Assembly: GCA_963815115.1 (NCBI GenBank)
Contig: CAWFFN010000008.1
Location: forward strand, 128,001 to 192,000
Direction of reading: 5' to 3'
Source of the DNA: an uncultured delta proteobacterium
Lineage (GTDB): Bacteria > Desulfobacterota > Binatia > DP-6
Length of the DNA stretch: 64,000 nt
Shown here: positions 1 through 64,000 of the stretch, in pieces
Numbering within the stretch: position 1 is the first letter of the stretch
Layout of the letters: each line of letters opens with the position of its first letter
Translations under genes and position numbers: made by a program
Notes under the pieces: model-generated
Seen by the model: only the letters and a program-made list of their open reading frames with translations
The model's database searches: none
What the model was told of the DNA's origin: nothing

Positions 1-2179
1 GCTCGCCCAGCGAGCCCTGGCCGGGAATCCCGAACTTGCCGACCTTCTGGTAGAGGTTGCGGAGGTGGGCGATCTTGAACTCCTGCGGCTCGCCCTCGAA
101 GGTCGACAGGCCGTCGGTACCGAAGGGCAGCCGGTGGCAGAAGGTGCAGGTGATCGCGCCGCCGTCGGTGAGGCGGTTCAGGAAGAGCGTCTGCCCCGCG
201 CCCTGGTCCGTGCTGGCCGCGTTGTCGAGCGCCCGGATCGGGTTCGGCGGCAGGGTGACCGTCAGGATGAAATCGGTGAAGGCCTGCATGTCGCCGGGCG
301 TGAGCTGCGCCGAACGTCCCAGCAGGCTGACGAACGCCGGGTTGAAGGCCTCGAAGGCGAGATGCTCGTCGAGGGGGTCCTGCCCCGTGGTCGAGCCGGT
401 GCGATCACCGCGCCAGTGCATCGGCCCCGCACCCGCCATGCCGCGCAAGGTCTGCGTCGTCATGGGGCCCTTCATCGGATGGAAGACGCAGTTCGGACAC
501 GGGATGCCCACGCCCGGCCCTCCCGGGCTGAAGTCCGCCGAGGGCGTCAGGCGGAACGGGTTGTCGTTCGGCAGGACGTCGCCGAACGGATTGCTCAGGT
601 CCCAGGCCAGGCTGTCGAAGTCGCCGAAGACGTGGCAGCTCGCGCACGCCGAGTCCCCGTGCCCCGAGGTCGTGCGGGCGTCGTACAGGAACGGCCGGCC
701 GTCCCGCACCACGGCGGGCTCCGGGTCGAAGCGCAGCGGCACGACGGCCGTCTCGACGGCCGCCGCCGGGTTGCTGGCGCTGCTCACGATCGAGATGTCG
801 TGCGTGAAGCGGTTCATGACGTAGAGGCGGTCGTGCGACTCGTCGAGCGCCAGGCCGCTCGGACCGCCGCCGACGTCGACCAGCGTCTTGGTGCCGGCGC
901 CGATCGTGCCGGCCTCGAGCGCCGCGGCGTCGAAGATGCCGACCTTTCCCGAACCGAGCCCCGCGACGTAGACCCGATTGCCGTCGCTCGAGAACACCAG
1001 GTCGGTCGGGAAGGCGAGGCTCGCCTCGGCCTCGCTCGCCGGCGGGGTGCACGCCGGCGGGGTGCAGGAGTAGTCGATGTGCGGATTCAGGTGATGCGGC
1101 GCCGGCGTGGTGCCGTTGATGACGGTGATCCGGCTCTCGGCGAGATGCCCCTGGACGCCGCGTCCCAGCGCATCGCCCGGGATGCGCGGCTCGAAGCGTA
1201 CCTGGTTCCGCGCGTCGGTGTTGGTCACGTAGATCTGGTTGGCCGCGTTGGGCCTCACTGCCATGTTGAAGATGACGGTTCCGACACCGGTCACCGCGCT
1301 CGTACCCGAGACGAGCGCCGGCGTGCCGGCGTTCGCGTCGATGATGAAGACGTCGCGGTCGGGGAGGCTGAAGGGAACCTGCGCGTTCCAGTTCCGGCCG
1401 AGCTCGTCGAGCCAGCTCGACCCGTCGAACTTGACGATCAGGCCCGTCGACGGCGCCCCGGGAGTGGTCCCGGGCGGAGGAGCCGGCATGCCTCCGTTGC
1501 CGCGCACCACCGACTCAGTGATCGTGGTGGTCCGGTTGCCCGACTCGAAGACCGCCGCGAACACCTGCGAGCCGCTCGAGTTGCGCGCCAGCGCACGCGG
1601 CGTGTCCCCGAAGAGCACGATGTTGGCAATCGGCGCGCCGCCGAGCGTGGTCGTCCCGAGGTTCGTGGCGTCGAACACCTGCACCAGGGCGCGACCCGTG
1701 CCGGCGGTGGTCAGATTGGCCGCCACGGGGCAGTTCTGTCCCCGCCTGGCCGTGGTGACGAAGGCGCGGTTGCCGCCCGGACCGGCGAAGACGATGTCGC
1801 GCGGCTCGTCGCAGGTGAGCAGCGTCCGTGTGACGCGCCACAGTCCCGAGGCCGAGTCGAGCGCGACGATGCTCACGCTGTCGGACAGGTGGTTGACGAC
1901 CCAGACCTCGGTCGCGCTACGCGCGGCGACCGCCACCGGCTCGAGGCCGACCGGCACCTCGTCCGCCAGCGTCAGACCCGCGGCGCTCACCGTGTAGATC
2001 TCGAGCCGGTTGTCGGGCGTGTTCACCGCGAAGAGCCGGCCGCCGTCGGGCGAGAGGGCGAGCGGCCGCACGTGGCCGCTCTCGAAGTTCACGAACTGGG
2101 CGGCCCCGAGGCGCCCGATCGAGAGCAACGCGGCGGTCGCGATCGCCACGATCGACGGTGTACGGCGCGCGCTCTGCAT
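1..2179 (-). CDS. Secreted YncE/YVTN beta-propeller protein fused to a di-heme cytochrome c peroxidase/MauG-like domain (3' end runs off the window)
   Basis: Not in the ORF track because no stop lies in the window. Manual translation from ATG 2179: signal peptide MQSARRTPSIVAIATAALLS, then FVNFESGHVRPLALSPDG...AVNTPDNRLEI, and two heme motifs CASCH (~645) and CTFCH (~140). G-rich RBS upstream. Confidence 0.85.
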   Translation of the reverse strand, partial: MQSARRTPSIVAIATAALLSIGRLGAAQFVNFESGHVRPLALSPDGGRLFAVNTPDNRLEIYTVSAAGLTLADEVPVGLEPVAVAARSATEVWVVNHLSDSVSIVALDSASGLWRVTRTLLTCDEPRDIVFAGPGGNRAFVTTARRGQNCPVAANLTTAGTGRALVQVFDATNLGTTTLGGAPIANIVLFGDTPRALARNSSGSQVFAAVFESGNRTTTITESVVRGNGGMPAPPPGTTPGAPSTGLIVKFDGSSWLDELGRNWNAQVPFSLPDRDVFIIDANAGTPALVSGTSAVTGVGTVIFNMAVRPNAANQIYVTNTDARNQVRFEPRIPGDALGRGVQGHLAESRITVINGTTPAPHHLNPHIDYSCTPPACTPPASEAEASLAFPTDLVFSSDGNRVYVAGLGSGKVGIFDAAALEAGTIGAGTKTLVDVGGGPSGLALDESHDRLYVMNRFTHDISIVSSASNPAAAVETAVVPLRFDPEPAVVRDGRPFLYDARTTSGHGDSACASCHVFGDFDSLAWDLSNPFGDVLPNDNPFRLTPSADFSPGGPGVGIPCPNCVFHPMKGPMTTQTLRGMAGAGPMHWRGDRTGSTTGQDPLDEHLAFEAFNPAFVSLLGRSAQLTPGDMQAFTDFILTVTLPPNPIRALDNAASTDQGAGQTLFLNRLTDGGAITCTFCHRLPFGTDGLSTFEGEPQEFKIAHLRNLYQKVGKFGIPGQGSLGE

Positions 2180-2240
2180 CGTGTCCCCCCCTGGCGGCTC
2201 GAGCCGACGCGGCGGTTACACCACGAACGCGGTCTTCGGC

Positions 2241-4148
2241 TCAAGGCTCGAGTGCGCTACCCCCGTCCGTGGACACGCCCAGCACCCGGCCGTAGAAGCC
2301 GAGCTCTTCCTCCAGGGCTCGCCGGATCGACTCCGCGCGCCGGAATCCGTGCCCCTCGCCGGCGAAGGGCACGTAGGCGACCGGCAGCCCGCGCGCGCGC
2401 AGCGCAGCCACCATGGCCTCCGCTTGCCCCGGCGGGACGATCCGGTCGTCGAGCCCCTGGAAGAAGATGACCGGGCACGCGATGTGCTGCGCCGCGTGCA
2501 GCGGAGAGCGGGCGACGTAGAGGTCGCGCCGCTCCGGATACGGCCCGACCAGCCATTCGTCGTAGCGCGACTCGAACTTGTGCGTCTCGCGGTGCAGCGC
2601 CTCGAGGTCCCCGATCCCGAAATAGCTCGCGCCCGCCGCGAAGACGTCGTGGAACGCGAGCGCGCAGAGCACCGTGAATCCCCCCGCGCTGGAGCCGCGC
2701 ACCAGGAGCGCCCCCGGATCGACCCAGCCCTGGGCGACCGCGAAGCGCGCCGCGGCGACGCAATCCTCGACGTCGGCGATGCCCCACGAGCCGTAGAGCA
2801 GCCGGCGGTAGTCGCGCCCGTATCCGCTGCTGCCGGCGTAGTCGACGTCGAGAAAGGCGAGCCCCCGGGTGGTCCAGAACTGCACCGCCAGATCGAGCGC
2901 GCTGGATGCCGACCCCGTCGGTCCTCCGTGGCAGCGCACGAGCAGCGGCGGACACGCGCCGGGCGGGCCCTCGTAGCGCTGGTTGCGCGGGCGATACAGG
3001 ATGCCGTGCGCGACACGCCCGCCCGCGCTCGGGAACGCGATCGGCTCGGGCGGCGATACGTCGGCGGGGTCGAGCGGCGACCGGGCGGCGCGGCGCAGCA
3101 CGGTGCAGGTCTCGCGCTGCGTATCGAGGTGCACGACTGCCGCCGCCTCGGCAGTCGTCGCCCCGAGGAAGACCGCGCCGCCCGGCGCGGCGTGCACGAG
3201 ACCGATCTCGCAGAACGGGACGTCGATCGGCGCGAGGCGACCTCGCCGATCGAGACGGCCGAGATGCCAGCGCGCCTGCCGCGCGTAGGCGCAGAGGATC
3301 GTGCCGTCCGGCAGGAAGTCGTAGTGCGCCCCGCCGAAGAACCAGGGCGGACGCGCGAACTCGGCGTCCATGGGACAGAGTGCCGCGGACGCAGTGCCCT
3401 CCAGCCGGTAGAGGTTCCACCATCCGCTGCGATCGGACACGTAGTGCAACGCGCCCGTGGGCGACCACCGCGGCTCCGCCACCGATTCGTCGCCACCGCC
3501 CGCGACCCGGCGGGAGTCACGCAGTGCGCCGGCCCCGTCGATCCCGGCAATCCACAGCTCGCTGCGATCCCATGGCATGTCCGGGTGGCGCCACGCGATC
3601 CAGGCGAGCATCTCGCCGTCGGGGCTGAGCCGGGGCGCGGCGTAGAAGTCGTATCCGTCCGCCAGCACGACGGGCGCTCCGCGTCCCTCGAGATCGATGC
3701 GCACGAGGCAGTTGCGGGGCTCGCCGCTCTCGCGATGCTCCTCGCCGACCGCCAGGAGCAGGCCGCGGCGCCGATCGATGACACCGTCCGCGTAACGCCA
3801 CCTCCCCACCGGCGTGAGCGCGCGCGGCTCCCCAGCGCCGTCGATCCGGTACACCCGCTGGTCCGGCAGGTGGGAGAAGCACGCGATCCCATCCGCGACC
3901 GCGAACGACCCGCCGCCGTACTCGTGGACGCGCGTGCGCGCGTTCCAGGGCGGCGGGATCGCGTCGCGCGGCTCGGTCCCCGGCCGCCAGCAGACCAGGA
4001 CGGACCGTCCCTGCTCGGCGGGGCGGCCCTCGATCCACCAGATGGCGTCCCCGTCGACCGCGAGGCCGCCCAGGCCGAGGCTGGCGGCGGCCACCCGCTC
4101 GGCGGTGAGCGGCGATCGCCAGGCGCCGAACGGGACCACGTGGGTCAT
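2241..4148 (-). CDS. S9 family peptidase (dipeptidyl aminopeptidase/acylaminoacyl peptidase)
   Basis: N-terminal [23 protein letters not shown], nucleophile GSSAGG, acid D in QGLDDRIV, catalytic His in EGHGFR. Confidence 0.93.
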
Positions 4149-4615
4149 GCGAGCTCGCCCGCCGTCCCGGTGTCGCTGCCGTGCCGGTCGCGGATGGCGG
4201 CATTCGCCAGCTCGTCGCAGCGCTCGTTCTCGGGGTGGCCGTCGTGGCCGCGTACCCAGTGCCAGCGGACCGCATGGGCCTGCGCCAGGACATCGAGCGC
4301 ACGCCAGAGGTCCTCGTTCTTGACCGGCTTGCGATCGGCGGTCCGCCAGCCGTTGCGCTTCCAGCGCGCCAGCCAGGTCGACATCCCGTTGCGCAGATAC
4401 TGGGAGTCGGTGTGCAGGTCGACCTCCGCGGTGGGCACCCGCAACGCGCGCAGCGCCTCGATGGCGGCCATGATCTCCATGCGGTTGTTGGTGGTCGAGG
4501 GCTCGTACCCGGAGAGCTCCCGCCGGTGTGCTCCGGCGATGAGGATCGCCGCCCAGCCGCCCGGACCGGGGTTCCCGGCGCAGGCGCCGTCGGTGAAGAT
4601 CGTCACGCGGCGCAT
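4145..4615 (-). CDS. rnhA: Ribonuclease HI
   Basis: [46 protein letters not shown]. Confidence 0.97.
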
Positions 4616-4619
4616 GAGG

Positions 4620-5510
4620 TCAGCGGGCGAGTGTAGGAGCGCTCGCCGCCACGGGCAATCCTCGGTCGCGGCGCACCAGGACGAGCACGAGGCCGAGGGT
4701 CACCGCGAGCGCGATCGCGCCAGCGACGCCGCCGACGAGCGGCGGCCATCCCGGACCGATCAGCCAGACCGGTGTGGCGCGGATGTCGAGGACCAGGCGC
4801 CCGACCCGGAAGACCGCCACCCAGGCGGCGTGGATGCCGATGGACGACCACAGGCTGCCGGTGCGCTGGCGCACCAGCACGAGGACCAGCCCGAGGCCGA
4901 AGAGCCCGAGCACGCCGGGCACGACGCCCGGGCGTGCGAGCGGTGCGAAGAGCGCGAGGGTGCGGTCGACTCCCGCCCACGGGTAGGCCGCGCGCGAACC
5001 GCCGGGCCGGAGCGCGTGCACGATCGCGTAGATCCCCGTGCTGAGGACGATGCCGGCGGGCCGGCCGAGGTCGGCCGTGAAGCGCCGCAGGAGCACGCCG
5101 CGGAAGAGTGCCTCCTCGCCCACCGCCACGAGGACCGCGCCCAGCACTCCGGCCGCCGCCTTGGCCACGGTCTTCGCCGCGCCGTAGCGCAGCGCGGGCA
5201 CCATCGCACCGCCGAGCCAGCACGCGACGACGCCGGCCAGGACGCCGAGGACGCCGATCAGGAGGCCGCGGGCCAGATCCCGTGCCCGGCGCGGCTGGCG
5301 CAGCCCGATCTGCGTCGCGTTGCCGAGGTCGAGGCGCCGCCAGCCGAGGAGGATCGCGCCGACCAGCAGGAGCTCGAACACGCGGTTGTAGACGCGCGAG
5401 AACTTGAAGGCGAAGCCGAGGCCCGTCGCCGCCATGGCGATCCACGGGCTCGCGAACGTGGTCACCACCAGCAGGACGAGGACGAGCCCGAGAAGACCGA
5501 GGGTTCGCAT
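4620..5510 (-). CDS. CPBP (CAAX/Abi) family intramembrane metalloprotease
   Basis: Multiple TM segments; EEALFRG, YAIVH and IGIHAAW motifs; start taken at MRTLGLLG (ATG 5510). Confidence 0.88.
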
Positions 5511-5520
5511 GGCGACGTCG

Positions 5521-6123
5521 CTAGGCTCCGAGCTGCGTGCGCACGAGACCCTCCAGCCGCTGCACCATCGCCGCCCTCGACAGGCCGAGATCACGCAGCT
5601 CGCCGTCGGCGGCGGCGTCACACACGCGCTCGAGCGTGAAGAGCAGGAGGGCGTCGTCCTCCGTCGCGCGCGCCGGGCCGCGGTGGCGCAGGCGGAGCTC
5701 GCGCAGGAGGCCGAGCTGGCGAGCACGCTGGCGGCGATGGCAGCGGCGGGCGGCGGCGTCGGTCGCGACGAGCGCGCGCAGGCTCGCACGGAAGCCGCGC
5801 CAGCGGCGGTGGAGCGCGAGCAGCAGCGCCACGACGCGGGCCGCCGTCACCTCCCCGCTGCCGCCGGCGGCAACCACCTGCTCGACCGCCTGCCACTCCG
5901 CCGTCACCCAGGCCTCGTAGGCCTCGAGGAAGATCGCGCGCTTGTCGGCGAAGTGCTTGTAGAAGGAGCCCGGCGCGTAGCCGGCCGCGCGCGCGATGCG
6001 GTTCGAGTCGGTGCCGTGGAAGCCGTCGCGGTTGAAGACGCGCGCGGCCGCGGCCACCAGGCGCGCCCGGGTCGCCGCCGGGCTCCCGCGGCGCGGCCGC
6101 GGGGGGCTCCGCCGTCGTGCCAT
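5521..6123 (-). CDS. TetR/AcrR family transcriptional regulator
   Basis: TRARLVAAAARVFNRDGFHGTDSNRIARAAGYAPGSFYKHFADK helix-turn-helix; GGAGAG RBS before ATG 6123. Confidence 0.92.
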   Translation of the reverse strand: MARRRSPPRPRRGSPAATRARLVAAAARVFNRDGFHGTDSNRIARAAGYAPGSFYKHFADKRAIFLEAYEAWVTAEWQAVEQVVAAGGSGEVTAARVVALLLALHRRWRGFRASLRALVATDAAARRCHRRQRARQLGLLRELRLRHRGPARATEDDALLLFTLERVCDAAADGELRDLGLSRAAMVQRLEGLVRTQLGA

Positions 6124-6143
6124 GGTGCGCTCTCCTAGCACAG

Positions 6144-6179
6144 TTGACCGGCGCGCGCCTCCGGTGATATTTTCATCAC
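6144..6179 (+). promoter_or_regulatory. Putative sigma70 promoter overlapped by a palindromic TetR operator; hydrolase transcript probably leaderless
   Basis: TTGACC (6144-6149), 18 bp spacer, TGnTATTTT (6165-6173); inverted repeat GTGAT-N6-ATCAC (6164-6179); ATG at 6181 with no SD; divergent from the TetR gene. Confidence 0.55.
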
Positions 6180-6180
6180 T

Positions 6181-7056
6181 ATGGAGAGCCTGCGATCGGC
6201 CGTCGGTGCGTCCCCGTCTGCCCGCCGCGTCGTGGTCGACGGCGTCGCGCTGGCGGTCGACGACGAGGGCAGCGGACCGCCCCTCGTGTGTCTGCACGCC
6301 ATCGGGCACGGCGCATCCGATTTCGCCCGGCTGCGCGGTCGCCTGGCGTCGCGCTGGCGGGTGATCGCGCCCGACTGGCCCGGCCAGGGCCGGTCGGGGC
6401 CGGATCGGGTCCCGGCCAGCGCGACGCGCTACGCCGACCTCCTCGGCCACGTCCTCGACGCCTGCGACGTCGACCGCGCGGTGCTGCTCGGCAACTCGAT
6501 CGGCGGTGCCGCCGCGATTCGCCATGCCGCCGACCATCCCGAGCGCGTCTCGGCACTGATCCTCGAGAACCCGGGCGGCCTCGACCCGGGCGACGATCCC
6601 CTGGGGCGCGCCGTTCTCGGCGCGATGGCCGCGTTCTTCGGCGCCGGAGCCCGGGGCGCAGCCTGGTTCCCGGCCGCCTTCGCGGCCTACTACCGGCTCG
6701 TGCTGCAGCGCGGGGCCGCGGCGCCCCAGCGCCGGCGCATCGTCGGCTCGGCGCGCGAGATTGCCCCCGTGCTGCACGCCGCCTGGATCAGCTTCGCCAC
6801 GCCGGAGGCCGACCTGCGAGCGCTCCTGCCCGCGATCCGATGCCCGGTGCTGGTCGCCTGGGCCGCGCGCGACCAGCTGATCCAGCTCCGGCGCTGCCGT
6901 CCCGCGCTGGCGCGCTTTCCCTCCGCCCGCCTGGAGACGTTCGCCGCCGGCCACGCTCCCCACCTGGAGACCCCGGAGCTCTTCGAAGCCGCGCTCGACC
7001 GCTTCCTGGAGCCGCTGCGCGAGGAGTCCCCCCGGCGGAACGCTCACGTGGTGTAG
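6181..7056 (+). CDS. Alpha/beta fold hydrolase
   Basis: VCLHAIG, DWPGQGRS, GNSIGG nucleophile elbow, AGHAPHLE. Confidence 0.92.
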   Translation: MESLRSAVGASPSARRVVVDGVALAVDDEGSGPPLVCLHAIGHGASDFARLRGRLASRWRVIAPDWPGQGRSGPDRVPASATRYADLLGHVLDACDVDRAVLLGNSIGGAAAIRHAADHPERVSALILENPGGLDPGDDPLGRAVLGAMAAFFGAGARGAAWFPAAFAAYYRLVLQRGAAAPQRRRIVGSAREIAPVLHAAWISFATPEADLRALLPAIRCPVLVAWAARDQLIQLRRCRPALARFPSARLETFAAGHAPHLETPELFEAALDRFLEPLREESPRRNAHVV

Positions 7057-8245
7057 GCGGCGTTGAAGTGCACGTACGCGACGGTGAGGTCGGAGGTGAG
7101 CATGCGCCCCCGCCCCCGCCCCCGTCCGAGCGCGAGCTGCAGGCGAAACTCACGACGCGCCATGCGCCGCCGCGCGCGCACCAGCGCACCTGGAATCGGC
7201 CGGCCCCGCCGTGACACCGCCACCCCGTCGATGGTCACGTCGATGCGGTCCGGGTCGAGCGCCACGCCCGCCGTGCCGGCGGCGCACACGAAGCGGCCCC
7301 AGTTCGGGTCGCCGCCCGCGAACGCCGCCCGGCACAGCGTCGAGGTGGCGATCGCGCGCGCGACCCGCTGCGCATCCGCGTCGCGTCGTGCACCCGTCAC
7401 CACGACCTCCACCAGACGTGACGCTCCCTCGCCGTCGAGGACGACCAGCCGGGCGAGCTCCTCGAGCACCTCGGCGACCGCGCGCGCGAAGCGCCGGTAG
7501 CCCGCCGACCCGGGTGCCACCCTCCGGTTGCCGGCAGCGCCGCTCGCCAGCAGCAGCACGGTGTCGTTCGTGCTCATGTCGCCGTCGACGCTGACCGCGT
7601 TGAAGCTGGTCGCCACGCCGTCGGTGAGGGCTCGGCGTGCGACGCGACGCTCGACGACGGCGTCGGTCAGCACGAAGACGAGCAGCGTCGCCATGTCGGG
7701 GGCGATCATGCCGGCGCCCTTGCCCATGGCGGCGATCGTGACCGCGCGTCCGCCGAGGCGCGTTCGCCGGACCGCGGTCTTCGGGAAGGCGTCGGTGGTC
7801 ATGATGGCCCGGGCCGCCTCGGGGAAGCCGCCCGATCCGAGCGCCTGGTGGGCGGCGCGCACGCCACGCAGGAGCCGGGGGCCCGGCACCGGCACGCCGA
7901 TGCGGCCCGTGGCGCACGCGAGCACGCCCTCCGCCGGCACGCCGAGCAGCTCGGCCGCGAGCGCCGTCGACACCTCGACGATGCGCAGCCCCTGGCGCCC
8001 GGTGCACGCGTTGGCGTTCCCGCGTGCACCAGGACCGCCGAGGCGTTGCCGGTGCGCAGCCGCGCGCGGGTCGTCACCACCGGCGCCGCCTTCACGCGGT
8101 TGGTGGTGAGGACGCCGGCCGCCACGCCGGGGGCGTCGAGGGCGATGAGGGCGACGTCGGGCCCGCGCGTCTTGAAGCCCGCTCGCACTCCGGCGAAGCG
8201 GAAGCCGGGCACGCGCACGCGGTGAGCGCGCCGCGGTAGCTTCAC
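7044..8245 (-). CDS. argJ: Glutamate N-acetyltransferase/ornithine acetyltransferase ArgJ (one apparent frameshift near 8020)
   Basis: VPGFRFAGVRAG, TTNRVKAAPV, (G)NANACTG, IMTTDAFPK, KGAGMIAPDMATLL, DGDMSTND, DGEGA, DPNWGR, C-terminal NAAYTT; two frames join at a G run. Confidence 0.92.
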
Positions 8246-8255
8246 GCGTGCGCCC

Positions 8256-11790
<3,535 letters not shown>

Positions 11791-11849
11791 CGAAGCGCGC
11801 TATTGTTTCCGCGAGCCCCGCGAGGGTCAAGTGCGGGGAGGCTCCGTCC

Positions 11850-13397
11850 TCACTCGACACGGGCCTGCAGCGCCTGGGGCGCGCGCTGCAGCTCCAGGTG
11901 GCGGGTCGCGCCGGCACGCTCGAGGCGTCCGAGGAGCACGTCGACGGTGGGCTCGATGCGCTCGATGAACGGGCGCGGGTAGACGCCGATCCAGACCATG
12001 AAGACGACCATGGAGGCCGCCACGAAGACCTCGCGCCGGTTCAGGTCGGCGAGCGACCGGTTGGACTCGTGGGTGATCGGGCCGAAGGCCACCCGCTGGT
12101 ACATGGTGAGCATGTAGACCGCCCCCAGGATGATGCCCACGGTGCCCACGGCGCCGGCGACCGGGTGCGCACGGAACGCGCCGCTCAGGATCAGGAACTC
12201 GCCGACGAAGCCGTTGAGGCCCGGCAGGCCGATCGAGGACAGCGTCACCACGAGGAAGAACGCCGACCACAACGGCACGGTGCCCCAGATGCCGCCGTAC
12301 TGGGAGATCTCGCGGGTGTGCGTCCGGTCGTAGATGAGCCCGACGAGGATGAAGAGCGCGCCGGTCGAGAGCCCGTGGTTGACCATCTGGAGCACGCCGC
12401 CGGTGATCCCCGTGAGGTTGAAGGCGTAGAGCCCGAGCATCACGAACCCCATGTGGCTCACCGACGAGTACGCCACCAGACGCTTCATGTCGGGCTGCGG
12501 GTAGGCGACGAGCGCGCCGTAGACGATGCCGATCACCGCCAGGACCATGACGAGCGGGAAGGCGTCCTGGGCCGCCAGGGGGAACATGGGGATCGAGAAG
12601 CGCAGGAAGGCGTAGGCGCCCATCTTGAGGAGCACGCCGGCGAGGTCGACCGATCCGCCGGTCGGGGCCTCGGTGTGGGCATCCGGCAGCCACGTGTGGA
12701 ACGGCACCATCGGCACCTTGATCATGAACGCGAAGGTGAAGGAGGCGAACAGCCAGACCTGCTCGGTGTAGGTGAGCGGCGTGCCGTAGAGGGTGGTGAT
12801 GTCGAAGCTGGGCGCCCCGGTGGCCTGCGCGTGGCGCAGCGACAGGTAGATGACGCCGACGAGCATGAATGCGCTGCCGGCGAGCGTGTAGAGGATGAAC
12901 TTGGTCGCGGCGTACTGGCGCCGGCCGTGCCCCCAGATCCAGATGACGAACGCCATCGGGATCAGCATGAACTCCCAGAAGAAGAAGAACAGCAGGAGGT
13001 CGGTGGCGCACAGCGCCCCCAGCATGGCGCTCTCGAGCACCAGCATGAACACCATGAAGAGGCGCACGCGCTCGGTGATGTCGGTCCAGGCGGCGAGGAC
13101 GACGACCGGCGTGAGGAAGGTGGTCAGCAGGATGAGCCACAGAGAGAAGCCGTCCACCCCCATCGCATAGTCGACGCCGAGCGCCGGGATCCACGGCACA
13201 CGCTCGCGAAGCTGGAGGGTGCCCACCGCCGGATCGAAGTCCGCCAGCATGACCAGCGCGAGCACGAACGGGACGAGCGCGAGCACGAACGCCGCGACCC
13301 GCGGGACCCGCACCGGCTCGGCCGGCAGGAGCTGCACGACGATCGCAGCGACCAGCGGCGAGAAGACGATCAGGCTGAGGACGGGCACACCCGTCAT
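11850..13397 (-). CDS. nuoM: NADH-quinone oxidoreductase subunit M-like antiporter subunit (standalone)
   Basis: GVDGFSL, FFFFWE, IKVPMVPFHTWLPDAHTEAP, LLKMG, KRLVAYSSVSHMG, GLPGLNGFVGE. Confidence 0.9.
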   Translation of the reverse strand: MTGVPVLSLIVFSPLVAAIVVQLLPAEPVRVPRVAAFVLALVPFVLALVMLADFDPAVGTLQLRERVPWIPALGVDYAMGVDGFSLWLILLTTFLTPVVVLAAWTDITERVRLFMVFMLVLESAMLGALCATDLLLFFFFWEFMLIPMAFVIWIWGHGRRQYAATKFILYTLAGSAFMLVGVIYLSLRHAQATGAPSFDITTLYGTPLTYTEQVWLFASFTFAFMIKVPMVPFHTWLPDAHTEAPTGGSVDLAGVLLKMGAYAFLRFSIPMFPLAAQDAFPLVMVLAVIGIVYGALVAYPQPDMKRLVAYSSVSHMGFVMLGLYAFNLTGITGGVLQMVNHGLSTGALFILVGLIYDRTHTREISQYGGIWGTVPLWSAFFLVVTLSSIGLPGLNGFVGEFLILSGAFRAHPVAGAVGTVGIILGAVYMLTMYQRVAFGPITHESNRSLADLNRREVFVAASMVVFMVWIGVYPRPFIERIEPTVDVLLGRLERAGATRHLELQRAPQALQARVE

Positions 13398-13582
13398 CCG
13401 ACGGGCTCCCCGGAACGGGCCGTGGCCACCGCGGCTCTATGCCGGATGGCCGGAGCACCCGCAAGCGCAGCGCCGCGGGGCGACCGTGCGGCGGCTCGCG
13501 ACGGACTCCGCATTGACCTCGGAGGCCCGGCCATAGTACCGCCGCGGCGCCGAACCCGCCGTGCGGGTATCGCCAGCCACCG

Positions 13583-15805
13583 ATGCGCCGCGTCCGCGAT
13601 CGTCTGCCGGCCCTGGTCTTCCCGGCGCTGCTCGTGCTCACCGCCGGGTGGTGGGTGTTCGGCTACATGGCGAGGCGCGAGGGCATTCCCTCCTACGACA
13701 TCTACGCCTCCTCCTACCCGAACATGGTGTACGCGCTGCGCAGCCTGCGCGAGGGCTACGGCCTCCTGTGGAATCCCCTTCAGAACTGCGGACAGCCCTT
13801 CCCTCCCGCAACCGCGCTCAGCGCCTTCTACCCCCTGAACCTCGTCTTCCTCGTCGTCGACGTCGACCGCGGCGTGCTCGTCATCGCATTCCTCCACCTC
13901 GTCCTCGCCGCCCTCGGCACCTACCTGCTGTGCCGCGAGATCGGCCTCGGCCGTCCCGCGGCGTTCTGCGGCGCCATCAGCCTGGAGCTGGGGAATCACC
14001 TGTGCTGGCTCGCCGGGTGGCATCCGATCCCGATCCTCGGCGCCCTCGTCTGGCTGCCCTGGGCGCTGCGCTGGTGCGAGCGCATCCTGCGCGTTCCGAC
14101 CTGGCGGGCCGGCCTCTGGCTCGCCATCGTGCTGGCCCTCTCCTTGCTCGCGGCATTCCCGCAGAACACGACGTTCATCTACCTGCTCCTGGCGCTCCGC
14201 ATCGCCTGGGAGGCGGTGACGGTCGGGACGCGGCCCGTCATGCGCGCCTCGGGCGTGCTGGTGCTCGGCCTCCTCCTTCCCCTGGCGCTGGCCGCGGCCC
14301 AGCTGATTCCGGGTTCCGAGTTCGCCGCCCGCTCCCTGCGCAACCATCGGCTCGAGCTCACGGAGATGCGCGGCGGCAATCCCCTCTTCGACTGGACGGC
14401 GTTCCGCACGGCCCTCGCCCAGCGTGCCTACCAGTTCTGGCCCGGATCCATCGCGTTCGCCGCCCTGGCGCCGCTCGCGCTCGTCGCGCGCGCAACGCGC
14501 CGGCAGGCGGGGCTCTACGCCCTCGTGGTCGCAGCCTCCGTGGCCCTCGCCATCGACGGACCGGTGCTGCGTGCGTCCCTCCACGTTCCCCTCGGCCGGA
14601 CGTTCCGTTTCCCCGATCGCCGTCTCTGGATCGCCGCCTTCGGCGCCGCCATGCTGACGGCGCTCGGCGCGCAGGCGCTCGCCGGCGGCGCCGCCGGCTG
14701 GCGGCCTGCACGCGCGCTGCTCGTGCTCGCCGGCGCTGCCATCCTGTGGGGACTGGGAGGCACCCGTCCTCCGCCCGCCGAGCTGTGGACGGTCGCCGGC
14801 CTCGCGCTCCTCGCGGCGCTGCCGGCGATGCGGGGTGCCCGCGGCGACCGCGCGCCCGGGGCCGGCCTGGCAGCGGCCGCCGTGGTCGCCGCCTTCACGC
14901 TCTTCGCATCACGCTTCATCCTGTTCACCTACGCTGACGGCGACGCGCTCCTCGGCTCGGACGCGCCCGCGTTCGAGCTGCTGCGCAGCCGCATGACCGC
15001 CCAGGACCGTTTCTACGCCGTGGCGCCGAACGCGCGCCTGGGTCTCACCTACAAGATCGCCTCCGTGACCGGCCTGCCGTCCACTACTGACTACGAGGCC
15101 CAGACCTCGCGTCGCTTCGCCGAGCTCGAGGTGATGATGCGCCTCGGCCGGCCGATGACCACCATCAACGACTACAACCTGCGCTTCACGCAGGCGCCGC
15201 GGAACCGCCGCATCTTCGACCTGCTGGCAGCGCGCTACCTCCTGGTCGATCCGCATGGCGAGCACCTTCCCGGCCCGCTCCTCGCCTCGCTGCGCGAGGT
15301 CGGGACGGCCGGCGACGTGGTGCTCTACGAGAACCCCCAGGCCTTCCCCCGCGCCTTCTACGTCGCGACCGCGGTCACCGAGACCGAGCCCGTCCGCAGC
15401 CTCGAGATGCTCGCCACCGGCGACCTCGATCTCCACCGCACGGTGATCCTGAGCGCTCCTCCGCCACCCGGCGCCGGCGGCGGATCGCCGGGCGCCACCG
15501 GCGAGGTTCGCATCGAATCGGACCGCGCGGAACGCGTGCAGCTCGCGGTGCACGCCGACGCTCCCGGCTTCGTCGTCCTCACCGATCAGGACTATCCCGG
15601 CTGGTCGGTCACCGTGAACGGCGAGCCCGCCCCGCTCCTGCCGGCGAATCACGCCTTCCGTGCCGTGCCCGTCCCCGCCGGCGAGTCGACCGTCGTGTGG
15701 ATCTACCGGCCGTGGTCGCTCTGGATCGGCATCGGCATCTCGCTCGTCACCTTCATCGCGGTCGCCGTCGCGTTGTCGTGGCCTGCCGGCCGCCGCGCGC
15801 CGTGA
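13583..15805 (+). CDS. YfhO-family polytopic membrane protein (putative GT-C glycosyltransferase)
   Basis: LLWNPLQNCGQPF...FYPLN, FRFPDR, C-terminal LTDQDYPGW...ANHAFRAV...YRPWS followed by a TM helix. Confidence 0.85.
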   Translation: MRRVRDRLPALVFPALLVLTAGWWVFGYMARREGIPSYDIYASSYPNMVYALRSLREGYGLLWNPLQNCGQPFPPATALSAFYPLNLVFLVVDVDRGVLVIAFLHLVLAALGTYLLCREIGLGRPAAFCGAISLELGNHLCWLAGWHPIPILGALVWLPWALRWCERILRVPTWRAGLWLAIVLALSLLAAFPQNTTFIYLLLALRIAWEAVTVGTRPVMRASGVLVLGLLLPLALAAAQLIPGSEFAARSLRNHRLELTEMRGGNPLFDWTAFRTALAQRAYQFWPGSIAFAALAPLALVARATRRQAGLYALVVAASVALAIDGPVLRASLHVPLGRTFRFPDRRLWIAAFGAAMLTALGAQALAGGAAGWRPARALLVLAGAAILWGLGGTRPPPAELWTVAGLALLAALPAMRGARGDRAPGAGLAAAAVVAAFTLFASRFILFTYADGDALLGSDAPAFELLRSRMTAQDRFYAVAPNARLGLTYKIASVTGLPSTTDYEAQTSRRFAELEVMMRLGRPMTTINDYNLRFTQAPRNRRIFDLLAARYLLVDPHGEHLPGPLLASLREVGTAGDVVLYENPQAFPRAFYVATAVTETEPVRSLEMLATGDLDLHRTVILSAPPPPGAGGGSPGATGEVRIESDRAERVQLAVHADAPGFVVLTDQDYPGWSVTVNGEPAPLLPANHAFRAVPVPAGESTVVWIYRPWSLWIGIGISLVTFIAVAVALSWPAGRRAP

Positions 15806-15817
15806 AGCCCGCGTGGC

Positions 15818-16618
15818 TCACGCGCGGTCGATGCGCACCGCCGACTCGACGCGCGAGCCCAGGAAGCGCTGGCCGATGCGGACGAAGCGATCGGGCGCGT
15901 CGGTGACGAAGAAGCTGGTCGAGCCCGGACCGTTCGCTCGCACGGTCCCGTCGGCCTCGAGCCGGGCCGCGACCTCGCGCGCGGTCTCCTCCGCCGAGTC
16001 GACGAGCGTCACCGACGGCCCCATCACCTCGGTGATCAGCGCCTTCAGCAACGGATAGTGCGTGCAGCCGAGGATCAGGGTGTCGATCCCGCTGCGCGCG
16101 AGGCTCGAGAGGTAGGTCTCGGCAACGTTGCGCGCGACGGGTCCCTCGGTCCAGCCCTCCTCGGCGAGCGGGACGAAGAGCGGGCACGGGCGCGTGAAGA
16201 GCTCCAGGTGTGGGGCGTGCGCCCGGAGCGAACGCGTGTAGGCGCCGGAAGCGATCACCGCTTCGGTGCCGATGACGCCGACGCGGCCGTTCCGGGTCGC
16301 CCGGACGGCCGCCCGGGCTCCGGGTTCGACGACGCCGATCACCGGCACCGGCACGTGCGCCCGCAACGTCTCGAGCGCGGTGGCGGTGGCCGTGTTGCAG
16401 GCGATGACCAGCAGCTTCAGGTGGCGCTCGACCAGGAAGTCGGCGCTCTCCAGCGCGTAGCGCGTGACGATCTCCGGCGACCGGCTGCCGTACGGATAGC
16501 GTCCGGTGTCGCCCAGGTAGATCAGGTGCTCGTTCGGCACCGCGCCCAGCACGGCGTGGAGCACGGTGAGGCCCCCGACCCCGGAGTCGAAGATGCCGAT
16601 GGCGGCGTCGCGGTCCAT
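15818..16618 (-). CDS. murI: Glutamate racemase
   Basis: IGIFDSGVGGLTV, YPYG, IACNTA, LGCTHYP. Confidence 0.97.
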   Translation of the reverse strand: MDRDAAIGIFDSGVGGLTVLHAVLGAVPNEHLIYLGDTGRYPYGSRSPEIVTRYALESADFLVERHLKLLVIACNTATATALETLRAHVPVPVIGVVEPGARAAVRATRNGRVGVIGTEAVIASGAYTRSLRAHAPHLELFTRPCPLFVPLAEEGWTEGPVARNVAETYLSSLARSGIDTLILGCTHYPLLKALITEVMGPSVTLVDSAEETAREVAARLEADGTVRANGPGSTSFFVTDAPDRFVRIGQRFLGSRVESAVRIDRA

Positions 16619-16659
16619 CGTGGCTGGCGCGCGCCCCATATGCCGGACGCCGGCAGCGC

Positions 16660-17259
16660 TCACAAGCGGCCGGACGGACGTTCGGGCGCGGCGAGCCACC
16701 CGCGCAGCGCGCGCCAGAGGTCGTCGCGTCCGGCCCCCGTCCGGGCGGAGAAGCCGACGACCGGCGTGCCGGTGCGCGCGCGCAGGGCCGCGAGCGCGGC
16801 ACCCGCCGCCGCCCGCCCGAGCTTGTCGAGCTTGGTCGCGACGACCGCCGCGGGCAGCCCGACGTGGGCGAGGAACTGGAGCAGCTGCTCCTCCTCGTCC
16901 TCGGCGCCGCGCCGGGCGTCGACCAGGAGCGCGACGCCGCGCAACGTCGGCCGCTCGCGCAGGTAGGCCTCGACCAGGGGTCCCCAGCTCCGGCGCTCGG
17001 CCTCGGGGCCGACGGCGAAGCCGTAGCCCGGGAGATCCGCGACGACGAAGCGCTCGTTGACGAGGAAGTAGTTGATCTGCCGCGTGCGACCCGGCGTCCC
17101 GCTGGTGCGCGCCAGCCCGCGGCGGCCGAGCAGCGCGTTCAGCAGCGACGATTTCCCGACGTTCGAGCGACCCGCGATCGCCACCTCGGGACCGTGCGGC
17201 GGCGGGCCGCCGCCCGGCGTGGCCGCGGCGCCGAGAAACCGGGCCGCGGTGATCTTCAC
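16660..17259 (-). CDS. engB: Ribosome biogenesis GTPase YihA/YsxC
   Basis: GRSNVGKSS, PGRT, DLPGYG, TKLDK, FSA; GTG start at 17259. Confidence 0.93.
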   Translation of the reverse strand: MKITAARFLGAAATPGGGPPPHGPEVAIAGRSNVGKSSLLNALLGRRGLARTSGTPGRTRQINYFLVNERFVVADLPGYGFAVGPEAERRSWGPLVEAYLRERPTLRGVALLVDARRGAEDEEEQLLQFLAHVGLPAAVVATKLDKLGRAAAGAALAALRARTGTPVVGFSARTGAGRDDLWRALRGWLAAPERPSGRL

Positions 17260-17267
17260 ACGGGTGC

Positions 17268-17870
17268 TCAGCCCGCGGGCGGTGGGGCGGGTTTGTCGAT
17301 CCCGAGCGCCTTGTTCACGATGTCGACCTGCCGGATGTAGGTCTCGCGGAGCGCTCCCTTCTGCAGGGAGTCGACCAGCAGCGGCGACTTGTCCTTGCTC
17401 GTCTGCTTGAAGGTCAGGGTCGTGCCCTTGCCGTCGGGGCTCGGCGTCAGCTTGTACTCGGAGTTGATGTCCGCGAGCTTGAAGTCGACCGACTTCTGCT
17501 CGATGCGCTTCTCGCTCGGGAAGAACTGGATCTGGTTCCGGATGTTCTGCACCTTGAAGCCGGGCGGCAGGATGTCGAGCTTGAAGACCAGGTCGACGAC
17601 CTTGGTGTCGCCGTCCTTGCTGACCAGCTCCGACTTGAGGATGTTGTCGGGCGCCATCTCGTGCATCCGCTCCGGCTGGATCATGGCCTCCCACACCTTG
17701 TCCACCGGCGCGTCGATCTTGGAGGTGAAGTTCACCTTCCAGGTGTCGCCATCCTTCACGATGCTCTCGGTCGAGATCTCCTTGACCGGGCCTTCCTGGG
17801 TCCGGCTGCATCCGCCGCAGCCGGCGAAGCCGACGGCGAGGGCGAGAAGGGCGAGGGAGACACATCTCAT
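17268..17870 (-). CDS. SRPBCC/START-fold lipoprotein
   Basis: Lipobox-like VGFAGC; IDAPVDKVWE is typical of the SRPBCC N-terminus. Confidence 0.65.
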   Translation of the reverse strand: MRCVSLALLALAVGFAGCGGCSRTQEGPVKEISTESIVKDGDTWKVNFTSKIDAPVDKVWEAMIQPERMHEMAPDNILKSELVSKDGDTKVVDLVFKLDILPPGFKVQNIRNQIQFFPSEKRIEQKSVDFKLADINSEYKLTPSPDGKGTTLTFKQTSKDKSPLLVDSLQKGALRETYIRQVDIVNKALGIDKPAPPPAG

Positions 17871-17926
17871 GGGGCGCTCTTAGCCGAAGCCGCCCGGGAC
17901 GCACAAGGCCCCACTCCGGGCGGCGG

Positions 17927-18616
17927 TCAGCGGCCGGTGTCGAACAGCACGCGCAACACCGAGCGCACGATGCGCAGCGTGTCGGCCCACGGCCGGTAGT
18001 GGCTCACGCGCTCCGCGATCGGCGGGTAGTGGACGCGGACGGGAACGCCGCGCACGTCGATACCGCGACGTGCGGCGCGCAGGAGCACCTCGGTCTCGAA
18101 GTCGTAGCGGCTGCCGCGGGTGTCGAGGGCGAGCGTCGCGGCGATCGGGTAGACCCGGAAGCCGGATTGCGTGTCGGGCAGCGGCCGCCCCGCGAGCCAG
18201 CGCATGAACCGGTCGGCCACCCAGTTGCCGAATCGGGCGGAGCGCTTGATGGCGAATCCCTCTTTCCGCCGCACGCCGACCACGATGGCGTCCGGCGCCG
18301 CGTCCGCCGCGGCCAGCAGCGCCGGGATCTCCTCGGGCAGGTGCTGCCCGTCGGCGTCGAGGGTCAGCGCGCGCTCGAACCCGGCCGCAGCGAGATGGCG
18401 CAAGCCGGTCACCAGCGCCGCCCCCTTCCCGTGATTGACGGGATGGCGCAGCACCTCCGCGCCCGCCGCCGCCGCTCGCGCCGCGGTGTCGTCGGCGGAG
18501 CCGTCGTCGACCACCACGACCGGCGCGAGCACGGGCAGCGTGCCGGCGACGACCGCGGCGATGCTCGTGGCGGCGTTGTAGGCCGGCACGAGCGCCGCGG
18601 TGCGGGGCGGACTCAC
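17927..18616 (-). CDS. Glycosyltransferase family 2 (DPM1-like)
   Basis: VPAYN, VVDDGSAD, NHGKG, LDADGQH, DTQSGFRVYP, RVSHYRP; resembles the GT2 of aryl-polyene/flexirubin clusters. Confidence 0.92.
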   Translation of the reverse strand: MSPPRTAALVPAYNAATSIAAVVAGTLPVLAPVVVVDDGSADDTAARAAAAGAEVLRHPVNHGKGAALVTGLRHLAAAGFERALTLDADGQHLPEEIPALLAAADAAPDAIVVGVRRKEGFAIKRSARFGNWVADRFMRWLAGRPLPDTQSGFRVYPIAATLALDTRGSRYDFETEVLLRAARRGIDVRGVPVRVHYPPIAERVSHYRPWADTLRIVRSVLRVLFDTGR

Positions 18617-20064
18617 GCCCGCGCGGGCGCGGGCGACGTCGCGAGCCAGTCGCGCACGCCCACGCGGACATAGGTTGCCACGCGGCGCGCGAAGCGCGGC
18701 TCGCCGAGCAGCGTGCGCGCGAGCCCCCAGAGCACGTCGCGCCGCGAGTAGAAGGTCCGGTAGGCGCGCCGGAACCAGCGCTCGAGCGTCTCCGGGGTGA
18801 GGCCGTGCGGCACGAACACCCAGTGCATGCCGTTCATGCGTTCCCAGTCCTCGTCGAAGGTGCCCTGGCTGCGGATCGCGGCGTAGGACGGCGTGCCGGG
18901 AAACGGCGTGAACTTCGTGATCTGCACCAGGTCGAGCGGCGCGTGGCGCAGGAAGGCCACCGTCTCGCGCAGGCTGTCCTCGTCCTCGGTGGGATGCGCC
19001 ATCATCAGGAGACCCTTCGCCCGGATGCCGGCGGCGCGGGTCAGGCGAAGGGTCTCCAGGAGCCGCGGCAGCTTCACCTCGCGCTTCACCACGTCGAGCA
19101 CGCGCTGCGAGCCCGACTCGATGCCGTAGGCGATCTGCCAGCAGCCGGCGCGCTGCATGAGACGGAGCGTGTCGAGGTCGAGCAGGTTGGGATGGCTGTT
19201 GCAGCTCCAGGTGAAGCGGAAGCCCTCGCCGAGGAAGCGCTCGCACAGCTCGACGACTCGCGGGCGGCTCACCGTGAAGAGGTCGTCGTAGAAGAGCACG
19301 TGGCGCACCCCGAGGGCCGACAGCCGGCGGCACAGGGCGACGACGTAGTCCACGCCGTGGAACCGCCCGCGCCGGCCGCTGGTGGAGCGGTCGCAGAACG
19401 TGCAGGAGAACGGACAGCCACGCGACGTCACGATACTCGCGACCGGCGTGTGGCGGTAGTTGAACACGTTCGGCTGGAAGCGCACCGGGAACTCCGGGAG
19501 CACATCCCAGGCCGGCGGCGGCAGGCGGTCGAGCGCCTCGCCGTCGAGATAGGGGGCGCGAGCGGTGGCGCGCACGCCGTCAGCGGCGCGCCGGACGAGG
19601 CCGGCGACGCCGCCGGGGTCGTCACCACGCGCGAGCCGCTCGATCAGCTCGGGGTACGAGCGCTCGCCCTCCCCGACGATCCCGTAGTCGAACGCGGGAA
19701 AGGCGTTCAGGGTGCGCTCGGGAATCGCGCTCACGTGCGGACCGCCCACGGTGATCGTCGCGCGCGGCACGAGCTCCTTCACCCGGGCGGCGAGGCGCCC
19801 GGCGTTGGTGACGGAGATGGTCGTGGCGCTGATGCCGACGTGGTCGGGATCGCCGGCCGCGACCGCCCGGGCGACCTCCTCGAGCGGCGTCCCCGTCCGC
19901 TTGCCATCCACCATGTGGACGCGATGGCCAGCGGCACGTATCACCGCCGCGAGGGTGAGGGTGCCGATGCCCGGCATGTCCTCCTCGCCCTCCCGGATCC
20001 GATCCATCCGCCGGTCCCAGCACACGTAGGGTGGCTCGACCAGGACGACGGTCTGCGGGCGCAC
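18613..20064 (-). CDS. Cobalamin-binding radical SAM protein #1
   Basis: B12-binding N-domain (GISATT, VGGPH, GEGE), SRGCPFSCTFC, FYDDLFT, GIESGS; GTG start at 20064. Confidence 0.92.
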   Translation of the reverse strand: MRPQTVVLVEPPYVCWDRRMDRIREGEEDMPGIGTLTLAAVIRAAGHRVHMVDGKRTGTPLEEVARAVAAGDPDHVGISATTISVTNAGRLAARVKELVPRATITVGGPHVSAIPERTLNAFPAFDYGIVGEGERSYPELIERLARGDDPGGVAGLVRRAADGVRATARAPYLDGEALDRLPPPAWDVLPEFPVRFQPNVFNYRHTPVASIVTSRGCPFSCTFCDRSTSGRRGRFHGVDYVVALCRRLSALGVRHVLFYDDLFTVSRPRVVELCERFLGEGFRFTWSCNSHPNLLDLDTLRLMQRAGCWQIAYGIESGSQRVLDVVKREVKLPRLLETLRLTRAAGIRAKGLLMMAHPTEDEDSLRETVAFLRHAPLDLVQITKFTPFPGTPSYAAIRSQGTFDEDWERMNGMHWVFVPHGLTPETLERWFRRAYRTFYSRRDVLWGLARTLLGEPRFARRVATYVRVGVRDWLATSPAPARA

Positions 20065-20134
20065 GGGCAGCCTATAGCGAAAGTCGGTCCGCGCGACCAC
20101 CCGCGAGTGCGCGCCGGCGGGCGAGCGGCGCGGA

Positions 20135-21661
20135 TCAGATCGCGAGCGCGTCCAGGGCGGTGGCGAGGCGCTCGACGTCGTCACCGAGCGGGCGATCCTC
20201 GACGAGCGGCGGCACGATGCCGCGCACCGCGGCGTATGCCGCGCGGGTGCCGGCGCCGAGGCCGTCCTTGCCACGCAGATCCACCGCCTCGGCCGCGGCC
20301 AGGAGCTCGATCGCCACCACCCGGCGTGCGTTCTCGAGCAGGAGCCGCGCCTGTCGCACCGCCACCGTCCCCATGCCGACCACGTCCTGGTTGTTGGCAT
20401 TGGTCGGCACCGAGCCGAGCGAGGCCGGGTGGGCCAGCACCGCGTTCTCCGCCACGGTCGCGCTGGCGCAGTACTGCAACCCCATGAGGCCGCTGCGCAG
20501 CCCGGCGGAATCGCGGATCAGGAACGGCGGCAGGCCGTCGTTGGTGGCCGGGTCGAGCAGGCGTGCCAGCCGGCGTTCCGAGAACAGCGCCACCTCCGCC
20601 AGCGCGACCTTGAGGTGGTCCGCCGCCAGGGCCAGCGGCTGGCCGTGGAAGTTGCCGGCATGCAGCACCGTATCCTCCTCCGGGAAGAAGACCGGGTTGT
20701 CGGTGACGGCATTGATCTCGACGCTGACGACGTCACGCACGTGGGCGATGGTGGCGCGCACGGCGCCCAGCACCTGCGGCACGCAGCGCAGCGTGTATGC
20801 GTCCTGGACCGGCCGGGCGCGCGCGTCGCCGGGGACACCCCGGGCCGCGGTATCGTGCAGGCGGCGGCTGCCCGCGAGCAGCGCCCGCAGGTGGGCTGCC
20901 GACGCGAGCTGCCCCGGCTGCGGGCGGACGCGATGCACGCGCTCGTCGAAGGCCTCCGGGTTGGCGCCGAAGACCTCGATGACGAGCGCCGCCGCGGTCT
21001 CGGCCGCCGCCACGAGTCGCTCCGCACCGACCACGACGAGCGCGGCTTGCCCTGCCTCGCACGAGGTCCCGTTCATCATCGCCAGCGCCTCGCGACCGTC
21101 CAGCGCGAGGGGTGTCAGTCCCGCCTCGTCGAGCGCTGCGGCCGCCGGGAGACGGCGCCCGTCGCGCTCGACCACGCCCTCGCCCGCCACGACCCGCGCC
21201 ACATGCGCCAGCTCGACCAGATCGCCGCTGGCGCCCACCGAGCCGATCTCGGGCACCAGCGGCACGATGCCGGCGTTCAGCAGGGCGACGAGCATCTCGA
21301 CCACCGCCGGACGCACGGCCGAGCGTCCCTGCGCCAGCGTCTGCGCGCGCACGGCCATCGTCGCGCGCACGACCTCGATGGGATGGGGCGGCCCGAGGCC
21401 GGTCGCGTGGCTGCGCACCAGGTTGAGCTGGAAGCGCGCCGTGTCGGCCGGCGACACGGGTCGGTCGCACAGCGGACCACAACCGGTATTGAGACCGTAG
21501 ACCACGCGGCCGGCCGCGACCAGGCGCTCGAGCTGACGGTGCGCGCGAGCCAGCCGATCGCGGGCGGTGGCATCGAGCACCACCGGCGCGCCCGGAGCGA
21601 TGCGACCGACGGTCTCGAGCGTGAGCGGCGCGCCGCCGCCGAGCACCTCCGGGGCCCGCAC
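20135..21661 (-). CDS. MIO-dependent aromatic amino acid ammonia-lyase, TAL/PAL-like
   Basis: YGLNTG, SVGASGDL (ASG MIO triad), MNGTS, QDAYTLRC, GNFHG, NNQDVVGMG; the start may be up to 21703. Confidence 0.92.
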   Translation of the reverse strand: MRAPEVLGGGAPLTLETVGRIAPGAPVVLDATARDRLARAHRQLERLVAAGRVVYGLNTGCGPLCDRPVSPADTARFQLNLVRSHATGLGPPHPIEVVRATMAVRAQTLAQGRSAVRPAVVEMLVALLNAGIVPLVPEIGSVGASGDLVELAHVARVVAGEGVVERDGRRLPAAAALDEAGLTPLALDGREALAMMNGTSCEAGQAALVVVGAERLVAAAETAAALVIEVFGANPEAFDERVHRVRPQPGQLASAAHLRALLAGSRRLHDTAARGVPGDARARPVQDAYTLRCVPQVLGAVRATIAHVRDVVSVEINAVTDNPVFFPEEDTVLHAGNFHGQPLALAADHLKVALAEVALFSERRLARLLDPATNDGLPPFLIRDSAGLRSGLMGLQYCASATVAENAVLAHPASLGSVPTNANNQDVVGMGTVAVRQARLLLENARRVVAIELLAAAEAVDLRGKDGLGAGTRAAYAAVRGIVPPLVEDRPLGDDVERLATALDALAI

Positions 21662-21755
21662 GGAACGCGACCCTAGCCAACGGAACCGAGCGGCGCAATC
21701 CACGACGATGCGGTCGGAGTTTGAACCGCCACTGCCACTTTGCTAACCGCGTTGC

Positions 21756-22322
21756 ATGCGATGTGCCGCTCTGCTCGGTCTCGGTGTCCTCGCGGCCGGG
21801 CTCGTCACGGCCTGCGCGCCGCACGACAGGGCCGTCGCCGACCCGCGCGTCGGTCATGCGTTCTACCTGTGCTGCAACCTGCACTACGACAAGCCGGAGA
21901 TCACCGACGCCAACTACAGCCAGGGTACGCTCGTTCCGTTCGCGACCCGCGTCGAGATCGTGAAGGTGACCAGGCAGGGCGTCGTGTTCAAGCCGGCCGG
22001 GCACGCGCAGCTCACCCTGGAGTACAAGCACGGCGGCAAGGCGGTCGCCTTCGACCAGTACCTGAGCCGCCTCTTCGTCACCGACGATCCGAGACTGAAG
22101 CTGCGCAAGGTGCCGGCGCGGCAGGTGAAGCAGATGGAGAGCGGCACCGTGACCCCGGGCATGAGCAAGGACCAGGTGCTGATGACGCTCGGCTATCCGC
22201 CGGGCGATCGCACCCCGTCGCTCGAGGCGGCCACGTGGACGTACTCTGCGAGCCCGTCGCAGACGTTCACCGTCTCGTTCGACGGCGGCGGCCGCGTGAC
22301 GCAGGTCACGCGGCCGCGATGA
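21756..22322 (+). CDS. Lipoprotein with a C-terminal SmpA/BamE-like motif
   Basis: Lipobox LVTAC; GMSKDQVLMTLGYPP...TWTY. Confidence 0.7.
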   Translation: MRCAALLGLGVLAAGLVTACAPHDRAVADPRVGHAFYLCCNLHYDKPEITDANYSQGTLVPFATRVEIVKVTRQGVVFKPAGHAQLTLEYKHGGKAVAFDQYLSRLFVTDDPRLKLRKVPARQVKQMESGTVTPGMSKDQVLMTLGYPPGDRTPSLEAATWTYSASPSQTFTVSFDGGGRVTQVTRPR

Positions 22323-22534
22323 CCCGCCGCCTCGCCTTCCGGCACGGGCCTTGTTCGGCAAGCCTACCCTGAACAGCGCGGTTGTGCGGCTATCTGCCGG
22401 CGGCGTCATCCGCGCGGTCGGCGAGGGCGTCGGCGATCGCGGGCGAAGGGGTCGAGCCTCGATCGCTTACCGCGAGTCAGCGGGTCCGGTCCCACCGGGC
22501 AGACGCGTGCAGAAGCGGCTGATATGGGACCGTC

Positions 22535-23059
22535 ATGACCATACGATCGAATCGAATGGCCGCACTCCTCATCATGCTCGGGACCGCGGCTGCCGTAGGC
22601 AAGTCGGTGCCGATCCACGCCGAGGATCAGATGATCACCTTGAACCCGCAGACATTGAAGTGGATCGCGATCCCCGACATGCCCGCCTGTGCGACTGCTG
22701 CGATTCTTCGCGGCAATCCGCGCTGGGGGCCGGCATGGGTGCTCCTCAGGCTGGCGTCAGGCTGCCAGGTCCCGTGGCACTGGCACAAGGCGAACGAGAC
22801 TCTGCTGGTCATCAGCGGGCGTGGCACCGTGACGGCGAAGGACGGGCCGCCCCTCGTGTTCGTGCCGGGCGCATTCTCCTACCTGCCCAGCCAACACGTG
22901 CACCAGGCCAGCTGCTCTCGCACGTGTGTGCTCTTCAACAGCGCCGATGCTGCGTTCGACATCCACTACGTGGGGGCGAGCGGGGAGGAGATCTCCTCCG
23001 AAGAGGCACTGCGACCCGCTCCGACGCCTGCCCCGAGGCCCAGGGGGAAGAGGCGATGA
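22535..23059 (+). CDS. Secreted cupin domain protein
   Basis: Signal peptide; PWHWH...E and PSQHVH cupin metal motifs. Confidence 0.8.
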   Translation: MTIRSNRMAALLIMLGTAAAVGKSVPIHAEDQMITLNPQTLKWIAIPDMPACATAAILRGNPRWGPAWVLLRLASGCQVPWHWHKANETLLVISGRGTVTAKDGPPLVFVPGAFSYLPSQHVHQASCSRTCVLFNSADAAFDIHYVGASGEEISSEEALRPAPTPAPRPRGKRR

Positions 23060-23063
23060 CGGG

Positions 23064-24023
23064 TCAGCCGCCGCCTTGCTGCGTCGGGCTTTGCCGTGCC
23101 GGGCGAAGATACCGGTCGAACCACGCAAGCGTGGCCTGCCACGCGGTGGTCGCCTCCTCCGGCTGACGGAAGTTGAAGAAGCGCCCTCCGTCGGGCACCA
23201 GCAGGACCTCGGCGGTGTGGCCGGCGGCTTTCATACGCGCGGCCATGCGCTGTGATTCCTCCGGAGGGATCAGTGTCTCCTGTGCTCCATGCACGAACAG
23301 AACGGGGGCGTGGACATACTCGGCCATGGACAGGGGCGAAGCCAGGTTGAGCTTCGATTGGAAATCGTCGTCGTCAGAAGCGCGGGATTCGACCCGCAGC
23401 TGCCAGCGCGCCAGGGCGAAGAGCGCGCGCGCCGAGAGGCCGGAGCGCTTACCCGCATACCAATGTGGGAAATCGGTGATCGGGTAGTAGGCCACGATCG
23501 CTTTGACGCGATCGGGGTCGTGCGCGGCCATGAGCAAGCTGACGACCGCACCTTCCGAGAAGCCGAGCGCGCCGATGCGGTTCTGATCGACTTCCGGATA
23601 TGCCTGCATCGTATCGAGTATCAGCGTGAGGTCGCCGCTCGATTGCCAGGCGAACATGCTCCGGCGGTACTTTCCCTCGATCCGACGTTCGTAGTCAGCG
23701 GCGATCGCGACGTATCCGCGCGCCGCGAGATCCCAGACGACTCCACGCATGTCAGAGGCCGTCCGCTCTTCCTCCGGAAAAACGAGGACGGTGGGGAACG
23801 GGCCCGCGCCAGGCGGGCGCGCGCCCTCGATGTGCATCTTGAGATCATCGCGGGCGAAATCGGCCGACCAGACGGTCAGCTCGGGAGCCGCTTGGTGGGG
23901 ATGAATCAGATAGTGATTCGTCTGCGCACAACTCACGAGCAGGATCACGCCGATTCCGAGCAGGGTCGGCGCGAGACCACGGATCCTCCGCGGCGATCCC
24001 GGTGCGTCGTCTCGATGGATCAT
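23064..24023 (-). CDS. Dienelactone hydrolase-like alpha/beta hydrolase, probable lipoprotein with a degenerate triad
   Basis: LLVSC lipobox; LAARGYVAIAADY, RIGALGFSEGA, PVLFVHG; expected catalytic His appears replaced (DGGRFF); start uncertain. Confidence 0.72.
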   Translation of the reverse strand: MIHRDDAPGSPRRIRGLAPTLLGIGVILLVSCAQTNHYLIHPHQAAPELTVWSADFARDDLKMHIEGARPPGAGPFPTVLVFPEEERTASDMRGVVWDLAARGYVAIAADYERRIEGKYRRSMFAWQSSGDLTLILDTMQAYPEVDQNRIGALGFSEGAVVSLLMAAHDPDRVKAIVAYYPITDFPHWYAGKRSGLSARALFALARWQLRVESRASDDDDFQSKLNLASPLSMAEYVHAPVLFVHGAQETLIPPEESQRMAARMKAAGHTAEVLLVPDGGRFFNFRQPEEATTAWQATLAWFDRYLRPARQSPTQQGGG

Positions 24024-24153
24024 TCCCGACGGCAGCGAGAGTGGTCGACGCGAGACGCCGCGACATCTCTCGGGATCGTCGGTGATCATCGCGATCATCG
24101 TACCGCTCCGGCGGAAGCACGCCATCCCAATAGACGCCGGGCGCTCCAGGCGG

Positions 24154-25101
24154 CTAGCGGCGAAGTGATCGGCGAGGCTCGGGCTCTTCGTCGGGTACCG
24201 TGATCGGGACGGCCGGCACCCTCGGCCAGACGTCATCGAACAGCAACCACTGCCACGGCCGCTCTCGCACCAGGCGTTCGTAGAAGCGCACGGTGGCATT
24301 GAAGGCCGCCGTCGTGTCGGCCGCGGTGACGGGATCGAACCGGCCGGCGATACGCAATTCATACCGCCGGATACCCGTCCGGAGCGTGAACACCGGGACG
24401 AGTGGCGCGCGCGCGATGCGGGCCAGGACGAACGGCCCGATCCGGAACGGCGCTGGGCGGCCGCAGAACTCGATCTCCCGCGCGCCCGGCAAGGGGCCCC
24501 ACGGATCGATCTGCAAGCCGACGACCTCGTCGCGGCGAAGGGCCTGGAGCAGGGGGAGGGCGGCAAAGACGGAGCGGCCGGAGTAGATGACGTTGAAACC
24601 GTAACGCGTGCGGAGCCGGTGCATGAACTCGCGCGTGGTCGGGTTCGGCTCCGGCGCAACGACCAGATTCACCGGTCGACCGAGGTCGGAAAGAAAACGT
24701 GCGCCGATCTCCGACCCGCCGAAGTGAGCGGTGGGCACCACGAGCCCGCGGTGCTCCGCCAGGGCCGACTGGAAGAGCTCGGGATCAGGCACCGCGAGCG
24801 AAAGCGGCGGTGGGTGCGGGCCCCACTGCTCGAGGCTCTCGGTCATGGAACGGGCGAACTCGGCGAATACGCGGTATGCGTCCCGGCGCTCGCGGAGCCA
24901 GCCGCGCGGCCCGCGCACCTGCCGTTGATTGCGAAGCACGGCGGCACGGCGCTCCGACGCGATCGCGAAAATGATGCCCGCGATGACCGGCGGCGAGCCG
25001 CGCTTCCACCATTCGGGACCATACACGCAGCCGAGCTCCGCGAAGCGACGCCAGGCACCGCTGTCGAAACGTAGTGCGGCACGGACCTGCGCGAAGCTCA
25101 T
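24154..25101 (-). CDS. Lysophospholipid/lipid A lauroyl-type acyltransferase, paralog 1
   Basis: TAHFGGSE (HxGxxE), EFCGRPAPF, RERPWQWL; near-colinear with 50002..50958. Confidence 0.85.
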   Translation of the reverse strand: MSFAQVRAALRFDSGAWRRFAELGCVYGPEWWKRGSPPVIAGIIFAIASERRAAVLRNQRQVRGPRGWLRERRDAYRVFAEFARSMTESLEQWGPHPPPLSLAVPDPELFQSALAEHRGLVVPTAHFGGSEIGARFLSDLGRPVNLVVAPEPNPTTREFMHRLRTRYGFNVIYSGRSVFAALPLLQALRRDEVVGLQIDPWGPLPGAREIEFCGRPAPFRIGPFVLARIARAPLVPVFTLRTGIRRYELRIAGRFDPVTAADTTAAFNATVRFYERLVRERPWQWLLFDDVWPRVPAVPITVPDEEPEPRRSLRR

Positions 25102-25264
25102 CGCGGGCGTTTCTCAATCGCCGTGAGGGTCGGGCGATCAACCCGAGAATGGAATCGGTGCACGCCTTCCCCCGCTTCCCGGTGCCGGGTCAGGCTGCCT
25201 CGCCCGTCGCCACATCACCCCGGATGATTGCCGTCCGCACACGGTAGCACTACGCGCATCAAAC

Positions 25265-25591
25265 GTGCTCGTAGGGAATCCCCAATCTCGTGCGCTTGAG
25301 TGCTCCACCCCTCGGCCACACGAGCGTCACCACCGTACGCGGGTGCGCCTTGCCGGCGTCACGCTGGTCGGCTGGTCCACGCGCGGCTACGACGGCATGC
25401 GCGGGCAGACTCCCGAGGCCGTTGTCGAAAGAGTCGCTCGAACGCTCACCGACGGCGCGATCGTGATGCTGCACGATGCCGCCGAGCGCGACGACTTCGA
25501 GCCCGCGACCGTTCGCGCTCTGCCGCGACTCCTCGCGGTGCTCGACCGTCGCGGGCTCACGAGCATCGGGCCTCGATGCCCTGCTCGGTAG
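25265..25591 (+). pseudogene. C-terminal fragment of a polysaccharide deacetylase (NodB/CE4)
   Basis: VGWSTRGYDG and GAIVMLHD (CE4 motifs 4 and 5) are present; the N-terminal TFDDGP and HSxxH motifs are absent. Confidence 0.7.
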
Positions 25592-25749
25592 GCCGACGAC
25601 GCCGAGGGCGTCCCGCCCCATTCCCCGCCAGAGGTCTACGGTCGGGGAGGACTTGGAGGCGTCTGCGAACGTCTGATAGGGTTCTCTCTCGGTCAGCTCA
25701 ACCTCAAGAGGCCGTCGTGCCAGCTACCTGCACCTAAATGCCGCCAGGC

Positions 25750-27075
25750 ATGAGTGTCACGCACGCCCCGGACGTGGCGGTGATCGGTGGCGGGCCGGCC
25801 GGCGCGGTGGCGGCCGCGATGCTGGCCCGCGCCGGGCTTCGCGTGGTCGTCCTCGAGCGCGAGCGATTTCCGCGCTACCACATCGGCGAGTCACTGCTCT
25901 CCGCCACCCTGCCGATCCTCGACGCGATCGGCGCCACGCCCCGCATCGAGGCGCACGGCTTTCTCCGCAAGCCCGGCGGCACCTTCCAGTGGGGGCGACA
26001 GAGCGAACCGTGGAGCTTCTGGTTCCGCGAGGATCCCGGCGGCCGGCCGCACGCCTTCCAGGTCATCCGCTCCGAGTTCGACCAGCTCCTGCTGGAGAAT
26101 GCGCGCGATCGCGGCGCCGAGGTGCACGAGGAGCACGCCGTCGAGGAGATCGACGCCAGCGGCGCCACCCCGGTCCTGCGCGGGGTCACCGCGGACGGCG
26201 CGGCGTTCGCGGTCGCGCCCCGCTTCCTGATCGACGCCAGCGGACAGCGCGCGCTGCTCGGCCGCGCGCTGGGGCTGCGCCGCTTCAACCAGTTCTTCAA
26301 GAACCTGGCCATCTTCGGCTACTTCCGCGGCGCCGAGCGCCTGCCGGGCGAGCTGCGCAACCACATCCTGTCCGCCGCCTTCGCGGACGGCTGGTTCTGG
26401 TACATCCCGCTGCACGACGGCACCATGAGCGTCGGCGCGGTGGTCGACGTACGGCGCTGGGATCGGGTGGCCGCCGAGGATACCGAGGCCACCTACCGCG
26501 GACTGGTCGCGCGCTGCCCGGCGATCGCCGAGCGGCTGCGAAGCGCCACGCTGGTGTCGCCGGTGCGGATGATCCGCGACTACTCGTACGATTCGAGCCA
26601 CTTCTGGGGCCGCGGCTGGCTCCTCGCCGGGGACGCCGCCTGCTTCATCGATCCCGTGTTCTCGACGGGCGTTCACCTCGCCTGCCTGTCGGGATTCCTC
26701 GGCGCCCGCGCGGTGCGCAGCGTGCTCCGCGGCGAGACCACGGAGGCGGAGGCGCTGGCGGTGTACGACCGATCCTACCGGGGCGCCTTCGAGCGTTACC
26801 TGCGCTTCCTCTACTTCTTCTACGATCACAACACCGACCCCGACTCCTACTTCTGGACGGCGCGCCGGACGCTCGCGCACGCACCGGCCGATCTCGACGC
26901 CCGCACCGCCTTCGTGCGGCTCATGTCGGGGGGCGGTGACTGGGACGCGCTCCCGGGCGCGCTCGACCGCGAGCACGCCCGCTGGGACGAGGCCATCCGC
27001 CGCGGCCGCGCCAGCGCGCTCCCGGGAAACGACATCCTCCGGGTGCGCACCACGGAGCGGCTGATCGAGGACTAG
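25750..27075 (+). CDS. Flavin-dependent halogenase (carrier-protein-acting, PltA/CndH-like type)
   Basis: GGGPAG, FPRYHIGESL, putative catalytic Lys in FLRKPGG, WFWYIP (WxWxIP), FIDPVFSTG (FxxPxxSxG). Confidence 0.85.
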   Translation: MSVTHAPDVAVIGGGPAGAVAAAMLARAGLRVVVLERERFPRYHIGESLLSATLPILDAIGATPRIEAHGFLRKPGGTFQWGRQSEPWSFWFREDPGGRPHAFQVIRSEFDQLLLENARDRGAEVHEEHAVEEIDASGATPVLRGVTADGAAFAVAPRFLIDASGQRALLGRALGLRRFNQFFKNLAIFGYFRGAERLPGELRNHILSAAFADGWFWYIPLHDGTMSVGAVVDVRRWDRVAAEDTEATYRGLVARCPAIAERLRSATLVSPVRMIRDYSYDSSHFWGRGWLLAGDAACFIDPVFSTGVHLACLSGFLGARAVRSVLRGETTEAEALAVYDRSYRGAFERYLRFLYFFYDHNTDPDSYFWTARRTLAHAPADLDARTAFVRLMSGGGDWDALPGALDREHARWDEAIRRGRASALPGNDILRVRTTERLIED

Positions 27076-27086
27076 GAGCGGGGCCG

Positions 27087-28508
27087 ATGCGGGTCCTCCT
27101 CGTCTCCGCCAACCAGGAACGCAGCCCCGACCCCGTCGCGCCGCTCGGCCTGTGCTACGTGGCGACGGCCGTGGCGGATGCAGGCCACGACGTCCTCGTG
27201 GTCGATCTCTGCTTCCGGCCGGACGTCGAGACGGCGATCGCGGAAGGCGCGGACGCGCTGCGTCCCGACGTGATCGGCCTCTCGATGCGCAACGTCGACA
27301 ACTGCGCGTTCCCGGACACGGTGTCCTATCTGCCCCACTACCGGCGCGTCGTCGCCGCCTGTCGCGCCGCTTCCGAGGCGCCCGTCGTGCTGGGGGGCTC
27401 GGCGTTCACGACCATGCCGGCACACTACCTTCGCGTGCTCGACGTGCCCTACGGCGTGGTCGGCGAGGGCGAGGGCACCTTCCCCGCGTTGCTCGAGCGG
27501 CTCGCCGCCGGGCACGTGGCCGACGACCTCGGGGGTCTCGCCCGGCTCGACGGCGAACGCGTCCGGGTGAACGCGCCCGCCTGGCTGTCCGACCTCGACG
27601 GGCTGCGCGCGGACCGGCGCTGGATGGACGTCGGCGAGTACTTCGAGCGCGGCGGCATGGCGAACCTTCAGACCAAGCGCGGCTGCCACTTCAAATGCAC
27701 CTTCTGCGCCTACCCGGTGATCGAGGGCCGCGGAATGCGGACGCGCGATCCGGCGTTGATCGCGGCCGAGGTGCGCGCGTTGCTCGACGACCACGGCATC
27801 GACCAGTTCTTCGTCGTCGACAGCATCTTCAACGCCCCGCGCGGCTACGCCGAGCGCGTCGCGGCGGCGCTCCGACCGCTCGGCCGCCACGTGCGCTGGT
27901 CCTGCTTCGTCGGACCGGGAAACTTCACCGCGGAGCTGGCCGACCTGATGATGGAGGCGGGCTGCCAGTCGGTCGACTTCGGGACCGATGCCGCATCGAC
28001 CGCCACGCTGCGGGGCTATCGCAAGAGCTTCACGGTCGAGGACATCCTCGCCGCGTCCGCCGTGTGCCGGGAGCGCAGCCTCCCCTTCTGTCACAGCCTG
28101 GTCTTCGGCGGCGAGGGCGAGACCTGGGACACGGTGGCGGAGACCATCGCCGTCATGGACACCTGCCGTCCCACGGCGGTGAACGCCATGTGCGGCGTGC
28201 GCGTCTACCCGGAGACGCCGCTGGCGGCGACGCTGCTCGCGCGCGGCGAGGTGCCGTCGGTCGAGGCGCTCTACGAGCCCTGGTTCCACTTCGCACCCGC
28301 GGTCCGCGCGGGGCTCGCCGACGTGGTCGGCGAGGCGGCCCGGGCACGCGGCAACTGGCTGCTGCCCGGAAACAAGATCAACGACGAGGACCAGCTCTTC
28401 GCCACGCTCCGCGGGCGCGGGTTGAAGGGCGATCTCTGGCGCTACGTGACCCGGCTCGGGCTGGGCCGCGCCATCGCCGGTCCCCGGCGCTCGCAGCCGC
28501 CGTCGTAG
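27087..28508 (+). CDS. Cobalamin-binding radical SAM protein #2 (lipid-biosynthesis/ladderane-island-associated type)
   Basis: MRVLLVSANQERSPDPVAPLGL, GLSMRNVDN, QTKRGCHFKCTFCAYP, FVVDSIFN, GVRVYPET. Confidence 0.88.
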   Translation: MRVLLVSANQERSPDPVAPLGLCYVATAVADAGHDVLVVDLCFRPDVETAIAEGADALRPDVIGLSMRNVDNCAFPDTVSYLPHYRRVVAACRAASEAPVVLGGSAFTTMPAHYLRVLDVPYGVVGEGEGTFPALLERLAAGHVADDLGGLARLDGERVRVNAPAWLSDLDGLRADRRWMDVGEYFERGGMANLQTKRGCHFKCTFCAYPVIEGRGMRTRDPALIAAEVRALLDDHGIDQFFVVDSIFNAPRGYAERVAAALRPLGRHVRWSCFVGPGNFTAELADLMMEAGCQSVDFGTDAASTATLRGYRKSFTVEDILAASAVCRERSLPFCHSLVFGGEGETWDTVAETIAVMDTCRPTAVNAMCGVRVYPETPLAATLLARGEVPSVEALYEPWFHFAPAVRAGLADVVGEAARARGNWLLPGNKINDEDQLFATLRGRGLKGDLWRYVTRLGLGRAIAGPRRSQPPS

Positions 28509-28613
28509 ACGGCTTCCGGGAGGGTCGTGGCGTCGCCCGGCACGGCGAGGGTCGCACCGCCCCAGGCGCCTGTGCCGCATGGCGAGGGCGCCGATGTCCG
28601 GTCCGATACGCTC

Positions 28614-28630
28614 TTGAAAATGATTTTCAA
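28614..28630. promoter_or_regulatory. Fur-type operator (deltaproteobacterial consensus WTGAAAATNATTTTCAW)
   Basis: Perfect 8-1-8 palindrome TTGAAAAT-G-ATTTTCAA, strikingly AT-rich in this GC-rich DNA, 18 bp upstream of ATG 28649. Confidence 0.75.
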
Positions 28631-28648
28631 TTTCGATATGACCGCGCC

Positions 28649-29263
28649 ATGAACTGGATCCCGCTCACCGGCCTGGTGCTCTTCGTTGGACTCGCCGTCG
28701 GCTGGCGCTCGTGGTTGCAACGACGCCGGCACGGGTCCTCCGGGATCGTGATGTTCCGCTCGGGAAGCCGAGTGCAGGACCTGCGCGAAGCGGGGGCGGT
28801 CGCCCTCCTGCTCCTGCTGGCGGCGCAGGCGACCGCCGTCGCCGTCGACCCCGGATCGCTCGACCGGTTCCTCGTCGTGCGCCCGACGCCGGTCCTGCAA
28901 TACGTCGGGGCGATCGTTCTCCTCGCCGGCGTCGCGCTCACGATCGCCGCACAGCTCGACCTCGGCGCATCGTGGCGCATCGGCATCGAGCAGGCCGCGC
29001 GCCCCGGCCTCGTCGTCGGCGGCCTCTATCGCTTCTGCCGGAACCCGATCTTCCTGGCGATGCTGGCCGTCCTGGTCGGGTTCGCACTGCTCGTCCCGAC
29101 CTGGCCGTCACTCGGCGCATTCCTCGGTACCTACGTCGGCATCCGCGGCGCGATCGGTGTCGAGGAGGGCTACCTGCGGCAGGCCTACGGCGACGACTAC
29201 CTCGCCTACGCCTCGCGAGTCGGCCGCTTCCTCCCGCACCTGGGTCGACTGGCGATCCGCTGA
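28649..29263 (+). CDS. Isoprenylcysteine carboxyl methyltransferase (ICMT/PEMT) family membrane protein
   Basis: LGASWRIGI, GLYRFCRNPIF, EEGYL...YGDDYLAY...RF. Confidence 0.88.
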   Translation: MNWIPLTGLVLFVGLAVGWRSWLQRRRHGSSGIVMFRSGSRVQDLREAGAVALLLLLAAQATAVAVDPGSLDRFLVVRPTPVLQYVGAIVLLAGVALTIAAQLDLGASWRIGIEQAARPGLVVGGLYRFCRNPIFLAMLAVLVGFALLVPTWPSLGAFLGTYVGIRGAIGVEEGYLRQAYGDDYLAYASRVGRFLPHLGRLAIR

Positions 29264-29384
29264 TGCCGAGGCCGGTCGCGTAGGCCCGCCTGGGCAACCG
29301 CGATGCCGCCGCGGCGGTGAGCCGGCGGCACGAGCCGTCCGGCGCCTTGCGGTCCCCGTGAGCGCGCGGCGGCCCGCGCTCCCG

Positions 29385-29981
29385 TCACGATGCACGCGGT
29401 CTGCGCTTGCACCCCGTGAGCCGGATGAGCTGCAGCCGCAAGGCCCCCTCCGACATCGCTTCGCCCGATGCCTTGTGGCACGTGAACGTGTTCGGTTCCG
29501 CCTCGCCGAGGCCGAACGCGATGGTGGCCCTGAACTCGCAGCGTGCCCCGTCGGGGTACTGCGCCATCCCGATCAGGCGGTCGTCCCTGATCACGCCGCT
29601 GAACCGCGCCCGCTCGCCGGAGCACAGGGGGAAGTCCTCGCTCGCCGGGTCGCAACGCGGGGGCAGCCCCGGCGCGGACGGCGGACCCGCCGAGTAGTCG
29701 GACCACACCTCGAGCCGTCCGGCGAGCCGGCGGAGCGACCGCCTCTCGCGCCCGCGCGCAAAGAGCGTCCAGTACGCGGGCACGTTGGGCGACATCGAGT
29801 TGAAGCCGAGGATCCCGGCATTGGGAACGCACGGCGATCGTGACGGCGGGCACTCCACGAGGCTGCCGTCCCTCGGGCACAGCCCGCCGAACGCACACCG
29901 CCGGCATCCGCCGCAATCCGCGGTTCGGACAGAGACCGTCACCAGCGTGAGGACCGCGAGCACGAGCGCAACGACCGGCAT
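29385..29981 (-). CDS. Hypothetical secreted Cys-rich protein
   Basis: GGAGGT RBS, hydrophobic signal peptide, about ten Cys; no family recognised. Confidence 0.6.
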   Translation of the reverse strand: MPVVALVLAVLTLVTVSVRTADCGGCRRCAFGGLCPRDGSLVECPPSRSPCVPNAGILGFNSMSPNVPAYWTLFARGRERRSLRRLAGRLEVWSDYSAGPPSAPGLPPRCDPASEDFPLCSGERARFSGVIRDDRLIGMAQYPDGARCEFRATIAFGLGEAEPNTFTCHKASGEAMSEGALRLQLIRLTGCKRRPRAS

Positions 29982-30161
29982 CGCTCACCTCCGATGGCAG
30001 GGACACTACCACCAAGCGCGGGAAGCTGGCACGCCCGATGATGACCCCGGGCAGGACTGAAGGCCGACGCCCGGCCTCGGGCGATGCGTCCGCCCATGTG
30101 CGCGCTGCGCACCCCAGTCAACCGAGCGGGACCACTGCTCGAGGAGCGCGCGGGACCGGGA

Positions 30162-31430
30162 TCAGGCGGTCGACGGAGCCGTCGCCCGCCAGGCGTTGAT
30201 CCGGCCCACATTGTGGCAGTCGAGGGCCTCGATCTCGGTGAAGCCCGCCTGCTGCTCGTCCGGCAACTGGTGGAAGAGGGTGTTGCTCGCCACGATCTCG
30301 CTCGGTCCCGCCACCGCCATCAGCCGCGCGGCGACGTTGATCGCATCGCCGATGACGCCCACCTGGATGCGGCTGAAGGGGCGCAACGAAACGATCTGGA
30401 GATCGCCCACCGCCATGCCGACGTGCACGCCCCGTGCGGCCTGCGCCCGATCGATGTGGCGCTGCCACCGATTGGAGACGGAGCGCCCGATGTCGAGCAG
30501 GTTGCGGGCGGCCTGGAGCGCACGCCCCGGCGCGTCGTGCGCGTCGCGGGGGATACCGAAGAGACCGATCACCTCGTCGCCGACGAACTGATAGAGCATG
30601 CCGCCGTCGTCCTGGACCTGTGACCGCGCCTTCGCATAGAAGGCGGTCAGGTTGTCGCGGATGACCTCGTCATCGCTCGTGTCGCGCACGTAGCTGGAGA
30701 ACGCGCACAGGTCGGCCATGACGATGGCGACGTTGCGGTAGACACCCTGGGGCAGCATCTCCTCGGGCGCCAGCCCGAGCCTGCGCAGCTCCTGGAGCCG
30801 CCACACCCCGAAATGCCACAGCAGCTCCGATCGGAGCGGGTCGTTGGTGTAGCCCGCGAGGTCCGCTCCGCCAAACGCCTGGAACCCACGTGCATGCTCG
30901 ATCCGATGGGACACGTCGGCGAGAGTGTCGGGTTCGGGCCCAGGGACGCTGACGCCCAGGTGAGCGGCGATGCGCTCGCGGACCGCCTTGCCCGTCCACG
31001 TCTCGACCGCGAGCCGGTCCGGTACGACCTGCCGCATGGCCGCTTCCAGGCGCTGCCAGTCGCGCGGCGTGGCGTCGTCGACCACCACCACGACCTTGGA
31101 GGCCTCGCCGACGCGCGCCCCGGCGGGCTCGTACTTCCGCCGCAGAGACTGCACGATCACGGCGTCGGGGAGCCCATACTCGATCTCCATGTAGTAGGGC
31201 GCCTGGTCCCGCGGCTCGACCCGGATGTCGGCGAAGCGGGCGGGATCACCGAGGGCGTATTCGTGCTTCACCCGCAGGTCGTCACCGCTCAGGCCGTCGC
31301 GCTGGGCGTGCTCGAAGCGGACGAGATCGCAGCAGAGCCCCTCGAGCAGGAGCCGGAGCTGGCTCCAGTAGGCCGCACCGCCGGGAATCGCGAGCGACGA
31401 GTCGGGCGCGGCGGCGTGGGCTCCGGGCAC
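30162..31430 (-). CDS. Class III nucleotide cyclase domain protein with an uncharacterised N-terminal region
   Basis: MADLCAFSSY, QFVGDEV, HVGMAVG, IGDAINVAARL. Confidence 0.85.
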   Translation of the reverse strand: MPGAHAAAPDSSLAIPGGAAYWSQLRLLLEGLCCDLVRFEHAQRDGLSGDDLRVKHEYALGDPARFADIRVEPRDQAPYYMEIEYGLPDAVIVQSLRRKYEPAGARVGEASKVVVVVDDATPRDWQRLEAAMRQVVPDRLAVETWTGKAVRERIAAHLGVSVPGPEPDTLADVSHRIEHARGFQAFGGADLAGYTNDPLRSELLWHFGVWRLQELRRLGLAPEEMLPQGVYRNVAIVMADLCAFSSYVRDTSDDEVIRDNLTAFYAKARSQVQDDGGMLYQFVGDEVIGLFGIPRDAHDAPGRALQAARNLLDIGRSVSNRWQRHIDRAQAARGVHVGMAVGDLQIVSLRPFSRIQVGVIGDAINVAARLMAVAGPSEIVASNTLFHQLPDEQQAGFTEIEALDCHNVGRINAWRATAPSTA

Positions 31431-31922
31431 GACCTTTGATAACGTCCCGGATGCGCTCCTGTCAACGCTTTGTCATAGAGAAAGACAGTCGAGTCCGATA
31501 GCCGTCGCGGGGGCGCGCGGTGGCGGACGTCGTCGCCCAGCGACGGGCACGCATCCTGAACCAGATGGAGCCGGCCGGGCATCGCCCGCTCGACCCGAGC
31601 AGCACCTAGGTCCGTCCAGCTCATCGATGGGGCCTCGAGTTCCTCCAGCGCCAAAAATCCGACTCGTTCTTCGTTCGCGCGGTGGTGGCGGCTGATCGTC
31701 ACCCGATCCGGCCCCGCAAGTAGCGCAGCCGCGCCGGGGCGTCCGTTGACGAGGATGCCGGCCCGCACCCGCAACGTTCACGCCGGCGCAATCATCGGGT
31801 CATCAGGTCCTGCTAGGCGGACAAGTCGGAGAGCGGCCACCGATCTCGACGGGTCGATCTCACGCACCCGCTGGCACCGACAGATCGCGAAGGCCGCCGA
31901 ACCGAAGGGGGAGGAGTCGAGC

Positions 31923-33299
31923 ATGACTACACGACGACGCAGAATCGTCGCCGGCGTGACCGCAGTCGTCACGGGCTTGCTGATCACGTCGGTGGCGAAG
32001 GCTCGCAACGAGGACGACCGCAGCAACGTCATACGGCGCGCCATCGACAGCCATCGCGCACGGAACGTCATCATGTTCCTGGGCGACGGGATGGGAGACT
32101 CCGAGATCACCATCGCGCGCAACTACGAGAAAGGAGCGGCCGGACGGCTGTCGATGGACTCCCTGGCACTGACCGGTGAGTACACCACCTACGCCGTGAA
32201 GCGGGGCACGGCCGGCGTCCCGGACTACGTCACCGACTCGGCCGCATCCGGCACCGGATGGTCGACCGGACACAAGACCTACAACAACGCCATCTCCGTC
32301 GATCCCGTCACCTTCGTGCCGCTGCCGACCATCCTGGAGCTCGCGCAGCAGGCCGGCTTCAAGACCGGCAACATCACGACCGCCGAGCTGACCGATGCGA
32401 CGCCGGCGGTCCTGGACTCGCACATCACGCTGCGCGGCTGCCAGGGGCCGGCAGACATGGCGGCCTGTCCGACCGAGACCAAGGACGCCGGCGGCCTCGG
32501 CTCGATCGCCGAGCAGACCGTGGATCACGGGGTCGACGTGCTCATGGGCGGTGGCAAGCAGCGCTTCGACCAGACGGTGACCGGCGGGCCCTTCGCCGGA
32601 CAGACCGTGAGGGCGCAGGCCCAGGCGCAGGGCTATCAGATCGCCACCGACCAGGCCGGGCTCGACAACGCCCTCCCCACGGCGAAGTTCCTGGGACTGT
32701 TCGCCGCCGGCAACATGGACCTCGAGTGGACCGGTCCCCTCGCCGCTCCGTATCCGGGCCCCGACCCCGCGAGCTGCATCGAGCCCGATCCTGCACGGCC
32801 GGCCACCGAGCCGCACCTCTCCGCGATGACGGCGAAGGCCATCGCGCTGCTGTCGGCCAAGGTGAAGGGGGACAAGCGGAACGGGTTCTTCCTGCAGGTC
32901 GAGGGCGCCTCGATCGACAAGCAGGACCACGCCGAGAATCCGTGCGGGCAGATCGGCGAGACCATCGAGTTCGACCGGGCCATCCAGGTCGCCCTCGACT
33001 GGGCGAAGACCAACCCGGACACGCTCATCATCGTCACCGCGGATCATGGCCACACCAGCCAGATCATCGATCCGCAGACGGCGGCCGATCACAGCCCGGG
33101 CGCGATTGCCACCCTGCTCACGAAGGAAGGCCAGCCGATGGTCGTCAACTACGCGACCAACCTGCACGGCCGCTCGCAGAGCCACACCGGGACCGAGGTG
33201 CGGGTTGCGGCGCAGGGCCCGCAGGCCGCCAACGTCGTCGGCATCACCAACCAGACCGATCTCTTCCACACCATGGCGCGAGCGCTGGGCCTCGAGTAG
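31923..33299 (+). CDS. phoA: Alkaline phosphatase (PhoA family)
   Basis: GAGGAG RBS, signal peptide, FLGDGMG, VTDSAAS (catalytic Ser), DATPA, VEGASIDKQDH, TADHGH, QSHTG. Confidence 0.93.
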   Translation: MTTRRRRIVAGVTAVVTGLLITSVAKARNEDDRSNVIRRAIDSHRARNVIMFLGDGMGDSEITIARNYEKGAAGRLSMDSLALTGEYTTYAVKRGTAGVPDYVTDSAASGTGWSTGHKTYNNAISVDPVTFVPLPTILELAQQAGFKTGNITTAELTDATPAVLDSHITLRGCQGPADMAACPTETKDAGGLGSIAEQTVDHGVDVLMGGGKQRFDQTVTGGPFAGQTVRAQAQAQGYQIATDQAGLDNALPTAKFLGLFAAGNMDLEWTGPLAAPYPGPDPASCIEPDPARPATEPHLSAMTAKAIALLSAKVKGDKRNGFFLQVEGASIDKQDHAENPCGQIGETIEFDRAIQVALDWAKTNPDTLIIVTADHGHTSQIIDPQTAADHSPGAIATLLTKEGQPMVVNYATNLHGRSQSHTGTEVRVAAQGPQAANVVGITNQTDLFHTMARALGLE

Positions 33300-33320
33300 G
33301 CGCTCGGGGAACGCTGCTCG

Positions 33321-35270
33321 TCAGTGACACCGCAGGCGCGCCGCGTCGCCGTCGCAGCGGGGACGTGGCGCGCCAGGCGGGTTCCAGACCAGCGACGCGC
33401 ACTCGAGCGGCGCGCCGAGCACGACGGTCGTGCGCACCCCCGAGGCCTGCGGCAGCTCGATGCTTCCGCCCTTTCCCTTCACGGTGAAGCGCAGGAGCCC
33501 GTCCTCCCGGCTCGAGCGGTCCTGGACCACGGCCTTGGTGATCCCCGAGACGCTGCCGGTCCGGTCGGTGAACGTCCAGCGCGTGCGGGCGTCGTTCGCG
33601 CGCCAGCGCGAGTCGCCGGGCAGGCTGACGTCGAGTCCACCAGGCCCGCTCGCGGAGTCGATCACGATCCGCAGGCCGTGCGCGGACGGATCGATCGCCG
33701 TCCACGGCTTCGGGATCACCGCCTCACCCTTCAGCCGGAGCGCGAACGGCGTCGCGGCGAGCCGGAGCGACGCCTTGGCGATCGCGATCCCGCTGGCACA
33801 CGCCGCGGGGGTGTGGCACTGGCACCCCTCGCAGACCGTCCCGCCGACGCAGTCGGCGTCGCCTTCGCAGCGCTCGGCGCCGCAGACGAGGCCGTCGCCG
33901 CACACGAGGGGTCGCTGCGCGCAGACACACCCCGCACAGGTCGTGCACGGATCGCCGCACGCGAGACCCGGCTCGCCGCACTGCTCGCCGGGATCCGCAG
34001 TGCCGTCACCGCAGTGCGACAGCTGCAGCTCGTACGCGCCGACGTCGACACCGGCGCCGACCGGGCGCGGATTGCCGTCCAGGTCGGCCGACGGGGCGCC
34101 CGCACCGCTGCCTTTGTCGACGGCAGGGCTGCCGGGGAGCAGGTGGAAGTCCGTTCCCGGCGCGACGAACTCTTCCGCCGGCGTGGTGAGGAAGGAGTGC
34201 GCGTCGTAGCCGAGCCCCTGCCAGCCCGCGAGCCCGAGCACGTGGCTGCCCTGATCGACGCTGAAGCGCCCGATGACGGCATTGTAGTCCGAGACCAGCC
34301 CCGGGCGGCTCGAGGCGTCCACGGCGATCGCGCCGTGCGTGGGATGGAGGTTCAGGAGGATGTTGTTGCGCACCACGTTCCCGGTCGAGCCCGAGTTGAT
34401 GTTGACGCACCAGCGGCCGTCGGCGGCGTTCACGATCGTGTTGTTCACCACCTGGTTGCCGGTCGAGCCGGTGCTGGCGTCGATGCGGTAGAGGCTCACG
34501 CCGCTGGCGTGGTTGTCGTAGAGCAGGTTGTTGCGCACCACGCCGCCGACGCTGCCGTCCATGTTGATGCCCGACCCGCCGCCGGCCCCGTTGCCGTAGA
34601 TCACGTTGCCCTCGACCAGCGCGCCGTCGATCCGGCCGGTGCCGCCCTCGCTCAGGTCGCCGTTGAAGTGGAGGCCGTTGGCGTGGTTGTCGTGCACGAG
34701 GTTGTTGCGCACCACGGGACGCGCGCTGCTGTTGGAGACGTAGATGCCGTGCTCCGCCTGCGAGTCGTGCGCCTCGTTCCCCTCGGCGAGGAAGTCGTCG
34801 ACGAAGCCGGTCAGGATGCCCCAGCGGCCGTTGAACCCGAGCTTGCAGTTGCGCACCGTGACGAAGGACGCGGTCACCGCCCGCACGCCCGTGCGCGTGC
34901 GGCCGTCGACCACGAAGCCGTCGATGACGACGTGCGACGCGCCCTCGAGGTTGATGCCGTCCGGCGTGGTCGGGTTGTCGGCCGTGATGCGGGCGGCGGC
35001 TCCCTCGGCCCGGAAGGTGATCGGGGCGGCGGCCGTGCCGGAGATGGTCAGGTAGAAGCCCTGGTAGCTGCCGTCGAGCACGTGCACGGTGTCACCCGGC
35101 GCGACGCGGGAGGCGGCGTGCGGCAGCGTTGCCCACGCCGCCGCGACCGACGCACCGCTGGCGCCGTCGTCGCCGCCGTTCCTCACCCAGTAGTCGATCG
35201 CGAGCGCCCGCGTCCCGATGACCACGAGCGCTCCGGCGACGACGCACCGGCGCCACCAGGGGGTCGACAC
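33321..35270 (-). CDS. Secreted right-handed parallel beta-helix protein with Cys-rich (CGDG...EQC) repeats and a C-terminal beta domain
   Basis: GTG 35270 overlaps the sulfatase TAG; signal peptide; PGDTVHVLDGSY, EHGIYVSNS, Asn ladders, DFHLLPGSPAVD, DVGAYE, CGDGTADPGEQC. Confidence 0.85.
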   Translation of the reverse strand: MSTPWWRRCVVAGALVVIGTRALAIDYWVRNGGDDGASGASVAAAWATLPHAASRVAPGDTVHVLDGSYQGFYLTISGTAAAPITFRAEGAAARITADNPTTPDGINLEGASHVVIDGFVVDGRTRTGVRAVTASFVTVRNCKLGFNGRWGILTGFVDDFLAEGNEAHDSQAEHGIYVSNSSARPVVRNNLVHDNHANGLHFNGDLSEGGTGRIDGALVEGNVIYGNGAGGGSGINMDGSVGGVVRNNLLYDNHASGVSLYRIDASTGSTGNQVVNNTIVNAADGRWCVNINSGSTGNVVRNNILLNLHPTHGAIAVDASSRPGLVSDYNAVIGRFSVDQGSHVLGLAGWQGLGYDAHSFLTTPAEEFVAPGTDFHLLPGSPAVDKGSGAGAPSADLDGNPRPVGAGVDVGAYELQLSHCGDGTADPGEQCGEPGLACGDPCTTCAGCVCAQRPLVCGDGLVCGAERCEGDADCVGGTVCEGCQCHTPAACASGIAIAKASLRLAATPFALRLKGEAVIPKPWTAIDPSAHGLRIVIDSASGPGGLDVSLPGDSRWRANDARTRWTFTDRTGSVSGITKAVVQDRSSREDGLLRFTVKGKGGSIELPQASGVRTTVVLGAPLECASLVWNPPGAPRPRCDGDAARLRCH

Positions 35271-37189
35271 TAGGGCGTGAGGAACGCTCCCGACGGCGAC
35301 GCCGGCCACCCCGGTCGCAGCTCGCGCAGACGAGCCGCCAGCGTGGCGACCGTGCCTGCGTTTGCCGGGTCGGTGACCACGTTCGTCAGCTCGAAGGGAT
35401 CGAGCGACAGCTCGTACAGCTCCGCCTCGCCGGTCTGGTACTCGTTGTACTTCCACGGCGTGCCGCGGACCTCGGCGTAGGTCGGTATCGGGCCGTTCCA
35501 GTGCTCCTCGAGGAAGTCGCTGCGCCAGCTCGGGATCGTGCCGTCCAGCAGGCGAACCATGCTGAGCCCCTCCACCCCGGCATCCGGCGTCGCGCCCGCG
35601 AGCTCCGACAGCGTCTCCCCGTGGTCGATGTTGAGGCCGAAGCCGGCCTCGACGCGCGGCAGCGGAGCCAGCGGCTTGTAGCGGATGGCCAGCGGGACGC
35701 GCATGCACTCCTCGTACGGGCACTGCTTGGGCTCCCAGCGATGCGAGCCCCAGGAGTAGCCGTTGTCCGACGCGAAGATGATCATCGTGTCGTCGAGCTG
35801 ACCGATGTCCTGCAACGCCTGGATCAGGGCGGCGACGGCCTCGTCGACCGCCTGCAGGCTCTCGAGCTGCTTCCGGTCGAACGCGTCCTGGTTGGCCTGC
35901 TTGTTCGCGTTCCACGGCGCGATCGCCTGGACCCAGGCGGGCTTGTCGGACACGTCGGCCTCGTTGTAGTTCGGCGGCCGCCACGGCGGCACGCCCGAGA
36001 AGCTGCCGGCGTGGCGCGGCGCGGGCGTCGCGGGCGCGTGCGGCGCCTTGGGGGCGAAGTAGAGGAAGAACGGCTGTCCGGCCGGGGCGTCGTGAATGAA
36101 CTGGACGGCCCGGTCGCGCAGGACGTCGGTGGAATACTCGGCGTCGGTGCTGCCGAACGGCACCAGGACGCCGTTCTCCACCAGCGTGTAGTCGAAGTAG
36201 GCCACGTTCTTGAAGACGTGCCACTCGTCCCAGCCCGGTGCCTGGTACGGCGCGGCCGGCCCGTAGCCGTTCAGGTACTTGCCGTAGATGCCGGTGTGGT
36301 AGCCCGCGGCGTGGAGCCACACCGGCAGCGTGGAGCTGTCGTCGAACGCTCCGAAGCCGCCGTCCGCCCCGCCGTTGTCGTGCACGCCCGTCGTGTGCGC
36401 GTACTTGGCGGCCAGCAGGCTCGAGCGGCTCGGCGCGCACAGGTCGGTGGTGACGAAGCTGTTCTCGAAGCGCACGCCCTGGCCGACGATCTCGTTCATC
36501 ACGGTGGGCATCACCGGCGTGACCCCGTCCTTCGAGTGCGTCAGGTCGACGGTGTCGAAGCGCTGGTCGTCGGTGAGGATGAAGACGATGTTCGGCCGCA
36601 GCGGCGCGGCATTCGGCCCGACGCGGTCGACCCAGGTCTCGAGCAGGGTGACGAGCGCGTCCGGAAGCGCCGCCGTGTCGACGGGGCTGCCGGGACCGGG
36701 CACCGCCGCGTCGAGCTGCGGTCCGACGTCGGGCACGATGACCCCGCTCGGATCCTGCGCCACGCTCACCACGCACTTGCGCGGGATCTTGTCGATCGAG
36801 CGCCGCGCCTTGAGCTCCGCTTCCGCGGGCGACAGCCCCTGGACGAGGGAGCGGAGCTTCTTGCCGACGAAGTCGACGACCCCCTTGCTGATCTGCTTCT
36901 GACAGGTGATCTGGTCGCGCACGCCGCTGCGGTCGACGGCCGCCGCGGCGGGATTGTTGGCGCCCCAGGCGAGCGCGATCGCGTCTGCCACCAGCGTGCC
37001 CGAGCACGCCGGCGGTGCGCTCGTCTTGCAGGTGATCGCCGGCCCCTTGCGCAGCTTCTTGTAGTTGCAGCTCGCCGCCTGCTTGGCGCTCTTCTGCACC
37101 GCGCTGGCGTCGCTCTTGGTGGTGCATTGCGCGCCGGCGAGCGCCGGCACGACGACCACGCCGAGGAGGACGATCGATGCGCTTCGCAT
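35270..37189 (-). CDS. Secreted formylglycine-dependent sulfatase with a Cys-rich N-terminal extension
   Basis: PNIVFILTDDQ, CAPSR (CxPxR), GKYLN, KAPH, SDNG. Confidence 0.92.
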   Translation of the reverse strand: MRSASIVLLGVVVVPALAGAQCTTKSDASAVQKSAKQAASCNYKKLRKGPAITCKTSAPPACSGTLVADAIALAWGANNPAAAAVDRSGVRDQITCQKQISKGVVDFVGKKLRSLVQGLSPAEAELKARRSIDKIPRKCVVSVAQDPSGVIVPDVGPQLDAAVPGPGSPVDTAALPDALVTLLETWVDRVGPNAAPLRPNIVFILTDDQRFDTVDLTHSKDGVTPVMPTVMNEIVGQGVRFENSFVTTDLCAPSRSSLLAAKYAHTTGVHDNGGADGGFGAFDDSSTLPVWLHAAGYHTGIYGKYLNGYGPAAPYQAPGWDEWHVFKNVAYFDYTLVENGVLVPFGSTDAEYSTDVLRDRAVQFIHDAPAGQPFFLYFAPKAPHAPATPAPRHAGSFSGVPPWRPPNYNEADVSDKPAWVQAIAPWNANKQANQDAFDRKQLESLQAVDEAVAALIQALQDIGQLDDTMIIFASDNGYSWGSHRWEPKQCPYEECMRVPLAIRYKPLAPLPRVEAGFGLNIDHGETLSELAGATPDAGVEGLSMVRLLDGTIPSWRSDFLEEHWNGPIPTYAEVRGTPWKYNEYQTGEAELYELSLDPFELTNVVTDPANAGTVATLAARLRELRPGWPASPSGAFLTP

Positions 37190-37280
37190 CGCTTCTGGTA
37201 GGCGCGGAGTCCGTCCGCTGTCAAGGGAAGAAATCATCGCCGCGTTGCAAACGGCTCGACTTCGCCTCATATCGACGCCC

Positions 37281-38516
37281 ATGTTCCTCGCTCCTGGCCA
37301 GGCCGCGGAGGTCCGCGAGCGCTTCGGCACCCCGTGCTACGTCTACGACCGGCGGACGCTCGAGAGCGCGGCGCGCACCGCCCTCGCCTTCCCGGCCCCG
37401 TTCGGCTTCACCCTGCGCTACGCGATGAAGGCCAACCCGAACGCCGCCATCCTGCGCATCTTCCGCGCCTTCGGGCTGCACCTCGACGCGTCGAGCGACC
37501 ACGAGGTGGAGCGCGCGCTGCGCGTCGGCGTGCCGGGCGGCACCATCCAGCTCACCTCGCAGATGCCGTCGCGCCGGCTGGAGGAATTCGTGGCGCGCGG
37601 CGTGCGCTACAACGCCTGCTCGCTGCACCAGCTCGAGCGCTTCGGCCAGGCGTTCCCGGGCCGCGACGTGACCATCCGCGTCAACCCGGGCCTGGGCAGC
37701 GGCTCGACCAACCGGACCAACACCGGCGGCCCGGGCTCCAGCTTCGGCATCTGGCACGAGGCCCTGGACGAGGCCAAGGCCGCTGCCGCCCGCCACGGTC
37801 TCCGGGTGAGCGGGCTGCACACCCACATCGGCTCCGGCACCGATCCGGCGGTGTGGAAGCGCGTGGCACGCATGAGCCTCGACATCGCGGCGCGCCTGCC
37901 GGACGTCGCCACGCTCAACCTCGGCGGCGGCTTCAAGGTGGCGCGCGTCGCCGAGGAGCGCTCCACCGACCTGGCGGACATCGGTACGCACGTCCGCCAG
38001 GAGCTGCTCGAGTTCCGCGATCGCAGCGGCCGGACGCTCCACCTGGAGATCGAGCCCGGCACGTATCTCGTCGCCAACGCCGGCTGCATCGTCGCCACCT
38101 GCATCGACGTCGCCGATACCGGCGCGGAGGGCTACCGCTTCGCGAAGCTCGATACCGGCATGACGGAGGTCACGCGCCCCTCGCTGTACGGCGCGCAGCA
38201 TCCGATCGACGTGCTCGCCGAGCGCGAGAGCGCCCGGGTCGTCTTCGTCGGACCGTGCTGCGAGTCGGGAGACGTGCTCACCCCGGCGCCCGGCGACCCG
38301 GAGGCGCTGGCGCCACGGCTGGTGCCGCGCCCGGCGATCGGTGACCTCGTCCTGATCGGCGGCGCCGGCGCCTACTGCGCCGCCATGTCCACCATCAACT
38401 ACAACTCGTACCCCCAGGCTCCCGAGGTGATGCGCGAGCTCGACGGCTCGCTGCGGCTCGTGCGGCGCCGCCAGACGCTCGAGCAGCTGCTCGCCAGCGA
38501 GGTGGTCGACGATTAG
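37281..38516 (+). CDS. lysA: Diaminopimelate decarboxylase
   Basis: FGTPCYVYD, YAMKAN (PLP Lys), HTHIGSG, NLGGG, EPG, GPCCESGD, GAY...NYNS. Confidence 0.9.
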   Translation: MFLAPGQAAEVRERFGTPCYVYDRRTLESAARTALAFPAPFGFTLRYAMKANPNAAILRIFRAFGLHLDASSDHEVERALRVGVPGGTIQLTSQMPSRRLEEFVARGVRYNACSLHQLERFGQAFPGRDVTIRVNPGLGSGSTNRTNTGGPGSSFGIWHEALDEAKAAAARHGLRVSGLHTHIGSGTDPAVWKRVARMSLDIAARLPDVATLNLGGGFKVARVAEERSTDLADIGTHVRQELLEFRDRSGRTLHLEIEPGTYLVANAGCIVATCIDVADTGAEGYRFAKLDTGMTEVTRPSLYGAQHPIDVLAERESARVVFVGPCCESGDVLTPAPGDPEALAPRLVPRPAIGDLVLIGGAGAYCAAMSTINYNSYPQAPEVMRELDGSLRLVRRRQTLEQLLASEVVDD

Positions 38517-38520
38517 CAGC

Positions 38521-38892
38521 TCCCGGCACGCTCCGGCCCGCCGGGGCAGCTTTGCGGCGCGCACCGGGACCGCCACGACGGCCTCGGGACGGGTCCGGCG
38601 GGCGACGGCGCGTGCACTCTGCGCCGGCCATTTCCCGGGCGATCCGCTGCTCCCCGGGGCCGCCCTCGTGGCCCTCATGGCCGAGCTCGGTGCGACGCTC
38701 GGCGGCCCGCGTGCCCGGCTGGTGGCGGTCGAGCGCAGCGTCTTCCGCCGTCGCGTCGGTCCCCATGCCGGCATCGTCGTCAGTGCCCGCCGGGTGCGGG
38801 CCGTGAAGAGGGGATTCAGCGTCCACGCCACCGTGACGGGCAGGACCGACGTCGCGGCGTGGGCGATCCTGCGCTTCGAGGATGCGCGGTGA
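38521..38892 (+). CDS. FabA/FabZ-like hotdog dehydratase subunit (ApeI-like); start codon not identifiable
   Basis: The reading frame contains CAGHFPGDPLLPG upstream of the first GTG/ATG; stop overlaps the next gene (GTGA). Confidence 0.6.
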   Translation, partial: SRHAPARRGSFAARTGTATTASGRVRRATARALCAGHFPGDPLLPGAALVALMAELGATLGGPRARLVAVERSVFRRRVGPHAGIVVSARRVRAVKRGFSVHATVTGRTDVAAWAILRFEDAR

Positions 38893-39281
38893 CGCTTCCG
38901 GCGCCCGGCGTCATGCTGAGACACCGGCCGCCGGCCCTGCTCCTGGGGACGGTCGACGCCCTCGTGGACCGCACGCTGGCCTGCACGGGGATCGACGCGG
39001 GGCGCTGGCCGTGGCCTCGCCTCCTGGAAGGCACCGCGCAGACGGCCGGACTGCTCGCGGGGCTTCAGCCCGGGGGCCCGGGCCGCGATGCGGTGATCGC
39101 CGAGTACCGCGACGTCTCTCTCGGCGTCGAGCGCCATCGCGGGCGCGTCCGCTTCGAGGCACGCCTCGAGCGCCGGCTGGCGCACTTCTGGCGCTGTCGC
39201 TGCGAGGCCCTCGCGGCCGACGGCCGCGTCCTGCTCGCGTCCCGGGTCACCCTGGCCCGCGCGCCGCAGCGCGAGGCGTGA
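38889..39281 (+). CDS. Hotdog-fold dehydratase subunit (ApeP-like)
   Basis: RHRPPALLLG (compare PHRxPxLLxD), LLEGTAQTAG. Confidence 0.7.
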   Translation: MTLPAPGVMLRHRPPALLLGTVDALVDRTLACTGIDAGRWPWPRLLEGTAQTAGLLAGLQPGGPGRDAVIAEYRDVSLGVERHRGRVRFEARLERRLAHFWRCRCEALAADGRVLLASRVTLARAPQREA

Positions 39282-39283
39282 GC

Positions 39284-40456
39284 ATGGCCTCGTTCGCCGT
39301 CGAGCCGCTCGACCCGCGCGCCTACGAGCGCCTCGCGGCCGCGGGTCTGGCGCCGGATCCCTTCAACCCGGCGCAGCATCGCAGCTGCGAGCTGGTGGAG
39401 CGCTACGCCGTCGACACGGCGCTCGACCTGTGCAGCCGGCTGGGCGTCCTCGAGCTGCTCCACGCGCCGCGCTCCGTCCAGGCGCTGTGCGCGGCGCGCG
39501 GCTTCCTGCCGGCCTTCGAGCGACCGCTGCGCTGGCTGCTCGAGCGTCTCGTGGCGGCGGACGTGCTCGCGCGCGCCGGTACGAGCTACGAGCTCTCCGG
39601 ACCACCCCGGGAGCCGGCGCTCGCGGCGCTGCGCGCGGAGGCGCTGGCGGACGACCCGTCGTATGCGCCCGCCTACGACCTGCTCGACGCCGTGGCGGCG
39701 CTCTACCCCGGCGTCGCCCGGGGCGAGGTGCAGGCCGAGCGCGCGCTGTTCCTCCGCGCCCGTCTCTGGGCGGCCTACTTCGACAACGCGAACGGGTACT
39801 ACGCGCTGAGCAATCGGGTGGCCGCGCGCGCGGCGGCGGTCCGGCTCGGCAGCGGCGGCCAGGTGCTCGAGGTCGGCTCGGGCCTCGGCAGCGCCACGGA
39901 CGCGCTCCTCGCCGAGCTGCGGGCACGCGGCGCGCTCGGGCTGGTGACCGCCTTTCGTGCGACCGAGCCAGCGCTCTTCTTCCGCCGGCGCGCCCAACGG
40001 ACGCTCGAGCAGTCGTGGCCCGACGTCGCGCTCACCTTCGATGCCCTCGACGTCAACCGGCCGTGGGCGGCGCAGGGCGTCGAGCCGGGAACGTATGCGC
40101 TCGTCTGGGGCGTCAACGTGTTCCATCTCGCCCGTCACCTCGACGACGCGCTCCGCGAAGCCCGCGCCGCGCTCGTCCCTGGCGGCTGGCTCGTCGTCGG
40201 CGAGGGCATGCGACCCGGGCCCGGCGTCCCGGTCGGCGCCGAGCTGCCCTTCCAGCTCCTGGACAGCTTTCACGACGTCGTGCTCGATCCCGCCCTGCGA
40301 CCGACGTCGGGGTTCCTCACTGCCGAGCTGTGGCAGGATGCGCTCCGGCGCGCGGGCTTCGACGACGTCGCGCTCTTCCCCGACGTGATCGAGCTGCGCG
40401 AGAGCTATCCCGGATTCGTCGCGGCGGCGGCCTGCGGCCGGCGCCCGCGGCGCTGA
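39284..40456 (+). CDS. Standalone class I SAM methyltransferase resembling PKS C-methyltransferase domains
   Basis: VLEVGSGLGSAT, LDVNRPWAAQG, YALVWGVNVFH, LVPGGWLVVGE, FLTAELWQDALRRAGF, plus a helical N-terminal subdomain. Confidence 0.82.
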   Translation: MASFAVEPLDPRAYERLAAAGLAPDPFNPAQHRSCELVERYAVDTALDLCSRLGVLELLHAPRSVQALCAARGFLPAFERPLRWLLERLVAADVLARAGTSYELSGPPREPALAALRAEALADDPSYAPAYDLLDAVAALYPGVARGEVQAERALFLRARLWAAYFDNANGYYALSNRVAARAAAVRLGSGGQVLEVGSGLGSATDALLAELRARGALGLVTAFRATEPALFFRRRAQRTLEQSWPDVALTFDALDVNRPWAAQGVEPGTYALVWGVNVFHLARHLDDALREARAALVPGGWLVVGEGMRPGPGVPVGAELPFQLLDSFHDVVLDPALRPTSGFLTAELWQDALRRAGFDDVALFPDVIELRESYPGFVAAAACGRRPRR

Positions 40457-40510
40457 CGCGGAACCTGCCGATTCCTTGAATCCGCCGCGAGAGGTCTGTA
40501 CACGCCCGCC

Positions 40511-41266
40511 GTGCGTGCCTCCCGACACCGCGCCGCTGGATGGCTGGCAGCCGTCGTCGTCCTGCTTGGCTGCGGCTCGACCTCGACGACGAAGCCCGGT
40601 GCCCCGGCGGGCATGGTCTACATCCCGCCTGGCGAGTTTCTCATGGGCAGCGCCGCGGACGATCCGGCGGTCTACGACTGGGAGCGGCCGCACGAGCAGC
40701 CGCAGCACCCCGTCTGGGTCGACGGCTTCTACATCGACGACCACGAGGTCACCAACGCCGACTTCGAGCGCGTCACGCCCACCCACCCGCGCAGCAAGCT
40801 GTCGCCCTGCGACGACTGCCCGGTGACCGACGTGTCGTGGTGGGCGGCGGAGTCGTACTGCGCGAGGCAGACGCCTGCCCGGCGGCTGCCCACCGAGGCC
40901 GAATGGGAGAAGGCAGCGAAGGGCGGCCTCCCGGCGTGGGAGCCCGAACCCTTCGAGGAGTACGTGTGGGACGCCAAGAACACGATCAGCCGGGCGCAGC
41001 CCGTGGCGACCAGGAAGGCGAACCCGTACGGGCTCCACGACATGCTCGGGAACGTGCGCGAGTGGACCGCCGACTGGTACGGGCCGGACTACTACCAGCA
41101 GCGGGAATACACGAACCCGAAGGGACCGCCCGGGGGCATACGTCGGGTGGAGCGCGGAGGAGCGTTCTTCCTGCCCAGGCGCGGCGTGACCACGACGATC
41201 CGCTACAACCATCCACCCCACTTCACGCTGTACTTCCTGGGCTTCCGCTGTGCGATGACGCCGTAG
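40511..41266 (+). CDS. SUMF1/EgtB/PvdO (FGE-sulfatase fold) lipoprotein
   Basis: LLGC lipobox, IPPGEFLMGS, EVTN, RLPTEAEWEKAA, NPYGLHDMLGNVREW, GFRC. Confidence 0.9.
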   Translation: MRASRHRAAGWLAAVVVLLGCGSTSTTKPGAPAGMVYIPPGEFLMGSAADDPAVYDWERPHEQPQHPVWVDGFYIDDHEVTNADFERVTPTHPRSKLSPCDDCPVTDVSWWAAESYCARQTPARRLPTEAEWEKAAKGGLPAWEPEPFEEYVWDAKNTISRAQPVATRKANPYGLHDMLGNVREWTADWYGPDYYQQREYTNPKGPPGGIRRVERGGAFFLPRRGVTTTIRYNHPPHFTLYFLGFRCAMTP

Positions 41267-41273
41267 CGCTCGA

Positions 41274-42083
41274 TCAGGCGGGCGGCCCACCTGCGAGCGC
41301 CCGGACGACGGCGAGCGCGTCGCACAGCGCCCGCACGTCGTGCGTGCGCACGTAGTCGGCTCCCTGCGCGGCCGCCCACAGCTCGGCAGCGAGGGTCGCC
41401 GGCGCGCGCCCGCTGACGTCGCGACCCGTGACCGCGCCGAGGAACGATTTGCGCGAGACCGAGATCCACACCGGCCGGCGGAAGCGCGCCTTCAGCTCTC
41501 CGAGTGCGCGCAAGACCACCAGAGAAGCCTCCGGGTCGCCGCCGAGGAAATAGCCCATGCCGGGGTCGAGGACGACGCGCTCCAGGGACACCCCCGTCGA
41601 CTCGAGCGCGGCCAGCCGCGCGGCAAAGAAGTCCCCGATCCGCTCGACGAGCCCGCGCGGGTCGACGGGGTCACGGGTCGCGGTCGGCGCGCGCTGGACG
41701 GAGTGCATCACCACCAGGCGGCAATGAGCCGGCGCCAGGTCCGGGTAGATGGCGGGGTCGGGAAATCCGCGGATGTCGTTCAGGTAGGCGACGCCGCGCG
41801 CGAGCGCGTAGCGCTGCGTCTCGACCTGCCAGGAATCCACCGACACGGCCACGCCGCGGGGGAGGAGCGCGTCGAGGACGGGCTCGAGCCGACGGATCTC
41901 CTCGGCCGAGCTGACGGGAGCGGCGTCCGGGTTGCTGGCCGCGGGACCGACGTCGACCACCGCGGCCCCGTCCGTGACCAGACGCAGGGCATGGGCGACG
42001 GCCTCCTCGGTCTCGCCGAATCGGCCACCGTCCGAGAACGAGTCCGGGGTGAGGTTGACGATGCCGACGACCTGCGGATGCAT
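41274..42083 (-). CDS. folP: Dihydropteroate synthase of the Sul1/Sul2-like clade
   Basis: GIVNLTPDSFSDGG, GPAASNPDAAPVS, YALARGVAYLNDIRGFPD, LVVMHSVQ, LDPGMGYFLG, SVSRKSFL, ADYVRTH; 269 aa. Confidence 0.92.
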   Translation of the reverse strand: MHPQVVGIVNLTPDSFSDGGRFGETEEAVAHALRLVTDGAAVVDVGPAASNPDAAPVSSAEEIRRLEPVLDALLPRGVAVSVDSWQVETQRYALARGVAYLNDIRGFPDPAIYPDLAPAHCRLVVMHSVQRAPTATRDPVDPRGLVERIGDFFAARLAALESTGVSLERVVLDPGMGYFLGGDPEASLVVLRALGELKARFRRPVWISVSRKSFLGAVTGRDVSGRAPATLAAELWAAAQGADYVRTHDVRALCDALAVVRALAGGPPA

Positions 42084-42486
42084 GGCCCGCGTCAGCGACG
42101 CGGATCCATCGTGTACCACACGCAGGAGATTCGGCGGAGGCGCCGGCCAGGGTCGCGGGGGAGGGACCGACCAGCGCCTCCGCACGGGGATCTGACTGCC
42201 ATCCATGGGCTGTCAGCGCGGCGGAGGTGCTCGTTCTCGGATTCGCAATGATCGCTTGCCCATCTCTTCTCCGCTCTCCGCGCTGCCACGAGACGGCGTA
42301 CGTGACCACATGCAGCGCGCGTGCCGGACCGCTACGTCGGACCCCATCGCCGCGCGAGTCACGCATCCTCGCGGCTTTTCCCCGTTTGCGGCGCGTGCCC
42401 CGGGGCGGCGGCTCCGCCGGCGGCGGGGCACCCTGCCCTGGCCTGGGGCGGAATGCCGCGCCCCGCACCGCGTCAGACGGCGCGAT

Positions 42487-43482
42487 CTACGCGGGGCGTC
42501 TCGCGGCGACGGACGTCCGGATGGCGCGCGCCAGGAGATAGCCGAGTCCCGGCATGACCCAGAGGAGCTCCCGCAGCCGGACCGCGAGTCCGACCGCGAA
42601 GCCCACGTCGGCGGGGTATCCCAGCATGGAGAACAGCCAGAGCTGGCTCCCCTCGAGCACCCCGATGCCGGCGGGGACCGGCATCGAGTGCACCGCCCCG
42701 GTGGCGAAGATCGCCGCCACCACGGCCAGCGGACCCGAGGGCAACCCGAACGCCGACAGCAGGAGCCAGTACTCCAGCAGGACGAGCAGGTGGCCCGCCA
42801 CGCCGAGCGCGAAGGCCAGTCCCACGCGGCGCGGCTGCGCGGCCAGGGCCACCACGTCGCCCTCCGCGGCCCCGATCGTTCCCATGCGCGCACGGATCGG
42901 CCCGAACCGATCGAGCCCGAAGCCGCTCGCGACCGCGGTCACCACTCCCTCACCCCGTCGCAGGCGCCGGATCATGAACCCGACGCCGACGACCAGCCCG
43001 ACCGCGGCCGCACACAGCGTGAAGGCGGCCCCGCGCAGCGCCGGCACCCCCTGCTGCACCAGGACGCTGCCGAAGACGGCGGCGAAGACCGAGCCGCTTC
43101 CCATGTCGAGGGTGCGGTCGACGGCGACGCTGGCGATCGCCTGCGGCGTCGGGACCCCGTGCTGGGCGGCGAGATAGGCGCGCAGGGGCTCGCCGCCCAT
43201 CCGCCCGCTCGGGATCAGCGTCGACAGGCTGTGCCCCGCGGCCCGGCAGGCCATGAGGGTGCCGAGGGCCACGTGCGACCCGAGCGCCGTCAGCAGCACA
43301 CCCCAGCGCCGGCCGCAGGTCGCGAACTCCGCCGCGATGACGAGCACGAACGCCGCCAGCAGCGGCGCCGACGGCGCCCGCGCGAGCAGTGACAGGGCGG
43401 GCTCACCGTAGCGGTGCAGCGCCCACGCGAGCGCGGCGGTGCCCACCACCAGATTGGTTCCGAGGACGACGGTGGCGCGCAC
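42487..43482 (-). CDS. Lysylphosphatidylglycerol synthase TM domain (UPF0104, flippase-like) protein
   Basis: RRWGVLL, PSGRMGGEPLRAY, SVAVDR, PAGIGVLE. Confidence 0.85.
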   Translation of the reverse strand: MRATVVLGTNLVVGTAALAWALHRYGEPALSLLARAPSAPLLAAFVLVIAAEFATCGRRWGVLLTALGSHVALGTLMACRAAGHSLSTLIPSGRMGGEPLRAYLAAQHGVPTPQAIASVAVDRTLDMGSGSVFAAVFGSVLVQQGVPALRGAAFTLCAAAVGLVVGVGFMIRRLRRGEGVVTAVASGFGLDRFGPIRARMGTIGAAEGDVVALAAQPRRVGLAFALGVAGHLLVLLEYWLLLSAFGLPSGPLAVVAAIFATGAVHSMPVPAGIGVLEGSQLWLFSMLGYPADVGFAVGLAVRLRELLWVMPGLGYLLARAIRTSVAARRPA

Positions 43483-43495
43483 GCCGGGCGCGGCC

Positions 43496-44667
43496 TCAGG
43501 ACGAGCCGGCGGGCTCGAAGCAGTCGATCGTCGCGCCGGCCTCGAGGTACTCGCCCAGGATCGCCTCGATGGGCCGGTGGTCGAGGACCTCGAACTGGCT
43601 CGCCTCGAGGTCGAAGCGCGCGCCGCTCTCGGTGTACGGCGCGACGCCCGGAGAGCCGGGCGTGAGGACCCCGATCACCGGCACGAGCCGCCGTTGCATG
43701 CGTGCGGGCTCGCGCGTCGAGATCACCACCTTGGCCCGCGGTGCGGCGAGCGCCAGGACGGTGACCAGGCGGCACAGCCGATCGTCGTCGACGCCGGCGG
43801 GATACGGCGTCCCGCTCGCCCGGCGCAGCCGCGGCAAGCTGACGTAGACCTCCATGCCGCGCGCCTCGAGGTGGCGGACGTGCGCGAGCAGGGCGAGCAG
43901 CTCCCAGGCGACGTCGGAGTTGAGGCCGAGGAGCACTCCGGGGTTCGCCACCCACATGCCGGCATCGCAGGCGCGATCGAAGTTCAGGAGCCGCCGCGCG
44001 TAGTCGCTGCGGGGGTTCTCCGGGTCCGTGCCCATGAAGCGTCCGTAGACCTCCGGCTGGTAGGTCTCCTGGAAGGTGCACATGGTGAGGCGCGGCGCGA
44101 CGCGGCCGTCCCCGATCCTGCGCGACCCCGTCGAGGAGGAGGTCGTAGTCGGGGGCGTCGAGCGAGCCGATGTTGACCAGGACGTGGCGGAAGCCGCGCG
44201 CCAGCGCCGCCCGCAGCGCCGCCGCGGCGCGCTCGATCATCGCCTGCCGTCGTGCGCCGTGGCGGTACTCGCCGCTCAGGATGGCCACGGCGCGCAAGCC
44301 ACGACGATGGAGAATGTCGAGCTGGGATTCCACCGTGGTCTCGTCCGCCGACTCCCGGACCAGCTCGGCATTGGAGCGCCGCATGCCGCACATCAGGCAC
44401 GCCGCGTCGCACTCGTTGGTGATGTAGAGCGGAGAGAAGGTCTCGAAGCGGAGGCGATCGTCGCTGCGTCGCGCACGGGCGAGCGCGATCAGCTCGTCGG
44501 TGCCGACGTCGGTCGGCGAGGAACAGCGTCGCGGCCGCCTCGTCATCGAGCGTCGCTCCCGCGCGCGCGAGGTCGGCGATCGCCCTGCCCTCTCCTGCCT
44601 CGGCACGCGCGGTCGCGCGTGCGCGCATCGCGCCGAGCGTCTCGGTCTCGAGGCGGAACCAGGCCAT
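43496..44667 (-). CDS. NosL-like radical SAM aromatic amino acid lyase (3-methyl-2-indolic acid synthase family); two apparent frameshifts (~44510, ~44115)
   Basis: ETFSPLYITNECDAACLMCGMRRSN, LSGEY, NIGSLD, TMCTFQETY, NPGVLLGL, SLPRLR, ISTREP, PGSPGVAPY, SQF, matching recalled NosL/NocL motifs in order. Confidence 0.8.
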
Positions 44668-44682
44668 GGCGGCGGACGTATA

Positions 44683-46078
44683 TCAGCGCGTTCGCGAGCG
44701 CTCCAGGGTGCGGGCGAGACGCCGCCGCCGCGCGGCCGTGCGGAACGTCCGTCCGAGCCAGCGCCAGGTCTCGCCCGCCGTGGGCCGCGGCCACTCGATC
44801 ATCCCCTGCATCAGCGTGAGCACGTGACGCCCGGGCCGCGTCCAGTCGCTCAGCACGATCGGCTTGTAGACGTGCGGACTGCGTCCGAGGAGCTCGACGT
44901 CGAGCAGCTCGTCACGCGGCACGGTCTCGATCTCGACGGGCAGGTCGCCGAGTGCCGCATGCAGCGCCGCCGAGGCCTCGGCGGTGGCGCTGCGGCCATC
45001 CGTCTCGACGCGCACCAGGAGCCGATCCGGCAGCACGACGGCGAGGAAAACGGCGCTGTCGAGCGCGTCCGCCGCCGCGGCCGCGGCGTCCACGAGCAGG
45101 TGCGCGTGCAGGCGCCGGCCCGCCAGCGTCACGACCTCACCGGCCCGGCCGAGGACCACGATGCCCGGCCGCGTGTCGCCGCAGGCGCACGGGGGCAGTC
45201 GCCGTACCACGTCGCCCGTGTCGAGCCGGATGAGCGGGCTGCCCTCGACGCCGAGGGTGGTCACGACGAGTCGGCCCTCGTCGCCGTCAGCCGACCGGAC
45301 TCCCCGTCGCGTCGAGCACCTCGCAGTACGCCAGGGAGGTCTCGAGATGCAGGGTCCCGGCCGGGCAGGAGGTACCGAGCAGCATGGTCTCGGTCGAGCC
45401 GTAGAGCTCGATCACCTCGACGTTCCAGGTCCGGGCGAGGCGCCGCCTGAGGGCCGGCGGAAGCGCGGACCCGCCGAGGAGAAAGGTGTCGAAGGCAAGC
45501 TCCCGGCGCACGTCGAGGCCGCGGCCGCGCGCGATCTCGCCGAGCACGACCGGCTCGAGGGGGAGACCGGCGAGCACCTGCGCGCCGGTGCGGTGTGCCA
45601 GCTCGAGCGCGCGGGGAAAGGGCACGTCCCAGTTGATGTTCCCCGCGGGGATCGACACGCCGCCGCCCTGCTGCGCGACGAGCTGGATCAGGTGCGCGGG
45701 AGCGGCCATGAACGGGAACCGGTTCAGGATGATGCGGCCCGGAGCGAAGACCGTCGGGTGCGCGGCGCGCAGTGCGCGCGCGTCACGCTCGAAGTCCGCG
45801 GTGGTGAGCCAGGTCGAGTTGGTGCCGCCGCTGGTCCCCGACGATTCACCGTAGTGCGCGACCTCGCCGAGCGGCACGGCGCGCGTGCCGTGCGGGCCGA
45901 CCCGTTGCAGATCGGCGCGCGTGGTGATCGGCAGGGCACGCAAGTCCTCCAGGGACCGGAGGCGTACGGTGGCGAGGCGCTCGGCGTAGAGGATGCTGCC
46001 CCGGGCACGATCGATGGTGGCCTCGAGAGCGGTCAGATCGCCCTCGGCCGCCGCCTGCGTGGAGAGGACCTGCGACAC
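44683..46078 (-). CDS. Phenylacetate-CoA ligase (PaaK)-family ANL adenylating enzyme; one apparent frameshift near 45290
   Basis: LPITTRADL, ESSGTSG, ELYGSTE, LVVTTL...PLIRLDTGD, CACG, LGR. Confidence 0.85.
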
Positions 46079-46156
46079 TGCCGCCGCCAGCCTGTGTCGG
46101 ATGCGAGCCGCGAGTCAAGGACGAGATTGACTCCCGCGGGCGCCGCGACTACAGGG

Positions 46157-46324
46157 CGAGCCGAGACTCCGACTCGGCTCGGGACGCGGAGCGAGAATGA
46201 AGCGCGATGACCCGTGCGCACGTCGTACCCGCGCCGGCTTCGCCGGCCGCGGCATGGCGTGCGCGCGATCCACCGACCGCCACGTCCTCGCCCCGCTTTC
46301 GACCCGAGACGGAGTCTCCCGTCG
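46157..46324. repeat. REP-like palindromic repeat cluster, copy A
   Basis: Hairpins CGAGCCGAG-N7-CTCGGCTCG (46157-46181) and CGACCCGAGAC-GGA-GTCTCCCGTCG (46300-46324); 31-mer 46229-46259 is the exact reverse complement of 53347-53377. Confidence 0.7.
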
Positions 46325-48029
46325 CGCCCCCTGGCGTATCGCGTGCGTCCCGGGCGTGCTCGCGCTGCTGCTCGCCGCCCCGAATCTGGCGGCGGCCGGC
46401 TCCTGGGAGGTGACGCGCAAGACCGTCATCGACCCGCTCAACTCGGAGCTCCACCGCCATCTTCCCACCTTCGTCCGCCAGCGCGACCTGGACGGCATCA
46501 TCGGGCTCTACGCGGTGGACACGGGCGGCGGGCTCACCTGGGACGGCGCGCAGCCGGCCTACCCCGAGCGCGAGGAGCGGATGCTGCGCTGGGCCGGTCC
46601 CGCGGGTGCCGAGCGGATCAAGGAGCGCTGGGAGCACCTCCTCGCCCTCCTCCCGACCATCGAGAAGGCGGAGCTGCGCATCGGGCGGGTCGGCTGGCGC
46701 GACGCCGACGAGCGCGGCTACCCCGCGGGCGTCCGTCTCCTGGTGCGCGGGACCTGCGCCGATGGCGCCCGCTGTCAGCTCGACCAGCACATGACGCTGC
46801 GGGTGCGAGCCGAGGGCAACCGCTGGGTGATCACCAACGAGGACGTCACGGCACGCGAGCTGGTCTCCCGCATCGACCCGCGCTTCGCGCTCGTCACCGA
46901 GGCTGCCGGGATCGCGAACGTCCACGCGAGCGGGCCGTCGCCCGCCTTCCAGCTCTTCGGCGGCGCCGACCAGAGCCCGGTGCAGGCCAGCGGCGGCAGC
47001 GCCGTCGCCGACGTCGACGGCGACGGCTGCGAGGACGTCCTCCTCGCCGGATCGCCGGAGGCGGCGCTCTACCACAACAACTGCGACGGCACCTTCACCG
47101 ACGTGACCGCCGCGTCCGGCCTGCCCCGTCCCTATCCCGCCGCCGCCACCGGCGTCGTGTTCTTCGACTACGACGACGACGGCGACCCCGATCTCTTCGT
47201 CGCCGCGGTCGTGGGTGGCGACCGCCTGTTCCGCAACGACGGCGGCGGCCACTTCACGGAGGTCACGGCGGCGGCCGCCATCCCGGCGTCGCGCTGGACG
47301 AGCATGCCCGCCGTGGCCGACTACGACCGTGACGGCTTCCTGGACCTCTACCTGGTGCACATGGGCGATCACGAGAAGACCGTTCCCGAGCCGAGCTACG
47401 CCGCCCGCAACGGCGTCCGGAGCGTGCTGCTGCACAACGAGCGCAACGGCACCTTCCGCGACGTCACCGCACACGCGGGCGTCGGCTTCCACGGCTGGGG
47501 CCTCGCGGGCGCCTGGGGGGACTACGACGGGGATGGCTGGCCCGATCTCTACGTCGCCAACGAGTTCGGCTCGAACGCGCTCTATCGCAACCGCCACGAC
47601 GGCACCTTCGAGGAGGTCGCGGCGCGCGCCGGCGTGACCGACGGCGGCGCGGGCATGAGCGTCGCGTGGGGCGACTACGACGGCGACGGCGACCTCGACC
47701 TCTACGTCTCGAACATGCACGCCAACTCGGGCTGGGCGCTGTTCCATCCCGACTTCCCCCTGCCCATTCCCACCGCCTTCCGCGTGCTCGGGCTCCTCAC
47801 GTCCGAGGTGCGACGGCGAGGCGAGGCGATCACCGATCGGCTGCTGCGCGGCAGCACCCTGTTCCGCAACGACGGCGGCGGTCGCTTCACCGACGTCAGC
47901 GACGCCGCCGGCGTGCGCGACGCGCAATGGGGCTGGTCGGCGGAGTTCCTGGACTACGACAACGACGGCACCCTGGACATCTACGCCACCAACGGGTTCA
48001 TCTCCGGACCGATCCTGGACGATGTGTGA
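46197..48029 (+). CDS. FG-GAP/VCBS repeat (CRTAC1-like) secreted protein, N-terminal part up to an in-frame TGA
   Basis: Repeated DxDxDGxxD Ca-binding loops with LFRN.G.G.F.DV; hydrophobic signal VLALLLAAP; true start uncertain (may be downstream of the repeat). Confidence 0.88.
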   Translation: MKRDDPCARRTRAGFAGRGMACARSTDRHVLAPLSTRDGVSRRAPWRIACVPGVLALLLAAPNLAAAGSWEVTRKTVIDPLNSELHRHLPTFVRQRDLDGIIGLYAVDTGGGLTWDGAQPAYPEREERMLRWAGPAGAERIKERWEHLLALLPTIEKAELRIGRVGWRDADERGYPAGVRLLVRGTCADGARCQLDQHMTLRVRAEGNRWVITNEDVTARELVSRIDPRFALVTEAAGIANVHASGPSPAFQLFGGADQSPVQASGGSAVADVDGDGCEDVLLAGSPEAALYHNNCDGTFTDVTAASGLPRPYPAAATGVVFFDYDDDGDPDLFVAAVVGGDRLFRNDGGGHFTEVTAAAAIPASRWTSMPAVADYDRDGFLDLYLVHMGDHEKTVPEPSYAARNGVRSVLLHNERNGTFRDVTAHAGVGFHGWGLAGAWGDYDGDGWPDLYVANEFGSNALYRNRHDGTFEEVAARAGVTDGGAGMSVAWGDYDGDGDLDLYVSNMHANSGWALFHPDFPLPIPTAFRVLGLLTSEVRRRGEAITDRLLRGSTLFRNDGGGRFTDVSDAAGVRDAQWGWSAEFLDYDNDGTLDIYATNGFISGPILDDV

Positions 48030-48596
48030 ATGGACATGTTCGAGGGCGTCGGTCGACGCTCAGAGCACAGCACCGGGCGGTTCCTCAACATCGGCCAGCA
48101 CAGCCTGAACGGCTACGAGCGCAAGGTGCTCTTCCGCAACAACGGCGACGGCACCTTCACCGACGTGGCCTACGTCAACGCCGCCGACCGCGTCGAGGAC
48201 GGCCGCGGCCTCTCGATCGCCGACCTCGATCGCGACGGCGAGCTCGACCTCGTGCTCCGCAACTACCACCAGCCCGCCCAGGTCCTGCGCAACCAGGGCG
48301 GGCCGGCGCACTGGCTGCAGCTCGTGCTCGTCGGCACGCGCTCGAACCGCGATGCCGTGGGCGCACGGGTTCGGCTCCGCACCGGGCAGCACTGGCAGAC
48401 CCGTGAGGTCCATGCCGGCTCCGCCTACCTGTCCCAGCAGAGCCTGGTGCAGCACTTCGGCCTCGGTGACGCGCGGCGGGCCGACGAGGTGCAGATCGCG
48501 TGGCCGTCCGGCGCGCGCAGCACGCTCGGCCCGCTCGATGGCGATCGCCGGTGGCGGGTCGTCGAGGACGGCGGCGTGGAGCCCGTCGGTCGCTAG
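48030..48596 (+). CDS. ASPIC/UnbV C-terminal part, in frame with and directly abutting the upstream ORF
   Basis: SLNGYERKVLFRN, DGRGLSIADLDRDGELD, SNRDAVGARV, YLSQ...HFGLG, WPSG. Confidence 0.88.
   Translation: MDMFEGVGRRSEHSTGRFLNIGQHSLNGYERKVLFRNNGDGTFTDVAYVNAADRVEDGRGLSIADLDRDGELDLVLRNYHQPAQVLRNQGGPAHWLQLVLVGTRSNRDAVGARVRLRTGQHWQTREVHAGSAYLSQQSLVQHFGLGDARRADEVQIAWPSGARSTLGPLDGDRRWRVVEDGGVEPVGR
48037..48067 (+). promoter_or_regulatory. Candidate bacterial SECIS element
   Basis: TGTTC/GAGCA lower stem, GGGCGTC/GACGCTC upper stem, GGTC apical loop starting 21 nt after TGA 48027-48029. Confidence 0.55.
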
Positions 48597-48639
48597 CGGA
48601 TGCACGGCGGCTGCCTCGCGCCGATCGGACGAAATGGCG

Positions 48640-48668
48640 TTGACACCCTCCGGTGCCGCCGCCATCAT
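48640..48668 (+). promoter_or_regulatory. Putative sigma70 promoter of radical SAM gene #3
   Basis: TTGACA, 17 bp, CATCAT; 14 bp upstream of ATG 48683. Confidence 0.5.
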
Positions 48669-48682
48669 CGCGCGGCCGCACG

Positions 48683-50044
48683 ATGCGCATCCACCTGATC
48701 TCGCCGACGCACTACCTGCCCGACGGGCGCCTCCACAAGACGACGCGCTACTGGACGAGCGGTACCACGCTGCCGTACCTGAAGGCGCTCACGCCGCCGG
48801 GGCACGAGGTCTCGTTCACCGACGAGCTGATGCGCGACCTCGACGTCGAAGGCATCGCGCGCGACGCCGACGTGGTCGGGCTCACCGCCATGGGGCCGCA
48901 GATCCGCCGCGCCTACGACCTGGCGGACGATTTCCGCGCCCGCGGCAAGCGCGTCGTGCTCGGCGGGACCTGGGTGACGCTCACCCCCGAGGAGTCGCTG
49001 CGCCATGCCGACGCGGTGGTCGCCGGCGAGGCCGAGGAGGTCTGGCCGCGGGTGCTCGCCGATCTCGCGGCTGGCCGCACCGGAAGCATCTATCGCGCCG
49101 CCCGCTGGCACGACCTGCGCGGCCTGCCCGCGATCGATCCCTGGACGCTGCCGCTCTTGAAGGCCGACGCCTTCCGGCGCAGCTGGCTCTACCGCATGTA
49201 CTTCTTCTGGCCGGTCTTCTTCTCCCGCGGCTGCCCGCATCCCTGCGAGTACTGCGCGGTGCAGACGTACTACCAGCGCACCTTCCGCACGCGCCCGGTT
49301 GACGAGTTCGTCGCCGACGTGCAGCGGATGACCGCCTTCGGCGCCCGGCGCTTTCTCTTCATGGACGACAATCCCTTCGCGCACCCCGAGGCCGCGAAGG
49401 AGATGCTGCGCGCCCTCGTCCCCCTCCGCATCCAGTGGGTGAGTCAGGCCACCATCAACGTGGCGCGCGACCCCGAGCTGCTCGATCTGGTGGCGCGTTC
49501 CGGCGCGCGCGTGCTCTCCATCGGCTTCGAGAGCCTGTCCGAGGAGAGCCTGGCGTCGGTCTCGAAGCAGTTCAATCGCCCGAGCCGCTTCAAGGACGAT
49601 CTCGCCCGGCTGCGCGCGCGCGGCATCCAGGTGATCGCGCTGCTCATGGTCGGACTGGACGGCGACACGCTCGAGACCTTCCCCGGCATGCTGCGCTGGC
49701 TCGACGACAACAAGATCAGCTTCCTGAAGCTGTTCACGCCGGCGCCCTATCCCGGCACGAAATTCCATGCCGACATGGACGCCGCCGGCCGGCTTCTCGG
49801 CGCCGACTGGGGCCGCTACGACTACGGCAGCCCGAACGTACGCCCGCTGCACATGACCACGGACGAGATGCTCGACGGCTTCCGCTCCGTCTACTCGGGC
49901 TTCTACTCCGTGCGGAGCATGCTGCGGCGATTCGTGCCGCCGCCACGACGCCACCTCCTCGAGTCGCTCGCGATGCTGGTCGCGAACGCCAAGGTGCACG
50001 GCTATCTCCGGCGCAACCCCGAAGCCTGGGGCACCATCTCGTAA
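48683..50044 (+). CDS. Cobalamin-binding radical SAM protein #3
   Basis: VGLTAM, VLGG, GEAE, SRGCPHPCEYC, FMDDN, IGFES, PYPGT. Confidence 0.9.
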   Translation: MRIHLISPTHYLPDGRLHKTTRYWTSGTTLPYLKALTPPGHEVSFTDELMRDLDVEGIARDADVVGLTAMGPQIRRAYDLADDFRARGKRVVLGGTWVTLTPEESLRHADAVVAGEAEEVWPRVLADLAAGRTGSIYRAARWHDLRGLPAIDPWTLPLLKADAFRRSWLYRMYFFWPVFFSRGCPHPCEYCAVQTYYQRTFRTRPVDEFVADVQRMTAFGARRFLFMDDNPFAHPEAAKEMLRALVPLRIQWVSQATINVARDPELLDLVARSGARVLSIGFESLSEESLASVSKQFNRPSRFKDDLARLRARGIQVIALLMVGLDGDTLETFPGMLRWLDDNKISFLKLFTPAPYPGTKFHADMDAAGRLLGADWGRYDYGSPNVRPLHMTTDEMLDGFRSVYSGFYSVRSMLRRFVPPPRRHLLESLAMLVANAKVHGYLRRNPEAWGTIS

Positions 50045-50958
50045 GCGGCCGCGCCCTCCTCGACGGCGGCAGCCGTCTCGCCCCAGACCTCCTCGAACAT
50101 GAGCCACTGCGACGGGCGCTCGCGCACGATCCCCTCGTAGAGCCGGACGGTCGCGACCAGCGCCGCGACGCTGTCGGCCGGCGTGCGCGGATCGAAGCGG
50201 GCCGCGACACGCAGCTCGTAGCGCCGGATGCCGGTGCGCACGGCGAACACCGGCACGATGGGCGCGCGCGCGACCCGCGCCACCGCGAAGGGGCCGAGCT
50301 GGAACCGCGTCGGCCGGCCGCAGAAGTCTACCTCGTGGCTGCCGCGCTTGGGCCCCCACGGCTCGATCTGCATGCCGACGATCTCGTGGCGGCGGAGCGC
50401 GTGCAACGCGGGCAGGCCGGCGAACAGCGAGCGGTCCGAGTAGAGCACGGTGAACCCGTGCCGCGTCCGCATCGAGTGCAGGAAGTCGTGCACCGTGGGG
50501 TTCTGCTCGTGCGCCGTCACCAGGTTGACCGGGCGACCGAGCCGGTTGAGGACGCGCGCCCCGATCTCCCAGGAGCCGAAGTGGCCGGTGAGCACGACCA
50601 GGCCGCGGCCCTCCGCCAGGGCGCTCTCGAAGAGCTCGCGCCCGTCGATGGTGAGCTCGACCGGGCGCGGATGAGGGCCCCATTGCTCCATCCCCTCTGT
50701 CATGGAGCGGGCGAGCTCGGCGAAGACGCGGTAGGCGTCCCAGCGCTCGCGGAGCCAGCTCCGCGGTCCCTGGACCTGGCGCTGGTTGTGGAGGACGCTC
50801 TCGCGCCGCGACCGGGCGACGCCGAAGAGGATGGCCGCGATCGCCGGCGGCGCGCCGCGCTTCCACCACTCCGGGCCATAGACGCAACCCAGTTCCGCGA
50901 AGCGGCGCCACGCCCCGCCGTCGAAGCGCAAGGCGGCTCGAAGGCGCCCCGGGTCCAT
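50002..50958 (-). CDS. Lysophospholipid/lipid A lauroyl-type acyltransferase, paralog 2
   Basis: TGHFGSWE, DFCGRPTRF, RERPSQWL. Confidence 0.87.
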   Translation of the reverse strand: MDPGRLRAALRFDGGAWRRFAELGCVYGPEWWKRGAPPAIAAILFGVARSRRESVLHNQRQVQGPRSWLRERWDAYRVFAELARSMTEGMEQWGPHPRPVELTIDGRELFESALAEGRGLVVLTGHFGSWEIGARVLNRLGRPVNLVTAHEQNPTVHDFLHSMRTRHGFTVLYSDRSLFAGLPALHALRRHEIVGMQIEPWGPKRGSHEVDFCGRPTRFQLGPFAVARVARAPIVPVFAVRTGIRRYELRVAARFDPRTPADSVAALVATVRLYEGIVRERPSQWLMFEEVWGETAAAVEEGAAAYEMVPQASGLRRR

Positions 50959-51036
50959 CCGGCTGACTTATCGGAGCGCTGGAGGCGCCTCAAGATACGT
51001 TGTCACGGGGCGCGAAGCGGCGTAGGGCTCTCCCCC

Positions 51037-53385
51037 ATGGACACGATCGCGACGCACTATCGCACCTGCTCCCTGTGCGAGGCCACCTGCGGGCTCGAGA
51101 TCCGGACTCGCGGCCCGGAGATCGTGAGCATCCGGGGCGACGAGGCCGACCCGTTCAGCCGCGGCTACCTGTGCCCCAAGGGGCCGGCGCTGAAGCACCT
51201 GCACGACGATCCCGATCGCCTGCGCGAGCCGATGATCCGTCGCGGCGCCACCTGGGAGCGGGTCGGCTGGGGCGAGGCGTTCGCCGAGATCGACCGCCGG
51301 CTGCCGCCCATCATCCGCACGCACGGGCGCGACGCGGTCGCCGTCTATCTCGGCAACCCGTCGGCGCACCTCCTCTCCGCTCATGCTGTACCCGCGCGCG
51401 CTGCTGCGCGCCTCGGCACGCGCAACCTCTTCTCGGCCAGCACCGTCGACCAGATGCCGAAGCAGGTCGAGCGCGGGCTCATGTTCGGCACGCGCGCTGA
51501 GCGTGCCGGTGCCCGACCTCGACCGCACCGTCGTTCCTGCTCGTCCTCGGCGCCGATCCCGTGGTGTCGAACGGCAGCCTGATGACGGCGCCCGACGTGA
51601 AGGCGCGCCTGCGCGCCATCCGCGCACCGCGGCGGCAAGCTGGTGGTCATCGACCCGCGCCGCTCGCGCACGGCGGAGGAGGCCGACGAGCACCACTTCA
51701 TCCGCCCGGGCACCGATGCGCTGTTCCTCTTCGCCCTCGTCCACACGCTGTTCGCGGAGAACCTCGTCCGGCTCGGCCGCCTCGCACCGCACGTGGCCGG
51801 CGTCGAGGCGGTGGAGCGCGCTGGCGCGCGAGTTCACGCCCGGAGGCCGTCGGCGCCGCCTGCGGCATCCCGGCGGACACCATCCGCCGGCATCGCACGC
51901 GCGCTCGCCGCGCGCCGAGTCGGCCGCGGTCTACGGTCGCGTCGGCACGTGCCAGCAGGAGTTCGGCACCGCTGGCGAGCTGGCTCGTCGACGTGCTGAA
52001 CGTGCTCACCGGCAACCTCGACCGGCCCGGCGGCGCGATGTTCACCAAGGCGGCGGCCGGCGCCAGCAACACGCGCGGCGAGCCCGGACGCGGCAAGGGC
52101 GTCCGCTTCGGACGGCGCGACGAGCCGCGTGCGCGGGCTGCCCGAGGTCTTCGGCGAGCTGCCGGTCGGCTGCCTCGCCGAGGAGATCGAGACGCCGGGC
52201 GAGGGCCAGATCCGGGCGCTCATCACCATCGCCGGCAATCCGGTGCTCAGCACGCCGAACGGCGCGCGGCTGTCGGCCGCGCTCGGCTCGCTCGAGTTCA
52301 TGGTGAGCCTCGACATCTACCTGAACGAGACGACGCGCCACGCGGACGTGATCCTGCCGTCGCTCTCGCCGCTCGAGTCGTCGCACTACGACCTCGGCGC
52401 TCTGGCAGCTCGCCATCCGCAACTACGCAAACTACTCGGCGCCCGTCTTTTCTCCGCCGTCGGGTCGGCCGACCGACTGGGAGACCGTCCTGCGGCTGAC
52501 CGGCATCGTCATGGGTCAGGGACCCGACGCCGACACGGACGCGCTCGACGACTTCGTCGCCCTCCAGCAGGTGGAGAGCGCCGTCGGGGCGGCGGGCTCC
52601 TGCGTGCAGGGACGCGCACCGGCCGAGCTGATGGCCGCGCTCGCCCCGCGACGCGGCCCGGAGCGCCTGCTCGACCTGATGCTGCGCACCGGGCCGTACG
52701 GCGACGCATTCGGCGCGCGGCCCGACGGGCTCTCCCTGCGGCGCTCGAGGCGACCCCGCACGGGATCGACCTGGGCGCGCTCGCGCCGCGCATCCCCGAG
52801 GTCCTGCGCACCCGCTCGGGCATAGATCGAGCTGGCGCCGCGCCGAGATCACCGCCGACGTCCCCCGGCTGCGCTCGCGTCTCACGCGGCCGGAGGGCGG
52901 CATCGACGCTCGTCGGCCGCCGGGACCTGCGCTCCAACAACTCCTGGATGCACAACATCGAGCCGCTCGTGCGCGGCGAGACCGCGCTGCACCCTGTGGG
53001 TGCATCCCGACGACGCCGCGCGCCTCGGGCTCGCCGACGGCGCCGCCGGCGCGCGTGCGCTCGCGCGCCGGGCGCCTCGACGTGCCGGTGGAGGTCACCG
53101 ACGCGATCATGCCCGGCGTGGTGAGCATGCCGCACGGCTGGGGCCACGACGCGCCCGGGATGCGCGTTGCGCGTCGCGTCCGCCAACGCCGGCGTGAACA
53201 GCAATCTGCTGGCCGACGAGCTGGCGATGGATCCGCTGTCCGGCAACGCGGTGCTGAACGGCATCCCCGTAAGCGTGTGTCGAGCCGAGACCTCGTCTCG
53301 GCTCGAAGGGGAAGGCGAGCGTGTGGCGTCCGGTCCCTCAGGCGACCGCCATGCCGCGGCCGGCGAAGCCGGCGCGGCAAAATAG
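51037..53385 (+). CDS. Molybdopterin (bis-MGD) oxidoreductase with an N-terminal 4Fe-4S cluster; many apparent frameshifts
   Basis: TCSLCEATCG...CPKG, SASTVDQMPK, VIDPRRSRTA, GNLDRPGG, GNPVLSTP, RSNNSWMHN, HPDDA, PHGWGH, DPLSGNAVLNGIPV across several frames. Confidence 0.85.
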
Positions 53386-53479
53386 CGCGCCGCGGCCCGA
53401 CCGGAGCGCTCCGCACCTCTGCCGCGCCGGCGCCGCATGCTCGCCGTCCGTCCCGACCCGAGACGAAGTCTCGGGTCGG
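53281..53479. repeat. REP-like palindromic repeat cluster, copy B (inverted relative to copy A)
   Basis: CGAGCCGAGAC-CTC-GTCTCGGCTCG (53281-53305), shared 31-mer (53347-53377), CCGACCCGAGAC-GAA-GTCTCGGGTCGG (53453-53479). Confidence 0.72.
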
Positions 53480-53481
53480 CC

Positions 53482-53892
53482 TTACCGGGGCTGGGCCAGC
53501 GTGAGCCGCCCTTCGGCGCACAGCCGCCCGTCGACCAGGGCGCGGCCGCGCAGCTGCGTCGCGGCCTGGAAATGGCGCAGCACCTCGACCTCGATGCGGA
53601 GGACGTCACCGACCCGCACCGGATCGAGGACCCGGAAGTCGTCGACGGCCGCAAGGTAGCCCGGCTGGGGCGCGTCGTCCTTCAGGGCCGAGAGGAGCGC
53701 GCCCCCACCCTGGGCGAGGGTCTCGAGGAGGAAGGCCGCCGGCAGCGTGCCATCCGCTGCCACGCAGGGATCCGAGGCGGCCACGTGCTTCAGGAAGACG
53801 CCGCAGCGGTCGCCGATCTCGAGCACCCGGTCCAGGAGCAGGAAGGGGGCGGCGTGCGGAAGGCGGGGAAACGGAGTCCGCAGCTCGCTCAT
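53482..53892 (-). CDS. FabZ-like 3-hydroxyacyl-ACP dehydratase (hotdog)
   Basis: LPHAAPFLLLDRV, LLETLAQ, VRVGDVL. Confidence 0.85.
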   Translation of the reverse strand: MSELRTPFPRLPHAAPFLLLDRVLEIGDRCGVFLKHVAASDPCVAADGTLPAAFLLETLAQGGGALLSALKDDAPQPGYLAAVDDFRVLDPVRVGDVLRIEVEVLRHFQAATQLRGRALVDGRLCAEGRLTLAQPR

Positions 53893-55013
53893 CACGCTGC
53901 CTCTAGCCGGAGCGGCCGACACGCGCCACCCCGGGCGAGACCGTCGACCAGCACCCGGCGGACGGGCATCGCGCGCGCCGCGCCCGTGACCACGTCGAGG
54001 CCGCGGGCCGCCCCAGCTGGCCAGCCGATCGTGGGCGGCACGAGCGCGTGCGACATCGCCAGCGCGGCCGCCGCCACGGCGAGCGCTCCCGCGGCACCGA
54101 AGCTGCCCGTCGTGCCGCGCGGCGCCGTCACCGCCACCGGACGCCCGGCGAACGCGCGCGCGAGCGCCTCGGCCTCCAGCCCGTCCAGCACCACGTCGCC
54201 GTTCGCCGCCGCGACCACGAGGTCGACGTCGGCGGCGAGCGGTGCGAGGCGGCGCGCCAGCTCGCCCGCGTCGGCGGGCCACCCGTGAACCGGGGCCGGG
54301 ACACCGAAGCCTGCGTGCGGCACGAGACGCGCGTAGCGGCGCGCGCCCCGACGAAGTGCGCGCGCCGACGACTCCAGTACGAGCACCGCGGCGCCTTCGC
54401 CCGGAGTCGCGACGGCGCCCGACGCACGGCGCGCCGCGCGCTCGAGGCCCGGAAGGGCCGTGGCGAGCTCGTCCGCCGCGCCCGCCAGGCAGACCTCGGC
54501 CGTACCCTCGCCGACCTGTCGCGCTCCCCACCCGATCGCCGCCTCCCCCGAGGCCTCCTGCTCGGTCACCATCGCCGACGGTCCCGTGATGCCCAGCTCG
54601 ATCGCCAGGTAGCTGAGCGGCGCGTTCATCACCAGGTTCGGGAAGAGGAGCGGGTTGCCGGTGCCGCGGTCGAAGATGCGATCGAGAAAGGTGATCGTCT
54701 CCTCGACGTTACCGAATGCGGAGCCCAGCGCGAGCGCCGTGCGCGGCGGCGCCAGTGCCTCGGGCTCGAGACCGGCGTCGGCCAGGGCGAGCCGTGCGGC
54801 CGCCAGGGCCAGCAGCGACGTCCGATCGATCCGGCGTCCCTGCGCCGAACGAACCCAGCGGCGCGCCTCGAGGCCCTCCACCCGCGCCGGCGCGGCGGAT
54901 TCTCCGGGTGCGCGAGCGCCGCGGCCTGCGACGACCGCCTCCCAGAACGGCTCCACGCCGACACCGAGCGCGCTCACCACGCCGATGCCGGTCACGGCCA
55001 CGTCACCGATCAC
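53892..55013 (-). CDS. Ketosynthase-like chain length factor (no catalytic Cys/His)
   Basis: VAVTGIGVVSALG, NPLLFPNLVMNA; TEQEAS at the Cys position; AAANG and GTTGSFG replace HGTGT and GH. Confidence 0.82.
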   Translation of the reverse strand: MIGDVAVTGIGVVSALGVGVEPFWEAVVAGRGARAPGESAAPARVEGLEARRWVRSAQGRRIDRTSLLALAAARLALADAGLEPEALAPPRTALALGSAFGNVEETITFLDRIFDRGTGNPLLFPNLVMNAPLSYLAIELGITGPSAMVTEQEASGEAAIGWGARQVGEGTAEVCLAGAADELATALPGLERAARRASGAVATPGEGAAVLVLESSARALRRGARRYARLVPHAGFGVPAPVHGWPADAGELARRLAPLAADVDLVVAAANGDVVLDGLEAEALARAFAGRPVAVTAPRGTTGSFGAAGALAVAAAALAMSHALVPPTIGWPAGAARGLDVVTGAARAMPVRRVLVDGLARGGACRPLRLEAA

Positions 55014-56230
55014 GCGTCTCGTCCCAGCACGAGGGTGACGTTGTGCCCGCCGAAGCCGTACGAGGAGGTGAGTGCAATCCCGAGCGCCTGCCGGCGGCCC
55101 GCGGCCGGCACCAGGTCGAGGTCGCTCCACGCCGGATCGGGATCACGCAGCGTCGCCGTCGGCGGCAGGAGCGAGCCGTCGAGCGCGAGCACCGTGGTGA
55201 CCGCTTCGACCGCCCCCGCGGCACCGAGGCAGTGGCCGAGCTGCGACTTGGTGGAGCTGACGGGAACGCGCGGCAGGCGGGCTCCGAAGACGGCGCGCAG
55301 CACGCGCACCTCGACCTCGTCGTTCTGCCGCGTGCCGGTCCCGTGGGCGTTGACGTAGTCGACCGCGTCGGGCGGCACCGCCGCCGCGTCGAGCGCGCTG
55401 CGCACCGCGGCCAGCGCCGCGCGGCCCTCGGGATCGGGAGCGGTCACGTGGTGGGCGTCGGTCGTCGTGCCGTGCCCGAGCACCCGCGCGATCACGCGCG
55501 CGCCGCGCGCCCGCGCGTGCGCCGCGTCCTCGAGCACGAGGGCAGCCGCCCCCTCCCCCAGCGTGAGGCCGGCACGGTCACGGTCGAAGGGCCGGCAACC
55601 CTCCGGGTCGAGGGCCTGGAGGGCGTCGAAGCCTGCATGCGTGATGCGGCAGAGCCCGTCCGTCCCCAGCGCGATGGCCAACGCGAGCGTCCCCGACGCG
55701 ACGGCCCACGCGGCCTCGGCGATCGCCAGCGCGCTCGACGAGCATGCGGTGGAGAACGTGGCGCGCGGCCCGTGGATGCCGAAGGCCTGGGCGATCGCCG
55801 CCGCGCTGGTCGACAGCGGCGTCCCGAGCAGACGCGACAGCCGGTAGTGCCGGTCCTCCCCCGAGCGGTGGCGGCGATAGGCCTCTTCCGTCTCGGCCAT
55901 CCCGCCCACGGTGGCGCCCACGAAGATCCCCGCCGCTTCGAGGCGCTCGGTCTCGAGGCCAGCCTGCCGGTACGCCTGCTCGACGGCAGCGAGCGCGAAC
56001 CGGTCGGGACGCGACAGGCGCCGCACCGTCGCGGGCGGCAGCAAACCGAACGCCGCCACGGGCGGAGCGAGCTCCCGTACCTCGGCCGCGAGATGACAGC
56101 GGCCGCCGTGCGGAAACCGCGTCAATGGACCGACCGCGCAGCGGCCATCGGCGAGGCCGGCAGCGAGCGCCGCCACGTCCGCGCCGAGCGCCGTGATGGC
56201 GCCCACGCCGGTCACCGCGACCTGCCGCAC
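55010..56230 (-). CDS. Beta-ketoacyl-ACP synthase (FabF-like KS) #1
   Basis: STACSSS, NAHGTGT, KSQLGH, SYGFGG. Confidence 0.95.
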   Translation of the reverse strand: MRQVAVTGVGAITALGADVAALAAGLADGRCAVGPLTRFPHGGRCHLAAEVRELAPPVAAFGLLPPATVRRLSRPDRFALAAVEQAYRQAGLETERLEAAGIFVGATVGGMAETEEAYRRHRSGEDRHYRLSRLLGTPLSTSAAAIAQAFGIHGPRATFSTACSSSALAIAEAAWAVASGTLALAIALGTDGLCRITHAGFDALQALDPEGCRPFDRDRAGLTLGEGAAALVLEDAAHARARGARVIARVLGHGTTTDAHHVTAPDPEGRAALAAVRSALDAAAVPPDAVDYVNAHGTGTRQNDEVEVRVLRAVFGARLPRVPVSSTKSQLGHCLGAAGAVEAVTTVLALDGSLLPPTATLRDPDPAWSDLDLVPAAGRRQALGIALTSSYGFGGHNVTLVLGRDA

Positions 56231-56238
56231 ACCGACTC

Positions 56239-56499
56239 CTACGGCTGGCGCTCCGCAACGATGAAATCGACCAGCGACCGCACCGAGGCAAAGGCTCGCT
56301 TGCCCACCTCCTCGTCCGGAATGGAGACCCGGAATCGATCCTCCACCAGCACGACGAGCTCGAGCGCGTCGATCGAATCGAGACCCAGCCCGTCGCCGAA
56401 GATGGGCGAGTCCTCGGGGATGTCGCTCGGCGGACGGTCGAGCCGAAGCCCGGTCACCAGGAGCTGCTTCACCTCCGCGGCGAGCGCGTCGCGATCCAT
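56239..56499 (-). CDS. Acyl carrier protein (aryl-polyene-type)
   Basis: IFGDGLGLDSIDALEL phosphopantetheine motif; GAGG RBS. Confidence 0.93.
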   Translation of the reverse strand: MDRDALAAEVKQLLVTGLRLDRPPSDIPEDSPIFGDGLGLDSIDALELVVLVEDRFRVSIPDEEVGKRAFASVRSLVDFIVAERQP

Positions 56500-56510
56500 C
56501 GCGCGCCTCT

Positions 56511-57269
56511 TTAGAGCATCGTGAGACCGCCGTCCACGTGGAGGGTGGTCCCGGTCAGGTACGAGGCCGCCGGTGAGGCGAGAAAGAGAACGGCGCTGGC
56601 GATCTCGTCCGGCTCTGCGAAGCGGCCGAGGGGAATCTGACGTTCGAGATCCCGGCGCTCGGCCTCGGCCAGCTCGCGGATCAAGCGGGTGTCCACGAAG
56701 CCGGGGGAGACGGCGTTCACCGTGATGGCGTAGCGAGCGACCTCGCGCGCCAGCGACTTGGTGAGCGCGACCACTCCTCCCTTCGCCGCCGAATAGGCGG
56801 CGGCGCCTTCCTTGCCGAAGAAGGCTGCCGGCGAGACGACGTTGACGATGCGTCCCCACCGTCCGCCGATCATGCCGCGGAGCGCCGCCTTGCTGCACAG
56901 GAAGACGCCCGTCAGGTCGACGTCGAGCACGCGCCGCCAGCCGCTCTCGGGCAGCATCATCAGGAGGCCGTCGTGCGTCACCGCGGCGTTGTTCACCAGC
57001 ACGTCGGGCGCGCCGCCGAGCGCATCACGCAGCGCGCCGAAGAGCCGGCTCACGGCCTCGGCATCGGCGACGTCGGCCTGCACGGCGTGCGCCCGCGCGC
57101 CGGTGGCGCGTAGCGCGACCAGGGTCTCGTCGGCCTCGGCGTCGTCCTCGTCGCGCGAGTAGTTGAAGGCGACGGCCGCGCCCGCACGCGCAAACCCGAG
57201 CGCGACGGCTCGGCCGATACCGCGCGAGCCGCCGGTGACGAGCACGCGATGGCCGGCGAGCGCGCTCAC
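56511..57269 (-). CDS. fabG: 3-oxoacyl-ACP reductase (FabG-like SDR)
   Basis: TGGSRGIG, NNA, YSAAK, NAVSPGFVDT, VDGG. Confidence 0.92.
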   Translation of the reverse strand: MSALAGHRVLVTGGSRGIGRAVALGFARAGAAVAFNYSRDEDDAEADETLVALRATGARAHAVQADVADAEAVSRLFGALRDALGGAPDVLVNNAAVTHDGLLMMLPESGWRRVLDVDLTGVFLCSKAALRGMIGGRWGRIVNVVSPAAFFGKEGAAAYSAAKGGVVALTKSLAREVARYAITVNAVSPGFVDTRLIRELAEAERRDLERQIPLGRFAEPDEIASAVLFLASPAASYLTGTTLHVDGGLTML

Positions 57270-58228
57270 ACGGGACCCGGACCGGCCGCCACGAGCGCCC
57301 CGACGTGTCCGCTCGGGCAGACGTCGAGCACCAGGAAGGGGGCCGGGGTGGCGCCGGCAAGCGCGGCGACGAGCGCCAGCGGACAGGCCGCGGCAAAGGT
57401 CTCGCCGTACGCCGCCGAGGGATGCTGGATGCGCGGCTGCGTCCCGTCGAGGACGGCGTACAGCGCGCGCCGAGTCCGCTCCGCGGTGCTCGGCGCATCC
57501 CGCACGATGACCAGCGCCAGGTCCGTCTGCCGTACGCCCGCGTCCGCCAGCGCTCCCTCGATGGCGGACTGCACGCCCGCCGCTGCGCGATCGCGCTCGG
57601 GCGTGAACCCGGCCGCGTGTCCCATGATCCGGCCCCGAACCACCGCACCACGCCGGCGTGCCGCCAGGACCGGCTCGAGCACGACGATCGCGGCGCCGTC
57701 CCGCGGCGGCGCCTCCCCCATCGCGAGGCCGCCGTCCGCGAGCCAGCGCTCGAGGGTCGCGTCGCAGGCGTCCATTCCGCCGGCGACCATGGCGTCTGCC
57801 CGCCCGGTGGCGATCAGGTCCGCCGCGTGCGCGATCGCCAGCAGGCCCGCCGCACCGCCGGCGGTGAGGGTCACCGCCGGACCACCCAGGCGGAATCCGA
57901 TGCCGACCTCTCCCGCGGCCGCGTTCGAGACCGTCGCGGCGAAAAGCCGCGGGCTCGCCGCCTTGGGACCGTCGGCCGCGACGCGCCGCTGATACGCGGC
58001 GTTGGTGAGAAAACACCCGAAGGCGGTGCCGAGCGCCACGCCGACGCGGGGACGCGGAGCACCATCGGTCACCGCGAGCCCGGCCTCCTCGAGCGCGCGC
58101 CCGGTCGCGGCGAGGGCGAGCTGGGTCACGCGCTCTGCGCGCACGGCCCGCGCACGGATGGCATCGGGTAGCTCCCCGAGCTGGCCGTCGACGGCGGCCG
58201 CGGCGCCGGTGATCGCGATCTCCGTCAT
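57266..58228 (-). CDS. Second, more degenerate ketosynthase-like chain length factor
   Basis: GVALGTAFG, SPRLFAATVSNAAAG; TAGGAAG at the Cys position; translationally coupled to KS #2. Confidence 0.78.
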   Translation of the reverse strand: MTEIAITGAAAAVDGQLGELPDAIRARAVRAERVTQLALAATGRALEEAGLAVTDGAPRPRVGVALGTAFGCFLTNAAYQRRVAADGPKAASPRLFAATVSNAAAGEVGIGFRLGGPAVTLTAGGAAGLLAIAHAADLIATGRADAMVAGGMDACDATLERWLADGGLAMGEAPPRDGAAIVVLEPVLAARRRGAVVRGRIMGHAAGFTPERDRAAAGVQSAIEGALADAGVRQTDLALVIVRDAPSTAERTRRALYAVLDGTQPRIQHPSAAYGETFAAACPLALVAALAGATPAPFLVLDVCPSGHVGALVAAGPGPV

Positions 58229-59412
58229 GCGCGTCCCAGGACCAGGGCGGTGTTCGCGCCGGCGAAGCCGGACGAGGTCGAGATCGCCACGCGCACATCA
58301 CCCCGCCGCGCCTCGCCGTGCACCAGATCGAGGCCCTCGCAGGCGGGATCGGGATGCTCGAGTCCGACCGTAGGCGGGATGCACGCCTCGTCCAGCACCC
58401 CGCTGCACAGCACCGCCTCGAAGGCGCCCGCCGCGCCCAGGGTGTGGCCGATCGCTCCCTTGATCGAGTTCACCGGCACCGGACGGTCGCCGAAGAGCCG
58501 CCTGAGCGCGCGCGCCTCCATGGCGTCGTTGAAGGGGGTGCCGGTGCCGTGCGCGGAGACGAAGTCCACCGCGTCGGGATCGACGGCGGCATCGTGCAGA
58601 GCGGCCAGCACGGCCCGGACCAGGCCGCTGCCCTCGCGATCGGGAGCCGTCATGTGCGTGGCGTCGGCCGCTGCGCCGGTTCCGAGCACGCGCGCGCGCA
58701 CGCGCGCGCCGCGACGAGCCGCGCGCGCCGCTTCCTCGATCACCAGAACGGCGGCGCCCTCGCCGAGCACGAGGCCGCGCCGGTCGCGGTCGAAGGGACG
58801 CGCGACGTCGGCGGTCGCGTGCAGGCAGTTGAAGCCCGCAACCACGAACCGGCACAGGAGATCGGCGCCGCCCGCGAGGACCACCTCGGCGCGTCCGGCA
58901 CGCACCCAGTCCGCCGCCAGCGCCACCGCCGCGCTCCCGGAGGCACAGGCGAGCTGCGGCGTCACGACCGGACCGCGCGCGCCGATCGCCTCCGCCACGC
59001 GGGCGGCGGGCGCGTAGTACGGGATGCGCTCGAGGGAGCCAGGGGACGGGCTCCCCGCGGCCGCCGCGGCGTCCCACGTCTCGAAGATCCCCATGCCGCC
59101 GAGCGTGGTGCCGAGCGCCACGCCGACCCGGCCAGGCTCGAGCTGCTCGGGCGAGATCCCCGCCGCTTCCAGCGCCTGGGCTGCGGCCGCGAGCGCGAAA
59201 GCCCCCGCCCGGTCGGGGTCCCGATCGTCCTGATCGGTCACCTCGGCCGCGCTCGCCGGCTCGAGATCGTCGGCCGGGAATCGCCGGATGGGGGCGACCG
59301 CGGAGCGGCCCGCAATCAGGCCGCTCCAGAACGCCCCGACGGTGCGCCCGAGCGGGGACACCACCCCGCAGCCGGTGATGACAGCGGCACGTGCAGATCC
59401 AGCCAAGACCAC
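58225..59412 (-). CDS. Beta-ketoacyl-ACP synthase (FabF-like KS) #2
   Basis: LACASG, SAHGTGT, KGAIGH, SSGFAG. Confidence 0.94.
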   Translation of the reverse strand: MVLAGSARAAVITGCGVVSPLGRTVGAFWSGLIAGRSAVAPIRRFPADDLEPASAAEVTDQDDRDPDRAGAFALAAAAQALEAAGISPEQLEPGRVGVALGTTLGGMGIFETWDAAAAAGSPSPGSLERIPYYAPAARVAEAIGARGPVVTPQLACASGSAAVALAADWVRAGRAEVVLAGGADLLCRFVVAGFNCLHATADVARPFDRDRRGLVLGEGAAVLVIEEAARAARRGARVRARVLGTGAAADATHMTAPDREGSGLVRAVLAALHDAAVDPDAVDFVSAHGTGTPFNDAMEARALRRLFGDRPVPVNSIKGAIGHTLGAAGAFEAVLCSGVLDEACIPPTVGLEHPDPACEGLDLVHGEARRGDVRVAISTSSGFAGANTALVLGRA

Positions 59413-59467
59413 CGCAACTTAGCCCAGGACGTCGGGTGGTGCACGACGCTGGCCGGCGGCGGCGACG

Positions 59468-59932
59468 TCAGCTGTCGAAGCCCTGATCGTGGCTGGGAGG
59501 GCGGGACCCCGACGGATCGGGGGCCGCCGGATCGTCACCCTCGTGGGGGGCAGCCAGCGGGGCCCCGGCGAAGGAGAACGACTCCTCGCCCTGGATCATC
59601 GACGGCGTCAGGAAGTACGTCCCGAACAGCGACGGATCCCAGATCGCCTCCGCCGTCTTCGTGTCGCCGCCCGTCAGGCCGAGGGCCAGGCCGCCCGTCA
59701 GCCCGCCGATGCCGGCGTATGCCAGCTTCGCGGGCACGTAGACGACGTTCGCCAGGCCCGTCAGCACGCCCCAGCCGACGGTCGACCAGGTGTCGCTCTC
59801 GCCCGCCGCGGCGGTCTCGCCCGGGGGGGTCGTCGACCAGCCTTCGGTCTCGTCCCCGGCCCGCACCGCGCCGGCCACCAGCAGGGTCCCGGCCCCGAGG
59901 GCCGCCACGGCCACCAACCTCCACCCCTTCAT
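59468..59932 (-). CDS. Hypothetical exported/membrane protein with a Gly-rich hydrophobic core
   Basis: GAGGAGG RBS, signal peptide, NVVYVPAKLAYAGIGGLTGGLALGLTGG. Confidence 0.7.
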   Translation of the reverse strand: MKGWRLVAVAALGAGTLLVAGAVRAGDETEGWSTTPPGETAAAGESDTWSTVGWGVLTGLANVVYVPAKLAYAGIGGLTGGLALGLTGGDTKTAEAIWDPSLFGTYFLTPSMIQGEESFSFAGAPLAAPHEGDDPAAPDPSGSRPPSHDQGFDS

Positions 59933-59992
59933 ACGTCCTCCTCGGGAGCCCGCGCTCCCCGGCAGACGTCTAACCCAAAGCCGCGAGCGGCG

Positions 59993-60727
59993 CTACTCGG
60001 TACGGACCACGGCCTCGGGCGGCAGGAGGCCCAGGAGGTGAGCCAGGGCACGCTCGACGTACTCCGGGTCCTTCGATTCGAGCGTCAGCTTCACGGCGTA
60101 CTCCGGGTTGGCGAGCTTCGGATACGAGCCCAGGAGCAGGTCGGGGAAGGCGGCCAGGGTGGAGTTGAGATGCTCCGCGATGGAGCCCTCTCCTTCCCGC
60201 GTGTAGACCACCCGCAGCGTGTACGGCGTGGCCGCGAAGCGCTCGCGCAGGGTCTCGAACTTCTGCTCGAAGAGCTCCGGGATGCCGGGCAGGATGTAGA
60301 AGTTCTCGCACTTGACGGTGGGAAAGCCGAGCCGCCCGTCGACCAGCAGCTCCGAGCCCTCGGGCACCTCGGCCATCTTGAGGCGCGCGTCGTTGACGTG
60401 CTCCTTGTAGAACTCGCGCAGCCGGCTCTCGATCGCGGGATGGCGGACGATGGGGCGTCCGAGTCCCCGCGCGATGCCCTCCATCGTGACGTCGTCGTGG
60501 GTCGGGCCGACGCCGCCGGAGGTGAAGACCACGTCGTAGCGCGGCCTGAACTCGCGCACGGCGGCCGCGATGTCGTCGATCTCGTCGGGGATGGTGAGGA
60601 TGCGCTTCAGGGTGACGCCGATGGCCCGCAGCTCGCGCGTCAGGAAGGGTGCGTTGGTGTCGACGACCTTGCCCGAGAGGATCTCGTTGCCGATGACGAT
60701 GATCGCTGCCAGCAGATCGCGCGGCAT
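59993..60727 (-). CDS. CinA-like molybdopterin-binding (MoCF) domain protein
   Basis: IGNEILSGKVVDTN, SGGVGPTHDDVT, LPGIP. Confidence 0.9.
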   Translation of the reverse strand: MPRDLLAAIIVIGNEILSGKVVDTNAPFLTRELRAIGVTLKRILTIPDEIDDIAAAVREFRPRYDVVFTSGGVGPTHDDVTMEGIARGLGRPIVRHPAIESRLREFYKEHVNDARLKMAEVPEGSELLVDGRLGFPTVKCENFYILPGIPELFEQKFETLRERFAATPYTLRVVYTREGEGSIAEHLNSTLAAFPDLLLGSYPKLANPEYAVKLTLESKDPEYVERALAHLLGLLPPEAVVRTE

Positions 60728-60736
60728 GGCCGGACT

Positions 60737-62390
60737 CTAGACCGAGATGGCGTCCTTGCGGAAGTCGCTGCGCCCGATCTTCACGTTGACCACCGCCGGC
60801 TTGCCGGCCGACAGGGCGCGCTCGAGCGCCGGGCGGATCCGGTCCGGCGTCTCCACCCACTCGCCATGGCCGCCGAGCGCCTCGATCATGAGATCGTAGC
60901 GGCTGTGGGTGAGCTTGCACGCCGGGGTGCGGTCGGGGCCGTACATCTGCTCCTGACCGCGCAGGATCTGCATCCACGCCGCGTCGTTGCCGATGACGCC
61001 GACGATGTTGATCTTCTGGCGGATGCAAGCCTCGAACTCCATCATGTTGAGCCCGAAGGCCCCGTCGCCGTACATGATGATCACGTCGCTCTTCGGGCTG
61101 GCGAGCTTCGCCGCCATGGCGTAGCCGGGCCCGGTGCCGAGCGTGCCGAGCGGCCCGGCGTCGAGCCAGTGGCCGAAGCCGCGCGGGCGCAGCACGTTGG
61201 CCGCCGAGCCGACGAAGTCGCCCCCGTCGCCGATCAGGATGGTGTCGGGAGTGACCAGCCTGTCGACCTCGGCGCACACCCGCAGCGGGTCGATCGGCAC
61301 CTGGTCGGAGGCGAGCTGCGGGCGGAGCTTCTCCCACTTTCCGGTCTCGAGCGCGCGGAGCTCCTCGAGCCACGCCCGCGACAGCACGGGACTCCACTTG
61401 GCGCCGCGCGCGCACCCGGTGAGCGCTTCCATGACCAGCCCGGTGTCGCCGATGATGCCGACGTCGCAGCCGCGGTTCTTGCCCAGCTCGCTTGCCGTCG
61501 AGGTCGACGTGGATCAGCTTGGCGGCGGGATTGATGTGCGAGCTGCGGCCGTAGCCGATGCGGAAGTCGAGCGGCGTACCGAAGATCATGACGACGTCGG
61601 CGCTGCTTGAGCGCGTCCTTGCGGGTCTGCGAGGAACCAGTGCGGATCGCCGGGGTCGAGGCTGCCGCGCGCCTGCCCGTTGACGTACACCGGCATGCCG
61701 AAGGTGCGCACGAACTCCGGATAGGCCTCGCGCCGGCGCGACCAGAAGAGCTGGCTTCCGACCAGGCAGACCGGGCGCTCGGCGCCGCGCAGCAGCTCGA
61801 AGGCCTTCTCGACGAAGCGCGGATCGGGCCCCACGCCCGCCTCGGTGCGGTAGTGGGCGGCTCACCACGACGTCGTCGTCGTTCACCGTGTCGAAGAGGA
61901 AGTCGAGCGGCATCTCCAGGAAGACCGGCCCCGGCACGTTGGTGGTGGCGACGCGGAAGGCCGTGGAGACGTACTCCGCCGAGGCGGCGGGCGCTCGGCA
62001 CCGACACGGCCCACTTGGTGATCGGGCCGCATCAGCTCGACGTGGTTCATGTCCTGCAGCCCGCCCATGTCCTGGAACAGGCGCGGCGCCTGGCCGCCGA
62101 TGATGACCATCGGGATGTTGGCGCGCCAGGCGCGTGGCGACGCCGGTCACCGCGTCGGTCAGCCCGGGACCGGCGGTCACCACGGCGACCCCGGGCTGCC
62201 CGGTGACCCGCGCCCAGCCGTCCGCGGCGTGCGCCGCCGTCTGCTCGTGGCGCACGTCGATCACGCCGATGCCCTCGTCGAGGCAGCCGTCGTAGATCGA
62301 CATCACGTGCCCGCCGCAGAGCGTGAAGATGAAGGGCACGCTCTCCTGCTTGAGCGCGCGCGCGACGATCCGTCCTCCGTGCATCGGCAT
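60737..62390 (-). CDS. Thiamine diphosphate-dependent enzyme, acetolactate synthase-like/ILVBL-HACL type; several apparent frameshifts
   Basis: FTLCGGH, DVRHEQ, TAGPG, DGGDFV, GTLG, GDGAFG...NDAAW. Confidence 0.85.
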
Positions 62391-62407
62391 GGGTCCCCCG
62401 CTCGGCT

Positions 62408-63421
62408 TCAGGAGCCGATCTCGATCTCCCTGATGTCGGGGATCTGCTCGCGCAGATAGGCGCCGAGACGCTTCTTGAGGCGCGCCTCGATCTGCCGAAC
62501 CCGCTCGCGGCTGATGCCGTACTCGTCGCCGATCTCCTGCAGCGTGACCGGCTCCTCGTCGCGCATCAACGCCTCGAGGCGTCGCTCGAAGATCACCAGA
62601 TCCTTCCCCGTGAGCGTCTTCTCGAACTCCACCGTCTTCTCGCGCACGAGGCGATGATACTCCTCATCGGCGACGGTCTCGGCAGTCTGCGTAGGGCCAG
62701 GCAGAAAATCAAGCAGCGTCGCGTCGCCGCCCTCGTCGAGCGGCGCGTCGACCGAGAGGTCGCGGCCCGCGAGGCGCTGCTCCATCTCGACGACTTCCTT
62801 CTCCTTCACGTCGAGGCGCTGGGCGATCAGCCGGGGCTCGGCGGTGAAGCCCTCGCGCTCGAGGCGCTCGCGCTCCTTCTGCAGGTTGAAGAACAGCTTG
62901 CGCTGCGCTTGCGTCGTGCCGAGCTTCACCATCCGCCAGTTGTTCATGATGTAGCGGATGATGTAGGCGCGCACCCACCACACCGCGTAGGACGGAAAGC
63001 GCACGCCGCGGTAGGGGTCGAAGTTCTTGACCGCCTCCAGGAGGCCGATGTTGCCCTCCTGCACCAGGTCGAGCAGGTTGTGCACGGCGCGCTGGTACTC
63101 GCGCGCGATCATCACGACGAGACGCAGGTTCGAGGTGACCAGACGCACCACCGCCGCGCGGTCCTGGTGCTCGTGCCAGCGCACCGCCAGGGCGTGCTCC
63201 TCCTCGCGCGAGAGCAGCGGGATGCGGCGGATCTCGGTGAGATAGCGCTGCAGCGTGTCGGCGGTGGGGACCGGCACCGCGGCGCCGGCGTCGGGCTCCT
63301 CGGCCGGCGCGTCGATCACCATCGGTTCGCCAGTGTCGCCGTCCGCCAGCACCTCGTCCGGCTCGACGGCCTCCTCGGGTTCGACGACCTGGGGCAGGCG
63401 GCTCTCGACGTCGTCCGCCAC
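62408..63421 (-). CDS. rpoH: RNA polymerase sigma factor, RpoH (sigma32) family
   Basis: SNLRLV, DLVQEGNIGL, YAVWW, RpoH box VKLGTTQAQRKLFFNL, SRERVRQIE. Confidence 0.9.
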   Translation of the reverse strand: MADDVESRLPQVVEPEEAVEPDEVLADGDTGEPMVIDAPAEEPDAGAAVPVPTADTLQRYLTEIRRIPLLSREEEHALAVRWHEHQDRAAVVRLVTSNLRLVVMIAREYQRAVHNLLDLVQEGNIGLLEAVKNFDPYRGVRFPSYAVWWVRAYIIRYIMNNWRMVKLGTTQAQRKLFFNLQKERERLEREGFTAEPRLIAQRLDVKEKEVVEMEQRLAGRDLSVDAPLDEGGDATLLDFLPGPTQTAETVADEEYHRLVREKTVEFEKTLTGKDLVIFERRLEALMRDEEPVTLQEIGDEYGISRERVRQIEARLKKRLGAYLREQIPDIREIEIGS

Positions 63422-63428
63422 GGCTCTC

Positions 63429-64000
63429 CTACAGGCTCAGGTGCGCGCGCGGGTCTTCGCCGTAGGCACGCTCGAGCGCCGCGAGCGCATCGGCGAGCCG
63501 CTCTGCGCTGTCGGCGGGTGGCACCTGCACCATGAGGCGCGCGTAGAGATCGCCCGGCTCGCCGCCCTTCGGGTCGGGCGCGCCCTTGCCACGCAGGCGC
63601 AGGCGCTGCCCGCTCTGACTTCCCGCTGGGACCTTGAGCTGCACCCGGCCGTGCAGGGTCGGCACCGTGATGGTCGCACCGCGCACGGCCTCGGGGACCG
63701 TGATCGGCACCTCGATGGTGAGGTCCTTGCCGTCGCGCTGGATGAGCGGATGCGGCCGCACGCGGACGATGAAGTAGAGGTCGCCCGGCTTGCCGCCGTT
63801 GCGACCCACGCCGCCCTTCCCCGCCACCCGCACCCGCGATCCGTCGCCGACCCCGGCGGGAATCTTGACGCTGAGGCGCTCGCGGGTCTCGACGGTGCCG
63901 GTCCCCCCGCAGGTCGTACAGGCGCGCCGCCCCACGCGTCCGGTTCCCTTGCAGGTGGCGCACGGCGTCGGCCGCCGCACGCTGACCGAGGTGCGCGTAC
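63429..64000 (-). CDS. dnaJ: DnaJ family chaperone, C-terminal part (5' end outside the window)
   Basis: CATCKGTG, CTTCGGTG, VKIPAGV, GDLY, LRLRGKG. Confidence 0.85.
   Translation of the reverse strand, partial: TRTSVSVRRPTPCATCKGTGRVGRRACTTCGGTGTVETRERLSVKIPAGVGDGSRVRVAGKGGVGRNGGKPGDLYFIVRVRPHPLIQRDGKDLTIEVPITVPEAVRGATITVPTLHGRVQLKVPAGSQSGQRLRLRGKGAPDPKGGEPGDLYARLMVQVPPADSAERLADALAALERAYGEDPRAHLSL

Follow-up and report, generated by a model that had tools for sequence, protein, structure and literature searches.

A NosL-like radical SAM gene and its PaaK-type ligase neighbour in an uncultured Binatia genome suggest a so far undescribed pathway to an aromatic lipid or pigment

A large conserved sister family of the tryptophan lyase NosL is tied, in an uncultured phylum, to an adenylate-forming ligase and to a lipid-type cluster of ketosynthase (KS), CLF and acyl carrier protein (ACP) genes. 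In the locus described here, positions 42487–46078 form an intact minus-strand operon leading from the ligase through the NosL-clade radical SAM gene to an HpnL-like membrane protein gene, if three one-base insertions, probably from the assembly, are set aside. This operon is part of a cluster which is kept across Candidatus Binatia and some other lineages, and the locus points to an aromatic lipid or pigment pathway which has not been described.

Coordinates are positions in the window, i.e., the whole 64-kb stretch of DNA analysed (64,000 nt), which derives from an uncultured Binatia group. The source organism is a soil bacterium. The operon comprises the following features, in which the radical SAM gene appears as three pieces:
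44683–46078, minus strand: PaaK-type adenylate-forming ligase in two frames (45290–46078 and 44686–45288); PF00501; PDB 9s3l, 160 bits
44512–44667, minus strand: radical SAM piece A, the N-terminal helical part; ATG at 44667; matches residues 1–52 of intact orthologs
44109–44510, minus strand: radical SAM piece B, the radical SAM core with CDAACLMC (CxxxCxxC); TIGR04158, 94.2 bits; PF04055
43496–44122, minus strand: radical SAM piece C, the C-terminal half with TMCTFQETY, TREP and PGSPGVAPY; stop codon at 43496–43498; BATS domain; TIGR04158, 161.6 bits
42487–43482, minus strand: HpnL-like/LPG_synthase_TM membrane protein; PF03706, 104.6 bits; TIGR03476 HpnL, 79.9; TIGR00374, 65

The 3′ end of the ligase lies 15 nt before the start of the radical SAM gene, and the membrane protein gene begins 13 nt past the radical SAM stop. 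Minus-strand translation and profile scores confirm the original prediction of a NosL-like radical SAM enzyme together with a PaaK-type ligase at this site. The predicted series of NosL/NocL motifs is likewise present in the translation and in the order given (PLYITNECDAACLMCGMRRSN, NIGS, TMCTFQETY, NPGVLLGL, TREP, PGSPGVAPY, SQF), and the NosL chains 6htk and 4r33 carry the same motifs. Pieces B and C together match TIGR04158 at 94.2 and 161.6 bits, vs. 47.7 and 92.1 for ThiH and 22.5 and 80.1 for HydG. Further identity scores were taken on an intact ortholog (L012:955-2121), which reaches 258.7 bits for TIGR04158, 136.2 for ThiH and 93.2 for HydG among the NCBIfam models, and 245 bits for NosL, 90.5 for ThiH and 87.3 for HydG among PDB sequences. 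Its AF2 model (pLDDT 84) finds its best Foldseek matches in the NosL structures 4r33, 6hto and 6htk (TM 0.87, 39% identity), with HydG and ThiH at TM 0.75.

A tree of 47 rows places NosL, NosL-like proteins and the window family in one 26-row clade (SH-aLRT 100, stem 1.42), apart from ThiH and HydG, which is the grouping that the original prediction had anticipated. The rows are full-length picks from 150 listed, plus three others, the query and eight locus translations; these picks leave out fragments shorter than about 300 aa and most rows of low rank, and P0145 was trimmed to its C-terminal domain. Sequence scores, fold and tree support grouping the window enzyme with NosL within the wider set of ThiH, HydG and NosL. 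Within the clade, the 15 rows of the window family (support 99) have as their sister group a clade of 11 rows, among them the only one to exceed the TIGR04158 cutoff. This cutoff stands at 400 bits (380 for the ThiH model, TIGR02351); the intact ortholog falls below it with about 259 bits and family representatives reach about 252, as compared with 573.5 for the true equivalog P0131. [quoted passage not shown] The family counts 892 clusters at 90% identity (E ≤1e-10, among the candidates scored), mostly metagenomic. Similar clusters in a protein atlas are labelled Myxococcota or Acidobacteriota.

Pocket markers which separate NosL from the tyrosine lyases have been described (PMC9046217). In the alignment, the Arg323 equivalent is kept in the window family, and six positions further on all seven family rows share a Gln with the NosL equivalog, where the five rows of ThiH and HydG all have Arg. 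The loop following beta-8 is as long as in NosL, the tyrosine-lyase insertion at this site being absent, and a six-residue insertion before TMCTFQE is specific to the window family. One of the pocket residues proposed earlier as retained, the Ser of PGS, needs correction: in 6htk_A numbering, Ser340 of NosL corresponds to the first of the two Ser in ISPGSP, and its position is occupied by Thr in the window and its close clade (GVLTPGSP) and by Ser in the divergent clade, so that the hydroxyl is retained. In NosL, which is described as catalytically promiscuous, the S340A mutant takes 1-methyl-Trp (PMC4916742).

The pieces of the ligase match the profiles of BagE/FevW, FlxY, the DVU_1553 family and PaaK, and their translation contains the motifs SSGTSG, YGSTE and TGD. 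Among PDB entries, the matches are 9s3l (160 bits), AjiA1 (127), which acts in benzoxazole biosynthesis, and the PaaK-like 6siw (115), the best ones being PaaK-type. Scores stay under the cutoffs of the specific PaaK equivalogs (646 and 700 bits). With 131 bits for BagE/FevW and 97 for FlxY, and with its match to AjiA1, the ligase is similar to enzymes that activate aryl acids, and the co-oriented aryl-CoA ligase of the original prediction is indeed a PaaK-type aryl-acid ligase (PF00501) on the minus strand. The precedent invoked there also holds as stated, NosI being described as adenylating MIA, the NosL product, and then loading the carrier NosJ (PMC5585349).

The surrounding cluster extends to both sides of the operon:
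58228–59418, minus strand: ketosynthase KS1, Cys/His/His present
57269–58297, minus strand: CLF-like partner 1, without active-site Cys
56514–57482, minus strand: FabG-type ketoreductase (KR); FabG, 258 bits; FlxB_rubin_SDR, 231 bits
56260–56442, minus strand: ACP (LGLDSID); PF00550, 40.1 bits
55013–56302, minus strand: ketosynthase KS2, Cys/His/His present
53895–55142, minus strand: CLF-like partner 2, without active-site Cys
50005–50967, minus strand: LpxL/HtrB-family acyltransferase; PF03279, 86.6 bits
48653–50044, plus strand: B12-binding radical SAM protein, oriented away from the operon and conserved in relatives
38825–40453, plus strand: SAM methyltransferase with O-MT dimerisation domain, syntenic beside the membrane protein in relatives
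37281–38513, plus strand: PLP-dependent decarboxylase (LysA-like); lysA, 265 bits, cutoff 297.9
27081–28505, plus strand: B12-binding radical SAM protein of the "lipid biosynthesis/ladderane" type; TIGR04072, 341.8 bits, cutoff 360
25750–27066, plus strand: flavin-dependent halogenase-like protein (GGGPAG, WFWYIP); PF04820, 152 bits; CmlS, 359, cutoff 900
24184–25110, minus strand: second LpxL-family acyltransferase, from profile matches
20141–21667, minus strand: MIO-type aromatic amino-acid ammonia-lyase (HAL-like); PF00221, 579 bits; FlxA_rubin_TAL, 393
18616–20229, minus strand: third B12-binding radical SAM protein, from profile matches
17939–18601, minus strand: family 2 glycosyltransferase, from profile matches

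The KS/CLF/ACP neighbours that had been predicted are therefore in place, as a system of two KS with Cys/His/His, two Cys-less CLF, a KR and a discrete ACP. No FabA/FabZ-type dehydratase is found in the window, and the only two PF07977 matches of the genome lie on contigs C5 and C7; since the window lacks such an enzyme, a polyene product, and with it the indolyl-polyene option of the original prediction, is unsupported. The MIO lyase is the only Lyase_aromatic gene of the genome, where no convincing urocanase gene is present and the sole match is weak and partial (24.6 bits), so that a role in histidine catabolism is unlikely. Its motif is S-H in Binatia, presumably HAL-like and unlike the H-L of TAL, and F-H in the Myxococcota-labelled loci.

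Conservation was followed through neighbourhood counts at 57 homolog loci and through co-occurrence in 40 relatives. The order ligase, radical SAM gene, HpnL-like membrane protein gene is conserved: the ligase lies directly upstream of the radical SAM gene at 33 of the 57 loci (26 of the 41 whose upstream sequence reaches 1.5 kb or more), and the membrane protein gene directly downstream at 35. A ligase or KS occurs within the sequenced locus in 47 cases, and 19 of the 20 relatives with the radical SAM gene have a ligase ortholog, exceptions being at contig ends. The expected association of intact homologs with ligase and KS genes is thus recovered in other genomes. A divergent subclade (50–55% identity) shows another arrangement, in which the radical SAM gene stands beside a ligase-KS-CLF-B12-KS-CLF operon. 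Homologs of the TIGR04072-type B12-binding radical SAM protein are found at 34 of the loci, halogenase-like homologs at 23, and MIO lyase homologs within 10 kb of the radical SAM gene at 12, including distant ones with 38–44% identity. Gene order shared within a single bacterial family is a weak indicator of a functional link. The DHPS-like gene (41277–42212) and the FGE gene (40457–41263) of the window were rejected as operon partners, each being found at 0 of the 57 loci and absent from the neighbourhoods of six relatives.

In the reading we favour, which has close to an even chance of being correct, the product of the NosL-type enzyme is activated by the adjacent ligase, loaded onto the ACP, extended by the KS/CLF system, tailored and anchored to a lipid. 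The substrate of the radical SAM enzyme would be L-tryptophan or a comparable aromatic amino acid without a phenol group; after taking the hydrogen from its amino group, the enzyme would, like NosL, fragment or rearrange the molecule into an aromatic carboxylic acid. The ligase would adenylate this acid for transfer to the ACP at 56260–56442, mirroring NosL, NosI and NosJ, and the KS/CLF system could then extend the ACP-bound acid. Tailoring of the product may fall to the B12-binding radical SAM proteins, the methyltransferase and the halogenase, attachment to a lipid to an LpxL-type acyltransferase, and the HpnL-like protein might aid placement in the envelope. An indole acid as starter for the KS/CLF system is plausible but unproven. 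The wider proposal that, in Binatia and certain further lineages from soil and sediment, a NosL-type indole-carboxylate primes a type II FAS/PKS to give methylated, possibly halogenated envelope-anchored indolyl lipids or pigments is more doubtful.

In flexirubin biosynthesis, FlxA supplies the substrate of FlxY. On this model, the MIO lyase (20141–21667) would give an aryl-acrylic acid of the coumarate, cinnamate or urocanate type which the PaaK/FlxY-like ligase activates as KS/CLF starter, and the NosL-like enzyme, instead of providing the starter, would tailor an amino acid or contribute another aromatic moiety, for example a head group or the partner of an ester. We regard this as unlikely, although the lyase (579 bits for PF00221, 393 for FlxA_rubin_TAL), the KR (231 for FlxB_rubin_SDR) and the ligase (97 for FlxY_rubin) all match accordingly, and the lyase is both unique in its genome, next to that weak urocanase match, and represented by sometimes distant homologs near the radical SAM gene at the 12 loci. 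The halogenase-like gene and the methyltransferase would suit tailoring of an aryl head group, and in the divergent subclade it is the KS operon, not the radical SAM gene, which the ligase heads. However, the ligase directly precedes the radical SAM gene (by about 15 nt) in most loci and the two co-occur, all flexirubin-model scores are far under their cutoffs (700, 520 and 340), and the lyase motif of the Binatia, S-H, is presumably HAL-like, with F-H in the Myxococcota-labelled loci.

It is rather improbable that the NosL-like enzyme performs other chemistry or uses another substrate with no role in the KS/CLF system, its position reflecting inherited gene order or an envelope-lipid function shared with the HpnL-like protein. 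The sister-clade position, the sub-threshold scores and the known promiscuity of NosL (PMC4916742) would allow for this, and six loci have neither ligase nor KS within flanks of 1.1–10 kb on each side (L066, L067, L068, L071, L073, L078). At L073, the radical SAM gene adjoins genes for a methyltransferase and a 4HBT thioesterase; further out, L071 and L073 contain FAD oxidoreductases and an ICMT/PEMT-family methyltransferase. Moreover, one relative (G012) has an ortholog of the TIGR04072-type B12-binding radical SAM protein and neither a radical SAM nor a ligase ortholog of the operon. Against such a reading, both gene arrangements, in divergent lineages, keep the radical SAM gene by ligase and KS, and radical SAM gene and ligase are jointly present or absent in the relatives.

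On minus-strand translation, the radical SAM gene is read in three frames and the ligase in two, with breaks at three sites:
44511: frameshift site 1, between radical SAM pieces A and B; one surplus base, missing in a contig of run X2
44121: frameshift site 2, between radical SAM pieces B and C; one surplus base, missing in an X2 contig and in a near-identical 151-nt X5 contig
45294: frameshift site 3, in the ligase; one surplus base, missing in an X2 contig

In short-read contigs from close relatives (X2, about 96% like the window; X5, about 99%, at site 44121), exactly one base fewer is present at each of 44121, 44511 and 45294. Since these bases are missing there and secA, a single-copy gene of the window, is likewise broken across several frames, the three frameshifts are probably assembly errors and not biology. 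That they are real, the radical SAM enzyme and ligase being pseudogenes in this strain, is very improbable: three frame breaks fall within 2.6 kb where many neighbour genes are single-frame, and run X1, which contains the window best, has no cover at the three sites (coverage by X1, X3 and X5 is partial), but argJ and a Mo-oxidoreductase gene of the window are broken in the same way as secA, multi-piece genes recur in other assemblies (L062, L076, L080), and GC3 remains high throughout each piece. The original prediction had also considered that intact homologs might not exist; intact orthologs of 389–394 aa are found in 20 of the 40 relatives.

A ThiH/HydG-type tyrosine lyase, making dehydroglycine for thiamine or cleaving tyrosine otherwise, is scarcely credible, although some sources auto-name homologs "2-iminoacetate synthase" and the enzyme is the only ThiH-family match of the genome: the ThiH score is low (136 bits against a cutoff of 380), the tyrosine pocket markers are absent (Gln replaces the equivalent of ThiH Arg306, and the longer beta-8 loop is missing), the tree places the enzyme away from ThiH and HydG, and a thiamine role is dismissed because the genome has two matches to ThiO that exceed the cutoff as well as a ThiG, located on a different contig (C5). 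A thiopeptide role is rejected for want of YcaO, which the original prediction had likewise not seen at the locus and which a profile search did not find in the whole genome (control positive in five genomes); Lant_dehydr_N was not found in the genome either, in a search whose control was silent.

To our knowledge, NosL-type chemistry occurs only in the making of the indolic-acid side ring of e-series thiopeptides, and a literature search returned no NosL-type lyase tied to KS, aryl polyenes or starter units. If the indolyl-lipid reading is true, no NosL-type enzyme would have been known outside thiopeptides before this one, and KS/CLF systems would gain a new starter-unit class. The locus thus opens the question of which aromatic acid the NosL-like enzyme makes and whether this acid is a starter unit, for which an intact ortholog is suited to testing. 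The main text of the Binatota genome paper, whose supplements may hold cluster tables, contains no mention of polyene, flexirubin, radical SAM, ladderane, polyketide or tryptophan (PMC8262859).

Compared with NosL/NocL (TIGR04158; PDB 4R33, 6HTK), the window enzyme shares the fold (TM 0.87), 39–45% identity, motif order, CxxxCxxC, the Arg323 equivalent, Gln at the tyrosine-lyase Arg position, the beta-8 loop length and an adjacent adenylating enzyme. It differs in belonging to a sister clade (259 vs. 400 bits), in its Thr at Ser340 and six-residue insertion, and in being located in a type II FAS/PKS-like cluster of Binatia, not Actinobacteria, in a genome where no YcaO was found. With ThiH and HydG (PDB 7PD1, 4WCX, 4RTB) it has in common the superfamily, the BATS domain and presumably the amino-group start, whereas the matches are low (90 and 87 bits, TM 0.75) and neither an equivalent of ThiH Arg306 nor the insertion at beta-8 is present. 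ThiH itself is marked by tyrosine-binding Thr299, Ser318, Ser321 and Arg306, by a beta-bulge and by a thiG/thiS context. Unlike ThiH, it has Asn in place of the reported Glu158 (PMC9046217), in a genome which uses ThiO. As described for NosI-NosJ (PMC5585349), the lyase gene lies beside that of an adenylate-forming enzyme and a phosphopantetheine carrier is encoded in the cluster; here, however, the ligase is PaaK-type, and KS/CLF genes flank a carrier which is a FAS-type ACP. Clusters for flexirubin and aryl polyenes resemble the window in their MIO lyase, PaaK-like ligase, KR, KS/CLF pairs, ACP, LpxL-family acyltransferases, family 2 glycosyltransferase, halogenase-like gene and methyltransferase, yet the scores against the flexirubin models are far below cutoff and the window lacks a FabZ-type dehydratase. 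We know of no such cluster with three or four B12-binding radical SAM proteins and a NosL-like enzyme, as seen here. Finally, the "ladderane-type" FASII clusters of Kuenenia and Desulfotalea share with the window a TIGR04072-like B12-binding radical SAM protein (342 bits for that of the window), divergent FabF paralogs and a PaaK/F390-synthetase-like ligase, the last being noted for both organisms in a paper which, in contrast to the window, reports no ThiH/NosL-type enzyme and whose main text mentions neither ThiH nor tryptophan (PMC2649909). For these poorly understood clusters and the aryl-polyene-like ones, both widely reported by genome-mining tools, the NosL-like enzyme and its ligase provide a functional lead.

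The NosL-like radical SAM protein (rSAM) is encoded on the minus strand of the window (G+C 72%) across three reading frames, with 15 nt separating the stop of a PaaK-type ligase from its start codon and an HpnL-like membrane protein following it.

Operon features, with the rSAM and ligase pieces located by translation
45290-46078 and 44686-45288, minus: ligase in two frames, directly upstream of rSAM
44512-44667, minus: rSAM N-terminal helices, start ATG at 44667
44109-44510, minus: rSAM piece with the CDAACLMC cluster motif
43499-44122, minus: rSAM C-terminal piece, stop at 43496-43498
42487-43482, minus: membrane protein, starting 13 nt beyond the rSAM stop

Judged by all sequence and predicted-fold tests run, rSAM is NosL-like but falls outside the MIA (3-methyl-2-indolic acid) synthase equivalog. 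The NosL/NocL motifs listed in the original prediction all occur in the translated protein, in the same order, and agree with the NosL chains in the PDB. The MIA synthase model TIGR04158 is the best model for the window pieces (94 and 162 bits), with ThiH at 48 and 92 bits and HydG also lower. In a profile scan the intact ortholog from the same genus (L012:955-2121) reaches 258.7 bits on TIGR04158, 136.2 on ThiH and 93.2 on HydG, and is nearest NosL, yet under the 400-bit equivalog cutoff. Compared with solved structures, this ortholog scores 245 bits against NosL, 90.5 against ThiH and 87.3 against HydG, and its AlphaFold model (pLDDT 84) superposes on NosL with a TM score of 0.87 (39% identity) and on HydG and ThiH with 0.75. 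A phmmer search of the whole library returned 673 representatives at E <= 1e-3, 52 of them at <= 1e-30. When 20 full-length representatives were scanned against the family models, P0131 alone, at 573.5 bits, cleared the cutoff for MIA synthase; three belonging to the rSAM family scored about 252 bits on that model, ten were sub-threshold NosL-like (184-354 bits) and six were ThiH/HydG-like. The proposed phylogenetic check against ThiH and HydG likewise placed rSAM with NosL: a tree of 47 rows unites NosL, the NosL-like rows and the rSAM family in a single clade (SH-aLRT 100, stem 1.42), in which an 11-row clade containing the TIGR04158 equivalog is the sister group of the rSAM family (15 rows, support 99). 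In one representative, P0145 (711 aa), a SPASM-type radical SAM domain at the N-terminus (mycofactocin-maturase-like, 95 bits) is naturally fused to a NosL-like domain at the C-terminus (TIGR04158, 246 bits).

Passages of PMC9046217 describe two primary markers that separate tyrosine from tryptophan enzymes, namely an arginine six residues past the conserved substrate-binding arginine (ThiH R306) and a one-residue insertion behind strand beta-8, and also point to ThiH Glu158. In our alignment, the R306 position holds Arg in all five ThiH/HydG rows and Gln in seven of seven rSAM-family rows and in the NosL equivalog, while the loop behind beta-8 has NosL length in the rSAM family. These markers let the pocket read as NosL-like rather than tyrosine-type. 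The Glu158 position is Asn in the family, as in NosL, and the Arg323 equivalent is kept. The position of NosL Ser340, the first Ser of ISPGSP by 6htk_A numbering, is Thr in the window protein and Ser in a divergent subclade, and a six-residue insertion ahead of TMCTFQE is peculiar to the family.

The adjoining ligase carries an AMP-binding domain. Its best NCBIfam matches, all under cutoff, are BagE/FevW (131 bits), the DVU_1553 family (108), FlxY (97) and PaaK (94), and its best PDB matches are phenylacetate-CoA ligase 9s3l (160 bits), AjiA1 (127) and the PaaK-like ligase 6siw (115).

Surrounding genes, identified with Pfam and NCBIfam; KS and CLF calls from alignment, ACP from a profile match
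58228-59418, minus: KS1 (Cys/His/His)
57269-58297, minus: first CLF partner, Cys-less
56514-57482, minus: FabG-type KR
56260-56442, minus: ACP
55013-56302, minus: KS2 (Cys/His/His)
53895-55142, minus: second CLF partner, Cys-less
50005-50967, minus: LpxL-family acyltransferase
48653-50044, plus: B12-rSAM
38825-40453, plus: methyltransferase
37281-38513, plus: PLP decarboxylase
27081-28505, plus: B12-rSAM, TIGR04072 'lipid biosynthesis' type (342 bits, cutoff 360)
25750-27066, plus: halogenase-like flavoprotein with WFWYIP motif
24184-25110, minus: second LpxL-family acyltransferase
20141-21667, minus: MIO aromatic amino-acid ammonia-lyase (PF00221, 579 bits)
18616-20229, minus: B12-rSAM
17939-18601, minus: GT2

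Behind TIGR04072, the next-best models for the B12-rSAM at 27081-28505 are BzaD (169 bits) and tryptophan 2-C-methyltransferase (159 bits), enzymes that methylate aromatic carbons; the scores may hint at aromatic-ring methylation. Divergent from the ligase lies an FG-GAP/ASPIC-UnbV repeat protein (46131-48593, plus), possibly a cluster member, since many loci, some of them labelled Myxococcota, have a homolog at the equivalent place. Contig C5 of the source genome (~391794-396753) carries a second FAS-like locus, in which a FabZ/FabA-type dehydratase adjoins two PP-binding (ACP) matches; this is possibly a further lipid or aryl-polyene-like cluster.

Six relatives, spread over several genera, share the gene order. 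Of 40 relatives, an rSAM ortholog occurs in 20, a ligase ortholog in 21 and both in 19, the three mismatches (G007, G021, G022) all falling at contig ends; three genomes (G001, G014, G024) have neither and G012 has the B12-rSAM ortholog only. Across 57 loci drawn from a species-representative collection, titled mostly Candidatus Binatia, delta proteobacterium or Myxococcota, the ligase lies immediately upstream of rSAM in 33 (26 of the 41 where the flank suffices) and the membrane protein immediately downstream in 35. Homologs co-occur with ligase and KS genes, one or the other being present in 47 of 57 loci; KR homologs occur in 20 and halogenase-like ones in 23. A subclade at 50-55% identity has rSAM convergent on a ligase-KS-CLF-B12-KR-KS-CLF operon. 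In six loci (L066, L067, L068, L071, L073, L078) no ligase or KS was found within flanks of 1.1-10 kb on each side; in L073, rSAM adjoins a SAM methyltransferase and a 4HBT-family thioesterase, and further out L071 and L073 carry an FAD oxidoreductase, an ICMT/PEMT-family methyltransferase and a PLP (alanine-racemase-fold) enzyme. Two blocks that interrupt the conserved cluster in the source genome have no counterpart in the syntenic regions of the six relatives, and DHPS and FGE gene homologs are found in none of the 57 loci.

Blocks absent from the relatives
28500-37300: cyclase-domain protein, alkaline phosphatase, sulfatase
40457-42212: FGE-type sulfatase-modifying enzyme, DHPS-like pterin-binding protein

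Operon order, co-occurrence and the NosL-NosI-NosJ precedent, as passages of PMC5585349 present it, favour a starter-acid model. Here rSAM would yield an aromatic carboxylic acid, in the simplest case a tryptophan-derived indole acid, which the ligase would adenylate and load onto the ACP. Once extended and tailored, the product would be attached by an LpxL-type acyltransferase and placed in the envelope by the HpnL-like protein. Taken as a whole, this chain is tentative, its chances somewhat short of even. A polyene, one of the two kinds of product originally proposed, is not supported, because no FabA/FabZ-type dehydratase was found within the window.

The main rival follows flexirubin logic: the MIO lyase would supply the ligase's starter and the NosL-like enzyme another piece. 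The lyase is the sole gene of its kind in the genome, where the single urocanase match is weak and partial (24.6 bits), so that a role in histidine catabolism is unlikely. Its homologs occur in 12 of the 57 loci. At a position which we take to be a substrate-selectivity switch, comparison of the window with L041, L045, L047, L049 and L053 reveals Ser-His in Binatia (NLVRSHA) and Phe-His in Myxococcota-labelled loci (NLLRFHG). We consider this flexirubin-type rival unlikely, and retain the starter-acid model as the preferred reading.

The frameshifts in rSAM and the ligase are most probably assembly insertions. Over 43400-46200, the frame-changing differences in contigs from four public runs are single omitted bases at three sites only: 44121 (run X2, plus a 151-nt contig of run X5 with two mismatches), 44511 and 45294 (both X2, whose likeness to the window is ~96%; X1, the run in which the window is best represented, has no coverage at the three sites). 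These coincide exactly with the three frame junctions. In relatives the ortholog is intact, at 389-394 aa. Local indel errors affect the assembly, and any 'pseudogene' in this genome therefore needs a read-level check: single-copy secA (8259-11826) aligns to its orthologs in up to seven pieces with alternating frames, argJ (7047-8290) is split over two frames, and a molybdopterin oxidoreductase (~51037-52729, about 51.0-52.7 kb) is likewise broken. Multi-piece genes also occur in other assemblies among the fetched loci (L062, L076, L080). That the frameshifts are real and both genes true pseudogenes is highly improbable.

A thiamine (ThiH) role was rejected on two above-cutoff ThiO matches and ThiG on another contig; the rSAM pieces are the genome's only ThiH-family matches. 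A thiopeptide role was rejected on the absence of YcaO, noted beforehand for the window and now extended to the whole genome (rated 100% complete; control positive).

In the parts of the literature searched, no report was found of a NosL-type lyase within an aryl-polyene, flexirubin or 'ladderane-type' cluster. The window cluster resembles aryl-polyene and flexirubin clusters. A further parallel is with the 'ladderane-type' FASII clusters known from Kuenenia and Desulfotalea: like the window cluster, they contain a B12-rSAM and a PaaK/F390-like ligase, according to passages of PMC2649909. The window cluster is also similar to the NosI/NosJ carrier logic of nosiheptide.
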